Positions 1 to 64,000 of a stretch of DNA of 64,000 bases are shown here, piece after piece; positions within the stretch are counted from its first letter, which is position 1, and the number at the start of each line of letters is the position of its first letter. The notes under the pieces are model-generated. The model searched no databases, had not been told where the DNA came from, and saw nothing but the letters and a program-made list of their open reading frames with translations. The stretch is taken from positions 1 through 64,000 of the forward strand of contig CAWGVG010000007.1 in the NCBI GenBank assembly GCA_963825865.1, given 5' to 3'. The stretch is from an uncultured Nitrososphaeraceae archaeon. Its GTDB lineage: Archaea; Thermoproteota; Nitrososphaeria; Nitrososphaerales; Nitrososphaeraceae. The position numbers and the translations under genes are program-made.

Positions 1-985
1 CCCGTAAAACTTGTAGACCATCCTCTCAAACTAGTTTAACGGGTCCACGATATGTTTTAGGAGATTCTGAGTTAGCTGTGTTATTATTATCGCTGCTCAT
101 TATTATTATACCATTGATGTATCCTCAGAGATCTATTTCGTACTTTGCCATTTTGGACCGTAAAACCCCTTCTATACTAAATAACTAAATAACTAAAATG
201 CCCGTTGTCGATCTTCGTCATCGTGTTATATATGATGCTGATAGTTATAGCCAATACTCTTAAAAATAAGTGAATAGTTGTAATATATAATTTTTATAAA
301 ATTTGATTATAGTTATAATTATTACTACTTTGTAGGAGAGACGACGAGGATAATAAAGGTCTTAGCACTAATACGAATAGGAACCTGAATGTTTTTTCCG
401 TACAAGAAATACAACAAAGAGTTTTGGGCACATTCGAAATAGAATACGTCAAGGATATTATCAAAGGACATATGTTGGAAAATAGGGATAACGAAGCATT
501 GGAGTTTTTGGATAATGAACTAAATGTTAGATTAACCAACGCTGGACGTGCCCGTTGTAATTATCGTGAATATGGGTCTTTAGGAACATTCCGAGCTAAT
601 ACACCCAACTACTTTACCTTGCAGAATCTAATGTCTCGCTGTAGTTACGAAGTTTATCACTTAGACATTTCTTGCAGCTTAAGGTGTAAAATGCGTATTT
701 TAGATACTTTTTACAGGTTAGATGATTGCCTATTTAGGAAATCTCATCTGTTTGAAGATTCTAATCCTTCCATATCTATCGACCTCTACAATTCCTAGTT
801 GAGTGAGAGTAGTATATTTCTAATAGAGTTAATGAATCATTTTTCTATAGAACAAGCTTGTAAGAGAAACCATTCTTTTAGGTATTTTATGGATTGTATA
901 AATAAATTAAGGAGTAGATCTTAGATTAAGGTTAAATTATATTCGCAATCGTAAATGATTATATCAATTATCGGCTGATCTTAAT

Positions 986-1544
986 TTATTTAAGAGCCTC
1001 CTTCGCCGCATGTACCTGCAAATTACTAGGATCGAAATGTAGAGCATACTCATGACAACGTAATGCCTCGGTGTTGTTATTCATGTATTCAAATGTGAAA
1101 CCTTTGTTAAACCAAGCTTCTACTGAGCTGGTTCCAATTCTATAGCTTTTTCAAAACATTTTATCGCCTCTTCATACCTATTTAGTTTACCAAGAGATAT
1201 ACCCTTTCTATTCCAAGCACCTGCAAAGTATGATTGAATTCAAATGATCTATCATAACAGGCTATGGCCTCCTCGTACCTGCCTATTTCCATTAGAGCGT
1301 TACCTATATTGCTCCACGCTGTTGCTGTTGGTTCTAATTCAATAGATCTTTTCAGGAATTCAATGGCCTCATTGTATCTTTTCAAGAGTCCAGGCGTTTT
1401 TCCTTTATTTGCTAATGCTTCAACAAAATTTGGATCCAATGCAAGTGATCTATCATAACAGGCTATGGCCTCCTCATAATTTCCTTTTTTGTCGAGATCT
1501 AATCCTGTTTGAAACCAATAATGTGCTCCTTCTGAACGTTTCAT
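986..1544 (-). CDS. TPR-repeat protein (frameshifted near 1190)
   Basis: Repeated YEEAIACYDRS / AWSNIGNAL TPR consensus; the repeats continue in another frame past 1182. Confidence 0.8.
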
Positions 1545-1736
1545 TATGTCCTTAATGACATAAAATATAGCATTCCTTTAAATTTAATTGATCTGTAGGA
1601 TAGTTGATCTATTTAGATTACATATTATTATACTTCGGCAATAAATCTAAATTAGTAAAACAGAATTTTCAGGTAGTGTATTCTGATAATCTAGCAATTA
1701 ATTATTTAATGATTTTCTGCTGATGCAATATCAAAG

Positions 1737-1919
1737 TTAGAAATAATGTTTCAGCTGCAAAGAGCTCTCCTTTAGAGCTGACTGCCCTAACATAATTTGA
1801 TTTTCCTGCCATTCAGAAAGCATTTTGTTAAATAATAATCTATTTTCCCCTTTCCATGATTCTATTTCTCTAGCAAGAACATTAACGGTCTGTCTGTTTT
1901 TATCGTCATCGTCTGCCAT
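1737..1919 (-). pseudogene. Fragment of a small thaumarchaeal hypothetical protein
   Basis: VLAREIESWKG..ENRLLFNKML resembles a multi-copy Nitrososphaerales family; appears internally deleted. Confidence 0.35.
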
Positions 1920-2698
1920 TTGCTTAAGAACATCCGAACTTGATATTATTAAAAATAAGAATACCGAACAGTCATGAAGAGATAGTAAAGGATTTACCCT
2001 GTCTTATGTATTATCTCTTATCAAACAAGCATATGAAAGAAGCTGATCGATACCAATTCGCATAGGACTTGTCACTATATTTCGGCTGTGTACCTAAATA
2101 TTTGCCCTTTTTTGCCGGAGCATCCTCTTTATACAGAGGTAAATATATGGCAAAGCGTAATCTCAAAATAATCGTTATGTTATCTAATGATCTACATAAC
2201 GACAGTCTACTGTTTATCTATCCATTCAAGAAGCCAATTATATTTTGACAACTCATTATCCTCTTTACCAAATTTGTTCAATGTTGCATTGCATTCAGAT
2301 TTTATTTCTCGTCGTTCCACAGTTATTCCCATAGAAGAAAAACTTTTGTTGAAACTGTCTATATGGCAATTTAAGGCAGCTTCATCCTTAATTGAAACTA
2401 TCCCCGGGTTTATATTAGGTCCTCCATTAAAAATTAAATTCTTAAAAAACCCGGCGCAGAAATATTATACATATTTTTTAGCTTTAACCCTATTGACTAG
2501 CCATCGTCTAACAACAACAATGACAGCATCATTTTTTATTGACAGGTTGGTCATTTCAATAATTTGCCTTAACAAACATGATTAGAAACTCGTTGATAAA
2601 CTTAAACCTTTTGCTTATAAAATCAAACAATTGTAAAGTAATATTCAAAATATTATTCCATTTGTAAATCTATCATAATGAATATGAAGAGGCATTTA

Positions 2699-3173
2699 AT
2701 GAATGTAAACGACAAATCCTTTAGAAAAACAAATATCAAACACTACTACTCCTAGTGTAGAAACAAGAATAAAAGAACCATCTTATAAAAGAATTCTTAT
2801 TGTTGATGATCATCCTGATATCACCCTGGCGTTCAAATCAGGTTTGGAAGGGTATTATCATGATCATAGTTACAGCAGAATAAGATTTGAAGTATACACG
2901 TACAATAACCCCTTAGTAGCATTATCAGAATTCAAGCCAAACTTTTACGATCTATTACTAACTGATATTAACATGCCAATTATCAATGGCTTTGAGTTAT
3001 GTCAAAAGATATTAGAGTTAGATGTCAATGTTAGGGTTTGCTTTATAACTGCAGGAGAAGCAAATATCGAGGCGTTAAGAGAGATATATCCAAATGTAAG
3101 TATGGGATGTTTCATCAAGAAACCAGTTACAATAGACTATTTGGTCAAAAGATTATCGGCAGAATTAGATTAG
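2699..3173 (+). CDS. Stand-alone response regulator receiver (CheY-like), module copy A
   Basis: RILIVDD upstream of the ORF-track start in the same frame, LLTDINMP phospho-Asp, FITA, IKKP; 5' end uncertain. Confidence 0.9.
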
Positions 3174-3269
3174 CTCTGAATAAACAATAGGTTAATTGTT
3201 TACCGATAAACTAAATAAAAATATAAATTCTCTTTCATCAGGATTATTTTTGGCCAAGGTGTCTTGTAC

Positions 3270-4057
3270 CTAAGGGACTACCTTGATATTCCACTTTGCA
3301 ACGTCATGTTCAACAGGTTGGTTAGCTTGAAGTGGCTGTCGTATCACTTCTAATTCTATCGTGTGATCTCCTACTGGCAATGGTTTGAAGAACAGGTAAA
3401 AATTTTCAGCCATGGATGTATTGTTTCCTCCAGCAATAGGCGCTGGATACTCGAAAGAATTATCTTGAGGCACAATATAGTTGAATGGCTGAGAAGTAGT
3501 TTGACGCATGATATTAGATGAAACATCCTGGCCATCAACCTTGACCTGCATCAATTTCATCACTTTGTTTGAGTCTTGTGCGCAACTTAAAATCAGCAGT
3601 GGATTTTGTATCTGGATATTCGCCTTCATGGGGTTTTGATCCTGTAGAGCACTCACCGGGATATACAGTCAGGTAGAGTAGTTGATTAGATGATATTTCA
3701 CATTTTTGGTTTATTGCGTTCGCATTTTTTTCTACCGCAAAGGCTGGGTTGCCTATAAAGACTAGGGATTGGTTATTACCTATGGTTCCGCCATCTGCCT
3801 TAATACATTCAGGCCAATTTGTAGCGGTATTAGCAGGCACAGCATTCCCACCAATTCCACCACTTTTCTATTAGAGGTTCAAGCGAAGTTACTCCAGGTG
3901 GAGGAGAACTAGGAGAATAAAAATCAATACCAGATGGACTAGCATATAATTTTGAAGGATTGTTAATAATAAAGATGGTTGCCATTAATAGTAGTGTTAA
4001 GGATACTATCTGCCGAATGTGTAATCTTGCGATATCATGGGATAAAGGATGCATCAT
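3270..4057 (-). CDS. Secreted Cys-containing protein of unknown function (..KWWNWW..; LFFKPLPVGDHTI), module copy A, frameshifted
   Basis: Joins the 3' part of ORF 3830-4387 with 3535-3840 and 3270-3656; hydrophobic signal segment; paralog at 62516-63324. Confidence 0.75.
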
Positions 4058-4099
4058 CTTAACTAGATATTTCATAAAAACTAGAACGATATAACCCTT

Positions 4100-5469
4100 T
4101 TGCGACTCTAGGAGACGTGTGATTCGTTTAGTGACCAGTATCTCATTCAATACTTCGTCAATCATTATCTTTACATCTTCTTCGCTAGGGTCCATACGGT
4201 CTCTCATCTCATCTGATAATTTGATTTTGTTAGCCAGGGGTAGGATCCTCCTTTCCATTTCTCGTTGCATTTCTGCCATTCCAATCTTCTTCAAAATGTC
4301 AGAATCAACCTCCAAGCCTTTATAGATCTCCCGTCGTAATTCACTATCTCTGGAAACATTTGCTGCAATAGCCGAGCATTCCAACAAGAAGCAGATATGA
4401 TGATAGTCCTAAGAATAAAAGCGTAACAAGCCCAAATGGCGGATAAGCTGCATAGAATGGCATTCCTGGTTGCATTGAGCTAAATAATGACATGATGCCT
4501 ATGGAAGACATTATCAAATAGTTTTTCATGACTTTTTCGTTTCATTTTTCTTCCAATAGTCAAAAATGCAATAGCGAAAAATCAACCCGGATACTTGATA
4601 GCTAATTCCAAAGAGGAACTGAAATTGCCTTGAGTATATAATTTCAAATAAGGCAGGATCGGTTATCAAGTTTGCATCCCTTACAATAAATGTGAAGAGT
4701 TGGTAGAGCAATGGGATGCTAACTATTATCCAGAATGTGTTCTTCCCGATTCTCTCTGTATATGGTTTAAGTAATGAAATGGTGAGGATCCAAGTAAATA
4801 CTATCATCAGAGGTAAAACATAGTTTCCCAGTCCATAGATAAATGCAATATCACGAGATGGAATAGATACGGTCGTAATTAGATTCGTATAATCTCTGGG
4901 GACTATAAATTGGGGCTGTGGTTGATATACTGTTCGGTAAGCAACGGAATTGTAATTAAGATTAGGAATACAATCACACTGAAGACAACTCCATAAATTA
5001 GCATTGAAAATGATCTAGCAAATTTAAACCAATGTATGAATGTAAAAGATAAGACGCCAAGTATAACAGCTGACCAAAAATGACTGAGATACACTACTAA
5101 TAATGAGAATATCTTGTTATATCCATGGAAAATAAGCATTTCTGACATCGCAATAAACAATACAAGTGATATAGCGTATTGAACAGTGGAAGTGCCAATA
5201 TAAGCAATCCTAAACAATGAAGGTCGACTAGTTCTCGCTTGGATATCATTTCTTTTGGCAAATAGCAGCAATATAGTATTAATTACTGAGGCAACGATAG
5301 CAAATGATACAAATAGTAACAAATGCAAATTGCCAGGACTTCCTAAACTACTAGTTCCATAGAAGGCGTTTATGAACTGAGAATCTACCATAGTAACAAC
5401 AACAATAAGTGAAATCAGCACAAGTGCCTGCTTGCTACTACCACTTATTGCACTAACTATGGATAACAT
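4100..5469 (-). CDS. Multi-pass membrane protein with charged C-terminal tail, module copy A, frameshifted
   Basis: Joins ORFs 4903-5469, 4526-4807, 4344-4529 and the 5' part of 3830-4387; YPPFG and SRDSELRREIYK motifs shared with 61027-62409. Confidence 0.8.
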
Positions 5470-6266
5470 AAATTTGAGTTAGATGTCTGTAGGAAAAATA
5501 CCATATAAGAATTGTAAAGTTACTCTGTGTATATTTGACCTAAGACAATGTCAATCAACTATGTACATAATTAGTTTCTTACATAAGACACTCACGAGAA
5601 CTGCTGATGAATCGCTTAAAATCCTTCCATGTCAACTTATATTATCACTACTTTTCAAAGCTAAAAGCTTGTCTTTTGGTAAAGCCATTAATAAACATCC
5701 AGTGAGGTAAAAATTGAATAACCTTTAGTTTATGCAAAAATTGATAATTTAGAAAACTTAATTATCGTCATCTTCAATAGTTGAATAATCAGTATCACAA
5801 AAAACTTGTCTCAATGCTAGCGCTATTAGGATTACTTTTGCTAATATTATTGTTTTCAAAATCATTGCCAAATGTAGTTTCCAAAGACTTGTCGTCTTTA
5901 GGTGATAATTTGTTTGAAAGTTGTTATCTCCCTAAAACTATTTGTTATCCGACTGACGGAGAGAAATTTGGATATTTTATTTGAAAGACATATTCGAAGT
6001 TATACTTGAGAGACATAATACAGATAGGATATGACAGATGCTGATTATAGCAACAACATCAAAAATTCCTTTAGTTAATTCGTTATGCCAAACAATTCTT
6101 TCTGTTCCGAGCGTTGTGGTTTATATGGGTGCTTTACGCCCAGACGGTATTGTCATAACAATCAAAACATATTCAATTAGGAACTATAAGTGAATTGCGA
6201 GCCTGATTAAGTACGGTAATCCATGTATTATTGATGAGCTGACATTACACTATAAATTCTTGTTAT

Positions 6267-6551
6267 TTAAGCTCGTAAGGTTTTTGTAATTACGGAAGTA
6301 GAAAAATATAATAATTCCAAATCTGGATGTAATGGTTTCATCCTAATAGTATTTTGATTTTTATGTGCGTATTTGTGGTTTATACTTAATAATGAACTGG
6401 CAACGTCGCCTACATAATTCAGTATTTCCTTATAGTCTTTCCTGTCTTTTGCGCTGACAAACGTATATTCATATTCTTTTATATCATCCATGATTTCACC
6501 ATACAGACCCTGCTTAGCAAGTCTTAAATGATTTTTGTCACTAATGAACAC
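6267..6551 (-). CDS. Hypothetical protein (probably a fragment)
   Basis: Protein-like composition; no recognised motif. Confidence 0.35.
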   Translation of the reverse strand: MFISDKNHLRLAKQGLYGEIMDDIKEYEYTFVSAKDRKDYKEILNYVGDVASSLLSINHKYAHKNQNTIRMKPLHPDLELLYFSTSVITKTLRA

Positions 6552-6653
6552 TATACAGGTAAATATTACACAGTTCAGTTTTTTACCTTTATCGAATTAA
6601 TTTTGTCTGTATCAACTATCGATTATATCGCAGTCTGCTGCTACTTGTTATTG

Positions 6654-7151
6654 TCATTTTATCATTTCCTGAAAATCTTTATCATTTCTATACAAGTCCT
6701 TAAGATGCTCATTACGCGCCTTATCTTTTAGCATGTTCCATGTGATATCGTAAGCATGGATGTATTGGGCACAAAAGTCAAGGCCATCTCTTTTAAAATT
6801 ACATGAATGGTATGGTGGATCATAACTGGTGCCATTCTGGAAATCTGCCGTTGCGTTTTCTCTCCCCCAGTGATAACCGTTCAATTTTTGTACTTCTGGG
6901 CTCTTCAATATAAGTGGCTTTGTCGCAGATGCTAATAATCTAAATGAGTTGATCATTTTTTCTACTTCAGGTAATGTTTCAGGAACTTTTAATTGACCGC
7001 TATAATAGTCAAAGGTATAAAGTTTATTGTCTTTTATCATGTAAGTAGTAGTTTGATATGACAGAGGAGCTCCACTGAGCGAGCCGGTATATGATATTGT
7101 CCAGGCAGGGTTTCCAGCCACTGTTGTGGGATTATCTTTTAAGTATTTCAA
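6654..7151 (-). CDS. PsbP/Mog1-like domain C-terminal part plus small GY..G..D/FC..Y domain; 5'-truncated
   Basis: TTVAGNPAWTISYT...MIKDNKLYTFDY...LPEVEKMINSFRL fits PsbP-like surface proteins. Confidence 0.6.
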   Translation of the reverse strand: MKYLKDNPTTVAGNPAWTISYTGSLSGAPLSYQTTTYMIKDNKLYTFDYYSGQLKVPETLPEVEKMINSFRLLASATKPLILKSPEVQKLNGYHWGRENATADFQNGTSYDPPYHSCNFKRDGLDFCAQYIHAYDITWNMLKDKARNEHLKDLYRNDKDFQEMIK

Positions 7152-7536
7152 ATCCTCTGTCTTTGGTCTTTCTGCAAATATATGGGCTTCTTTCTGTGAT
7201 AGTTTTTTTTTATCAAAGTTTCTTTACATATTTCTTGTAACTGCTTGCGTTGCTGGATCGTTAGCTTGGACATATCTACTATAGCTACTATGCTGCTTTT
7301 GTTACTTGGTCTAAGGTTTCTTTTTCTGTCTATTCGGGTTCCGTGACGGAACTTTTGTCTTTTTACTACTACTTGCCATTTTTCTTACTTGACACCTCTA
7401 TCTCTCGAATATCGTAATATATATCATATTCGACAAATTTTATATTCTTCTAAAATTATCAGCTATAGATTCTTGTGTTCAGTGCTGATGATGAAGCCTA
7501 TTATTTAGTATATATAAAAAGACAGAAGGATAAGGC

Positions 7537-7875
7537 TTAACAAACAAATAAGAAATCATAATCACTTATTTGACTTCCTTCTGGAACCAGATCATATTTC
7601 TTAAGAGTATCAAATATCTTTTGATGATTCTCAGGTTCATTGCGCGCTAAATGAAATCTCTCTTCGCCTTTGTAAATAGAAGATACTATTATCTCTGGTT
7701 TTTTGCCTTCACAATTATTATCCAAAAATTGTTTAATTATCTCAACATTCCCTTGAATAATTAATCTCTCTGTCTGTTCTAATGCTTCTTCCCGTGTCTC
7801 TGGTTTGAATTGTGCTTTATCAAGAGCTCTAGATAATTCATTAATTCTGTTTGTAAATTCTTGCTTTACTGTCAT
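7537..7875 (-). CDS. Hypothetical protein (mobile-element-like)
   Basis: Intact 112-aa ORF with an AGGTGA Shine-Dalgarno-like motif upstream. Confidence 0.65.
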   Translation of the reverse strand: MTVKQEFTNRINELSRALDKAQFKPETREEALEQTERLIIQGNVEIIKQFLDNNCEGKKPEIIVSSIYKGEERFHLARNEPENHQKIFDTLKKYDLVPEGSQISDYDFLFVC

Positions 7876-7886
7876 TTCGACTTCAC

Positions 7887-8284
7887 CTAACTAATTGCTT
7901 CGACTTTGTATGTCGATTTTGTTCCTTCTCCAATTTTGGTGACATTATATAATGTCTTGTCAGGCTTTATTTGAGCTAAAATATGCCTTCCCTGATTTTC
8001 TGTTGTTTCCAGTATTCTAGTAATTTCTTCATCCGGTCTTTTGACTATGAACTGTGCCTTCCATACTTTGCCTCCAGTAAATTTTGAATCTCTTTACGTC
8101 TTACCGTCTGTTTAACAAAGTCAAGATTACCCATTTCAAGTAACTCTGTAATGTCCTTTTCTATAGTCATGAACGTGCCTTCAAGCATTCTTTCATAGTC
8201 TGTCTTTTCTTTTTCTATATTGTTGCTGTAGTTATTGTTGTTTGCAATATTGTTGGTATTGCTATTTCTATGCTCTTTAACCAT
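7887..8284 (-). CDS. SSB-like protein, paralog of 23293-23672 (frameshifted)
   Basis: Alternative frames give KAQFIVKRPDEEITRIL and VTKIGEGTKSTYKVEAIS*, matching QFLVKEPNSTIERIW and IWKTGLGSDTKYFAEAAS*. Confidence 0.5.
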
Positions 8285-8492
8285 TTCTAATTCAAAATAA
8301 ATGATAGGTTCCGAGGGTAGCCTTTGATTTCGCAGTGAAACCCCGGATAAAATAACTCGGGGCTTGACTCGAAGATATAGAAGTTATAACTCTTTATAGT
8401 ATATAGAAGTTATGATGATGCGTAAAAATTAGTCGTGTCATTCTTATTACTATGACGTTTTGTTAACAAATATGTTATGCTGATTTCATCTT

Positions 8493-8756
8493 TTATTGTC
8501 TTGGCAAGCTGAATGAAAATGTTGCACCTTTACCATCACTATTATTCTCAGCCCATATCTTGCCGCCATGGGCTTCTATAATATTTTTGGAGATATACAA
8601 ACCCAAACCTGTGCCATCAAAAGATTTTGTTGCAAATCTAGCAAATAGCCTTGGCATTACACCAGGGTCTATCCCCTTGCCATTGTCACTTATGCTAACA
8701 ACTATTTCACTACTATCATTTTGCTTACTTTTTTTTCCTTTTTTGTTATGTTGTAA
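8493..8756 (-). pseudogene. Histidine kinase HATPase_c C-terminal remnant
   Basis: Minus-strand frame reads SDNGKGID..RLFARFATKSFDGTGLGLYISKNIIEAHGGKIWAENN..GATFSFSLP; N-terminal part absent. Confidence 0.85.
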
Positions 8757-8959
8757 TTAAGCTGATGTATTGTAACTGACTAAACAAGAAGATAGTTGAC
8801 TAAACTAACTTACTGCTGCCCATACTATTCATTTCATATAACCCTTTTGTCGTACACACGCCACACATCCACTCTCCAGTCTTTCTTAATCTTTAATCTC
8901 CAATTAACACATACTTTTATAGCATCATAATTATACTTACAACGATGAGTGGAGGGACA

Positions 8960-9671
8960 ACGGGAAAGTCCTTGTATATCTACATGGTGGAGGATACACT
9001 CTCTTAAGTGCTAATTCTACATTAGGTAACTGCTCGCAACAATGGCCAATTCTACCGGACTTAGAATTATTTCAGTAGATTATAGTTTAGCCCCATCTTC
9101 GAAATGGAATCAAACAATTGATGAGGTGATTTCAGTTATACAAGCATTAAAAGAACAGGGTTATTCCCTTGATGATATTGCCATGTATGGAGATTCAGCT
9201 GGGGGTGGTTTAGTAGCTGGCTCTGTTCTTAAAATGCGGGATCAAGGGTTAGGGATACCAGCTGCGCTGGTACTATGGTCTCCTTGGGTAGACCTAACGG
9301 GAATGGGTGATACGTTTTTTACACTGAAAAATGCTGATCCACTCCCACTCTTAACACCGCGTTTACTATTAGCATATGCTGCTGCATACGCTAATCCATC
9401 TGATCAAAAGAATCCATATGTTTCTCCGGTGTACGGCAATTTCAGTAGCGGATTTCCACCTACTTTAATTCAAGGTGGTACCAAGGAAGTGCTCCTTAGT
9501 GATTCTGTTCGTTTGTCTCAAGCACTGGATCAAGCAGGTATCCCAGTCAAATTAGACATATACGAAGGCATGCCACACGTATTTCAAATATACTTCTTTC
9601 ACAACACTACTGAATCTGATATGGCTATATCTAAAACCAATGATTTCTTAAGGAAGTATCTAGGCTATTAA
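8960..9671 (+). CDS. HSL-family alpha/beta hydrolase (esterase), 5'-truncated or frameshifted
   Basis: YLHGGGY near 8980, GDSAGG nucleophile, EGMPHVF catalytic His. Confidence 0.9.
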
Positions 9672-10056
9672 TAATGTTGTTACTCAGGTTACTACTACTA
9701 TAGTCTACCTTTCTGTTATGAACACTATTCCAGCATTTTGCAGACACTGAATTAGCTCAGCTCGATCACTTTCTATTTTATTAAAGAGTTGACTAACAAA
9801 TTTTTCATCGCTTGATCTTCTTTCGGATATTTGACGTGCCCAGAGGAAAAAGAAGAAGAGACAACAACAACTACTACAGTGACAACAAATCAGGTTTTCT
9901 AAAGATGAATGAAGTAAAAAGAACTTATTCGTAGAGTGTATGTTTTTAGAAAGCCTAAACATACAAAATCACAAAAATAAGATGATAAACGGATAACTGA
10001 AAGTGTGTAAGTGATGTATAACCTATAGTACAGGTTATTTTTCACAGTCAATAATA

Positions 10057-10311
10057 TTACCAATGTGTATGCTCCTTGAATTCCTGACCGTGATGAGAGT
10101 TAAAGGTTTTTCCGCATTCATTACAAGTGTATAATATTTCTATATGATTAGATAATTGATTGGGTTCCTCACTTGTATCTATATTATATTTCTCCTGTAA
10201 TTCTTTCATTCTTATTTCTCTTTCTGTCCTGAAACCCAAACCTGATAGAAAAGACTCACTTTTTCTTGCTAGATTTACTATTTCTCTAAAATACTTGAGT
10301 AAAGAAGACAA
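10057..10311 (-). CDS. Small protein with C-terminal C2H2-like zinc finger
   Basis: YTCNECGKTFNSH..EFKEHTH. Confidence 0.55.
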   Translation of the reverse strand: MSSLLKYFREIVNLARKSESFLSGLGFRTEREIRMKELQEKYNIDTSEEPNQLSNHIEILYTCNECGKTFNSHHGQEFKEHTHW

Positions 10312-10633
10312 TCGCGCGCGATAAGGCTTGTATTTTTCTCTCTTTTCATCTGACTGCTGTGCAGCATTACATGCCTCTCTTAATATTGCTGTGAAGCCAA
10401 CAAGACATTTCTCATATTCTTCGGGCAGCCTTTCGTCAGTGTATCTTCTGACAAATTAGGAAACGTAAAATAAGTAGGATGAGTTTCCAACATTTTTAGG
10501 ACTCTAGGTAAGACATATGTTGTAGAATTACCGAGTATTGTTTTCTGCACGTAATGGAGCTGGCGATGAAATTGTAGGCGTAGTGGTAGCAGTAGACACA
10601 CCTGTATAAGGAATTACAGTTACTGTTATAAAA

Positions 10634-11235
10634 TCAGCGAGCGGAAGAAGGCAAAAGGCTACCAGTCAGCCCCATTACAACAGTCTGAGGCAAATTCCAA
10701 TCAGCATTAATCAAACTGCTACTTCCTATCTGAAAATTGCTTAGAAAGGAAAACGGATCAAAAGTGTTAACGTTTGCTCCTTTCCCAGAACTATATCCTT
10801 GCATTGCATTCAAAGCTGGGTTACCACCATTATTACCGCTGTTTGTCATATTGCTCGCTGTTGCTATTATTGACGTGATATATTGACGGCTTATAGGCAT
10901 CGCTGATACATGACTGTAACTGATCTTGGTAAACTTGTTTTTGTTGTTGGAGTCATATGTATTAAATTTACAGATACTTGGTTGTTTGGTAAAATATTGA
11001 TGCCAGTGATTTTAACCCCATCAACCATACTTATACCCAGAGTCCCAAAAACAGATGAACTATTAAAAATGTTATTAACAAATCTGAGAGAACCAAAATC
11101 CAATGTCCTGCCTGCCGTATTCGTTAGCTGTGCTGATGCAAAATGCGTAACACCATTTGAAATTACAAAAATGAAAAAGTATAAAACTATAAAACTATAA
11201 CTTGTTAGTTGTATAATATGTGTATTGGAATACAT
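10634..11235 (-). CDS. Secreted hypothetical protein (frameshifted)
   Basis: Signal-peptide-like N-terminus ending ASAQ; two ORFs abut at ~10895. Confidence 0.6.
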
Positions 11236-11706
11236 AAATAATATCTACACCTACGACAGGAAAAGACCAATAGATAAATGATTCTATGTTGATTCTGTAA
11301 ATTTATGACGTATCGAATTGCCTGTAAACTGAAGACAGATCCGAAGAGAAATTTTATCTGTATGCTGTCATAAATTTTTTGTATCAAGAAATGATATTAT
11401 TTGTTCCTTTTTTGAATATCTCGAAAGGTTATAGACGAGTCAAGGAATTTTGCAAAAGAAATAATTGCTTTGCAACAAAACAACAATGATAAAGATGCTA
11501 GAACCGATATCGATACTTAAAGAGAAACAGTCATCATACGATTCCTATTTGTCTTAGTTGCAGATCAACGGTGGACCCAGATAATAAATTTGAGATGTCT
11601 GATTTAAAACAAAATGAATAGCGAGCTTATCCTATTATTTTTTTGTACTTGACAATGTTATTCTTTTTGCTATATGTTATAATAATTGGATAAGCAAGGA
11701 AAGGAA

Positions 11707-11880
11707 TCACCAACGTTTCATATTAAATGTGTGAAAATATTCTGCGATCATTTCATTTTGTTTTAAGTAATCTAGATATTCACGCTTTTCTGCTTGTTGG
11801 ATGCATTTAACACAAATACCGCTTCTTGGAGTCTTCTTAGTAGAATCAACTAGCGCATGGCAATATAGACACTCGGCCAC
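11707..11880 (-). CDS. Small zinc-ribbon protein (not in ORF track)
   Basis: GTG-start 57-aa frame with CLYC..CVKC. Confidence 0.5.
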   Translation of the reverse strand: MAECLYCHALVDSTKKTPRSGICVKCIQQAEKREYLDYLKQNEMIAEYFHTFNMKRW

Positions 11881-12053
11881 AGTCTCAATTGGAATCTTTG
11901 ATTTGTTGTTGTTAATAATATCGTTAGATGGCGTGGTTATTATCCTAAGACTATTTTTGCAACTGTAGTATTTGATGTTTCATCTGTTAGAAAATACATG
12001 AGATATTTTGCCCTAAATAACGATCCATTGATAGATGGTCTTAAGATTTGTGC

Positions 12054-12671
12054 TTAATCTGATGCAATATCACTATTGCTATACTTCTGCACTCGCGTTA
12101 TACGAAAGCTATTATCATCCTGAATTTTTATATCAATTATCGCATTATACTTTTCAAAGAATTCAACCGTTTTCTTGTGTTCTGCTACAAGTTCCTCATC
12201 CTCAAATCTTCCGGTCTCACCATGATATCTGCACTCAGGTACGCATATTTCCTTTCTCATAGTGGGGTTACAACCATACTCTCCATTCTCTCTGTACAGG
12301 TCATGAAAGTAATAAGTTTCCTTTCTGTCTTGATATCTCTGTTCTGGTGTAGTATGCTTTAGTTCCTTTTTCAGCTTATAATCGAATTCGTCATAGGTCA
12401 TAGGATCATAGACTGGCAGATAGTCGGCCATGTCCTCAGTTTTTAAAATGCCTGGAACACGTCTCTTAGATTTGTCGATGTTCTCTATTATCAAGCGTTT
12501 TGCAATCTTATATATTTCAAATCTTGGTGGGTCCAAATTTCTCTCAAGATAATAGTTATCGTCTCTAGCATTTTCCTTCAACCACTTATTATAATTAATA
12601 TTTTTGGTAGATGCTAATGTTGGAGGACTATTATTATTAGTTGGAGCAGTATCAGCAAAGTCAGGAAACAT
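12054..12671 (-). CDS. Hypothetical protein downstream of TerS-like HTH gene
   Basis: Intact 205-aa ORF with a C..CVPECRY Cys cluster. Confidence 0.65.
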   Translation of the reverse strand: MFPDFADTAPTNNNSPPTLASTKNINYNKWLKENARDDNYYLERNLDPPRFEIYKIAKRLIIENIDKSKRRVPGILKTEDMADYLPVYDPMTYDEFDYKLKKELKHTTPEQRYQDRKETYYFHDLYRENGEYGCNPTMRKEICVPECRYHGETGRFEDEELVAEHKKTVEFFEKYNAIIDIKIQDDNSFRITRVQKYSNSDIASD

Positions 12672-12718
12672 ATTATCTAGCTTTCCAAAGATATCTTTAA
12701 CCGATCTATCAATTATTT

Positions 12719-13166
12719 TTATTTTGACACACCTTGCATAGATTCAACCTGAGCTAACTTTTCTTGCAGTTGTTTTAAATACATCACTGATGGACCTTCT
12801 TCGAGCAGTTTGAATATAGCTTCATTGCATTCTTTTGCCAATTTCAAGGCTGTCAATCTTTGGTACATATTTATAGTTTCATCATTTTCATCACGCTGAT
12901 ATATAGCCCAGCATTCTCTAATAATATCTCGAATCCCTTCTATTGATAGTTGATACATAAAGGGCATAGTTTCTCTAGCTAAATCATTAAGGTAGTTTTG
13001 AGAGTCTGCCATAAGAAACTTGATATCTCTCGCGATAGTTGGAGCCGATACATTGAGGCTGCTTTGCTATTTCATAGTTCTTTATATTTCCGCGTGTCAA
13101 GAGAGCCCAGATTTTCTCTCTTCTTTCTCTTACGACCGCTTGGTTATTTGGAATGTATTTGGCCAT
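12719..13166 (-). CDS. HTH protein, terminase small subunit-like (frameshifted)
   Basis: RERREKIWALLTRGNIKNYEIAK..NVSAPTIARDIKFL then ..LTALKLAKEC; homologous to 36190-36766, which precedes a TerL fragment. Confidence 0.65.
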
Positions 13167-13382
13167 ATTATACTTGCAGTTATTCTATATAATTATGCAG
13201 AGATTGATAAATTTATTTCACTTCTTCTTCTTTCTTTTTGTTTATAATTCCAATACGACGATTTGACTTGGAAAGATCCTTCACGGCCTGTTCTATACGC
13301 ATTTGTTTTAATACAGCATCAGCTTTTTCACCGGCAGACTTGCTACTAGAAGAAGGCGTGTAAGTTTCTTTCTTCATTTGTC

Positions 13383-13709
13383 TTAGACTCTCCTTTTTTG
13401 CTGCTGTCTGTCGACAAAAATAACGCCGCCTTTATCCTCAACTAAAACACCTTTTTTCTTGGGATTATCCAACTCAAATTCTTGTATGAAATAGTTTTCC
13501 TCTTGTTGGCTCTTTGCATAATCTACATCAGTATTTTCAGCAAGATCCATAATCTCTTTTTGAAAACATCGTCTTGCTTTCTGCAATGTGCTAAAGATCC
13601 CTATAGTCTCAGGATTGTCACGTGTAGTCAAATCCTTAAAGTCTGCTTCTGCTGCAGTATCTTGACCGTATACAAAAGGATAATGAAGGACGGTATAGAC
13701 TTTCACCAT
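13383..13709 (-). CDS. Hypothetical protein (virus-like small acidic protein)
   Basis: Intact 108-aa ORF; IGIFSTLQKA...YFIQEFELD pattern resembles small phage proteins. Confidence 0.6.
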   Translation of the reverse strand: MVKVYTVLHYPFVYGQDTAAEADFKDLTTRDNPETIGIFSTLQKARRCFQKEIMDLAENTDVDYAKSQQEENYFIQEFELDNPKKKGVLVEDKGGVIFVDRQQQKRRV

Positions 13710-13753
13710 AACAATAATATCACTACTACTTACTTTTATTTACTTAATTACTA

Positions 13754-13936
13754 CTATTTGCTTTTTCCGCCTCGTCTTTTAGTTGGCACAGTATTGATGT
13801 GCGATTTTCTGTTGGATTGTACATTCGTATTGTTGTCGCCACCTGAGCCTGTCGCGCCGCTAGGTGGCGATTTGTACATCGACTTACGCATTCCTTTACC
13901 TGAGCCTGACATCTTAATCGATATCAACTCCTCCAA
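13754..13936 (-). CDS. Small basic G/S/K/R-rich protein
   Basis: Low-complexity basic sequence within a tightly packed minus-strand run; likely start MSGSGK after a GGAGG motif. Confidence 0.5.
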   Translation of the reverse strand: MEELISIKMSGSGKGMRKSMYKSPPSGATGSGGDNNTNVQSNRKSHINTVPTKRRGGKSK

Positions 13937-14270
13937 TTTTCTTTACGAGTTTGTAATGCTTCATAAAATCAGATTTATTATCTCCTCGTCGTTCTGCCGG
14001 ATTTCGAGCTTGGACCGCGCGTATTATCGAAGCGCTGTGAGCCTCAACAAATCTTTGGTAGTCCTGACCTTTGCAATTTTTCACGCTTTCTAACATTTTT
14101 TCTAAAGCATCATCAGTTTGGCCAAATTGTCTCTTTACGACGGCAAAATTCCTCATAGTGTTAGATAGTCGTTGATCCTCTGCTTCATTAGCATCTCGCG
14201 TTCTTCTAATATAGTTCAATTCAGCTAGCCTAAATGCATCTTCATTTTGATTATATGTAGTTCTGATCAT
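13914..14270 (-). CDS. Hypothetical protein
   Basis: Intact 118-aa ORF, first of a minus-strand run. Confidence 0.6.
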   Translation of the reverse strand: MIRTTYNQNEDAFRLAELNYIRRTRDANEAEDQRLSNTMRNFAVVKRQFGQTDDALEKMLESVKNCKGQDYQRFVEAHSASIIRAVQARNPAERRGDNKSDFMKHYKLVKKIGGVDID

Positions 14271-14315
14271 TTGCTATTACTTCTGATGTAATATAGAGAA
14301 CTACATGCGTATATC

Positions 14316-14345
14316 TTTTCTTTTCTTTTCTTTTCTTTTCTTTTC
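14316..14345. repeat. (TTTTC)6 microsatellite upstream of ORF 13914-14270
   Basis: Six perfect pentamers. Confidence 0.9.
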
Positions 14346-14584
14346 TTACGGCTTGATGTTTTCGCGTATTAAGCATGTTTTGCCAATTATATAATTAGAA
14401 ATAAAATATAGCCACCTATAATACATATCCTATGGGAATAAATAAACAAATGATATAAAAGCGTCAGTTACGAAGATCACAATTGAAGAGAAGATAATAT
14501 AAATTGGAATTTTACTATTCAGAAAAAGGCGCAGCCGCATACAAGTTAATAGATAAAGAATATCCTAAACATCCTTTTGATTTA

Positions 14585-14718
14585 GGAGGAGAAACGTTTA
14601 GCTCTCTTGCTATCTCATAGCCTTTCATGGTACCTCTCGTCAGAAGTGTCCAAACCCGTTCTCTTCTTTCCTTTATAATAGCTTGGCTATTTGCAGTGCT
14701 TTTATTATTAGTAGTCAT
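14585..14718 (-). pseudogene. Truncated paralog of the TerS-like HTH gene
   Basis: KERRERVWTLLTRGTMKGYEIARELNVSP matches the N-terminus of 12719-13166, then similarity stops. Confidence 0.65.
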
Positions 14719-14844
14719 TTATTATAATTGCGACTATTTCATATATTTGCACACAGATTGATAAATTTATTTCAAAAAAGATAATAGCTGTTGTAGTTGT
14801 AGGCATGCGCTATCATGCCTTTTCCATCTAAGGTTTTTTAGGTT

Positions 14845-15861
14845 TTGTCCTATTTATTTTTTATTAATCCAATGATAAAATTCAATTCAGATTTAATAGT
14901 AGTATTTGCAATTTTAACAACTTCTTTTTTCTTTCTATATATGACAGTAGTGTTTATTCCAAATGCCTACGCTACTGCTGCTGATGCTGATAATTACTCC
15001 CTTATTAGGATGACAGAACAAAGAACTTTCAGAGATTCTAATGGCAATCTAAACGTTATAGGTGTAGTAGACAACAATGGCCAGATACCAGTTGGGATCA
15101 CAGTTGGATTGAATACCACAAGCAGATATGGTTCTACAGCAGGCAGCAACAACCATCCAACAACCAATTTATGGTAGAATTATTTACCCATTTGCAGGTG
15201 CCCCATTTAAATTTGTAATTGGACCTGAGCGATCAGTTAGTAGCAAAGCGTTTATCACAAATATAAAGCAAATTCCAGTTCCATATTATAACGTTTTAAG
15301 ATTAAATTACTCAAGCATGCCAATTGGAGACGGTAAGGCCCTTGTTGGAACCGCAAAGAATGTAGGCCCATTTGATGTTCATAATATAACTATATATGCA
15401 TCAGCTCACAATAGAAATGGAACACAGCTTGATTCTGTTAGAAGCAATGTAATTCCAGTCATAAAGCCTGGTAAGGAAGTAGCATTTACTGCAAAACCTT
15501 ATCCTGGTATAAAGTCAGGTATATTATATTACAGCTGTGCTGGTGTTGATTTGAATGCTCCAATAACTACATTGGACAATTTATTGCATATGACTTACGC
15601 GGTTTAGCAAGGATTAGTGATTTTAAGTATGACAATACAACAGATAGTATCGTCTTTGGAGTAAATTATTATAGTCCAACTGGTGGACCTCTAAGTCTAA
15701 AAATTGCTCAACTTTCAGAAAAACAATTTGTATCTGTTATAATAGATGGAAAATTGTATAAGCAAGCATCAGTGAGAATGGATGGAAAAACAGTATCTAT
15801 AGACTTTATTGTTCCACCAGAGGACCACCAAGTTCAGATTAAAGGAATTAGAAGTAGTTAG
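14845..15861 (+). CDS. Secreted FxLYD-like Ig-fold protein (frameshifted)
   Basis: Signal peptide; FRDSNGNLNVIGVVDNNG and LVGTAKNVG..IYASAHNRNG repeat domains. Confidence 0.65.
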
Positions 15862-16089
15862 CAATAGTAGTAATTATCTTAACAGCCTCCCTCTCTCTAT
15901 CTCTCTCTTTTTAATTAATTTTTTCTCTATCACTGTATTATTAACAAAATCTGAAGTAAGTTATGACAGATATGATCTAACTCAGGATAACATTATTAGC
16001 TCAAAACTGAACTCACTCAAACAAAAAAGAAGTAACTGTGTTGGGACGCCTACTTTAGCAGCAGGCCCGCTATTTATGTTATTGATTTC

Positions 16090-16460
16090 CTATAGGTGAA
16101 ACCCTCTCATCGTAGGTACAATCATTCCCATTCCACTTTGAGGACCCATCATCATACCATGTTGCATCATCATATGCATCATCATCGCTTCTTTCATTGA
16201 GATTTGTTGATTTGATAGAACTTTTCCATTTCCAGCATCTACTATGACTCTATGCATGTTATTGTTGGAATCTATAGTACATATTGTGTATACTAAAAAT
16301 CCATTTTCTACTCCAAGATGAGACATTACTGCATGGGCATTGCTACCCACTGTTTTCTCTGCAATCATAGTAGCATTAACTAGACTAGTATGTACTTGTG
16401 ATGCTATGGCTTTAGATATTGTAGGAAATATTGGAACAGAGCCCGTAATATTTGGAGCAG
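16090..16460 (-). CDS. PepSY-like domain protein with Met-rich tail (5'-truncated)
   Basis: LGVENGFLVY...VIVDAGNGKVL; MMMHMMMQHGMMMG tail. Confidence 0.7.
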
Positions 16461-17077
16461 CTCATCATCATCAGAGGCTCCTTGCCTTCAAACAAAGAGC
16501 AAGACGGCTAATCTCTTGAACAGTTTTTAGTAGTTCAAAATACTTAAAAATAAACATTGGATTGATTTAGCTATCGGTTAGAGACATCGAGCACACCAAT
16601 TGGAATGATATAGAATTTTAAAACCAAAGCAGTTGAATTCTTGTCTAAATTACAAATATAGAAGCAGAAGAATATGCCATAGGGACTAACAAAATTCTAA
16701 TGATAAAGAGCATGAGACAATCACAGAGATTAGAACCCCAGAGAAAAAAGACTTTGACATTATCATGCCATCGTTATTTAACGATATATATTATTCTAAT
16801 ACATCATGCAATGTCCTAACATTGCTTGTGCACTTTTGAAGTTAACTGGAACAATTCTCGTATCTGCAGTAGCATCTCCTAATCCTTCTGATTTGTATCT
16901 AGATACAATGAATGATGAGATCCAGAAACAAACCAACTATTGCAGTTGGTTGAATATAATACCATTCATTGAACATTTTTAATAATCAAACCATTAAAGT
17001 AACTGCGATATGAAGATATTTTAACAGAAATCGGTAAATGTAAAAAGAAAATTATGCCAGCTCAAATAAATTATATG

Positions 17078-18205
17078 GGCATGCGTGCGGTGGTAGTAGG
17101 CGGTTCATTAGGTGGTCTGAGTAGCGCTTTAGCCTTGCAATGCGTAAATTGCGATGTAGATGTTTTTGAAAGGTCCCGAGGTGCAATGAAAAGTCGCGGT
17201 GCTGGCCTCGTAGTAACAAATGGAACTAATAGATTTTCTAAAAGAACATGGCATAGTTGCAGAAGAAGCAATAAGTATTCCAGCATATAAAAGACAGGTA
17301 CTTATCGCAAGATGGTACCGTACAATGGGAAGAACAGACTCTGCAACGGATGACGTCATGGGACACCCTATACAGACAGCTAAGAAATGCTTTGCCAGAT
17401 AACTTATATCATCAGGGAAAAAGGCTGACAAGCTTTGAACAAAATAAAGATTACGTAGTTGGAGAGTTCGAAGATGGGCATAGTGAGAGATGTGATCTGT
17501 TAGTTGGTGCTGACGGTCCGAGTTCGACTGTACGTCAGGAACTGCTTCCTGACGTTTATCCAAAATATGCTGGATATGTTGCCTGGCGTGGAGTGGTAGA
17601 TTAAAATAAAGTGCCAATATATATCGCACAATTCTTTGCCAACAAATTCGCATTCTTTCATGGAAGAAATACTCAAATTCTCTGTTATCTAATTCCAGGG
17701 TCTGCAGGTGAATTATCAGAAGGTAAGCATCGGCTCAACTGGGTTTGGTACGTCAATGTATCTGCAGGCAATAAACTGCAGTCATTGTTAACAGACAGAT
17801 ACGGAAAACAAAGAGAGTTTTCCGTACCACAAGGAATGGTCAGAGATGAATTTGTACAACAGCAAAAAGGATCGCAGAAAGGACTCTTCCTACGGTCTTT
17901 GGGCAGCTCGTTGCACAAACCAATGAGCCTTTCATACAAACAATATACGATTTATATCTACTAGAATGGCATTTGGGAGAGTTTGTATATTAGGAGATGG
18001 CCGCATTTGCTTCCTCGCCCACATACAGACTGCGGGGCTTTCCAAGGCGGCTACAAATGCTGTAGCACTTGCAAATTTTATTGCTAATTCATCCAACGTA
18101 GATGTTGTTAAAGCTTTAAAGAGGTGGGAACCACATCAGATAGAACTTGGAAATAATCTCAAGTATCTGGGAATCTCTCTTGGAAATAAGTCGCAGTTTA
18201 ACTAA
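17078..18205 (+). CDS. FAD-dependent monooxygenase, 2,6-dihydroxypyridine hydroxylase-like (several frameshifts and a stop)
   Basis: VVGGSLGGL, DLLVGADGPSSTVR, YAGYVAWRG, RLNWVWY, GRVCILGD. Confidence 0.85.
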
Positions 18206-18427
18206 ATCTAATACTCTGAAACTCCAAGTTTAGGCAACTAACCCTGGCTAATTGATTTTGATTCTAGGACAATATGCCCATATCGCTAGAATCGCACACG
18301 TCAAAACCTCTGAGAAACTCTGAAATAGTGTCAATGATCCGATTATAGTGATAAGAGCAAGGCATTACGGAGAACCCGATAGTGATTGTTCTTGGAGCCG
18401 GCACGCTAACGGTTGTTGCCTGCTTAG

Positions 18428-18664
18428 TTATCGATATTTATTTCTGAGAAGGAATTCATAGGTTGTACACTTTTGGGTATAACCACCTCTGAGCAATCGA
18501 CTCAAAACAGGCATTGTGAAATAGGTAAGTGAAGCAACTAGTATCGCAATATAAATTACAGTATTGCCAAGTAATGGCCACTGTTCTAAGAGAGGATCAA
18601 GAATAGATCGAGATAACGAACTAATGGCATATGCAGCAATAAATACTAAAACCCAAAGTTCCAA
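18428..18664 (-). pseudogene. Membrane C-terminal fragment of an ABM-domain-associated protein
   Basis: Two TM helices ending LTYFTMPVLSRLLR. Confidence 0.45.
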
Positions 18665-18793
18665 TAAAATTGATTAATAGTATGGGAAAAAGTTGAATTT
18701 TGTTTTGTGCGTCATGCTGCTCAGATGCATGATTATTTGTTTGAACATCAGAAAGCAGAATGGTGGTATAGTTAAGAGAAATAGTAATGTCTA

Positions 18794-19204
18794 CTACTGT
18801 AAATGTACATGTCCAGTTACATAAGATCTGGTGCCATTTTTACAAAATCTTATGTAACTATGATATATTGTCTGCAACTTCTTAAGCAAATCTAGGTCAC
18901 TGTTCATCAGGTCAGGAGCAGGAGAAGAAGGAGAATTATTCTTACCCTTATCATCGTTGTCTATCTTCTCTAGTAGAGTATCGCAAAAGTTACCTTCTTC
19001 TATATCAAATTTCATTGCTTCAACTAGTGCTTCTTGCATGTATTCTGAGATAGATATTTGATATGTGTTACAAATAATATTCAAAACTTCGTGTTGATCC
19101 TTTGTTAGGTTTACTTTTTCATTAATTGTAACAAGATTAGCAGGATCCTTACTGTAGGTTTTGTTGACTTTTGATGAGGGGGATGATGATGATGAGCTAT
19201 TCAT
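18794..19204 (-). CDS. Ribbon-helix-helix-like hypothetical protein
   Basis: VNLTKDQHEVLNIICNTYQISISEYMQEAL fits an RHH pattern. Confidence 0.5.
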   Translation of the reverse strand: MNSSSSSSPSSKVNKTYSKDPANLVTINEKVNLTKDQHEVLNIICNTYQISISEYMQEALVEAMKFDIEEGNFCDTLLEKIDNDDKGKNNSPSSPAPDLMNSDLDLLKKLQTIYHSYIRFCKNGTRSYVTGHVHLQ

Positions 19205-19442
19205 TTTTCTTCTTGTTGTTTATATTATACTAACATGAGCTATATCTTTTTTGTTTGAAACTGCTGGATTGTTTTTTCGCTTACTAATGAGGGAGTCTAG
19301 TGAATAGCTGTAATGAGACTTCGGTTTGCTTGATATTATTTTTCTTTTTTATACAATGTAGCATTAATAACATTATCAATAGTCACAAGAACTTAATTAC
19401 ATATCTAGTTATATATTTCATATACATTATATTTTTTAATAG

Positions 19443-20319
19443 CATGAATAATGATATTAAAGGAGAAAGAAAAAGAGAAGAAGAAATATCATCTACCTCT
19501 CCTATTTTGAGTACGAGATATGCTCACAAAGCAGACAAAATGATACATTCTCTTGAAGGAAAGTTCATTATTGTCATAGGTGTGATTGTTGGCCTATTTA
19601 TTTTTTCATTAATAGATATCATTCAAATAAAAGGATATGTTTACATCTTGGCAGACTATGTCAATGATATCATAATAATAACACTTGAGCAATATTAATT
19701 GTTGCTTTAATATTTGTTCTGCGTTTCTGCCTGAAATCAAAAAACCTGCTTAATAATTGGGCTAATTTATTTGAGCGAAACTCCATAAGAGCAGGAATAA
19801 GTATTTCGATGGCCAATAAAACCAAAGAAGAGCTTATATTGGCAGTATCTGAAACTATTGAACGGGTTGGCGAACCTCTACAAAACTACATATCATCATC
19901 AAAGGATAATCTCAACCATTTTATTGATGTAACAATGAGGAATGAAAGAGAGCCTGATAACTTGCATTATGATGTGCTAGATACAGAATTATATCGTTCA
20001 AACAACAACATCATAATCAGTATAATCAACAATAAATGAAAGCAAAAATTCTGATAACCTTAAAAGCGTGTTAAAAGAATATGGTGCAATAATAATCAAA
20101 ATTGCTGATAACAAAATAGAACGAGAATCCCTTTATCCATTTTTTGATTCACTTTCTCATTATATGTCAATAACAAAAAATGATATAGGCCTGGCTTTAA
20201 TGATTGGGGAAGATGTTACACAAGATGCATATCATTTAGTAACTAATTACTCAAATAAAAACAAAAGAATTCAGAATATAATACTTGTTGAAAAACCAAT
20301 ATTGAACAACCTTGGATAG
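19443..20319 (+). CDS. Membrane-anchored protein with possible restriction-endonuclease-like C-terminal domain (fragmented)
   Basis: Two N-terminal TM segments; ORFs 19809-20039 and 20068-20319 continue the frame pattern. Confidence 0.45.
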
Positions 20320-20338
20320 ATCAATCATCAATGTTCAT

Positions 20339-20647
20339 TCATAGTCCATAAGATAACCTGGCAAAATCTAGAAAATCTTTGGCCCACTTAGTATATGACC
20401 TGACCCCTTTCTCTGTTGCCTGGTAACAAATTGACTTAGATGTTTTGGTTGATATTATAAAGCCATTTTTCTCTAGCAAATCCATGATAATGGATATTCT
20501 ATCTGGTCTTTGCTGCTTGATTTCCCGAACCTTTGTTATAATATGATATTTAGTTACAGGCCTGTTCAAAGCATCGGTACACAAATATTCAAGGATTGAA
20601 AGCATGGTATATTCAGAAGAAAATCGTTTCTTCTTCTCGTCAGCCAA
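20339..20647 (-). CDS. Winged helix-turn-helix regulator (ArnR1/HTH_45-like)
   Basis: ILEYL..TKYHI..MDLLEKNGFI..YQATEKG. Confidence 0.75.
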   Translation of the reverse strand: MADEKKKRFSSEYTMLSILEYLCTDALNRPVTKYHIITKVREIKQQRPDRISIIMDLLEKNGFIISTKTSKSICYQATEKGVRSYTKWAKDFLDFARLSYGL

Positions 20648-20793
20648 CTTTATTTAAACCTTGATTATAACCTTCAAAAAAGGAAATGTGGTCTAAAATT
20701 AGTTCAATATACAGATGAGAGGATCAACATATATGATCACGTACGTATTATATCATCTATCTCTCCTATTTTGAGTACCTAGAAGATAATCCT

Positions 20794-21246
20794 ATGCCTT
20801 TGAGTCCTCCTGTTATCAAATCAGGACCTGAAATCGCCCCTATAGATTGTCCGTTAAATCCATATCGTGATGATAATGGAACAGCACATCCACAGAATTA
20901 TCGTTTAACAGAACTTTCGTTTGAATATTCCTTGCCAAACCCCTATGACAGAAACAGTCCATTTAAACATAAAATCCATGGTTGGCTTGCTGTGCCTACT
21001 ACAACAACGTCGACTGGAAAATATCCTGCAGTGTTAGTGGTCAACGGTCATAGTGGAAGCGCATGGGTAATGATACAACCTGATGCCGGCGAAATTTATT
21101 GGTACGGAGATTCCTTTGCGCGTCGAGGATTCGTTGTATTAGCTGTAGACATATCACATCGCGGATTCATCGACGAGAGCCTAGAGGGTTCTAGGAGATG
21201 TCCACCAAGCATGCCCTATCCACCACCAGATATCATAGTTACATAA
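20794..21246 (+). pseudogene. Alpha/beta hydrolase (dienelactone hydrolase/acetylxylan esterase-like) N-terminal fragment
   Basis: GWLAVP..KYPAVLVVNGH..FARRGFVVLAVD; nucleophile motif missing. Confidence 0.65.
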
Positions 21247-21401
21247 GATTTCGTAAAAATGACACCATATCTTATGTAACTGGAAATAACACAACCTGCG
21301 GTAGTAGGCTTTTACTATTTCCTAACTATATTGACCATTCTGCATCATATACACATACCTACAATATCTGATTGTTATTATTGCAATCGTTCTTCAATTC
21401 C

Positions 21402-21835
21402 TTATTCTTTGGCATAATGGTTGCCAATGTATTTTTTCTTTAGTTTCTTGCTTTCAGGATCCTTCCAGTAAGCATAGTAGTATGGCCCATGTTTTTGTTC
21501 ACAAATCTGCTTTCCGCATTTAACATACTCTTTTCTTATTGTTGCGTTTTCAGGTATTTCTTTGGCTCTATTAGCACAAGCAAGCTGTCTTGATTTGATT
21601 TTATTTATGAACTTAGTTGATTTCTCAATTGCCTTGTTAGCTTTGCAAGTACTTTTTCTAATGAAGTGCGCTTGTGTCCAAAAAGAGGTTTATCCCAATC
21701 AACTAATGATTTTCGGCTGTTCTCTTTATAGAATGATGCTAGCTCATTGAAATATGATGGAGAACTAGAGTTATCATTATTATTGTTGTTAGTAGAGATA
21801 TGATGATACCTACCTAAGCGTTTTGTATTTCTCAA
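21402..21835 (-). CDS. DUF6788-like Cys/His protein typical of mobile elements (frameshifted)
   Basis: Second frame reads KEYVKCGKQICEQKHGPYYYAYWKD..KLKKKYIG. Confidence 0.7.
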
Positions 21836-22100
21836 ATATTCTCATTATCTAATAATTCCTATTAGGTTAGCTTTTTGTATTTCTTTCCATAATTCTTAAA
21901 TTCTTATCATGTTCAGCCCATTATATTACACGCTCATTTTATGCAATATATTCTTCGTAAAAGCCAGCTTTATGCATTTGTGCCTTCTGAAGAAAATACA
22001 TATGCTTACTACGAATTGTTTCCAAAGTATAACCTTCAAAACCCTCATAATTGAGAATGCAATTGCAAGTTTTAACGAATTGTTGTGTATCACATTTTAT

Positions 22101-23215
22101 CTATTTCTTTTTCTTGACTACTAATATGTACAGTTCTCTATTATCTGTTTTCAAAGTCCTAGGTTCTTTCAATGGATTATCAAAACTAATTGGCAAGTAA
22201 CCTTTATTGATAGCACCATTCAGACAGTCATTTATCCTTGTATCCGTGTCAAAGTCTAGTGCTTCTAACTCATTGCACTTGTCTAACCATTTGTCTATAA
22301 TATCAAATGATTCCTCAAAAGATAGGTGCTTTACATTGACAAGGTATGGTGCAAGAATTCTCCAGATGCAATATTTTCTAAATCTAGGTAATGGAGTTTG
22401 CAAGAGCCTTTCAATCCAGAGTATCGATGATGAATTGCCATTTTCTGACAAAAATGTTTTAATCATTTTTTTACCCAATTTCCGTTCTTTATTATGTTCT
22501 TGGTCTATGAGGTAAGATAGGAATTTGCTATAAAGTAAATCTATAGGTTACTTTGGTAGTACCGCTCCATTTCTGCACAATTTGAACTTGGTTATAGTTT
22601 TTAGAATTAAATGAACCAGGTATTCTTAACATGCAATTCCTAAATGACACAGTATGGTAATGTTCTGAATCTGCTTTTCCATTGGACAGATAGTATTCTG
22701 CAAACCTTAGAAATTGCTTTGAAGGTTCCGTGAAGTTTCTAAACTCTGGACATGTTTTCTAAAATAATATTTTCAGATTCTACAATAGTAGGTAAATAGA
22801 AATGGTATCCATTGCCTGTCCAGAGTATAGTTGGTTCAAAATCTATAGAAAATATAGTTTTTATATTTGTCAAAATCTTTGCCTTAGCCAAATCTAACAT
22901 TTTAATATTGAAATTAAATTTGCCCAAGTCCAAGTCAATCATGAGAAGGCTAATTGCAAGAATTGCATTTTGAGAATGTCTATAGGCGCTAATTCTGCAG
23001 TCCAAATAGTCTGAATCCTTGTAGTAAGACATTGCTTCAAGTTTACTGTATACTGTAATCTGCCTGCCTTCGGTTAATTTCGTTGAGATAGTTCTGGGCC
23101 AAATTGAATCTTTTTCAAAATGGCTTAAGATAAAGTCTAAACCGTCGGCAACCTGTTTTTCAGTTAAATTATGGTCAAAATTGGTGTTTTGGTGGTAGCT
23201 AATGTTAATATCCAA
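22101..23215 (-). CDS. Archaeo-eukaryotic primase fused to PriX-like domain (frameshifted)
   Basis: LMIDLD (motif I), WTGNGYHFY (motif II); C-terminal WIERLLQTPL..FRKYCIWRILAPYLVNVK..WLDKC is PriX-like. Confidence 0.8.
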
Positions 23216-23292
23216 TCACCTGTACAGTGCATTGCTCACGAACAGAAAAAAATAAGGGGTGAGAAAGGCATGTTTGGGTTCAGATGGGCCAA

Positions 23293-23672
23293 TTAACTTG
23301 CAGCTTCTGCAAAGTACTTCGTATCTGAACCTAAACCTGTCTTCCATATTCTCTGTACCTTTACTCCTTTTTTCAGCAAAGAATTCACGGCTAGTAGAGC
23401 GCCAGTGCTAGATGCATTCCAGATTCTCTCTATGGTACTGTTAGGTTCCTTGACAAGGAACTGTACCATGGGCCAAATTTTCCCTTAGCGCCTGGGTCTA
23501 CCTTCAAGATTTCGAACACTTTGCCCGCACCTTCGAATTCCTTAGCACTTACGAACTTTGAATTCTCTGCTATGAATTCGCTGATCTTCCTAGATGCTTC
23601 TTCGTCTTCTGGAGTTATGTTTCCATTTCCATTACTTCCTGTTGATGCTTCATTCGATTTCTTACTTGTCAT
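23293..23672 (-). CDS. Putative single-stranded DNA-binding protein (frameshifted)
   Basis: Lies between polymerase and primase; C-terminal KTGLGSDTKY resembles the motif of viral OB-fold SSBs. Confidence 0.55.
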
Positions 23673-23741
23673 TTCTTACTCATTTCACTTTTCCTATCTA
23701 TGCAGATTAGCATTAACCAGCCACACCTATGTGACAGTTAT

Positions 23742-25640
23742 TCACATGGAGGTTCTTGCATCACTGTGACCATTTGTACTTTTAGACTTCTTATTTGGAT
23801 TTGTGACGCCAAATTCTTTAGCTAAGATTTCAGTAGGATATCCTGCAATTTGCAAGACTTCACTAACTGTGTTCCATAGACTTTGCTTGTACCATTGAGT
23901 ATCAATATCTGAAGGATTTGTCGACCAGCTTGAACTTGTCTTCTTTAAATTAGAAACAAAGTATTCTATCAACTCGCCTTTAAATTTGCCAAGCGCTTTA
24001 CCAATTGTAGCTGACTGACAGCTCTGAGATTTGTAGTCTTCTGGATTATCTCCAAGCACCTTTGATATTTTCAACAAATCTGCATTTACTATTTTGTTAG
24101 AATCTAAATCAGACATTGCACACCTTAAGTTGGGTACAGGGTCAATATTGTATCTAACAACATTATTTACCAATTGTTTGAATGCATTATTAACAAACTG
24201 GGATCGGTCGCTCTTTTTACCTTCCATGCCAACAATGTCAAGCGTGTCTTTGTTCTTGTCGTTTAATCCATAACCTATATAGTGTTTCTTGCCCTTGCTC
24301 AGAATACAATTAAAATATGTATTTTTAATTCCAAGTTCGATATCCAACTCTCTGTTGAATCTGTCTTGGAATTTTAAAAGAGATTCTGCATCTGGATTGT
24401 CCAAAAATAAGGAGTCCGTATCTCCATAGATAATTTTGAAACCTAACTCTTTAGCAATACTTTGCATTTTGGAAAGTACCTGCCGACCTAGGGCTGTTAC
24501 CAGTTCTGCAACTCTAGGATCATAGTAATCATATCTATTATCTCCAAAAACTCCATATCCACCATTAATTCAGAATCTTTAATGCAAGTTGCTTTGGCTT
24601 GTTTCCCAAGTCCTTTTGCTTTAATCTTTCAGCCCTGAACAATCTTAATTTCCTTGGAAAAGCACCTATCTCCTTCTGGCAAATCCAAGAATCTTTATTT
24701 ACAAATTTGCAATCCTTCAGGAATTTATCATCTAAAGTAACTGATATTTTGGCATTAGGGTCATCCTTGCAACACTTACAGTTGATTGTATCGAATGAAT
24801 AAATTGTAATTTATGCCAACACTAAGGTACAAACTGGTTGCATCCACAACCACAACATTATGGTAGAAATCTTGTTTCGGTTTAAGTACCTCTGCACCTT
24901 TGTATGTTCCACTAAACGAGGTTTTGACAAGTGGCTTGCATTCTTCATTTTTTAATCATTTTATCAAATATTGCACCCCACCATGTTGATAGATTTGTTC
25001 TGCAAACACGTTCAAAATCTAGTTCTGCTATCTGTGAGATTGCATACAATGCATCAAGAACCTCGTAGTTTTCATGCTTTGATAGTTCCATTACCAATTC
25101 AGAATCCCTAAACAGAATATTCTATCTGTTCTTCAATTGGCAAGTTTTTGAAATCTTTACCAGACAAGTTTTTGGTACTTTCCATATCCCAAAAGAACTT
25201 TCGAAACTTCGTCAAGTTTGTGGGTTCTGTAGGCGTTATTGTAAATGGTATCTTGGACCATTACCTTTCCGTAAACATTGCAGAGGTCGATATGCTTTCG
25301 GCCTTTTATATACGGCACACCTTTCTGACTCAAAAGAGACTACAGATTTAACTTCATTTGCAATGCACCTTTTGTGCAGTATTGACAGGTCAGATTTCTC
25401 GGCACTTCCTGCATTGTTCATATGCCCTGTAGAATTCCAGCCCATAGACAAGTCATAATCTATAAGTTTGGCACTTGCATGCTTCAAAAGTCGAATTTCC
25501 GATCCTCCAAAGTCTGACCTTAGCAGCACCTTGCTTTTCCCATGACTGTCTACAAAAGAAGTACTGCTTCAAGCACTTGAGTGACTGGGTCCCATTCGAA
25601 GTCAAATGCAACGTAGTTACCTAAAGTTTCGGCTACCTCT
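23742..25640 (-). CDS. polB: Family B DNA polymerase with 3'-5' exonuclease (several frameshifts; probably fused to the upstream helicase)
   Basis: ExoI VAFDFEW, ExoII GWNS..SDL, motif A VDATSLY, motif B KQLALKIL/NGGYG, motif C YGDTDSLF, KKHY. Confidence 0.9.
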
Positions 25641-25676
25641 GGCAATTTGGCCTGGTTTTGTGAAGAGAGTGAACAA

Positions 25677-25867
25677 ATATCGACTGAACCGACTGATCGA
25701 CTGACGCTAGTGATTTGAGCACGATTCTGGCCATTTTCTGCAGTCGATATGTCAGTCGATATTTGGTTTGTGTCAGATGGCATATCGACTGTAGTATCGA
25801 CTGAAATATCATTAGCGATTTGAGCACGATTCTCGGCTTTCAGTCGGTCAGTCGATATAGTCGATAT
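25677..25867. repeat. Two 105-bp units of inverted (AT)ATCGACTG / CAGTCGATAT repeats flanking a 17-bp core GATTTGAGCACGATTCT; candidate replication origin
   Basis: Core at 25712 and 25817; ten CGACT(G)-type copies, pointing inward around each core. Confidence 0.8.
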
Positions 25868-25922
25868 ATGTTCAGCCTTCTCGTAATTTTGCTTTCTGAT
25901 AATTTCCTGCTGGTACAATATG

Positions 25923-27972
25923 TTATTTCGAGGAGCGGCAGAGGCAGCAATCCGAGCTATCCATATAACCATCGTGTAATCTTTTGATGGTCCATTGCTT
26001 GTTGCTATTATCCACAGAATTCCTTTCAACTATAATTCCAACGCTACGAAGGTCGGCTTTGATAAGGTTAATCCGTCGGCTTAAGCTATTTGGTGCTTGG
26101 GGCCACAGCTTGCCATTGCTTGTCTTAATCTTCAAGTTATCTTGTGCAATTTTTGTCAATAAATCGAGCAGTTCTGTTATAGTTCCATTCCAAAGAGGTG
26201 GTACCTTGCTATCTATGAAAATCTCTATTGCCTTTCCAACGACGTCATTCTCAACTACTTCTCTAGTCTGCAGGTCTATATTCCTAAAGTAGGCTTCGAT
26301 AAATTTGCCAGGTTCATATCCCATAGAGCATGACACAATCTCTCCAACTTCTGCAAAGTCTGCCATTCTAGGATACTCTCTTAATTTGAGGCCGTCGGGG
26401 TTGTCTCTCTGAAACTGCAAAACTCTGGCTAGAATGTCAAAGATGTATCCTAAAAGCTCAGGCCTTATCTCGTAGAACTTTTGCCAAATCTCTTTGAGCA
26501 AACGTTTCTTATATTTTGGAATTGGAGTATGTTCTATGATAAGTCCTCTATCAACGAGGTCCGACTTTGTAGCACCTAGGTTGATTCCATTTATTCCAAT
26601 GCAATGCATGAAATTGTATATGATATCGTCATCATTGCTATACAATTCCCTCTTGGAAAATCCACTGCCTGTTACAGCCCTGCATAGGATGTCAGATATG
26701 GATTCGTAAATTTTTGAAATGTTATCAAAGTAGCAAACGTAATTGTGCGCAAGTTTCTGTATCATGCTTTCAATACTTCTCGAGAATGCCAATGTCTTAA
26801 TCAAACTTGGGTCAACTAGCATCTTGATTAGTTCTTGGAGAGTTGATTTCGCAGTTCCTTTCTCACCATATAGCATTAGTGCAGGGTGTTGGATTTCTGG
26901 ATAAAACAAGGATACTATGTACACCTTGAAAAGGAGCTTGTTATCTTCAGATTCCTTTACATTTGTCAAGTCCATAAAACTGTCAAATATATCCTGTGGA
27001 TATTCCTTCGAAGGATATACCTGTGGTTTTTGGTTTGATGTACCTTCTAAATATCACGGTCGCATATTCTATATTCCAACCTCTACTTGCAGTAATTCTA
27101 ACAACTTGCCAATCTTCGTTAGTCAAATCGTATAAAATTGAAGTGCCCTTATTGACATCATTCTCATCGTCTATTGTTTCCTTTGCTACACGCAAATGGA
27201 GGTCTCTTTGGATTTTGCTAGAAGCGGCCTTTGCCTCAAGTATCCTAATAACGTTGTTTAGGTTTTCTGTATTTAGGGTGTCAGCATCAAGTTCTTCATC
27301 GGCACAACCACCATCATGCAATGCTTTTTTTTCTCCATCATTTCCACCCTCATTATCAAAACATTCATCTACAGTATGTGCCTTGGACTGATTCTTCTCT
27401 TCATCATCACTTGTATCCTTTTGAGCATTTTTACCAATGGTGAAATCATAATAAACATTACAAAGCCAGTTCTTGAACCTTGAACCTTTGATCGGTAATA
27501 CTTCCAAATGGTTGTCAATTTTGACTGCAGCATGGGGCTGTCCCAGATTATCAATAAAAAAATCTTGGCAATGCTGCTTGGCTAATTTCATCGCCAGTAT
27601 TGCGGCAGCTCCTTTACCTGATAGTATCTGAATCTGGGAAGATTCTTTATGGCTTTTGCCGTTCAGTTCTTCGGCCTTGTTGTATAGTAGGTATTGCAAG
27701 TAACCGTTGCTTGCATCCATCAAGAAAAGTAATACTTTGCTAACTGCGTTTTTGGAAAGGCCAGGATACCTTAAGGCTTCCTTTTCAAATGCATCTCTTG
27801 TGTTAGTTAGCTTCTTTGGGTCTATCTGGACAACTACCATTTGCCCTCCTTTGAAATTGACATTTATAATATTGGATTGCCTAACGAATGAGGCAACTCC
27901 TAGAGCTTTAAGTTGTTCATTAACTGGTATGAAGGTAACTGTATCCTTTTTGTCCTTCTCTACCAATTTCAC
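25923..27972 (-). CDS. Mobile-element replication ATPase/helicase (SF3/AAA+-like), frameshifted near 27040
   Basis: Walker A GEKGTAKST, Walker B YFDN, INGIN, DLVDR putative arginine finger, C-terminal wHTH-like WPQAPNSLSRRIN. Confidence 0.8.
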
Positions 27973-28178
27973 AAATCACCTTCAACAATGAAAAGCCCAG
28001 TCCTAGGCTCATAACCTGTAACATGTTTACAAATGCAAGGACCAAAACCGCAGTCTTCACAAAAATAGGGTAAAGATTTATCATTGACTCGAGTATATTG
28101 ATCAGGTCCTTGACTTTGACAAGCATCATAAAAGTAAACTTTATCTTTACGTTGTTGATTATTCTCTAATGTAGTCAT
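27969..28178 (-). CDS. Small Cys-rich zinc-binding protein
   Basis: CEDCGFGPCICKH; stop overlaps the helicase start. Confidence 0.6.
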   Translation of the reverse strand: MTTLENNQQRKDKVYFYDACQSQGPDQYTRVNDKSLPYFCEDCGFGPCICKHVTGYEPRTGLFIVEGDL

Positions 28179-28422
28179 AGTAATTCAACACTTCTGTGGC
28201 TGCGCTTGCATCTGTCTGTTGGTAGGTGAGAGAAGAATTGGTTTGAGGGCCTATCTTCTTCTCAACCTCGTAACTGTGACAAGGACAAATACATCTAACA
28301 ATGAATGTTTTTGTAAAATCTACGTATGAACCAGTGCAACTATCACAAGGACAGAGACACGCAGTAACAGTCGCAATTTGTCTTAAATTTTGAGCTTTTG
28401 CTTCTTTGGCCGTTTGGTCCAA
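28159..28422 (-). CDS. Small Cys-rich protein
   Basis: CLCPCDSC...CICPCH. Confidence 0.6.
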   Translation of the reverse strand: MDQTAKEAKAQNLRQIATVTACLCPCDSCTGSYVDFTKTFIVRCICPCHSYEVEKKIGPQTNSSLTYQQTDASAATEVLNYYDYIRE

Positions 28423-28424
28423 AC

Positions 28425-28607
28425 TTACACGGCATCTCCGTTATGTTTGAAGAAAGTTATAGTAGTCCTGCAGTGCGAACACGTGCATACAAATTGATTC
28501 GTTCCTGTATAAAGCCAAGAATGTCCACAGCGATGGCAAATGACTTGACGCCCTTCCTTCTGGATTATTACTATCCCTTGTATTTTTCCGGGAATAATTT
28601 TGCCCAT
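28425..28607 (-). CDS. Zinc-ribbon protein (archaeal virus/plasmid type)
   Basis: CHRCGHSWLYTG..CTCSHC. Confidence 0.7.
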   Translation of the reverse strand: MGKIIPGKIQGIVIIQKEGRQVICHRCGHSWLYTGTNQFVCTCSHCRTTITFFKHNGDAV

Positions 28608-28615
28608 ACACAGTA

Positions 28616-28644
28616 GTTATATAACACATTAGCGATATGTTATA
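28616..28644. promoter_or_regulatory. Divergent promoter/operator: palindrome GTTATATAAC overlapping TATAACA-N11-TGTTATA
   Basis: Lies in the 61-bp gap between divergent genes 28607(-) and 28669(+). Confidence 0.5.
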
Positions 28645-28668
28645 GGAGATCATTAACGGAGCATTTCA

Positions 28669-30084
28669 TTGAAAACAATCGATACTGGAAAGGACAAAAA
28701 ATTTGTAGACATAGTTTACAAATATGATGCTCTCGGACTTGGATTTAGAGAGCTACAAAGAAAGACTGGCTTCAGTAATGATGGCACTACTTCGCGGATT
28801 AAACGTCTGGTTGAATTTGGTATCTTGGAAAAAGATACACATGGGTACTATCACATAACTAAGAAGACAAAGACCAAATACGAAAATGGAACTATGGTCA
28901 TACCTTCTGATATAAGGAGTGAAAAGCATAAGGATAAAAAAATAAGACGTGAAAATGCATACACAATATTAGTATCCAAAGCAGCAGGTGGGGATTATCG
29001 TTACAGACCTACATTAAAACCACAATACGGTAATTCTTCCATGACTGATGTCAAGACAGGTAAGGATGTAAGTTATTCTGGTTATCATATTCCAGGAGTT
29101 GGACTATCAGACTTTAAAAAAATTAAAGGTCCTGCAACATTAGATAAGAGAATACATGTAGGACAATCAGAATTGTTTGCATACCCAAAAATGGATTTTA
29201 CAGAATCAGAAATACAGCAATATATTTACAATCTAAAACATCGTAAATATCCAGTTCTTAAGGAGATTACAATATTTGATCACAAATTTCTTTCTTATGT
29301 ATTTGATATTGACAATGATAATCCAAATTTAATAACATTGAATCGGGAAGGTCATACTACGGAGGGTGAAGAAGGCAAACCCAAACATAGGTTAGTTGTT
29401 AAACGGGAAAAAGAAGAAGATAAACTACAATTTTATCATGATATTTTCTACAATGAAAATAGTCATCACAATGGCGTAGAGATCTGTTCAAAATTGATAT
29501 TCGATATCAACAATGAAAGGACAATAAAATCATTAGGATTGTATACTCAATACAATAATGATAATAATGATTTTTCAGCCGAGATATGGCGAGAACAGCG
29601 GTACATTATTGCAGATCCCTTATTACAGGAGTTCATTATAACATGCTGGACTATTTTAGGTTTTGTCCTTTTTAGAATGAATGAAACATATGTGTATAAA
29701 CGATGGCCTAAGCACCGAGTGAGAACAGGTAACGGAATTAGAGATATGTCTATCAAAGTTGGTAAGTCATATGTCTATCACTTGTATATTAAATGGTATA
29801 AACGATTATTTGGAACGTACAGATTTACCCAGCATAATTTCTCACAGCTTTTAGCAAGAAAAACGAATTTCGAAAAATTGGATAAAAGTACCCAAAAAGA
29901 GCAACTTACAAATGCAGATGATTTGATAAACTCATATGATAACGGAATAAAGGAAAATTATAAAATCATTATGGGTAACAAATATGTAGCAATACGTGAT
30001 AAATACAAAGATGTGGTGACAGCACTACTGGATATAGTATATCCAATGTTTCTAAGGGAACTACATGAGCAACATAAAATTTAA
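28669..30084 (+). CDS. Large protein with N-terminal winged HTH
   Basis: LGFRELQRKTGFS..RIKRLVEFGILEK..YHIT; intact 471 aa. Confidence 0.75.
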   Translation: MKTIDTGKDKKFVDIVYKYDALGLGFRELQRKTGFSNDGTTSRIKRLVEFGILEKDTHGYYHITKKTKTKYENGTMVIPSDIRSEKHKDKKIRRENAYTILVSKAAGGDYRYRPTLKPQYGNSSMTDVKTGKDVSYSGYHIPGVGLSDFKKIKGPATLDKRIHVGQSELFAYPKMDFTESEIQQYIYNLKHRKYPVLKEITIFDHKFLSYVFDIDNDNPNLITLNREGHTTEGEEGKPKHRLVVKREKEEDKLQFYHDIFYNENSHHNGVEICSKLIFDINNERTIKSLGLYTQYNNDNNDFSAEIWREQRYIIADPLLQEFIITCWTILGFVLFRMNETYVYKRWPKHRVRTGNGIRDMSIKVGKSYVYHLYIKWYKRLFGTYRFTQHNFSQLLARKTNFEKLDKSTQKEQLTNADDLINSYDNGIKENYKIIMGNKYVAIRDKYKDVVTALLDIVYPMFLRELHEQHKI

Positions 30085-30192
30085 TGATGACAAACTACCC
30101 GTTTTATTCTGATTGATTAGTCGTATGTAAGATACATAATTTATCTATCTTGTAACATATCTAAAGCCTAACGACATGGGATAATATTGGCA

Positions 30193-31471
30193 CTAGGCTT
30201 TATTATTATTATTTAGTATACCGGATTTGTATAGCATTTGTGCTGTTTCGTTTAGCTGATTTTGGTTCGTTATACCTCCAAGTGTAGATATCAAAGTTTG
30301 TAATTGTGACTGCATTGTATTGAATTGCTCCTTCATTGTCTTAATTTCTTCATCCTTCTCTTGTAGTTTTCCCCTAATAATGTATTCATTATCTTTACTT
30401 TTTTGTGTAAGCTCTGCAACCTGTTTTCCTAATACGACTTTGTCGTTACTAATTGTTAGTAAATCTACTGCTTTCAAATAATCTTCAAGAACTTCCTTTT
30501 CTTTAGGTTTATAATATGACGCGGATACACCAATATTATGGCCCATAGTTATCTCGACGTTAATAGGCCTCATGACCTGCTCTGCATGACTTTTATAAAA
30601 CTTACGAAATCCATGTGCAGCCTTCCATTCATGACGTTTTGCTCCTTCCTTGAGAGGTTGGCGAATCCCCTGTTCCCATAAAGCACGTTCTAAAAGTCGT
30701 TTCATACCGCTGCTTTTGAGCTTCCTTGGATTTGTTGCCAAACCCCATTTGGCTCCATAATCTACATTAGTTGTCTGCCATATATCACGCATCAACCAGG
30801 ATTCTCCTGTTACCTTTTCACCATAAGATGCACGAAAGTCCATCCAATCCTTGAGTGAACTGTAAGTCTCAGGTGTGATAAAGGAATAATATTCCTCTCT
30901 GTCTCCTGCATAAACTATTAATTTAGCTGCGATAATTTCACCTGAACTATTAGTCATGGGAATTACATGCTTCCACTGTAAGTAATCCCACGAGCCTATT
31001 CTAATCCCTGATGAAACCATTGTGCAAACAATTGGTTTTATTCTCCTATCGGGATATTCAACCAACTTTTGGATTTCTTGTATTGTTGGTGCTCTGTCGT
31101 TAGCGAGCTTTTCCAGCTCTAGGTAAACCACGGGCTATTTTCTTCCAATTTAAGATTATGTCATTCATTTCACAAAATAGCTTGGTTGCTCTATAGTAAT
31201 TAGGAATAGTACATTCTGATATTTCTCTCTTTTTTGACCTTTCAAGTTCATAAGATATGAAGTCTATGAGGGCCTCCTCTGCCCATTGGTAGCTCTCTTT
31301 GGCCTTGAAGAGAAATTCTTTAGCTTGCTCCTCTAAACTGCCTTCAACTCTCAAATAGTCAAGAAATATCCTAAAACGACGCGGGTATTGCCTTCTTGAT
31401 TCAGCCGCTTTTAAAGCATACATAAAGACAGCAATTGGATTCTTTTGTTCTACAGCAACTGACGATGTCAA
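30193..31471 (-). CDS. Tyrosine recombinase/integrase (frameshift near 31110)
   Basis: SSGIRIG (R), AHGFRK (HxxR), MGH..SASYY (H,Y); starts ~60 bp past the tRNA-Arg 3' end. Confidence 0.9.
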
Positions 31472-31528
31472 TTTCCTATTACCACTACTAATAATAAAGT
31501 GGGCTTAAATAAAGGGACAAGATTGACG

Positions 31529-31633
31529 CGGGCTCGAAGGGATTTGAACCCTCGACCTGACGCTTAGGAGGCGTCCGCGCTATCCATTCTACGCCTATTT
31601 TTTTTTCATACTAATAGTCTGCGCCACGAGCCC
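31529..31633 (-). tRNA. tRNA-Arg(CCT) with a 30-nt non-canonical intron at position 15/16 (31589-31618)
   Basis: Acceptor GGGCTCG/CGAGCCC, anticodon arm GACGC-CTCCTAA-GCGTC, T-arm GAGGGTTCAAATCCCTT. Confidence 0.92.
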
Positions 31634-31843
31634 CAATATTTTGAACATTAATAGCGCCATTTTAAGTGTTTATTATGTATGTCTTTAGTAGAACAAACTC
31701 TTGTCGAAATCAAAGTACTTCCTCACCTGTAACTCTATGAGTTCTAAAAAGTAGTTTAAATCCGCAATATACTCGATACCGGAAAGTCGTTGAGCTATCC
31801 CGAACCTAGTTTCGTCAACCACGGGAGCATAACCGTAGTTCAT

Positions 31844-32029
31844 TTATTCTGGTTCTGTCTTTGGCGAACCCATATAAGCAGATCGGCCATGGTCGATGTA
31901 ATCGGAGGATATTATTTCATCAAATATTGTTTCATTTTTGTTATTGTATGCGTCAAAGTAGCGTTGAATAATAGCCTTATTCATTTCAATTTGGGACATT
32001 ATGTCGTTAGTATTCATAGGGGTGATCAC
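31844..32029 (-). pseudogene. SnoaL-like ester cyclase N-terminal fragment
   Basis: NKAIIQRYFDAYN..FDEIISSDYIDH. Confidence 0.65.
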
Positions 32030-32135
32030 TAAAGAAATTGTTAAATAGTTTTACTACGACATCCGGCTGCTCTTCTGCAATATAATGTCCTGAATTTGTA
32101 ACTGTAACACCCCTGAACATTTTGAGCTAATATTT
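32029..32135 (-). pseudogene. Diverged copy of the 3' end of the hydrolase gene at 34454-35500
   Basis: CTAAAGAAATTGTT..GGCTGCTCTTCTG..CCTGAATTTG..ACTGTAACACC..TGAACATTTTGA matches ~34480-34585. Confidence 0.75.
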
Positions 32136-32313
32136 CTTTTCTTTATCGCACAACATAATTGTTGCAAGTTCAGTCATGTACTCTATCCACACTGACCTGA
32201 CACATAATTAATTTTGAAACATAAAAAAAGAAAAAAGCAGGTATATGTTGACCGGCAGTCATTTGTATGTAAATGTACTGTTTTGAAGTAATACCTGTAC
32301 TGTAGGATCAACT

Positions 32314-33591
32314 CTACCAGATTGAGCCATGGCAAAGCAATGAGTTGACATGAACTGCTCGCGCTCCACCAAGCCTATTTTCCCATTTAGGCAACATGTT
32401 ACTTACACAGTTTTCGCCAACCGCATCAATGTATTTGGAGAAAATGAGCCATGGATTGTCAAAACGTCCTACTTGACTTGAAACCTTGCCAAATTGGACT
32501 TCCTGGTTTGCTCTGCCAGCTGCCTTTTCCAAATCAGAAACAAATTCCTTTTGTACTATTACATCATTTCTTGTTCCAAGTCTAGTAAGATGGCCAGCAA
32601 CAATTGTGTCAAAGTCATAGTTGTTTAAGGTTATGTCATGAGCTTTGATAAAGCCTGCAGTATCTTTAGCTATTGCCAAATAAGGAAATGGAACCCATCC
32701 AGGAAATATGACATCAACTAACATGAGTACCTTTTGTTTTGGAGCATAAATGAATATATTTCCAGCTAGATGGTTAACGCCATAGTAGTCTAACTTTAGA
32801 CTTTGATTTCCAATCTGCAAGGTGTAGTTCTTGGCAAAAGTAACTGTAGGAATTGGTGGTACCATGGAAGCATTCTTGGCTACACTTTTGGCTCTTTGTA
32901 ACTCAGCTGCAGTTTCTTGTTGAGCTATAAAAGTAGCATTCTTTGGGAATATCCCTGCGGCACCTATATGATCTATATGAGCATGACTGTAAATCACATA
33001 AGTAACTGGCTTGTCTGTCACTTCTGCTATGGCTTTGAGATAGTTATTGCCAATTGTTGGAGGAGCATCAACTGCTACAACACCTTTGTCTGTTACCATA
33101 AATATAGTCTGGTAAGCTCCATCAGTTAGCCAATAAAGACCACCCTTAATTTGCTGAACTAGATATCCTTTAGCAGGTATTGGAGGTCCTTTTGTTGCTT
33201 CAGGTAGTTGGATATTAGCACCAGTAGCACTACTATTACTAGACTGCTTTATTGCTTGGGATGCGAATTTAAGATATGCTGTCTCTTCATCTTCTTGAAC
33301 TAGAGCATTTGAACTTTGAATACCAATGAGCTGTTGTTGTTGTGCCATTGCAGTATGATTTTGGTTTAATACTGGTGTAAAAACAAACAATATGCTAATT
33401 GTAATAATGCCAATCATAAGAAACGTTGTCTCAGGTATATGATGTGAGGAAGCATGGAATGTGGGTTTATCTTTCCCGACCATTACAGAATCTGGTCCTA
33501 GGTTTGTTATAAAAGTATAGCCTTGCATTGTACCAATCACTATTATGGTTACGAATTTTTCTCGATACTCAATACGTGGCAGACTAATCAA
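32314..33591 (-). CDS. Secreted or membrane-anchored metallo-beta-lactamase-fold hydrolase
   Basis: YSHAHIDHIG, VDAPP, VAGH; N-terminal TM segment; start and 3' end uncertain. Confidence 0.88.
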   Translation of the reverse strand: MISLPRIEYREKFVTIIVIGTMQGYTFITNLGPDSVMVGKDKPTFHASSHHIPETTFLMIGIITISILFVFTPVLNQNHTAMAQQQQLIGIQSSNALVQEDEETAYLKFASQAIKQSSNSSATGANIQLPEATKGPPIPAKGYLVQQIKGGLYWLTDGAYQTIFMVTDKGVVAVDAPPTIGNNYLKAIAEVTDKPVTYVIYSHAHIDHIGAAGIFPKNATFIAQQETAAELQRAKSVAKNASMVPPIPTVTFAKNYTLQIGNQSLKLDYYGVNHLAGNIFIYAPKQKVLMLVDVIFPGWVPFPYLAIAKDTAGFIKAHDITLNNYDFDTIVAGHLTRLGTRNDVIVQKEFVSDLEKAAGRANQEVQFGKVSSQVGRFDNPWLIFSKYIDAVGENCVSNMLPKWENRLGGARAVHVNSLLCHGSIW

Positions 33592-33634
33592 TATTACTGC
33601 AAATACTAAATCAGATATTCAATGTTTAAGTGTC

Positions 33635-34441
33635 TTAAACACAATTACAACAACCTTTGCATATTTGGGTCATTAAGGTGTCAACAATCAAAGGCGCGCC
33701 AACGGGCAAGCTTTGTACTCCATATACCAACCGAACATGGCCGGCCTTTGGCCCAAAGATCTGAACAAACAAGTTTGACGCTCCATCCGCCACGGATGCG
33801 TGTTCAGCAAATTGCTCCGTCGTTGCCATCAGCACCGTCAACTTGAGCAGCGCTTTCAGCCGATCGAGGGGGGGCGGAGTGTCAACTATGCCAGGCGAGA
33901 TTGTGTTCACCCGAATACCGTCAGCCAGGAATTCCATCGCCAATGCGCGGTTAAACACCGGAATGGTGGACTTCGTGAGCACAGGGAGCGAAATCGCTGC
34001 GCCGGCCAACGGCTGATCCGTCAAAACCGTCGAGATGCCTACGATATGGCCGGACTTCTGTTTGCTCATTTGCGCGGCCACTTTTTGCGTGATGAAAAAG
34101 TAACCCGCAACGTTTGTGCCAATCATCAACTCAAAGTCCGCCGGCGTATAGTCGGTGAACGGCTTATTAATGTAGATGCCCGCGTTGTTGACCAGGAGTT
34201 CAATGCGGTCAAAGTGTTTGATGGCGGCATCGGCCACTTTTATGGAGTCCTTTTTGCCAATGTCCCAGTCCACAAGAATGAGGTCGGATGAGGGTTTCAA
34301 ATCTTTCGATTTGCTGATGTTGCGCGAGTTGGCGATCACACGATAACCGTGTTGGAGCAGCGCTTGGGTGATGCCGAAGCCGATACCGCTGGAAGCGCCG
34401 GTGACAATGGCTACTTGTTTTTCGGTGATAGTTGTATTCAT
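33635..34441 (-). CDS. Chimeric ORF: short-chain dehydrogenase (truncated) fused to a RidA/YjgF-like C-terminus; GC-rich
   Basis: TGASSGIG, LVNNAG, VNTISPG then VADGASNLF..HVRLVYGVQSLPVGAP. Confidence 0.8.
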   Translation of the reverse strand: MNTTITEKQVAIVTGASSGIGFGITQALLQHGYRVIANSRNISKSKDLKPSSDLILVDWDIGKKDSIKVADAAIKHFDRIELLVNNAGIYINKPFTDYTPADFELMIGTNVAGYFFITQKVAAQMSKQKSGHIVGISTVLTDQPLAGAAISLPVLTKSTIPVFNRALAMEFLADGIRVNTISPGIVDTPPPLDRLKALLKLTVLMATTEQFAEHASVADGASNLFVQIFGPKAGHVRLVYGVQSLPVGAPLIVDTLMTQICKGCCNCV

Positions 34442-34453
34442 AAGGGATAGTTC

Positions 34454-35500
34454 TCATCTAGTTTTAATGGTATTACCGCTAAAGAAATTGTTGAGTAGTT
34501 TTACTAGAAAATCTGGCTGCTCTTCTGGAATAAAATGACCTGAATTTGGAACTGTAACACCCTGAACATTTTGACCTAATATTTTCATTCCATATATGAC
34601 AGTAGGCATAGTAATATTACCTCCGAATGTTGGAATATATCCTCCTCCTAGCGCCAATACTGGCATTGTAAGCTTAGTCTTTGAATAATTCTCATTTTGA
34701 ATCGCATCCTGAGGAAAAGCCCGATAGTGCTCAAATCCCGCATGCATTGCGCCTGGAACAGAATAATGGCTAACATATTCATTGATATCTGCTTGCGTTA
34801 TCGCAGCTGGATTATACGCAAGATTGTGAAAGAACCATGATAAATACTTCATCTCTTTTCCTTGTACAAGGGCTTCTGGTACGTCCGGTGTTTGATGGAA
34901 TATGGCCCACCATAATGGCATTCTACCAGCAGGTGCGAAACCGGGAATCGTTAATTCCATAACTGCTAACCTCTTTACATCCGCAGGATGTGCAGCTGCA
35001 TATGAATAGGTTACCTGTGTTCCGATATCATGACCCACTAGGAAAATTGTTTTAAATCCTAGCTGAGTAACTAGGTGATGTATATCCTCAGCTACGGTTT
35101 TGCCATCATAACCAGTTGTTGGTTTTGACGAGTCTCCAAGGCCTCGCAGATCAGGCGCAACAACAGTATAGTTCTTGGCTAAAGCTGGCATTACACGATG
35201 CCATGCATACCATGTTTCCGGCCATCCATGTAATAAGACTACAGGGTCACCATGGCCTCCAATAACATAGTGCAATTGAATACCATTAACAGATGCCGTA
35301 CGATGAGAAAATGTCATGTTAGCCATCTGAAAAGATATACCAGTAGGCTGTTGTTGTTGTTGTTGTGCCATTGCAGTATGATTTTGGTTTAATACTAATG
35401 TGCAAACAAATATGCCGGTTGTAACAATAATAATCGTAAGAAAAATTGCTGTCAAACAAAATGAGAGATAAAGCGAATAGTTGTCCTTTTTTTCATTCAT
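34454..35500 (-). CDS. Epoxide hydrolase-like alpha/beta hydrolase with N-terminal TM/signal
   Basis: LLHGWPE, PDLRGLGDS, VGHDIG, SGHFIPEEQP. Confidence 0.92.
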   Translation of the reverse strand: MNEKKDNYSLYLSFCLTAIFLTIIIVTTGIFVCTLVLNQNHTAMAQQQQQQPTGISFQMANMTFSHRTASVNGIQLHYVIGGHGDPVVLLHGWPETWYAWHRVMPALAKNYTVVAPDLRGLGDSSKPTTGYDGKTVAEDIHHLVTQLGFKTIFLVGHDIGTQVTYSYAAAHPADVKRLAVMELTIPGFAPAGRMPLWWAIFHQTPDVPEALVQGKEMKYLSWFFHNLAYNPAAITQADINEYVSHYSVPGAMHAGFEHYRAFPQDAIQNENYSKTKLTMPVLALGGGYIPTFGGNITMPTVIYGMKILGQNVQGVTVPNSGHFIPEEQPDFLVKLLNNFFSGNTIKTR

Positions 35501-35634
35501 TACGAGATCTGTTTCACTGGCATGTAATAAGAATAGTGGTAATTGGAACTAACACGCAAAGGATCAACTTATTGATTTAGGGAAACTTGCTGTCAAAGAC
35601 TAACACTATTCTTGGGGGCTGAGCTCAGTTGAGG

Positions 35635-36108
35635 TTATAATAACAGTGACAAACTTCTTCCTTTTCTAAAGAAATCAGCTTCGACTAGTAAAATGAATTT
35701 GCGGTTATCCAACGCTCTGTAGGCGTCTATGTGGTTCGAAGGATACGCCTCAATTCTGTTGCCATTTAGCTCCAATACCGTTTCCTTATTGGCAAAAGTT
35801 AACCCCAGCTTTCGCTCAAACAATGATTTCATTCTCTTAATCAGCATGATGGCAATGTCTATGTTAGGGCCTGTAACAATGCACATCTGTGAATTTCTAT
35901 AATCGTTATTTCTCAAGCATAGCCATGCCATAAACCGCAGAAAGAATTCTGTTACTCCTAATCCTGTTGCCTTCTTTATCCAAAGGTGCTTATCCTTGAA
36001 ATCATGGTTCAGCGGATTACAAAAGTCTGGAGAAAGCAAAGCCTCATACAACAATTCTTGGTAATCGAAAATTGGCTTTTCCAATCCCTCTTTTGCCATA
36101 CATGACAA
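35635..36108 (-). pseudogene. Terminase large subunit-like ATPase fragment
   Basis: KHLWIKKATGLGVTE (Walker A-like), IEAYPS, FILLVEADFF (Walker B with D>V); truncated. Confidence 0.7.
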
Positions 36109-36189
36109 CTCCTTTTATATACAACTTTTATATGATGGCAGAAATCACTCAAATGTGTCGCAACAATAATTAAAAAACTTGAATTGTTG

Positions 36190-36766
36190 TTATTTCTCCA
36201 GTTTGTTCTTCCTGTTTTTCTTCTCCTTCTTTATCTGAGCTTTCGTTCTCATCATCATAATCAGCTCTTTAGATTCTTTGTTGTCGTCTTCATTGCCACC
36301 ATCAGAAGAAGAAAAAGATGACCTTTTTATTTGATCTTCTTTATCTTTATCTTTATCTTTGGACTTTCCAGATTCTGATACAGACCTTATGGCGTCATCG
36401 ACTACTGTAGCATTTGTAAGCAAGTCTAGCTTCATAGAATAGCATTCTTTGGCTAATGACAAAGATTGTATCTTCTCTCTTCTGTCTTCTGCATGCTCCG
36501 AAGTATTCCATGCTTCCCTTAGAATTGCAGTCAACCCAACCAGACATTTCTGGTACTCTTCTGGCAGCCTTTCATCAATATATCTTCTGATGTTGGACTT
36601 TGCCTGCTGTCTAAGGTATGATAGGTCTCTGTTAACAGCACCATTAGATACCTGTAATGTCTGTGCTATCTCCCTCTGGCTATGTCCCTTGCTGCTTAGC
36701 TCCTGAACTTTGTTTCTGTGCCTTGTTTATCTTCAATTTGCAAGCTCAAGTGTTCAATTTCACCAT
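36190..36766 (-). CDS. HTH protein, terminase small subunit-like (frameshifted)
   Basis: KVQELSSKGHSQREIAQTLQVS..NRDLSYLR upstream in frame with LSLAKECYSMKL; directly upstream of the TerL fragment. Confidence 0.7.
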
Positions 36767-37299
36767 GCTTCTTTTAATCGGCTAAACTTGTCTTTATTCG
36801 TTTTTGTAATAGATTTAAAAATTAATACTTGCAAGATATTGATTTTCATAGTTAGGCTCCTTCAGAGTGTAGCAGTAAGCCGGAGCTGACGCTGATACTG
36901 AGGTATTAACACTAGATTTAACTGCAGTAACCATACGCATATACGCATATACTCTTATGTAGTAGAATTACAAATTAATGGAAATGGTAAGGAACAGAAC
37001 AAAACATTGGCCAACATGAAGGTAAGGATTTGGTTAATTGTAGACCTGATACATCTATGGGAACTAGATTCCTAGATCATTGCAAAAGCTAAGGTGTACC
37101 CACGGCGTACAGATGACACGGGTAAATGGAAGTATGTGTCAAACCCTTATTTTATAAATTCGGAATTTTTAGAGGAAGCCATTAAGACAATGAAGGAGCA
37201 CGGAGTTAGATTTGACGTTACAGGTGAGTCTAATTATTTTCCTGGCAGGACTTTTCAAATAAGATTCGAAAAGTTAAGATGACTGGCAATATCCGACAA

Positions 37300-37436
37300 A
37301 AAGTTATTAGAACTCCGACGTTGTGGTGCCTACAATGAACCAGGGAGAATTTCACCCATTTCAATACCAAAAGGAACTTTCGTTATTTTGTGAGGAGAAC
37401 ATTATTCAGTTCGAAGCTTACGGCCCGTTGACCATA
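37300..37436 (+). pseudogene. Aldo/keto reductase internal fragment
   Basis: VVPTMNQGEFHPFQYQKEL..FCEENIIQFEAYGPLT. Confidence 0.7.
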
Positions 37437-37488
37437 AGATGAATAGCCTTAATCTTTACAACTATCCAACGGTTTGTTGTGTCGGTTG

Positions 37489-37689
37489 TTATTTTGTTGT
37501 AATGAAATTACACAGCACTTTATCCATGTCTTTTAAAACCAATTCACAATATTTGCTTGTAGTAAAACCTTCAATTGCTAAACTAACCTTCATTTGTATT
37601 TCAAGATCATCCTCATTTTTCTTAGTAGTAGAAGTTGCTTCTGCTGCTGTTAATGTTGCTTCTAATGATTTGTTTGACCGCCTGGCCAT
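37489..37689 (-). pseudogene. Possible N-terminal remnant of a thaumarchaeal integrase
   Basis: KVSLAIEGFTT..CELVLKD resembles integrase N-termini; sits at the island/core boundary. Confidence 0.35.
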
Positions 37690-37738
37690 AATACATGTAT
37701 CCTAGTCTGGTGTACAAAAATACATTTAATAATAATTT

Positions 37739-38464
37739 CTATGGGGCATTATTATATAAGGCATATATTTTCTTCTTATATGCAATTTGGAATCCCAGAT
37801 TTTTGTAAAATTGAATTAACCCTTCCTTGCTAAATGTTTGAAGAAATAGAAAACCTAAATTCTCTTGTCGAGCTACTCTCAAAGAAATTTTTATCATTCT
37901 CTTTGCTATCCCTTGACCCCTAAAAGAGGAAAGTGTTCCTAGACAATAGAGGCCCATTAAATTATATCTATTGAATAATGCAACACATCCACCAGGAATT
38001 TTACTGTAATTGTCATTTATATATGACACTAGTAGTGTAAGTTCTTTAAAATGTAATTTAACTACTTTTTCCACTTCAGATTTCCAATCGCGTGCGTCAA
38101 ATGATTTACAAAATACATCTATCCAAACCGGTAGCGAATGTAAGTCAATTTTTGTTACTTGAATATTATATTCATCATTTTCGAAGTTAGTCAGATCAGA
38201 TTTTAACACTTGCATTGTGTCTATGAGCGAAAATCCCCTTTTCAACAATATATTTTCTAGGTCCCTATCATTATCACTAATATACACATAACTATTCAAT
38301 ACTCTCTTTGAAAATATTCTAATTGTTTTCTCGATGATGGCCTCGATATCAGGACAAGCTACATTATTCAGTCTATTAAAAAAGTAATCACCTGCAAGTT
38401 TTTCATTGATGAATAGATATCTGCACAATTCCTTATTCTGATGTGTTGTGTCCATAAAGAGCAA
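37739..38464 (-). CDS. GNAT family N-acetyltransferase
   Basis: LGTLSSFRGQGIA...FYKNLGF. Confidence 0.85.
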   Translation of the reverse strand: MLFMDTTHQNKELCRYLFINEKLAGDYFFNRLNNVACPDIEAIIEKTIRIFSKRVLNSYVYISDNDRDLENILLKRGFSLIDTMQVLKSDLTNFENDEYNIQVTKIDLHSLPVWIDVFCKSFDARDWKSEVEKVVKLHFKELTLLVSYINDNYSKIPGGCVALFNRYNLMGLYCLGTLSSFRGQGIAKRMIKISLRVARQENLGFLFLQTFSKEGLIQFYKNLGFQIAYKKKIYALYNNAP

Positions 38465-38924
38465 AAGTCGGATTCATTATATTCCATACTTCTTTTATTA
38501 AATTTATTGTTGTTTGTTGTGCCACTATCACCCATCGCAATAGTTATGGATTTATCTAAGAATTTAAATTTATCAACTGAAGATTAATAATTATTATCAC
38601 ATATTGTAATTATGTTAGCAGAGTATGATTATGTAGCCATACCGCTATCACTCCACCGTTTAATTTAAAGGAATTAATTTTTTTTATCAGCCTTTCAGTA
38701 ATTCGATATTCTTCTATATCATTGCTAGTTGGTATCACTTATCGATATAACGATAGGATCATTTGGAATTTCATATGCAAGAGTATTTGCAATGATATTT
38801 CACCAAAATCTAAACTTGCTATGTCGTTCAAATAATGACGAATTAAAACTATATTGTCAAATTGGATATTTACATTGTAAATTCGATAAGCTTATTTAAG
38901 ATAAATCGACTGATCCATCATAAT

Positions 38925-39150
38925 ATGTCTTCTGGTCCAGAGCTTGGCCTTGCTACTATGTATCGGGTAATTAAAAAATCAGGTGCAGAGAGAGTTAGTG
39001 ATGATGCTGCCGATGAACTTCGCAAGATTCTCGAAGATGTTGCGGAGAGAATCTCCAAGCAAGCAGTTGGATTTATCAAATCATGCAGGTCGAAAAACGA
39101 TAAAATCTGAAGATGTCCGTCTTGCTGCCAAGAATATATTAAAACTTTAA
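38925..39150 (+). CDS. Archaeal histone (one frameshift near 39070)
   Basis: RVIKKSGAERVSDDAA + HAGRKTIKSEDV. Confidence 0.92.
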
Positions 39151-39348
39151 TCAAATTGGTTTCCTGAAGATCGTTCTACGAAAATAAATTATAAAAAATA
39201 TCTCAAAACTGTTATATGATATACCTTCGCATTTCCTATGCTTGTAGAATGGCAAGTTAGGCGACAGAGTTATAGAAGTCAAACTGACTCATATATCAAC
39301 TATTAACTTTAAATTTAGAATACTGTAAGAGTTACAGTAGTACGTTGT

Positions 39349-39438
39349 GGTGGGGTGGCAGAACGGCTATGCGTTCGCCTGCAGGAAATGAGATTTGCAG
39401 CTAGCGAATTTACAAGGGTTCGAATCCCTTCCCCACCT
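39349..39438 (+). tRNA. tRNA-Cys(GCA) with an 18-nt canonical intron (39385-39402)
   Basis: Acceptor GGTGGGG/CCCCACC, anticodon stem TTCGC/GCGAA, T-loop GGTTCGAATCC. Confidence 0.93.
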
Positions 39439-39931
39439 CACTATTATAGAATCATAATACATAAAGTCGACTCCTCTTATATACCCGAATAAAACAAAAG
39501 CTAAATGTATAATACCTTTAGTATGTGGTAAAATTAGACGTAGGTTGTAAGATTCTTATCGATAGAAAACACCAAATATTCGTGTAGATCTATTGGTAGA
39601 TATGGTTCCACTATTTTTATTGGTTATCCTTTTAATTCTTCCGAAGGGAACGGTAAGAAATGAAGGCACTTTTTTCATAATGCTAACAATTTTAATTGTA
39701 CTTATCGTAGTTGCAATAGTTCTTAGAAGAAAAAGACGTGAAAATAGATAACAATAAGGGATTTGAATTGGCATTTTAAAAAAGCCTCCATGTTATATAC
39801 CTTGCTCTTTTTACTTCTGGCTACCTAGAATACAAACTTGCGGACCGAGAAGCGTATCTTATACGATTAACTCGAGGTTTGAAATTAAGTAAGTTGGATG
39901 CTACTATAGTCGGTAAAATGAGCATATGCTG

Positions 39932-40496
39932 CTAAATGGCAAATCGTTCTATCTTACTAGTTTCAGTTATTTGTGACACTAGTCCTTTTATTTTATCTAT
40001 ATCTATTTCGAAGTAAAGACCTGTAGCTTTTGACAATTTCTTCATTGATCTTTTTAATATGGAAATACAAATATCTGATTCATCTTTTTCATCATGGACA
40101 AAGGCTGTCTGCGATTAAAATGATTCCATTCAATAGGTCTTTTTCTTCTGCATGAGAATTTTTCCATACATATTCAAGAATTTCATGAGCACTCCAATAC
40201 TTTTCATCATTAAATAAAGATCTTGCAGTTTTTATTGCCTCATCTTTATTCATGTGTTTTTCAACTATGTGTTGATATTCTGATAACGGCATAATTAACG
40301 TGAGTTTATCGATAACATTTTCAACACTTTTATTGTCCGGAAGACTTGCATCAAATTCAATGCAGTGCTTCGATACACGTGTATCACGTACAATAATTTT
40401 TGAATCTGAAATTAAAACCCTGGCTCTCTTTAGTAATCTCGTTGCATCCTTTGGAGTGTAAGATTGATTCCTCAGATATATTATGTATCTTTGCAT
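39932..40496 (-). CDS. DUF309 domain protein (frameshifted)
   Basis: LFNDEKYWSAHEILEYVWK..LNGIIL. Confidence 0.8.
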
Positions 40497-41050
40497 GTAA
40501 AAGATCTTTCAATTAGAATATAAAAATAAACTTCTCTATTGTTAGACTAAAAGGGTATGGTTTTTATTGCAATCTAAGACAATAATATGACTAAAGCCAT
40601 CCTTTTAGAGGAAGAACAATGGTTTTTCTAAATCTGTCACGATCATTCATGATAAATGTAAATCCATTTCCTGAATTGCTTGAATGAATGAACTTGGCTA
40701 CAGGATAATGGTTTTAGGATTTAATCTTCGATTTCATATAGCATAACCATCCGGATATGAGTATCAGATCTTTATTTTGATTTTTGTTCATATACATTCA
40801 AACAATTTTTGTTCTGTTGTATATATATGCTGATTCGCATCCTATACTAATTTCTGATAGTTAACTGACCAAACGTCTGAATTATCTGATTAAACTGTTG
40901 AATCATTTTAACTGTGTGAAAAGCCACCGAGCGGTATCGTTTGTTATATATATTATGGTGTTATTTTTTATTACTCTGCAATACTCTGCATTAATGTAAA
41001 AAAGGCAGATAACATCATGAAAAAAGATTCATGTGTAGAATTCGAAGTGG

Positions 41051-41350
41051 TTGCGATTGGTATTGACAATTGATGAAAGAAAAGAGTTGGAGTCGCTTAT
41101 TAAAGCGGCAATTAAAAACGTAAACATTCCAATAGATCTTGCTCGAAGGATGATGCCAACACAGGGCAATATTGAAGAATTTGCATATGGTCTCATTTCT
41201 GGAATGATCATAGGAAACTTCATTGAACGATTTACAGATAAAAATGGTCGACAACCAGATAGAGTTGAAATGGCAGATCTATTTTTAATAATGGTAAGAA
41301 AAATGCCATATATTCGTAAAGCTATAATGAACAAACTTGGGTCTGCTTGA
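41051..41350 (+). CDS. Conserved thaumarchaeal hypothetical protein
   Basis: Intact ORF; EEFAYGLISGMIIG...IRKAI. Confidence 0.65.
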   Translation: MRLVLTIDERKELESLIKAAIKNVNIPIDLARRMMPTQGNIEEFAYGLISGMIIGNFIERFTDKNGRQPDRVEMADLFLIMVRKMPYIRKAIMNKLGSA

Positions 41351-41489
41351 GAGATTGCTGGCTGCTCATAATATATATCTTGTCAGATGGTTTTATAGTG
41401 ATATCTCTATCATTTATTTGAAACGTTGATGCATTATGATATATGAATATATACAGAGCAATTACATCTGATTTAACAGATTAGCAAAT

Positions 41490-42298
41490 TTGTCAGATCG
41501 AACTTTACGCTAAAAACATTCACCGATAATTCATATAAAGCTATACATGAAGGAGCTTATGATTCTGAAGAGTATGATTTCAGTGGACATGAGTCTATAA
41601 GCATAAAAAAAACAATCCTTTCATGTCCTCATGCTCCTCTTATTATAGAGATAAAATCATCATCACCGTCCCGGGGAAGAATTATCAAAAGTGATGAAAT
41701 CAATGTTATCGAACAAGCATCCGTCATTGCCAGGTCAGGTGCAAGTGGGCTATCCGTTTTGACACAACCATATTTGTTTAATGGTTCTATTAAAAATTTG
41801 GCCATGATTCGGCAGAAAGTCAAAGTTCCGCTCGCTCATGAAAGACATAACTGTCAGTGAAATTCAGATAGATGCTCGGCAAAACGAATAGGTTCTGATT
41901 GTGTGTTGCTTATCAAAACGATATTTGATCAGGATTTAGCAGAGGGTAGCATAGAAAAATTTGCAGAATATACTTACAAGAAAGGATTACAAGTTATTAT
42001 TGAAGTACATTCCGAAAAGGAATTTGAAGAGGTCTTAAAACTTCAACAACAGACAAATTTAATTGGTATTAACAATCGTGATTTGAACAGTTTAATAACC
42101 GATATTTCTACTACTCAAAGATTGCTCAAGAAACATGACAAAGGAAAGAATATCATCATTAGCGAAAGTGGAATAAGCCAACCAGAGGAAATCCAATCTT
42201 TGAAAAACGCAGGAGCTGATGCATTTCTGATAGGCACTAGTATTATGGAGTCAAATGACATCCTATCTAAAGTCAGAGAACTTTATCTTTCACTTTAG
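41490..42298 (+). CDS. trpC: Indole-3-glycerol phosphate synthase (frameshifted)
   Basis: EIKSSSPSRG, LSVLTQP..FNGS, LMKD, IEVH, IGINNRDL, SESGI, DAFLIGTSIM. Confidence 0.9.
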
Positions 42299-42360
42299 CT
42301 CTTTTTAATTAAATCCGAATGTCTTAATACTCCTTCAAGGTAACAATTAGATCCCTAAAT

Positions 42361-43590
42361 ATGCGGAGCAATTATCCTGTCAATGGTAGATTTGGAAAGT
42401 ATGGAGGAAAGTATATTCCTGAAACTCTTGTTCCAGCTATAGAAGAGCTGGAAGTAGCATATGAAAAATACAAGGGGAATTCTGAATTTCAGAATCAACT
42501 TTCATATTATTTAACTCAGTATGCAGGCCGTCCAACACCACTTTATCTTGCAAAAAACCTTACAGAGTACGTAGGAGGAGCAAAGATCTATCTAAAAAGA
42601 GAGGATCTTTTACACGGGGGTGCTCACAAAACAAATAATACTCTCGGCCAGGGCCTGCTGGCAAAACGCATGGGTAAAAAAAGAATTATTGCCGAAACCG
42701 GAGCTGGTCAACACGGCGTAGGAACTGCTATCGCATCGGCAGTGCTTGGCTTGAACTCCGAAATATACATGGGTTCTAAGGACGTAGAAAGACAAAAGCT
42801 AAATGTTTTTCGTATGCAGTTACTTGGTGCGAAGGTTCATACAGTTGAATCTGGAACTCAAACTCTAAAAGATGCAATTAATGATGCATTGCGTGACTGG
42901 ACAACCAATGTTCAAAATACTTATTATCTTATTGGATTTGTGGTAGGACCTCATCCTTACCCGATGATGGTAAGGGACTTTCAAAGCATAATTGGGTATG
43001 AAATAAAGCAACAGATGCAAGAATTATCCAATAATTTGCCAAATGCAATTGTAGCATGTGTAGGTGGCGGTAGCAACGCGATAGGAACATTCTACCCCTT
43101 TGTAGACGAATCTGATGTTCTGCTATATGGAGTAGAAGCAGGAGGTGAAGGTGTTAATTCTGGAAAGCATTCTGCAACATTGTCGGCCGGTTCAGAGGGA
43201 ATTTTACATGGAATGTTGACTTACCTTTTGCAAGATAGATTCGGCCAAGTAACTGATACGCATAGTATTTCTGCGGGGTTGGATTATCCTGGAGTAGGTC
43301 CGGAACATGCATTATTAAAGGATCTTGACAGGGTAAATTATATTGATTGTATAGACGACGATGCTGTAGAAGCATTTTTAATGCTGTCTAAGCTTGAGGG
43401 TATAATTCCTGCTTTAGAACCCTCTCATGCTGTATCATACGCAATGAAACTTGCAAATAAAATGGATAAAAATGAAAATATTGTGGTTACATTATCTGGA
43501 CGTGGTGATAAGGATGTTGAGGTTGTTTTAGAATATTTGAAAATGAAGGAAAAACAGAGCGAAAAATATGGTAAAAAGCCTAGAAGGTAA
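42361..43590 (+). CDS. trpB: Tryptophan synthase beta chain
   Basis: [50 protein letters not shown]. Confidence 0.97.
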
Positions 43591-44308
43591 CAGACTAAAT
43601 ATGAAACTTCAAGAATTATCGAAAAAGAATGAACATGCACTGATTTGCTACGTGGTCGCAGGATATGCTGATATGACAACAACCGAAGAGATAGTCTCTT
43701 CTCTGGTTTCGGCTCCAGCCGATATAATATGCTTTGCAAAAGGGCATAGACCTGACAAATGTTTAAAAATTTTAAAAAATATTAGAAAAATTTCCCGATT
43801 TACCAATTCTTACTATGACTTATTCAAATATTTTACTAAGAGCAGGCTTTGGAAATTTTATGATACAATCAAGAGTCTGGAATTGATGGATTTATTCTTC
43901 CTGATATGGCGATTGAAGAGTCGAAGTACTATGTCGAAGAGGCATCAAAACTTGGTCTTACGATATTTCTAGTATCTCCTAATACAAGTCAATGTGGCAT
44001 CTTCAGGGTTTGTATATATGGTCTCAGTCTATGGAATAACCGGAACTCGAGAATCGTTTGATTATAGTTTGGATGCAATAAAGAATATCAAACAAGTTGC
44101 CGGAACGAAAATCCCAGTAGATGTAAGATTTGGAATTAGCACCCCTTCACACATAAGGCTCATGAGTAATGCTGGCGCCGATGCAATCATAATCGGTAGC
44201 GCTATTATCAATAAAATGAAATGTTTACTAACAAGAAAATATGCTTCAAAAATTATAATACACTTTGTCGGCTATTACAAGCAAATAGAATATAATCAAT
44301 ATAGGTGA
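43568..44308 (+). pseudogene. trpA: Tryptophan synthase alpha chain, degenerate
   Basis: ALICYVVAGY, MTYSN, ILPD, SVYGITG, DAIIIGSA present; the E-x-G-x-PFSDP-x-ADG segment is absent at ~43728. Confidence 0.85.
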
Positions 44309-44344
44309 CAAATTAAATATCACGACAGATAGAAGTAAGCTATT

Positions 44345-45145
44345 GTGAATGAAAAAGATTTAAAAGACCTCTTCATTAGTTCTGTTAAATCAGATCACAT
44401 AGCCAATAATCACTTTCTACCAACTTCTGCTAATATTAATAGAGATATAATAATAAAGCAGGAAGGCTATTTTAGGAACTTTGACCTCATAATTGCAATT
44501 ATAGAGAAAAATAATGACTGCGATATTAAATTTGAGTCTATTGAAGCATACGATAACTATCTTAACATATTGATGAGAACTGATATGCTGGCAGAGTTTG
44601 CCAAGAGTGAAAAATGCCGAATAGATTGGATTCGGTTCTACGCCGTTGAACTCAAATCTGACAATGATGTTCTCGATGAGCGTCTGCCTCATCAAATTCT
44701 TAATGCAATTTTGACTTTTGGAAGGTCTGTGATTGTATTGGATGAAAAGCATTGCAGAAGAGCAAAGCTACAAGGAACACTAAGATTAATTCCTGCCACT
44801 ATAATAGGTTATACCGGAAAAGGTGACCACTTCGAAGTCCTTTCAGTATTTGATAGACTTCTTACAAACGCTATGTTTAATATAGAGAAAAGGAAGCTTG
44901 CCAAGCTTTTAATGGCTAATGGAATTAATAACGGAACAGACAAAATATATCGTTGTTTTGCAAATATTCAAAGGATAAATCAAAAACTTGCTTTTAACCA
45001 ATTATATAATGAAAACCTTCGCTTTATTAAGGAAGAGATAGAATTTATACAAAAGCTCGTTGATATTCCGAACTTTTCAGAAAAAAAACTGCTAGTAGAT
45101 TTGATAAAGCAGACCACAAATACTAGGATTACTGATTATCTCTAA
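44345..45145 (+). CDS. Hypothetical protein with PD-(D/E)XK-like motif
   Basis: FDL...AVELKSDNDVLDERLPHQ. Confidence 0.6.
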   Translation: MNEKDLKDLFISSVKSDHIANNHFLPTSANINRDIIIKQEGYFRNFDLIIAIIEKNNDCDIKFESIEAYDNYLNILMRTDMLAEFAKSEKCRIDWIRFYAVELKSDNDVLDERLPHQILNAILTFGRSVIVLDEKHCRRAKLQGTLRLIPATIIGYTGKGDHFEVLSVFDRLLTNAMFNIEKRKLAKLLMANGINNGTDKIYRCFANIQRINQKLAFNQLYNENLRFIKEEIEFIQKLVDIPNFSEKKLLVDLIKQTTNTRITDYL

Positions 45146-45741
45146 TTTTGACGTTGAGGCTTTCAAGTGGTTTTGCCACATGCACATCAGACAATATATG
45201 TGATCTGCACCTGTCAGAATTTGATCTATTATAGAGAAGACAGAGAGAAACATATTAATCATAAAATTATGATTATTAACTACTAATAAGGAAAAATAGC
45301 GTCTAAAAATATTGGGTCTGTTGTAAGCGCGAATTATACTTAAACGATTAAATCGCCTTACTTGATATATTTGGTAAATGGTTTGTATTCACTTTTTTAT
45401 ATTCAAGAAGTCACGATCTATATTTGAACATTCATGCAATAGCCGTGTCTGTTTTTATCATGAATATGATACAGAATATGAAATAAGTCCACGCCTGTTC
45501 TGTTATAGGATATTCTTTTATTTTCACTTATGTAAGATTTATACTATCTGTTATTGTATGGATGTCCCAGTACATTAGTAAGGTGAGCCTTCTAAAGCAC
45601 TGTAGCAGAATCAGTACAATCAAAGGAGGAAGATAAAACTACAAAGCAGAGTTTCATAAAAATAATCAACGTGCTTTAAAATAGCAGATAAAAATGTTAT
45701 ACCATGGATTTAACCCGATATCATATTAAAAGTAAACTCTG

Positions 45742-46080
45742 TCATGAAAGAACAATCCCTGACATGTCTTTTGCAAATAGCATATTATTCAAAGTGACTT
45801 GAAATTTTGCATTATCACGTTCTATAATTACTTCAATGTCGTCAAGAGAATCTGATATATTTGCATCTTCTAATTTTTTTAAAATGACGTGAATAGACTC
45901 GTGGGAAATTAACGCTTCTATAAACCGTTCGATATAATTAAAGTCATTTATGTTAAACTTGGCGTGATTTTTTGATTGTATAATCAACATTGTATGATCC
46001 TCATATGTGAAATATGCTGGAGATTCATCCACCGCGCAGGCTAAAGCAAATTCATTTATTGTCATGCCAGATATACACAC
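45742..46080 (-). CDS. Hypothetical protein with HExxH motif
   Basis: LISHESIHV. Confidence 0.6.
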   Translation of the reverse strand: MCISGMTINEFALACAVDESPAYFTYEDHTMLIIQSKNHAKFNINDFNYIERFIEALISHESIHVILKKLEDANISDSLDDIEVIIERDNAKFQVTLNNMLFAKDMSGIVLS

Positions 46081-46552
46081 ACATTCTGATCAATATATAA
46101 CAGATACGTCATGTCGTCTCAAAATCTGTTCGATTATAAATATTCTGTTAGCTTCTGTTGTTCATATACATGATGTATCGATTCTTATATTTGATCGATA
46201 TTTTCTGTCATCAATAATAATATATAGATGTTTTAAAAGAATCAGATTTTCTCCTAGACCCTGTCAGTCGAATAAGTTAGCTATATCTAATGAAACTTTT
46301 CCCTGTTCCATTTGATTCCTTTGCCAGTTTATAGTGAATTCTTTTTTATAACTTTTGGTTATATATAATAAAGCAGATTATTGAAGGGTATGCAATTATC
46401 AGCCTGCCTCTTAACGCTATATTTTTGTATATATTCACGTGAAAAAATAGATGATAGGCCATAATAGGGATAAAATATACCTTTACTCCTGCTATATATA
46501 AGATAAATCATTATTTTTTTGTGCGTTGCCTTTAATATTAAGAGCGGAATAT

Positions 46553-49071
46553 TCAAAGTACAAAATATTCAGCTTCTGGATGATGTACTATAATAGCGGC
46601 GGTCGATTGATCAGGGATTATTTGTCCAGATTCAGTTAACGTCATCCCTGATTTCGTTGGATCTATTATTTTCCAGACCAATTGATGTTGAGATATGTCA
46701 GGACAGCTAGGGTAACCCCAGCTATACCTAAGACCACGTTTGGTGCCGATTTTAAGCTCGTTCTTTATCCTCAAATTAATCCACTCGGCCAACGCTTCGG
46801 CAGTTTCTACGGCCAATCCGTGCAAATAATATGCATCAGTATACATATTATCTTTGTTCCATTCATCCAGCACCTCGGTTACCTTATTACCTACTGTAAC
46901 TGCCTGAAAAGCTACAATGTCATTTTCACCAAAGTAGTCTGTCAAGCATAGATGCTTTTCCTTTGAAGACCTTGGAAAATCAAAAATGACCTGTTTCTCA
47001 TTATTGTGTAAATCTACTACAAGATTGCTATTCATGTTATGACATCTGAAATAGCCGTAAACTGCATTTGGCTCAAATAGCTTTTCTTTAATTATCCTTG
47101 CTTTCCATTCTTCAAACAATTTTTCAGCTTCTTCACTTAAGCTTTCAGCACCCTTGCCACGAATTCCCCAAGAAAGCACAAAGAGCGATTTTTTGTTTAT
47201 GAACTTCCATACTTCCGTTAGATCAATTTGCTTCGGTTCTAATCTTATGAGTTTGTTGAAGTATGGTGGAATAGGTGGTGGGAATGGCTTTATACCACTA
47301 TGGGGTAACTTTGTAGCCTCGACTCTAGGAGTTTGCTTCTCACTCCACGCTTCCAGCTTCTGATGCCATTCCGAAATAAACCCTGTCCTTTCCTTAGACA
47401 TTAGTGTGTTTATGATCTTTAGACCATCAAATGCGGTTTTGCAGTAAAATATGCCTGGAGTGTAAACACCACCCTCTTTTGCAATCCTGTTTATGTAGCT
47501 GCTATTAATAGCAGCACCTCCACATAGTACAGGAATCTTCATATTGTTCTGTTTTGCATATTCTACAAAATACTGCATTTGTTTTGAAGTTGATACGAGT
47601 AACGCAGAAAGCCCCACCGCATCAGCGTCAACTTCATTAATTTTTTCAAGAATACTTTGCAGCGGAACTTGTTTGCCAAGATCATACACTGTATATCCAT
47701 TGTTTATGAAAATAGTTTTTACTAGATTCTTACCTATGTCATGAACATCTCCATATACAGTAACATAGTACTAACTTGCCTTTGCTAACCCCTTCATCTC
47801 TGATCAGATACTTTTCTAACTCACTAACCGCAGCTTTCATACACTCTGCAGATTTGAGTACAAATGGTAAAATGAGTTCACCAGCACCAAATTTGTCTCC
47901 GACTTCCTTCATTGCTGGGAGTAAAACTTCGTTTAATGTCTGTACCTGCCGCTTCATGCGCGTCTTCCTTCGTAGCTTCAAGTATTAACTTATTATTGCC
48001 ATCTCTCACTATATTGGCATTTCCTGAGACCCTATCTGATATTGCAGCTACAACGTCATCTTCTATTTGATCCTTGAGTCTATTGACAATTCTAAAGTAA
48101 CACCTCTTACTTGCTGCCCAGTTTGGATTTACCTCTATCCTTTTAACAGAACTAGCATAGGAAACCGTTTTTACACCTTCAAAGTAAGAAATTAGTTCTG
48201 CAAGTGCATTGGAATGAGTATTGAAAATGAGATCCTCTGCATTCTTCCGCTGGACTGGATCGATGTCTATATATGGAATAATATCTTTGGCATTAATAAT
48301 AACTGTATCGAGTCCTGCTTTTATTGCATAATGTAAAAATACAGAATTGACTATTTTTCTGGCCTTTAATGGAAGGCCAAAACTAACGTTGCTTAGACCC
48401 AATGTAGTGAAGCATCCTGGAATATTTTCTTTTACCAAACGTATACCTTCAAGTGTAGCTTTTGCAGACTCTAGGAATTCTGCCTCTCCAGTAGCCAATG
48501 TAAATGTGAGAACATCGAAAATAAACTGCCACGGCTGGAGACCATATTTTTTGCCTGTTTCGAAGAGAAGCTGTGCAGTTTCTAGCTTTTCTCCGGAGGT
48601 CTTGGCCATCCCCTTTGGTCCTATACACATTGCAATAGCAGGAGCACCATATTTTGCCATCAAAGGGGCCAGAGAGTGAAACCTGCCTCCATCGCCTTCA
48701 AGATTGATCGAGTTTATTATTGGCTTGCCTGGGATTTGTCTTAGGACAACTTCGATCACATTAGGGTCAGTCGAATCTATAACGAGTGGAGCACTTATCT
48801 CTAAACTTAATCGCTTGACAAGTGTTTTCATAAATTCAAGTTCGTCAGAGCGTTCAGTAGTAGCCACACAGATATCAAGACAATGCGCACCATCTTCTAT
48901 TTGTGTTCTAGCTAAATTTACAAGACCATCAAAATCATTATTGAGTACCATCTGCTTTGCTTTTCTAGACCCTTGAGTATTGAGGCGTTCACCAATTATG
49001 AGAGGTGGAGGCTCTTGTCTTAGATCAACTGCGTTTAATGCTGAACTGATTCTAGGCACATTCTTCTTCAT
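46553..49071 (-). CDS. metH: B12-dependent methionine synthase: pterin-binding, cap, B12-binding and activation part (frameshifted)
   Basis: IIGERLNTQGS, IDST, INSINLE, LGLSNVSFG, GDVHDIGKN, GLSALL, RYSWGYPSCPD. Confidence 0.93.
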
Positions 49072-49135
49072 GAGATATTACTGGTCTTTTTTGATCAAAT
49101 CCTATCTAATATCTTACGGTTGTGGCTGCCTATAA

Positions 49136-50078
49136 CTAATGTTGCTGATCTAGCATTTTACGCATTTCAGCTATATGTTGAGGATTAGTTCCACAACAAC
49201 CACCGATTATACGAACACGATTATATTTTTGGATAAAATCCCTGAGTCTTTCTGCTATTTCCTGAGGCGACATTTTGTAAACTGCTTTGCCACCCTCATT
49301 TTGAGGCATCCCTGCATTGGGCATAACTAGTATAGGTAATTCGTCTTGTTCACTTAACCATCTCACACTTGGTGTCATCTCCATTGGACCTGTCGAGCAA
49401 TTCAATCCAAAAACATTGATACCCATATCACTTATGATAGTATAAGCAGCCTGAATATTAGTTCCAAGGAGCATCTTGCCATATTGATCCAGCGTAACAT
49501 TAGCAATGATTGGAACTTTCTTCCCCACTTGTTGCATAGCCTCATGACATGCCTCAATAGCCAATTTGACTTCAAGTATGTCTTGGCTTGTCTCAATCAG
49601 TAGTGCATCAACTCCTCCTAAGAGTAACCCTTCAGCCTGTGGTGCAAATGCTTCTCTTATTTCATTAACAGATTTTTGTCCTAGATCCGGATCCGTGGAG
49701 ACTTGGCAAATATCCTGTTGGACCCATAGAACCTATAACATATCGTCGCTTATCAGCAAATATATCGCAAACCTCTCTTGCAAGTTCGGCGGCTTTTTTG
49801 TTAAATTCCCTGGTTTTATCACCGTAACCATATTCATCGAGTTTGAACTTATTACTTCCGAATGTATTTGTTTCAATACAATCTGCTCCGGCTTTCAGGT
49901 AATTTATGTGAATTTGCTTGATCCATTCTGGTTTGCTAAGAATCAAACCATCGTTAAAGCCATCTTTTGTATCTGGAAAGTCCTCCAACTTTGGATTTAA
50001 ACATTGGATTTCTGTTCCCATTGCTCCGTCAAATAGAAGAATCCGATTCTGAAGTGCCTCATTAAATGATTCTGACAT
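49136..50078 (-). CDS. metH: Methionine synthase homocysteine-binding subunit (frameshifted)
   Basis: FDGAMGT, ETNTFG, GSMGPTG, GLNCSTGP, PNAGMP, GGCCGT. Confidence 0.93.
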
Positions 50079-50370
50079 TGAAGAGTATAATTGAAACTCC
50101 TATCAGAGTATAATAGTTTTGCACTTTAACATATGTCGCTTGTCATCTAGGATGTAATTAATACCATTAAGGCAATTGTCGACTGCTGCCTGTTAATTTA
50201 ACGACCTACTTAAAGTATTATCATATGCAGTCATCTATTTTCCTTTTTAATCGGTCAAACATGCTTTTTGATTAAGACAATAATATGTACAAATACCCAC
50301 ATAGGTGCTATATGCTTTAGTTGTGGATACTTCATATATTATAAGTTATAATGTCTCGTTATGCTATAGT

Positions 50371-50445
50371 GGGTCCATAGTTCAGCTTGGATAGAATGGC
50401 TCCCTGCGGAGCAGTTGGTCGAGGGTTCGAATCCCTCTGGACCCG
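50371..50445 (+). tRNA. tRNA-Arg(GCG)
   Basis: Acceptor GGGTCCA/TGGACCC, loop CTGCGGA, T-arm GAGGGTTCGAATCCCTC; one C-C mismatch in the anticodon stem. Confidence 0.9.
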
Positions 50446-50506
50446 CATCGTTTTTCATTCGAATCCACAATGCTTAAGAGAAAGCAACTGCATATACCAA
50501 TGAAAA

Positions 50507-51623
50507 GTGTCTGGAAAAACGGTCTATAGATCGATTCTAAACGGCTTGCCTATTAAGGATCTTTATGAAAGGCGCCTAATTGGTTTTTTGAAGATGGCGA
50601 ATATGACGCCTGATGAGTTTGTGAATTTAGCAAAAAAGAATCCTCTTCTTGCTGAAAGAAAAATAATATCTTTTATCTCAACACAAAACTTAAGAGCCGA
50701 AAAAGGGGAAATAACCTCAGGTACAGTTGGCAATTCTTTAAAGGCTATCAGGTTAATTTTGGAAATGAATGATGGCCTTCTTAATTGGAAAAAGGTAAGG
50801 CGAGTTCTTCCACGAGCAAGAAGGTATGCAATTGATAGAATCCCAACAGTTGAAGAAATTCGAGAAATTATAAACGCTGCAGATCAGAGAGGTACGGCTT
50901 TGACTCATGTATTATTATCTAGTGGAGTACGAGAGGGAGCCATCGAATATTTCAAGATGAGCGATTATACACATACCGAAAGAGATGGAAGGATAGTGGC
51001 AGGACGTTTGGTAGTTTACAATGGAGAGCCAGACAGATATGTAACTTTTGTAAGCCCGGAGGCATGCCATGCTCTTGATAAATATTTAGACTTCAGAAGA
51101 GAGCATGGAGAAGAGGTGAATAGTAGTTCGCCATTATATCGTGACAAGTTTGATCCAATTAAAGGATTGTATGGTCATGGTAAGAAGGATTCCAAAGAAA
51201 TAGTTATACCCATGACTGCTCCCGCTGTAAGACAGTACTACAATAGGCTTCTTTATTCTATTGGAATTAGAAATGAAAAAAAGAAGAGACATGACTTTTC
51301 AGTCCATGGATTTAGAAAATTCTTTAAAACAAAAGCTGAACTAGGAGGCATGAAACCTATCAACGTTGAAACACTAATGGGACATCGTACCTGGTATAAG
51401 CGATTCATATTACAGGCCAACAGAAAAAGACCTTTTAGAGGATTATTCAAAAGTTGTAGAACATCTTGCGATAACAACGGAAAGTATATTACAAATTGAA
51501 GTCAAGGAAGAAATTAGTCAAATGCAAGAACGTGATGCTATGAACTCTGACGCCATAACCACTTTATCAGATCAGGTAGCTAAATTAATGCACGAAATAC
51601 AAGTGTTGAAGCAGCAGAAATAA
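50507..51623 (+). CDS. Tyrosine recombinase/integrase (frameshift near 51390)
   Basis: SSGVREG, VHGFRKF, LMGH then GISDSYYRP in the next frame; ~60 bp after the tRNA 3' end. Confidence 0.9.
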
Positions 51624-51643
51624 TAATAATAATTTTCTGCAAG

Positions 51644-52448
51644 TCATAATGATCTTCTGATAAACAAACTTTTGTCATACTTTGTCTTATGACACTTGCG
51701 ACAATGTAGAATTTTATTATTGCTTTTAGTTGACCATGACTTGTCTAAAGGTGGCTCATAGACATGTTTACAAAGTTCTTGTTGTTTTGAGCGATCAGAC
51801 ATATATTCCCATTTGCTCTTTTCTCGAGCAACTACTCTCGGTACTTGAGATCTAATCTTTTCCAATTTATCACTTATGCTAGGATATGATTTAGAAAAGT
51901 CTGCCATCAATTCAGAGATAAATTCTTCTTTGAGTGTATAAAGCGGTCTGTCGTAACCAAAACTCATAAAATCTAATCCGGCTTTATCCAAAGTTATAGA
52001 ACCATCATCATTAACATTACCATACTGACTTTCCAGATGAACGGATATAGCATCTTTGAAAAGAGGCAATAAAGCAGGTCGTAAAGATGACATTGCATCA
52101 TCAATCCATCTTTGGACATTTAGATCCTTTTGTTCATCGTTTTTTGTATCGCCCATAATCCTATTAAATGGATTCATTGCTTGAATTATCAAATAAGTGA
52201 TAATAGCCCCTAATTTGTTAGAGAACATAAACAACACATTTACTGAAAACATCTGCAGTTATGGTCGTACCTCTATAGGCTTTAGTAGCTGGATAATACT
52301 TTCCCTGTTTGCCCTTTCCTCTTTTGATCAGTCCTTTTCTCATCAATCTTTTCGTATAAGAGGTAAGATTCTTTCTATCAATTCCTATTATTTGTGCCAA
52401 TTGTAAATGAGCTATTCCACTATCGCCATGACCAATTATTACTTTCAT
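51644..52448 (-). CDS. N-terminal wHTH protein with C-terminal Cys/His motif (frameshifted)
   Basis: LQLAQIIGIDRKNL..KRLMRKGLI; CKH...CRKCH. Confidence 0.65.
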
Positions 52449-52623
52449 AATTTTTTCTTTTTTTTTCTCACATATTCTTCATGTGGAAGAAGATCATCCA
52501 AAGTGTCCTGACCATATTCTATCGTCCTTTTCTCTTCAAACCAGTCGTCGTTGTACAAATGGAACGTCAAATGGGGTAGTGGGCCCCTTATTATATAGTC
52601 TTGTATTACGAATAAAATAAGAT

Positions 52624-52791
52624 ATGACTGAAAGAATAGAGATACGCAGAGTACAAGCATGTAGGGGGGAAAGGAGCCTTACCATAGTTCTTCCAAAGCT
52701 TTTCTCAGAAAAGCTGAAGATTGAAAAAGGCGATTTTTTAAAAGTACACCTGGAAGATAAGAGGTTGATAGTCGAGAAGGCTGACGTATAA
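52624..52791 (+). CDS. AbrB/MazE/SpoVT-family DNA-binding protein (not in ORF track)
   Basis: 55 aa: RRVQ..GERSLTIVLPKLFSEKLKIEKGDFLKVHLEDKRLIVEK. Confidence 0.85.
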   Translation: MTERIEIRRVQACRGERSLTIVLPKLFSEKLKIEKGDFLKVHLEDKRLIVEKADV

Positions 52792-52839
52792 TCAGGGTTC
52801 CTGTTACGAAATACACCAAATGAATGGAGCACAAGACCA

Positions 52840-53501
52840 ATGAGCGAATACACTGACCTTTTGAAAGAAATAGTACAAAAGCAGCGAATTTCTACCGATC
52901 AACTGCTAAGGAATACATTCCAAAGATGGACCAGGCACTCCGAACTGAAAATCCAAATCTTACACCAGAACGTTCGAGAGATAGAATTGAAAAAGACTGC
53001 ATTAGTATATGGAGCAAAAGAACAATACTAGATGCTTTGCCTGATGAAGCTAAAGATTTAGAGAAGCAAAAAGCTGGCCAATTAAGCCAAAAGGAGGCTA
53101 ATTCTGCTGCCAGTCTCTCCGGCACCATTGTCTACAGAGAAGAAACGAGAAGAAATTGTGATTGATACAGAAGGAAGATCGATTGAAGATAGCGTACCAT
53201 TATCACCACCATCCTCAGCACCATTAAACACGACGACTTTGATTTCTACTATTGACGATCCTTTACCATCATCTGACAATAATGGCAGTATATCACAAAA
53301 TGACGATGACGATGTTTGGCACTTAGCTTTCCATTAGAATATGTCTTAGATGTTGTGTTTCCGTTCCTATTTGGAAAAGATAGTAGAGAATACTCGATTT
53401 GCTTTGAGGGTGTATTTGATAGACGAACTCGTAAAGTCATTTCTGCTACTTTAGCAGGAAGAATACCACCGCGACCACAACAACAAAGTACAGTCAAGTA
53501 A
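52840..53501 (+). CDS. Hypothetical mobile-element protein (fragmented)
   Basis: Four overlapping ORF pieces; RDRIEKDCISIWSKRTILDALP. Confidence 0.5.
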
Positions 53502-53516
53502 AGGAGATTATAGCAA

Positions 53517-54295
53517 TATGATACAATTTCATGGATTTCTAAGACCCTATTTGGAATAAAGAAATGTCCAATAATAGTAGCAGTTTCAGACATCGCAAAA
53601 GAACTTGATGAAAGCAAATCACTTATATCATAGACGAGATGTATTCAAATTACTTGAGCTAACACAGGCTGGTAAAAACTTTCGACCAGTACTCAAATAC
53701 CAATAACCGTTCAACTAACAATCCAATCTGTAAGTTAGAGAACATTAGGTTTAAAGCTCTTGTATACAAAATGCCACCACCAGAGTCTTTAGATTGGAAG
53801 AAAACTCAAATGAACAACTGGGCTCAATATGGTTCCAAGGTAGACAACATCATAATACATCTAAACAGTGGAAAAGAACCAACTATTGAGTTCATTCCTT
53901 CTGCAGTTGACGGTGATGATCCATACGAACTACGTGACATGGTGCTATATGACTGTATTAAAGCAGCCGAAAAATTACAAGAGACTCTTGGAATTGAAAT
54001 TGGTAGACTTGAGCAATCTTCACGTCCAGAATACGTTGTATATGATCCTGTTGCTAAAGCATTTTCTAAATATACAGGCCAAGTAAATGTGAAAGGTGTT
54101 GGAAAGATCAACGCTTCTAGTCCCAGACATATAGGCGAGTTTGAGTTTCATGATCCAACAGCTGCAGCTGAGTATATGGCTATGCCTAAACGTTTGTCAA
54201 ATGTCGTCAAAAAAATATTGGCTTTGCTTACAGAGGAGAAACGAACAGCTCAAAATGGACTCGCAACGAGCGTCAAGAGGGTTGAATTAAAGTAG
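53517..54295 (+). CDS. Putative wHTH-containing replication initiator-like protein (5' part frameshifted)
   Basis: Upstream frames give VSDIAKELD (HTH-like) and LENIRFKA; C-terminal INAS..GEFEF; position equivalent to the replication module of the other element. Confidence 0.4.
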
Positions 54296-54364
54296 ATGAA
54301 AGAACGAAAAATAGATAAGTGTAACGTAACTCAAAATCCCGTCTTTCATAGTCTTAAAGAAAGG

Positions 54365-54610
54365 CCATGCGGCATAATTGTTTCCATGTTAGAACAACCA
54401 AACTCAGAGCTAATGGACCAATATGGCATCAAGGCAATATTTCAGTTCACACAAGCAGATAGGGAACGGTTGACTAAATTGGCACAATGGGTGGATCAAA
54501 ATAATATAAGGGTAAATGTAGAGAAGACGTTTTCATTAGATGAGGCTGGTAAGGCGCTTGATTACCAAAAAGACGTACATCCAAGAGGTAAAGTCGTCTT
54601 AGCAGTGTGA
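54365..54610 (+). pseudogene. NADPH:quinone oxidoreductase (MDR) C-terminal fragment
   Basis: VEKTFSLDEAGKALDY..HPRGKVVL. Confidence 0.75.
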
Positions 54611-54663
54611 GAGAAATAAATTATGTAAGAACAATTATGTAAACACTTGACGCCTCGACTCCT

Positions 54664-55093
54664 TTACCGGCTATAGAAGCGTTCAGAATGATTGAACCGT
54701 GAACCGCCGTCCTGAAATAGCGAAAGTGCTTTTTGCACAGTGAACAGCCCTTTGACGTTGATCCCTAACGTTTTGTCAAAGTGCGCTTCGGTAATCGCCC
54801 CCAATGGAACTAATTCTCCAACGCCGGCGTTTGCAAACAGAATGTCGATGCGGCCCTTCTGCGCCTTCACGGTGGCATACAACCGGTCAAGATCTGCCAG
54901 ATTTGAGACGTCACCCTGAACACCACTGACTATTTTTGCCGATCTGCTTGACTGCCGCATCAAGTTCGCTTTGGCGGCGGCCGGTGATGAAAACATATGC
55001 GCCATCTTCTGAGACGAACCGCTGTGCCGTGGCGAGGCCTATTCCGCTGCTTCCGCCTGTGATGACTGTGACTTTTCCTTCAAGCTTTTTCAT
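54664..55093 (-). pseudogene. Short-chain dehydrogenase N-terminal half, GC-rich
   Basis: [27 protein letters not shown]; truncated before the catalytic YxxxK. Confidence 0.85.
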
Positions 55094-55501
55094 GATTTTT
55101 TACTCATGTTGGTAGGCTTTAAGTTTGCAAGAGTTAGTTGAGAGAGATATTTATGCTGCTATGATTAGCGACGTAGAGCATGTGCCGATGATTCGGGACG
55201 AGCTGCATTATCTATAACTTTTAAATTCTCTAAACCAGGCTTTTCGAAAATAGCTGCCTTCATAAAAAAATGCATAGTATTTTGTGGTTTGTCATGTATA
55301 TCTACCACTGCTCTGTATACCCAAAGTAGTTGCTAGCCTCATTTTTACACTATCGTTTCTATGGGATTATAGAAAAATGGTAATACATCTTTTTTTCATG
55401 AATTCAAGATTATCGAAAAATAACTTTATAAAAACAACAATGGGCTTGAGTGTAAGCTTTTTCTGATACGAATAACATATTAGAAGATAGTCGACTTAGG
55501 T

Positions 55502-57358
55502 GTGTTAAGAAAAAGAACGACATCTAATATTCTCTCAAAGAGGAATGTTTCTATTCTTATCATTATAGGAGCTGTTGCTTTATTGCTATCGGTCTTTTCA
55601 TACCATTATTCTTCTTTTACATCCAATAAAATAATTGATGTTGCTTTGCAAGAAATAAGATCAAATGCCAGAATTGAAGTGCATGACCTTTCACAAATTT
55701 TAACAAACAAGTTACAAAGTACCGGGGCTCTTTTGCAAACACTTGCAGACTCTCCTGCCATACACAATAATGAATATAAAAGAGCAGATATTATTATCAA
55801 TACTAGACAAAAGGCAACAAGTGGTCTAACAGACTTTTACATGTGGCTTGATAAAAATGGTAAAATAAATTGGTTGAGCAATATCAACCAAACCACATAT
55901 CAAAAAGTAACAGTGGAAGATATTTAAGCTACAGACCCTATTTTACTACACCCAAAGAGACTCATACAGAATATTATAGTAGTTTGATAGAATCAAACGA
56001 TAAAGTTCCAAGGTTATACATATCTTATCCCGTACTCAATATGACAACAACAGGGAAAGGAGAACAACAAGTATTTAGTGGTGTAGTAGTTGCAGCAATT
56101 AAACTTCAAACTTTAGGAAATGTGTTGCAAAATCAATTATTTCCAGGATTTAACACCACTATAGAATTGTTAGATAGAAATGGAATAATACTCTATAGTA
56201 ATACTCCTTCATTTATTGGCCCTTCATTTATTGGCCAGAACGTTTTTGGAAACAAAATGCAATCTGTATTCTCTTCCTTTTTATCTCCTCAGGCTAAGAA
56301 TTCATTAAATAACCTATTGGGGATTTCATTAGAAGGCAACACAGGTTCAGCGGATATCCTTGTTCAAGGCGAAATGAATACCATAGCTTATGAACCAGTT
56401 ATACTTAATGGCAAATATTTTTTAGCATTGTATATTAGTGCCCCGCATAACCTTGCAAGCGACGTAGGAAACTTAGTTGATCAACAAAAGAACTTTAGCA
56501 TGTTTATAGTAATAATGATAGGCCTATTAGCATTTGGTATTGCACTTTTAGTTCTGTTATGGAATAAAAGATTAGAATCTACAGTAAATACAAGAACTGC
56601 AGAATTGAGAAGTGCTAATGAGCAATTAAAAGTTCATGCTAAAATGCAAAAGGAGTTTATCAATATAGCAGACTCATGAATTAAGAACTCCTATTCAACC
56701 CGTTCTTAGCCTAACTCAAATTATACGCTCTAAAATAAAAGACGTCGAGCAAGGCGAGTTACTAGATGTAGTAATCAGAAATGCAAAAAGACTACACCAA
56801 CTTGCTGAAGACATACTAGATATCACAAGGATTGAAAGCCAGTCACTAAAACTAAACAAGGAGCGATTCAACTTAAATGATTTGATATCAAATGTTATGC
56901 AAGACTATAGAAATCAGGTTGAAAAAGATCATGATAATATTAGCTTGCTATACGAATCTAAGAATGACATCATTTTTTTTGTAGAAGCAGACAGGCATAG
57001 GGTTACACAAGTTATTTCCAATCTTCTAAACAATGCTATTAAATTCATTAAAGAGGAAGGAAAAGAAGGAGAAGGAGGAACTGTATCTGTTACCTTACAA
57101 AAGAAGAAAGAAGAAGATAATCAACAACAAGTCCTTGTTAGTGTAAAGGATAGTGGTACTGGCATACATAGTGATATTATACCAAGGCTATTTTCAAAAT
57201 TTGCGACAAAATCTGAAAAAGGAACAGGATTGGGTTTGTTTATCTCTAAAAGTATTGTAGAAGCTCATGGGGGGAAGATATGGGCTGAAAATAATGTTTC
57301 TGATGGCAGTGCAGAAAAAGGAGCTACCTTTACGTTCAGCCTCCCGAACCCGAATTAG
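55502..57358 (+). CDS. Sensor histidine kinase with extracellular Cache-like domain (frameshifted)
   Basis: Two TMs, FINIA/HELRTP H-box, NLLNNAIKF, DSGTGI, GTGLGL. Confidence 0.92.
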
Positions 57359-57418
57359 AAAAAGAAAAACATAAAGTTGATGATGCTGTTATTGTAAATA
57401 AGAAACACGATAATAACA

Positions 57419-57566
57419 ATGACATTCAAAGACCTGAAGAAGAGAATAGGCAGAAGCTCTAATCAACAACAAACACAGTCTTTTGACAAATTACAGGACA
57501 AGCCATTCTGGATTTGGAAACACTGAAGAGCATAAACAAGAAGATATCAGGACAAGAGGAAAGTGA
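57419..57566 (+). pseudogene. N-terminal remnant of a TerL-like gene
   Basis: MTFKDLKKR..KLQDKPFWIW..EEHKQEDIRTRG resembles the N-terminus of Nitrososphaerales TerL-like proteins. Confidence 0.5.
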
Positions 57567-57792
57567 TGGTCTATTTACTACAATAAGTCAGCGATCGGAT
57601 TGATTGATTTACCAAAAATCATCTGCTACAGTGAAAGGCAATCAACTTCAGCATAGTTCGGAACACTTTGTACACATGAAAAAACCAATGTAGTCATAAT
57701 TGAATAAATGAGGCAACAGCCGCATTTTACTGGATAAACGATAAATAGAAAACTACTGTATCAAGGTTAATCATGAAGGATGATGACTGTTT

Positions 57793-58404
57793 GTGAACCA
57801 AAAATCTTCAGCTGCTACAGGAACAGTAGTATCCTTATGGCGATATCCAGTAAAGTCAATGTTGTGCGAGGAGCTCAATTCTTCATACGTAACTGAACGC
57901 GGACTCATAGGGGATCGCACATACGCGGTGATAGACAAGCAAACTGGCAAAGTGGCTAGTGCTAAGAACCCTAGAAAATGGGGCAAGTTATTTGACTTTC
58001 GTTCTATGTTTATAGACTCACTACATGATGTAAATGACATTCCACCAGTCAGGATTACTTTCCCAGACGGCAGTAACGTTTCTTCTGATCATCAGGAGGA
58101 TGATATGGATTCTAGTTTGTCAAAGGTTTTCGATAGAGAAGTTAGGCTCATGAAAGCTAGTAGTTTTGAAAAGCCAAGCTATGAGGAGTACTGGCCTAAT
58201 GTAGATGGCCTAGCACAAAGAGAGAAGGTCACAGACGAAGCTATGCCTCCCCAGACTTTCTTTGATATTGCTGTAATCCACATCTTGACTACATCTACAA
58301 TCAACCGTCTGCGAGAACTCTATCCAGAGGGGCGATTTGAGGTTCGACGATTTAGGCCAAATATAGTGGTAGAGTCAGCTTCTGGAGAGAAGATTCATGG
58401 GTAG
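57793..58404 (+). CDS. MOSC domain protein (C-terminally truncated)
   Basis: LWRYPVKSM, GLIGDR, RRFRPNIVV. Confidence 0.85.
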   Translation: MNQKSSAATGTVVSLWRYPVKSMLCEELNSSYVTERGLIGDRTYAVIDKQTGKVASAKNPRKWGKLFDFRSMFIDSLHDVNDIPPVRITFPDGSNVSSDHQEDDMDSSLSKVFDREVRLMKASSFEKPSYEEYWPNVDGLAQREKVTDEAMPPQTFFDIAVIHILTTSTINRLRELYPEGRFEVRRFRPNIVVESASGEKIHG

Positions 58405-58827
58405 GAAAAAAGATAACAATAGGTGAATGTATTGTACTAAAGTCTGGCTTGAATGATAGCCATATAATTCTTCTACAAGCTCGCTAAGTTGGGTATCTAA
58501 TTCGTAATCCTTTTTTCTAAAGAGCAGAAACATGACATCGCCATCTCCATAACTCAGATCCAAAGTGTTAGTAACTATACAATAACTGAACTAGATTTCT
58601 CAAGTCTTCCTTTTTTTCTTAGATAATGTTACGCGGTCTGAGCAGAGTTAAAATTATAAGATTTGGATGTCCCTTAAATTCCTGCATTTTCTTTAGCTCC
58701 TCTTTATGATATCTTGACTCAAAAGTTCAGCAGACGAAGTTAGCGTATTTGTTGCTTATCCTCCTAATATCACAAGACTTAGTTGATGATAAAAACCTAA
58801 ATTGCCTACAGACACAACCAACTCATT

Positions 58828-59244
58828 GTGAAGTTCAGAAAGATAGTTGAAACATGTATTTACTCTTCTGATTTAGAGACTATGAAGGATTTTTATGTTA
58901 ATAAGATTGGACTTGAATTCATCTCAGAAGAAAAAGGAAGACATGTTTTCCTAAAGGCTGGCAAGAGTATGCTTCTAATTTTTAATCCTGAAATTACAAG
59001 AGTTGAAGGAAATAGCAGATTTCCTATTCATGGCGCAGTAACTCCTCCTGGATGTATTCATCTTGCTTTAGAGATAGAAAAAAATGATTACGACAATTCA
59101 AAAAATATGCTGACACAAAATTATACTGCTATTGAAAAAGAGATAGTATGGGGCAACGGAAATGGGTCAATTTACTTTAGAGACCCTGCAGGCAATCTTG
59201 TAGAATTTGTAACTAAAGGAAACTGGCCAGTAGAAGATGGGTAA
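58828..59244 (+). CDS. VOC/glyoxalase family protein
   Basis: ETCIY..FY..GL, HLALEI, YFRDPAGNLVEF. Confidence 0.9.
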   Translation: MKFRKIVETCIYSSDLETMKDFYVNKIGLEFISEEKGRHVFLKAGKSMLLIFNPEITRVEGNSRFPIHGAVTPPGCIHLALEIEKNDYDNSKNMLTQNYTAIEKEIVWGNGNGSIYFRDPAGNLVEFVTKGNWPVEDG

Positions 59245-59338
59245 CAGATCTATGAAATAGTTAGTGTATCGGAGGATCATGTGAGATGATCTGAGAAGTT
59301 AAAAGTTACACAGAAAGCTGGTCTAGAAAGGTGTATAC

Positions 59339-59815
59339 TTGTACAGGCCTACCAATGTTGGAATGATCCTTCTGATTATCAGATATGCTATAGGTAAGAG
59401 TATCATATTATTGCAAAAAGAGAGAGACAATTACCTTAGAAAGGATTTGATGATCCTAGAGCATTTTAAATATCCTGAAATATTCATAAGAAAGACAAAG
59501 AAAGCTTACATTAGCATAGTAACAAATTCAACATTAGAACTGGCAAAACAATCAGCCGCGTGTGGTTATAATGCTCTCAGATTGACAGTAAAAAGAAAGG
59601 GTTTGGAGATGAATATGGCTTTTTGTAGAAAGATATTTGCTACTTGTTTGAGAAATAATGGCATTGAACAAGAGATTATAGACTTACTTCAAGGTAGAAC
59701 TCCGAAATCTGTATTTGCAAGGTATTATTACAGGCCTAATTTTGATTATGACAAAATTAGAGATGTAGTAAATTCCTTACATGATAAAATCTGCGATATT
59801 AAACCAACTAAATAA
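59339..59815 (+). pseudogene. Tyrosine integrase C-terminal fragment (different subfamily from the two tRNA-linked ones)
   Basis: RKTKKAYIS, CRKIFAT, IDLLQGR..VFARYY. Confidence 0.75.
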
Positions 59816-59859
59816 TACTCGATGTATCTATGCGATTTTAGTTGTATAGGATAAGTTCA

Positions 59860-60030
59860 TTATTTATTAAGCATTTGTACATTCCCAGCCTTTTTCTTTC
59901 TAAGTATCTCCTTACCTTCTCTATTACTTGGTTTTAGCCTTAGCTGTATACCACAACATGGACAAAAATCCATCATGATATAAGTAAACTTCACATATTC
60001 TACAATACTTTTTTGCCAGAGAAGTAATAA
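59860..60030 (-). pseudogene. Small zinc-finger protein remnant
   Basis: KYCRICEV...CGIQLRLKP across frames. Confidence 0.4.
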
Positions 60031-61026
60031 TGGCATAGAATAAGAAACTGTTCGCCGGACTTTGACTATAACAAGGTTAGAGTTCTAATCAAAAAACTAT
60101 TATCAATAATGACGACCAAAGTTATTCTAATACGAACAAAATAAAATAAATTGATACATAATTACAAATCTACTACACAATTAATGAGGTTATATTTAAT
60201 GCAGGAGACTAACCTTTAACACAATGGCAGATGCAACAACCTAACTGTTTAATTTAAATTTTCGATTTCTTTATAAAACTCATTCATTCTATTCAAAGAT
60301 TCCTTCTGATAGTTTACTAAATCGATTATCCATTTATAAAACCATTCTCTAATATCTTTATCTTTTCGAAGGATTGATGACATCCTTGTTTTTGGGGATA
60401 ATTTCATTGAACCTGGCATTATAGAATACAGATCAATTTCCTTATTTTTTGATGTCTTTGATTCTTTATCATTTGATATTGGCTCCTTTTCTATCCATAC
60501 CCCTCGTCTTGCACAGAGCCAGTATTGTCGATGCATGCTGTGACACCTGTTGTTATTGCTGGTGCCGTTATCATGTTGTTGTGGTCGTTGGTGCCATAAC
60601 TACCGCCACCGCCATCACGACCCAGTATCTCATTCGATAGCCGTGGTGGTTGTTTTTATGGCGATTCTCCTGTTGTATCCTGTCCAAGCTCTGCGGTGTA
60701 TCCGGCTGCTCAAATCTTGGCGTTGCCTGTGAGTTTATAGTTGGTGTCACCGGCGTTGATGTTGCAGTGTTTCCCGGCGAATTGGTCCTGCTGTCAGAGT
60801 TCGCAGATGAGCCCGAGTTGGCGGTGTAACCCACGTGAATATCCTTTTCAATCCCGAAGCAGACAGGGTGTTTTGTATACTTAATGCCCCAGACAAAGAT
60901 GCAGTTGAAAAAAAAATCATAAAAAAATAGGAATCAGATGTGAATGGATTATACACAGGCAGCTAGTGCTTAAGCTTGGCTGAAACATACAGGAATAAGA
61001 GCGATTGCTTTTATTATAGTCGATGG

Positions 61027-62409
61027 TTATGATTCCCGTGTCTCTTTCTTACCCTTTGAGTAGTAAAGTTCGTTTAATACATCATGTAAGATTTCTTTTA
61101 CATTCTCCTCTTGCAAACGCTGCTCCTCCCAATGCAACTCCTCCTCTTTTTCTGATATTCTAGAACGTTTCTGCACAAACTTCACTTGATTTTCAAGTTC
61201 TTTTTCCATTTGCGATACTCCTATGGCCTTGAGAAGTGCCAGCTGGCTTGATGCGCTTTTGTAAAATTCTTTTCTCAGCTCAGAATCTCTAGATATATTC
61301 TTAGCCGAGGTAAAAATACCAACAAAAAGCAGGTATGCACCTAGCGGTATAAATGCCTGTGTTATAAAGCCATATGGCGGATAGACGTGATATTGTAATG
61401 GTGATATTTCAAAGGTGCCAAAGAGGATGGCCATGCCAATGGAGGAGATAAGAAGGGATTTACGAATTCTATCATCATAAACTAGTGTAGATGCAGTCCA
61501 AAAAGCCAGGCTGAATAATAGCGCTCCAACTTGCTTTGTAGCGCTAAAAATTAGAATGTAAATTATGCTATATGAGACAGGAGAGGACTGCAATAAAGAA
61601 AATAATACATCTCCAAAATAACCCTGTAAAGGAAAAATATAGTATATCAGAGGTATGCTCATAAGTGAAAAGTATTTTATTTTACCCATCTTGTGTCGAT
61701 ACTGGCTCAGAAATATCGCTGTAGCTACCCACATAAGTAAGAATGAAGACAGAGAGAGAGCGTCAAATGCTATGGATAACGATTCAGTAAATGGTAACCC
61801 ACCAAAGTTTGTTACATATGAAGTAATTGGATATGATTTTACATCGGGTAACGATGCACTGGAAAGATAGGATTCAAGGTATACGAGTGATACCACAAGG
61901 TTGACTGAGGCAAGTGCAAAGGATATGGCATACAGCATGATCACATAATTCCTCTTTGAGGCTAATAACCAGCCTGCAAACAAAAAGAACAGGAACGATA
62001 GAAATATCAATGCTGAAATATGGCTGAGATACGTTTGGACCTGCAATAAAATAAGACTGTATTTGTTTAGAATGAGCATTTGAAAAATAATTATGAGTAT
62101 GATGGCGATAGTCAAGATTTGTGTAGCACTAATTATTCCATTAAAATATCTAAGACCTAGCGGTGGTGCTGGCTTGTATACATGTGTTGACATAATCTTT
62201 CTCACAGAATTTAGCAATATTGTACTGCTTGCTACAAATATTATAGAAAAAATGACAAAAATTGCAACGTTTAACCAGGTCGGAGATTCGACTCCACTAT
62301 ATGAAGAAAAGTCCACAATAGTTGAATCAAAAACTACAACGGTTGTGAAAATCAATATAAAGATAAGTGAGGTCTTTTTACTCAGCGTTAAGGTGGCATA
62401 ACTAATCAT
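61027..62409 (-). CDS. Multi-pass membrane protein with charged C-terminal tail, module copy B
   Basis: Intact 460 aa, about ten hydrophobic segments, YPPYG, ISRDSELRKEFYK. Confidence 0.9.
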   Translation of the reverse strand: MISYATLTLSKKTSLIFILIFTTVVVFDSTIVDFSSYSGVESPTWLNVAIFVIFSIIFVASSTILLNSVRKIMSTHVYKPAPPLGLRYFNGIISATQILTIAIILIIIFQMLILNKYSLILLQVQTYLSHISALIFLSFLFFLFAGWLLASKRNYVIMLYAISFALASVNLVVSLVYLESYLSSASLPDVKSYPITSYVTNFGGLPFTESLSIAFDALSLSSFLLMWVATAIFLSQYRHKMGKIKYFSLMSIPLIYYIFPLQGYFGDVLFSLLQSSPVSYSIIYILIFSATKQVGALLFSLAFWTASTLVYDDRIRKSLLISSIGMAILFGTFEISPLQYHVYPPYGFITQAFIPLGAYLLFVGIFTSAKNISRDSELRKEFYKSASSQLALLKAIGVSQMEKELENQVKFVQKRSRISEKEEELHWEEQRLQEENVKEILHDVLNELYYSKGKKETRES

Positions 62410-62515
62410 TTTTTTACTTCACTTTATGAGATAGAAAGTATGTACACAAGCGTGTCTGTATGCTACTAGTTTAGGTTATCGAAAATAATAATAATATGAA
62501 CATAAAACCAAATCC

Positions 62516-63324
62516 ATGAATACCAATAGGATCCTTTGTACGATTAAGAAACGTAGTGGATCAACTTGTATCTTGGTTACATTTTTGCTTTTGTCAATTT
62601 TTTTCGCGTTTTCTGGACTGCACAGCGTATATGGAGTTGAATTGTTCTCAAAAGACGAAAAACCATTTGGCGTATCGTATGATGATTGGGTTGCTAAATA
62701 TTGGAATTGGGACGTTTCATTGAATACAGATCAGTACAGACCAAAACCAGACGGATGCTTGATCAATAAATCAGATTCACTGGTTATGCTAATGGATACA
62801 ACAGTGGAGGACTCCCCTCATCAGGTATGTAAGGTTTCGTCAAAGCAGGGTATCATATACCTCTGTGGATTGGAGATTGCGACACTGGAATTGATCTAAT
62901 GCACATTCAGAATCCGAATGTCAATTTGGACCAACAATTAACGCAATGCGCAAGAGAAGTATACAATCTAGGAAATATAAGATCGGAGGCTAAGGTTGAC
63001 GGCCTTCCTGTTGCTAAGCTTGACGTAAGAATGTCTTTGATATCCGGATCATTGGATTATAAGATAAATTCTCTAACAAACGTTACCGAATTTTACTCAA
63101 AGGGATTTAATCTTACGGTACCACCTGACACCCATGAAGCAGGTAGTAAGCCAGGAACATGGCGCTCAGGAAGTCAGGGATGGTGGGTCTTTTTGAAGCC
63201 ACTCCCTCTTGGAGAACATACAATCTTTTACAATATTCGCGTCACTCCAACAGGTGCCCTCACTTCACCTGGTACTAATCCTCATTTTGCAGATATTACA
63301 TACAAACTTCAGGTAGAAAAGTAA
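62516..63324 (+). CDS. Secreted Cys-containing protein of unknown function, module copy B (frameshifted)
   Basis: Signal peptide, [29 protein letters not shown]. Confidence 0.8.
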
Positions 63325-63551
63325 AAAGCGTCGTCGACATAATCCGTTATTGCGGCACATGCAAAATCGAAAAATAGCAACAAGCAATAGCCAATCAATC
63401 CCTATTAGTTAGTAAACAACTACTGTTAGCATATTCAAAACAATGTTACCAATAACCAGTAACACTATGAATATCTAAATAAGAGAAGCGAGCTCTTAGA
63501 TATATCTGAACTTGCTCCTGCTTATTAATAGCTTTAATAATGTTAGCTCTA

Positions 63552-64000
63552 TTAATCCAATTCGGCACTTAGTCTTTTAATCAAATAATCTATTGAAACT
63601 GGCTTTTTGATAAAACATCCCATACTTACATTTGGATATACCTCTCTTAAAGCCTCAATATTAGATTCTCCTGCAGTCATAAAGCAAACCCTAACGTTGA
63701 CATCTAACTCTGATATCTTTTGACAAAACTCAAGACCATTCATATCAGGCATATTAATATCAATTAGCAGTAAATCGTAAAAGTTTGGCTTGAATTCTGA
63801 TAATGCTGCTAAAGGGTTATTGTATGTGTATACTTGAAATCTTATTTTGTTTTCATTATCGTCCTCATAACCTTCATAATACGTTTCTAAACCTAACTTG
63901 TAGGTAAAAGTGGTATCAGCATTATCATCTACAATAAGGATTCTTTTGTAAAGTGGCTCCTTTGTTGTTTTTATATCGATAGTATTTGATTCGTGATTTT
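63552..64000 (-). CDS. Stand-alone receiver protein, module copy B (start outside window)
   Basis: Frame open to the window edge: RILIVDD, LLIDINMP, FMTA, IKKP. Confidence 0.9.
   Translation of the reverse strand, partial: NHESNTIDIKTTKEPLYKRILIVDDNADTTFTYKLGLETYYEGYEDDNENKIRFQVYTYNNPLAALSEFKPNFYDLLLIDINMPDMNGLEFCQKISELDVNVRVCFMTAGESNIEALREVYPNVSMGCFIKKPVSIDYLIKRLSAELD

Follow-up and report, generated by a model that had tools for sequence, protein, structure and literature searches.

Cryptic integrated elements described in Thaumarchaeota combine a tyrosine integrase and a tRNA target with genes for primpol-S3H, MCM and occasionally PolB, carry variable cargo and have no structural genes (PMC6563490). 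In the sections of that survey compared here, PolB is attributed only to NitEve-E6, ThaMY3-E2, NitGar-E5 and the casposons, and no helicase-PolB fusion, PriS-PriX primase or OB gene is described for the cryptic elements (PMC6563490). The locus analysed in the present study, which belongs to a soil ammonia-oxidising archaeon, resembles these elements by its predicted integrase, tRNA target, own replication proteins, variable cargo and lack of structural genes in the ORFs scanned. Its module may overlap with one of the elements of PMC6563490.

An SF3 helicase and a PolB contained in one polypeptide of a mobile element are also known from HelPrimPolB (Lactococcus phage 1706 gp55; PMC4889955, PMC7544198), which is placed in an EpsilonN-like clade in the passages of these sources used for comparison. 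As in HelPrimPolB, some archaeal variants (homologue P0084 and a protein of relative genome G136) include an AEP primase in the same chain. However, the order found here is N-terminal domain or PrimPol, helicase and PolB, with the Prim-Pol at the N-terminus in P0084, whereas the phage protein is described as helicase, primase and PolB, the gp55 helicase (DUF5906) being located at residues 181-292. The polymerase described below is nearest to archaeal PolB1, and the hosts are archaeal instead of bacterial. In a BLASTP comparison of the intact homologue P0003 with gp55, only 162 aa aligned, with 24% identity and E 0.014. Membership in HelPrimPolB was rejected because of this low similarity and the different domain order, and the archaeal fusion looks like an independent, convergent arrangement.

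The helicase part of the archaeal protein shares its predicted fold with proteins of the pRN1 ORF904 type, SaPI5 Rep, SCCmec Cch, poxvirus D5/E5 and NrS-1, and a Prim-Pol domain (PF09250) is present at the N-terminus of sister proteins of its family. In primase-helicase Reps, a DNA-binding domain and then an iteron origin constitute the usual logic. Unlike in such Reps, a full proofreading PolB is appended here, and in the clade of the locus a separate PriS-PriX-type primase gene takes the place of the Prim-Pol domain. Casposons and pipolins are comparable as integrated elements with their own family B polymerase, but the present module is not bounded by terminal inverted repeats, and it comes with a predicted tyrosine recombinase and with a polymerase closest to primer-dependent PolB1, accompanied by a primase. 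A search of the window and two relatives for inverted repeats pairing the module ends was negative. A casposon, which would have terminal inverted repeats and a Cas1 integrase, was rejected because of the lack of such repeats at the module ends and the adjacent predicted tyrosine recombinase. The initial annotation called the element self-synthesising, a word suggesting a likeness to casposons and pipolins; this was overstated, since the polymerase is nearest to nucleic-acid-primed archaeal PolB1 and a separate primase is encoded.

In a soil Nitrososphaeraceae archaeon, the window (the whole stretch of DNA analysed, 64,000 nt) very likely contains at 22.1-31.6 kb, taking the gene and element readings jointly, that end of an integrative, plasmid-like ("cryptic") element which serves integration and replication. 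The element is inserted beside a tRNA gene and carries its own DNA-copying set. An element with a fusion module, for which an origin in the linker is proposed, is considered, with good confidence, the best overall explanation of the data. The features are listed in Table 1.

Table 1. Features of the probable integration and replication end of the element
Feature	Position	Strand	Remarks
Putative AEP primase with C-terminal PriX domain	22101..23215	-	Three frame pieces; intact relatives 318-369 aa
Small OB-fold protein, candidate SSB	23293..23675	-	Two frame pieces
Fusion gene	27972-23742	-	End-to-end alignment with intact Nitrososphaeraceae proteins of 1352-1427 aa
PolB part of the fusion (exonuclease and polymerase domains)	23742..25642	-	Eight frame pieces; PF00136
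Linker between helicase and PolB domains; putative replication origin	25660..25885	-	8-nt iteron palindrome
N-terminal domain and predicted D5-like SF3 helicase	25971..27972	-	Two frame pieces, junction at 27039
Variable genes between integrase and replication module	27969..30084	mixed	ORFs
Three small Cys-rich ORFs	27969-28607	-	Within the variable region
471-aa ORF	28669-30084	+	Within the variable region
Predicted tyrosine integrase	30193..31504	-	Two frame pieces (31504-31103, 31134-30196); intact relatives 427 aa
tRNA-Arg (CCT) with ~30-nt insertion in the D-loop region; integration target	31529..31633	-	Rfam RF00005

The helicase, PolB, SSB-like protein and primase that had been listed on the minus strand were all found at these positions. 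Relatives keep the succession of integrase, variable genes, helicase-PolB, OB and primase; the variable genes themselves are not conserved. The block of the last three genes (~6 kb) is the only DNA common to the window and five relatives; two copies within relative genome G013 share nothing but this block, at 85% over 6009 nt. Capsid or conjugation families had no match in the ORFs scanned (window and relatives, Pfam/PHROGs), in agreement with the earlier statement that such genes are lacking, and none of the 21 whole metagenome contigs above 5 kb in length proved circular. A clamp, clamp loader, ligase or flap nuclease was not seen in the conserved block, which presumably leaves the element dependent on host factors, and the earlier description of the element as largely independent of the host replisome went too far.

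Both the domain identities of the fusion protein and an uninterrupted ORF for it in relatives could be demonstrated. The layout of the fusion comprises an N-terminal domain, a D5-like SF3 helicase according to the predicted fold, a low-complexity linker, which is a disordered tether, and a PolB1-like polymerase with exonuclease. The helicase ORF matches PF00136-bearing proteins of 1352-1427 aa at 81-84% identity, and PF00136 is carried by 15 of the 120 longer homologues of the helicase part among the matches listed; in the intact homologue P0003, PolB occupies residues 1021-1338. One stop-free frame of 1382-1401 aa is present at five loci in three related genomes (G002, and two each in G013 and G073), and the G136 protein is encoded by a 1709-aa ORF corresponding to PrimPol-helicase-PolB. 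The helicase-PolB fusion suspected in the initial annotation is real, as single proteins with both domains exist in relatives, and the size of ~1400 aa predicted there agrees with both length ranges. The contrary outcome named in advance, homologues that always encode the two parts separately, was not observed. It was also correct that the frame carrying ExoI overlaps the helicase stop and holds the low-complexity linker. Three arrangements occur among relatives: fused, separate, and split by an ATGA stop-start overlap within the exonuclease domain. Of 13 metagenome loci in which helicase and PolB are neighbours, four have one open frame.

The PolB part matched PF00136 at 23745-24569 with E 2.9e-18 and 66.3 bits against a gathering cut-off of 23; the score of P0003 was 127.3 bits. 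The family B consensus includes DxE in exonuclease motif I, DxxSLYPS in polymerase motif A and DTDS in motif C. The window translations contain ExoI (FDFEWD), motif A (DATSLY/DATSLYLS) and motif C (YGDTDS), and these columns are invariant in a 12-sequence alignment. The nearest solved structure is that of S. solfataricus PolB1 (1s5j, E 1.1e-49), Thermococcales PolB scoring about 1e-25. The canonical PolB N-terminal domain is missing: ExoI follows the linker after ~10 aa, and the PDB alignment starts at residue 317 of 1s5j. The best NCBIfam model, NF004417, reached 220.8 bits against an equivalog cut-off of 780, and in a quick tree a branch supported at SH-aLRT 100 divided 34 element PolBs from four host PolB1. 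A cellular PolB1 orthologue was rejected by the score far below the cut-off, the split in the tree and the missing N-terminal domain. Judging by its sequence, the element polymerase is PolB1-like and not a PolB1 orthologue.

The helicase part contains a Walker A motif (GEKGTAKST) in the ORF 25923-27053 and is 56% identical to P0003 over residues 4-288 and 83% over residues 289-644. Helicase families had no match in Pfam or PHROGs for the window ORFs and homologues, and none of the helicase chains of the PDB was matched by a profile of 32 helicase homologues. A homologue with 63% identity was modelled with AlphaFold (mean pLDDT 74), and a Foldseek search with this model returned D5/E5, Cch, NrS-1, SaPI5 and ASFV primase-helicases with E 7e-6 to 1e-4 and prob 1.0, at modest TM-scores of 0.2-0.5. 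All top 50 matches were Cch, ASFV PrimPol, MPXV E5, vaccinia D5, NrS-1, SaPI5 or PriRep1, the best with E 7.3e-6. From the Walker A motif and this one predicted fold of a homologue, the helicase part is classed as a D5-like SF3 helicase.

The small ORF behind the PolB part aligns with a conserved protein of 118-168 aa; a base is missing after 23468, behind which a C is inserted in four of four independent runs. The AlphaFold model of this conserved protein has a beta1-3, alpha, beta4-5 topology with a core pLDDT of 78-96. Its best VIA matches were Rim1 mtSSB and the PRD1 SSB P12, weak at Z 5.6 and within the range that OB folds reach by chance; toxin B subunits scored Z 5.0-5.1, and values of Z below 8 may reflect a common arrangement. 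The Foldseek search with this model gave nothing at E ≤0.001. The predicted fold suggests that the small OB-fold protein is probably an ssDNA binder. Its gene directly follows PolB in 18 of 74 metagenome loci, many of the 74 ending too early to show it. A protein atlas puts the OB protein nearest to mostly viral clusters (score 0.93-0.94, without alignment).

In the primase gene, the PriX domain PF18689 was matched by the window at 22104-22547 with 30.8 bits and by a homologue with 31.3 bits (cut-off 25), and the PDB PriX structures 4wyh/5of3 were matched with E 0.005. The homologue scored 48.9 bits with NF033412, just under the cut-off of 50. No profile of Pfam, PHROGs or NCBIfam matched the AEP catalytic region (residues 1-240), where the DxD (IDLD) and GNGYH motifs are readable by eye in the window translation. 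The product is 51-57% identical to relatives in three HSPs and is a putative AEP primase, by motifs in its AEP part, fused to a PriX-like helper domain.

The tRNA-Arg(CCT) gene was missed by ARAGORN on the window; it matched RF00005 at 31537-31595 with 35.4 bits, and its acceptor stem, anticodon loop and T-arm can be recognised by eye. The 3' end of the tRNA gene points towards the integrase, and the same arrangement of tRNA and integrase is found in the relative contig G013:C130. The 427-aa homologue of the integrase, 47% identical to the window protein over 294 aa, matched phrog_1 integrase with E 5.9e-14 and NCBIfam XerA with E 9.1e-10 (38.5 bits against a cut-off of 220). The PF00589 scores of 17.4 bits for the window piece (E 0.004) and 22.4 bits for the homologue are both under the cut-off of 27.1. 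Tyrosine recombinases have the consensus R...HxxR...H...Y, and the candidate residues are R (SGIRIG), HxxR (HGFRKF), H and Y (SYY). At eight of the 74 metagenome loci tBLASTn detected an integrase match 2-4 kb upstream on the same strand, and at two further loci a short integrase match abuts PolB. The module adjoins the integrase and the tRNA gene, in keeping with the initial annotation of a tRNA-integrated element, and the predicted tyrosine integrase very likely inserted the element at the 3' end of tRNA-Arg(CCT). No second att copy marking the far end was seen on the window contig, and the best candidate for it is an identical 31-nt copy on another contig, C2. The flanks carry host-like genes (TPR, response regulator, hydrolase and FAD-binding). 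The 471-aa ORF of the variable region has no Pfam or PHROG match.

At the DNA level, the linker forms a nested palindrome, ~200 nt long and composed of 8-nt iterons ATCGACTG in the order (++)(--)(++)(---). Seven of the eight exact copies in the window are located at 25679-25856, with 0.88 expected in 64 kb, and the linker ssDNA folds with -49.8 kcal/mol (z -8.3). Relatives carry ATCGCCTG at the same aligned sites; this A-to-C change between lineages is concerted in both iteron orientations and the layout is kept. In seven of 55 predicted pairs both sides have changed, and compensatory changes suit base pairing equally well as protein-recognised iterons. In nine of ten linkers the 8-mer with the most repeats is a different iteron word, present in both orientations; G069 showed none. 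Between helicase and PolB, a word is repeated 3-5 times in both orientations in 12 of the 13 metagenome loci. Repeated 8-mers also stand directly 3' of a stand-alone helicase match at three loci (in both orientations at two), and one repeat cluster lies directly 5' of a stand-alone PolB match. The iteron cluster sits between helicase and PolB whether these are fused or separate. The linker palindrome of iterons changing in concert between lineages is newly described here. It could work as RNA, or be a relic.

The window copy of the fusion gene consists of 10 frame pieces with nine frame changes in 4.2 kb, eight of them +1, so nine corrections are needed and not the one indel initially proposed. 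It seems improbable that these are real frameshifts in a truly decayed pseudogene, with the primase (three pieces), OB (two) and integrase (two) genes decayed likewise, even though several junctions lie away from long homopolymers and the same genome holds at least a dozen other helicase/PolB copies, all partial and diverged and none full length. The chain of frame pieces requires no in-frame stop, the catalytic motifs are intact, and the essential RpoB (domain 6 in three pieces) and PolD (DP2_N in two) are broken alike in an assembly poor in long ORFs, with 48% of the genome in ORFs ≥150 aa and one ORF ≥1000 aa in 4.98 Mb. Near-identical contigs from independent soil metagenomes, compared as contigs only, at a depth of 2-8 and from related populations that are not certainly the same strain, are without the extra bases at the junctions listed or bridged: a base is left out at 27039 in three of three independent runs covering the position, and two bases at 25562 in one run. 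Independent contig X1 record 6 spans 24707-25522, where five predicted junctions lie, and shows three mismatches and five gaps in 811 nt; this excess of indels over substitutions is a signature of sequencing error, not of decay. That the nine breaks are assembly indel errors is strongly supported, and the fusion gene is therefore probably intact in the organism. Separate helicase and PolB genes in the window, with a real stop at 25923, are most improbable. Separation is the state at eight of the 13 metagenome loci, with at least ten stops in every frame, and at one more with three stops in the best frame, and in-frame stops separate the two parts in G155 and in copy C15 of the same genome as the window; yet the window helicase part is 83% identical to the fused P0003 clade and aligned throughout, and upstream of the stop the +1 frame continues the homology. 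Moreover, two independent runs provide contigs across 25780-26073, each with one gap relative to the window somewhere within the span, which fits a frame correction near 25923. A provirus, with structural genes too divergent or beyond the contig end, is also unlikely. The far boundary of the element may be situated on a different contig, numerous ORFs lack a family match, and the atlas placement of the OB protein points in this direction, but a scan of 38 ORFs from the window and relatives detected no family of capsid, portal, terminase or packaging proteins, two scans of IMG/VR yielded no relative, and records of phages and archaeal viruses cover at most 36% of the protein, at no more than 24% identity. 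The genes downstream in G013:C130 encode CHRD, response regulator and NHL-repeat proteins.

The function of the palindrome is a more balanced matter. In the fused forms the palindrome is part of the transcribed and translated sequence, its consensus structure forms a long hairpin containing compensatory pairs, and the lineages with the ATGA stop-start show tuned expression of the two halves. Such data would suit an mRNA structure, for example one pausing or attenuating translation before PolB, or tolerated repeats encoding a flexible tether, and either is a less probable but serious reading. However, a flexible tether would not preserve reverse-complement symmetry, iterons also occur beside stand-alone helicase or PolB genes and between separate ORFs in metagenome loci, and the short units in both orientations comprise at least six different words and show concerted changes between lineages. 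Multiple short units in both orientations are the classical make-up of initiator-bound (SF3-helicase) origins. An origin of replication inside the linker-coding DNA is put forward with evenly divided confidence.

In a mechanism based on such an origin, the element would excise from the tRNA site to form a circle, and replication would fire from within the linker-coding DNA. The helicase part would recognise the iteron palindrome, probably via a winged-helix or N-terminal domain, and unwind the DNA; the PriS-PriX-like primase would prime, the covalently tethered PolB would extend, and the OB protein would coat ssDNA. The host clamp, ligase and flap-processing enzymes would remain required. More tentatively, a family of replicons can be proposed in which initiator-helicase and polymerase are coupled covalently or obligatorily and an in-ORF iteron origin is translated as the tether. 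Its members may form a series from separate genes through read-through fusion across the origin to re-splitting in the exonuclease domain, with the ExoI strand left on the helicase polypeptide, and would represent a minimal archaeal replisome assembling on its own coding sequence.

The central principle by which replisomes are organised is the coupling of helicase and polymerase, normally realised via accessory proteins. If the present reading is true, the single-chain archaeal SF3 helicase-PolB is a compact model for it, with fused, split and separate relatives as built-in controls, and a candidate tool enzyme, namely a strand-displacing, self-unwinding polymerase. An origin embedded in a protein linker and shaping it would be an unusual overlap of DNA- and protein-level constraint. 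We know of no genetic system for Nitrososphaeraceae, and a self-replicating element with an origin, integrase and att site is therefore a plausible start for a shuttle vector. The assembly is full of indel errors, and "pseudogene" or "one indel" readings in it need checking against relatives. Such relatives are frequent: roughly 58 of 200 sampled Nitrososphaeraceae genomes match the element-type helicase or PolB strongly (best E ≤1e-50).

Four recognisable products, spread over stop-to-stop ORFs, are encoded on the minus strand of the window from 28.0 to 22.1 kb. The family B DNA polymerase (PolB) is matched by Pfam at 23745-24569 (E 2.9e-18) and the PriX domain of the primase at 22104-22547 (30.8 bits against a cut-off of 25); no Pfam match was obtained for the P-loop ORFs. 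The initial annotation proposed that the P-loop protein, a helicase, is joined to PolB in a single polypeptide. This was borne out by long homologues carrying PF00136 and by stop-free ORFs in relatives. The helicase-PolB fusion is real, and the annotation was right in its observation as well as in its central inference.

Locations of the module genes in the window, of fused frames in family genomes and of the split-PolB sites in compared loci
Feature	Location	Strand	Length or form
P-loop protein	27972-26983 and 27053-25923	minus	two ORFs
Family B polymerase	26029 to 23742	minus	eight short frames
Small ORF	23675-23293	minus	
Primase	23215-22101	minus	three frames
Stop-free helicase+PolB frame	G002:C49		1401 aa
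Stop-free helicase+PolB frames	G073:C208 and C589		1396 and 1398 aa
Stop-free helicase+PolB frames	G013:C47 and C130		1392 and 1382 aa
PrimPol-helicase-PolB ORF	G136:C53		1709 aa
Same PolB preceded by different P-loop module	G069:C43		1792-aa ORF
Split-PolB stop-start sites	L067:5837-5959, L072:6801-6923, L073:1367-1489, L069:5724-5846		

Comparison of the 376-aa P-loop ORF with longer proteins gave 370 matches, and 15 of the 120 listed carry PF00136. Ten of these 15 are 1240-1427 aa long and show 81-84% identity (59% for the homologue P0011) over 94-99% of the query. In P0003, the intact fusion protein taken as a reference (1413 aa), PolB comprises residues 1021-1338; homologue P0084 (1468 aa) contains a Prim-Pol domain at residues 13-176 and PolB at 1114-1401. 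The names of homologues assign the assembly containing the window (G000) to the Nitrososphaeraceae, and a scan for helicase/PolB loci in 201 genomes of this family, G000 included, likewise found single proteins with both domains, as in genomes G002, G073 and G013. Unfused forms also occur in the family genomes, namely a stand-alone PolB of 650-700 aa and a helicase either alone or fused to Prim-Pol. The search of genome contigs with one protein as the query returned one locus only. The host PolB (~900 aa) shares only ~30% identity with that of the element.

At G155:C6:148395-152840 and G000:C15:124426-128560, the helicase and PolB share a frame with one or two in-frame stops between them; in genome G155 (10 contigs, 97% complete) one stop lies directly after ExoI. 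These copies could represent recent fission, pseudogenes or read-through. Besides, the C-terminal two thirds of a related PolB run straight into a PriS-PriX-type primase within an 829-aa open frame at G000:C31:3586-6072, which lacks an intervening OB gene. This frame may reflect a true fusion of polymerase and primase or an artefact caused by an indel.

The window copy was initially thought to be one indel away from an intact frame covering 27972-23742. An alignment of P0003 with the three minus-strand frames instead revealed nine frame changes, eight of them +1, in a chain (f2, f0, f1, f0, f1, f2, f0, f1, f2, f0) that covers residues 4-1400 and requires no in-frame stop. The nine junctions span 24571-27039; a +1 change means that one base has been gained or two lost. 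Homopolymers, such as an A7 run at ~24945, coincide with only some of the junctions, and the error profile is unusual. The predominance of +1 changes raised the possibility of programmed or Euplotes-like frameshifting, which was rejected because the homology changes frame well before the stops are reached and independent contigs lack the bases concerned. The latter comparison covered 22101-28000 and used Logan contigs assembled from four soil-metagenome runs, which came from three studies; the contigs are of low depth and represent related populations rather than reads of the window's strain. No RNA run was listed as containing the stretch. Base 27039, which is exactly the first predicted junction, is absent in all three covering runs, and two bases at 25562, the third predicted junction, are absent in one run. 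A single Logan contig over 24707-25522, a span with five predicted junctions, differs by 3 mismatches and 5 gaps, and an extra C after 23468, inside the small ORF, was found in all four runs.

Decay of the gene would also break its frames, and the state of the whole assembly bears on this reading. In G000 (4.98 Mb, 62 contigs, 35% G+C, reported completeness 81.8%), ORFs of at least 150 aa hold only 48% of the bases and one ORF reaches 1000 aa. RpoB domain 6 is divided into three frame pieces and PolD DP2_N into two; the split sites listed are C44:25097-26220 and C21:80355-81141. Indel errors pervade the assembly, so any pseudogene call from it is unsafe. Since RpoB, PolD and ORFs throughout the genome are similarly broken and the independent contigs leave out bases at two of the junctions, the frame breaks are most likely assembly indel errors, and the organism most likely holds an intact gene of ~1400 aa.

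The helicase fold is invisible to sequence profiles, and a PDB profile search with 32 homologues found nothing relevant. An AlphaFold model of homologue P0012, built with 32 homologues (mean pLDDT 74), matches SCCmec Cch, ASFV PrimPol, MPXV E5, vaccinia D5, NrS-1, the SaPI5 primase-helicase and PriRep1. The small protein, whose gene adjoins that of PolB across divergent modules and is conserved, has a predicted OB fold with SSBs as the best, weak, matches (Z 5.6). The primase possesses a PriX-like C-terminal domain; its catalytic half has no profile match, and its AEP motifs are legible by eye.

The solved chain nearest to the element PolB is Sulfolobus PolB1 (1s5j, E 1.1e-49), followed by weaker matches to Thermococcales PolBs (~1e-25) and Pol alpha (~1e-20). 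The best NCBIfam models belong to the PolB1-type PRK05761 set, with scores far under the equivalog cut-offs. ExoI lies ~10 residues past the low-complexity linker that joins the two domains, which indicates that the polymerase lacks the canonical N-terminal domain. A quick maximum-likelihood tree of 34 element PolBs and four host PolB1 sequences separates the two sets by a branch with an SH-aLRT of 100. According to the labels assigned by us, the fused state requires at least five changes on well-supported branches of this tree; two of its 'alone' rows, L052 and L053, begin at the edge of a contig and are possibly truncated fusions.

In four compared loci (L067, L069, L072 and L073), PolB itself is split. 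The helicase ORF extends through the linker and ~90 residues into the exonuclease domain, ExoI being part of this segment, and ends in the conserved ...GCAGCATGATG, where its TGA stop and the ATG of the ORF for the rest of PolB overlap. What had appeared to be a conserved -1 frameshift in these loci is in fact this ATGA stop-start overlap, without a slippery site. PolB ORFs starting at the split point occur in eight tree loci and require two changes on the quick tree; a single origin of the split form is nevertheless conceivable. In such forms, two chains would have to come together to make a complete exonuclease domain.

In the window and two relatives, the strongest inverted repeat of the module is located inside the linker-coding DNA. 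The 8-nt iteron ATCGACTG occurs there in seven exact copies within 25679-25856, against 0.88 expected across the whole 64 kb, and the iterons are ordered (++)(--)(++)(---) around two copies of a 15-nt spacer. In aligned relatives, the corresponding sites hold ATCGCCTG, again in both orientations. RNAalifold predicted 55 pairs in the linker, seven of them with changes on both sides, and the region folded as ssDNA has an energy of -49.8 kcal/mol (z -8.3). The iteron change replaces Thr with Pro in forward units and Val with Gly in reverse units; these substitutions have no protein-level rationale, which indicates a constraint on the nucleic acid.

In further lineages, this position is occupied by different words: TATCGTCG, TATCACCG, GTGGAGRT, TGGTGGAG, GAGGCAGT, ATCGTTAC and ATCACCGG. 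In nine of the ten genes examined, the most repeated 8-mer falls within the linker and occurs there in both orientations. Three loci have repeated 8-mers immediately 3' of a stand-alone helicase match, two of them with copies in both orientations, and one locus has an 8-mer cluster immediately 5' of a stand-alone PolB match. Of 13 metagenome loci, only four of them fused, 12 contain a word that recurs 3-5 times, in both orientations, between helicase and PolB. From this sequence pattern, the linker palindrome is read as a putative replication origin. It would adjoin the winged-helix end of the initiator-helicase, as in other SF3 systems (PMC4889955), and in some lineages the helicase gene would be read through the origin into PolB. 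The present analysis thus adds a candidate origin that is apparently translated as an inter-domain tether.

Phage HelPrimPolB proteins are a published precedent for helicase-primase-PolB polypeptides (PMC4889955, PMC7544198). P0003 matches phage 1706 gp55 with an E-value of only 0.014, and, as far as these sources describe the phage proteins, the archaeal fusion differs from them in domain order and PolB clade. In the portion consulted, the thaumarchaeal mobilome survey reports PolB in few elements and lists no helicase-PolB fusion (PMC6563490). In eukaryotic polinton-like viruses, a helicase fused to PolB is reported by a 2025 paper (PMC12721341). Literature searches found no archaeal fusion; the supplementary lists of element annotations and PolB group members in PMC6563490 and PMC7544198 may hold one. 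The module is an archaeal form of the known helicase-PolB fusion theme, and the archaeal form itself is new.

Rfam detected a tRNA at 31537-31595 (minus), a tRNA-Arg(CCT) with a ~30-nt insertion in the D-loop region, which explains why ARAGORN missed it. ARAGORN found no tRNAs in ten related loci and was also blind to the intron-bearing tRNA present there. A frame error divides the integrase gene, which starts ~60 nt downstream of the tRNA. Its relative of 427 aa, encoded behind the same tRNA in G013:C130, matches the phrog_1 integrase (5.9e-14). At the DNA level, the window resembles five related loci only within 22129-27945, and the two G013 copies have only 6009 nt in common (85% identity), exactly the three-gene block of fusion, OB-fold protein and primase genes. 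Among 74 metagenome loci scanned with local tBLASTn queries, many on contigs too short for neighbour calls, eight have an integrase match 2-4 kb upstream on the same strand, two more have a short match abutting PolB, and 18 have the OB gene after PolB.

The 24-nt 3' end of the tRNA was found once in the window with up to 3 mismatches allowed, so no second att copy was detected on the contig. A 24-nt repeat at 14927/34582 (2 mismatches) was dismissed as an att pair, being near chance level and inside a paralogous gene end. A 31-nt sequence at C7:31513-31543 recurs without change at C2:46759-46789 as an att-like copy; candidate partial tRNA copies occur on contigs C2, C10 and C62, and relatives commonly carry partial copies of the tRNA 3' end. 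No terminal inverted repeats were found around the module. The reported lack of capsid and conjugation genes agrees with a family scan of 1-22 kb, in which 20 of ~50 ORFs of at least 85 aa, taken one by one, gave TPR, response regulator, alpha/beta hydrolase, FAD-binding or no match, and no structural or conjugation family. IMG/VR yielded no relatives with a single protein or a 12-sequence alignment. Circular forms, which the initial annotation had suggested looking for, were not detected as terminal direct repeats in any of 21 whole metagenome contigs >5 kb, and its view of an element largely independent of the host replisome was not borne out.

Contig C8 (G000:C8:101693-111177) repeats the host region of window 31528-45255 with 96-99% identity, lacks the counterpart of 32136-34478 and, after the same tRNA-Arg(CCT), has another integrase with 70% nt identity. 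This indicates that the bin combines two strains or haplotypes or else contains a large duplicated region, and that different elements occupy one hot spot. Neighbouring metallo-beta-lactamase-fold genes at 32314-33591 and 34454-35500 have N- and C-terminal segments 88-93% identical (32029-32146 / 34479-34595 and 33320-33387 / 35337-35410); this local duplication is missing in the C8 haplotype. Directly behind tRNA-Arg(GCG) (50371-50446, plus) lies a second tyrosine-integrase homologue (50507-51499, plus), and a second integrated element probably runs rightward from there. ORFs with the motif 'IVFIEKEG...TRGYLT', which we take to resemble Toprim/Spo11-like proteins, are located beside the att-like 31-mer (G000:C2:46691-47559) and before a truncated PolB (C3:202282-202782), and possibly represent a further gene that recurs in these elements.
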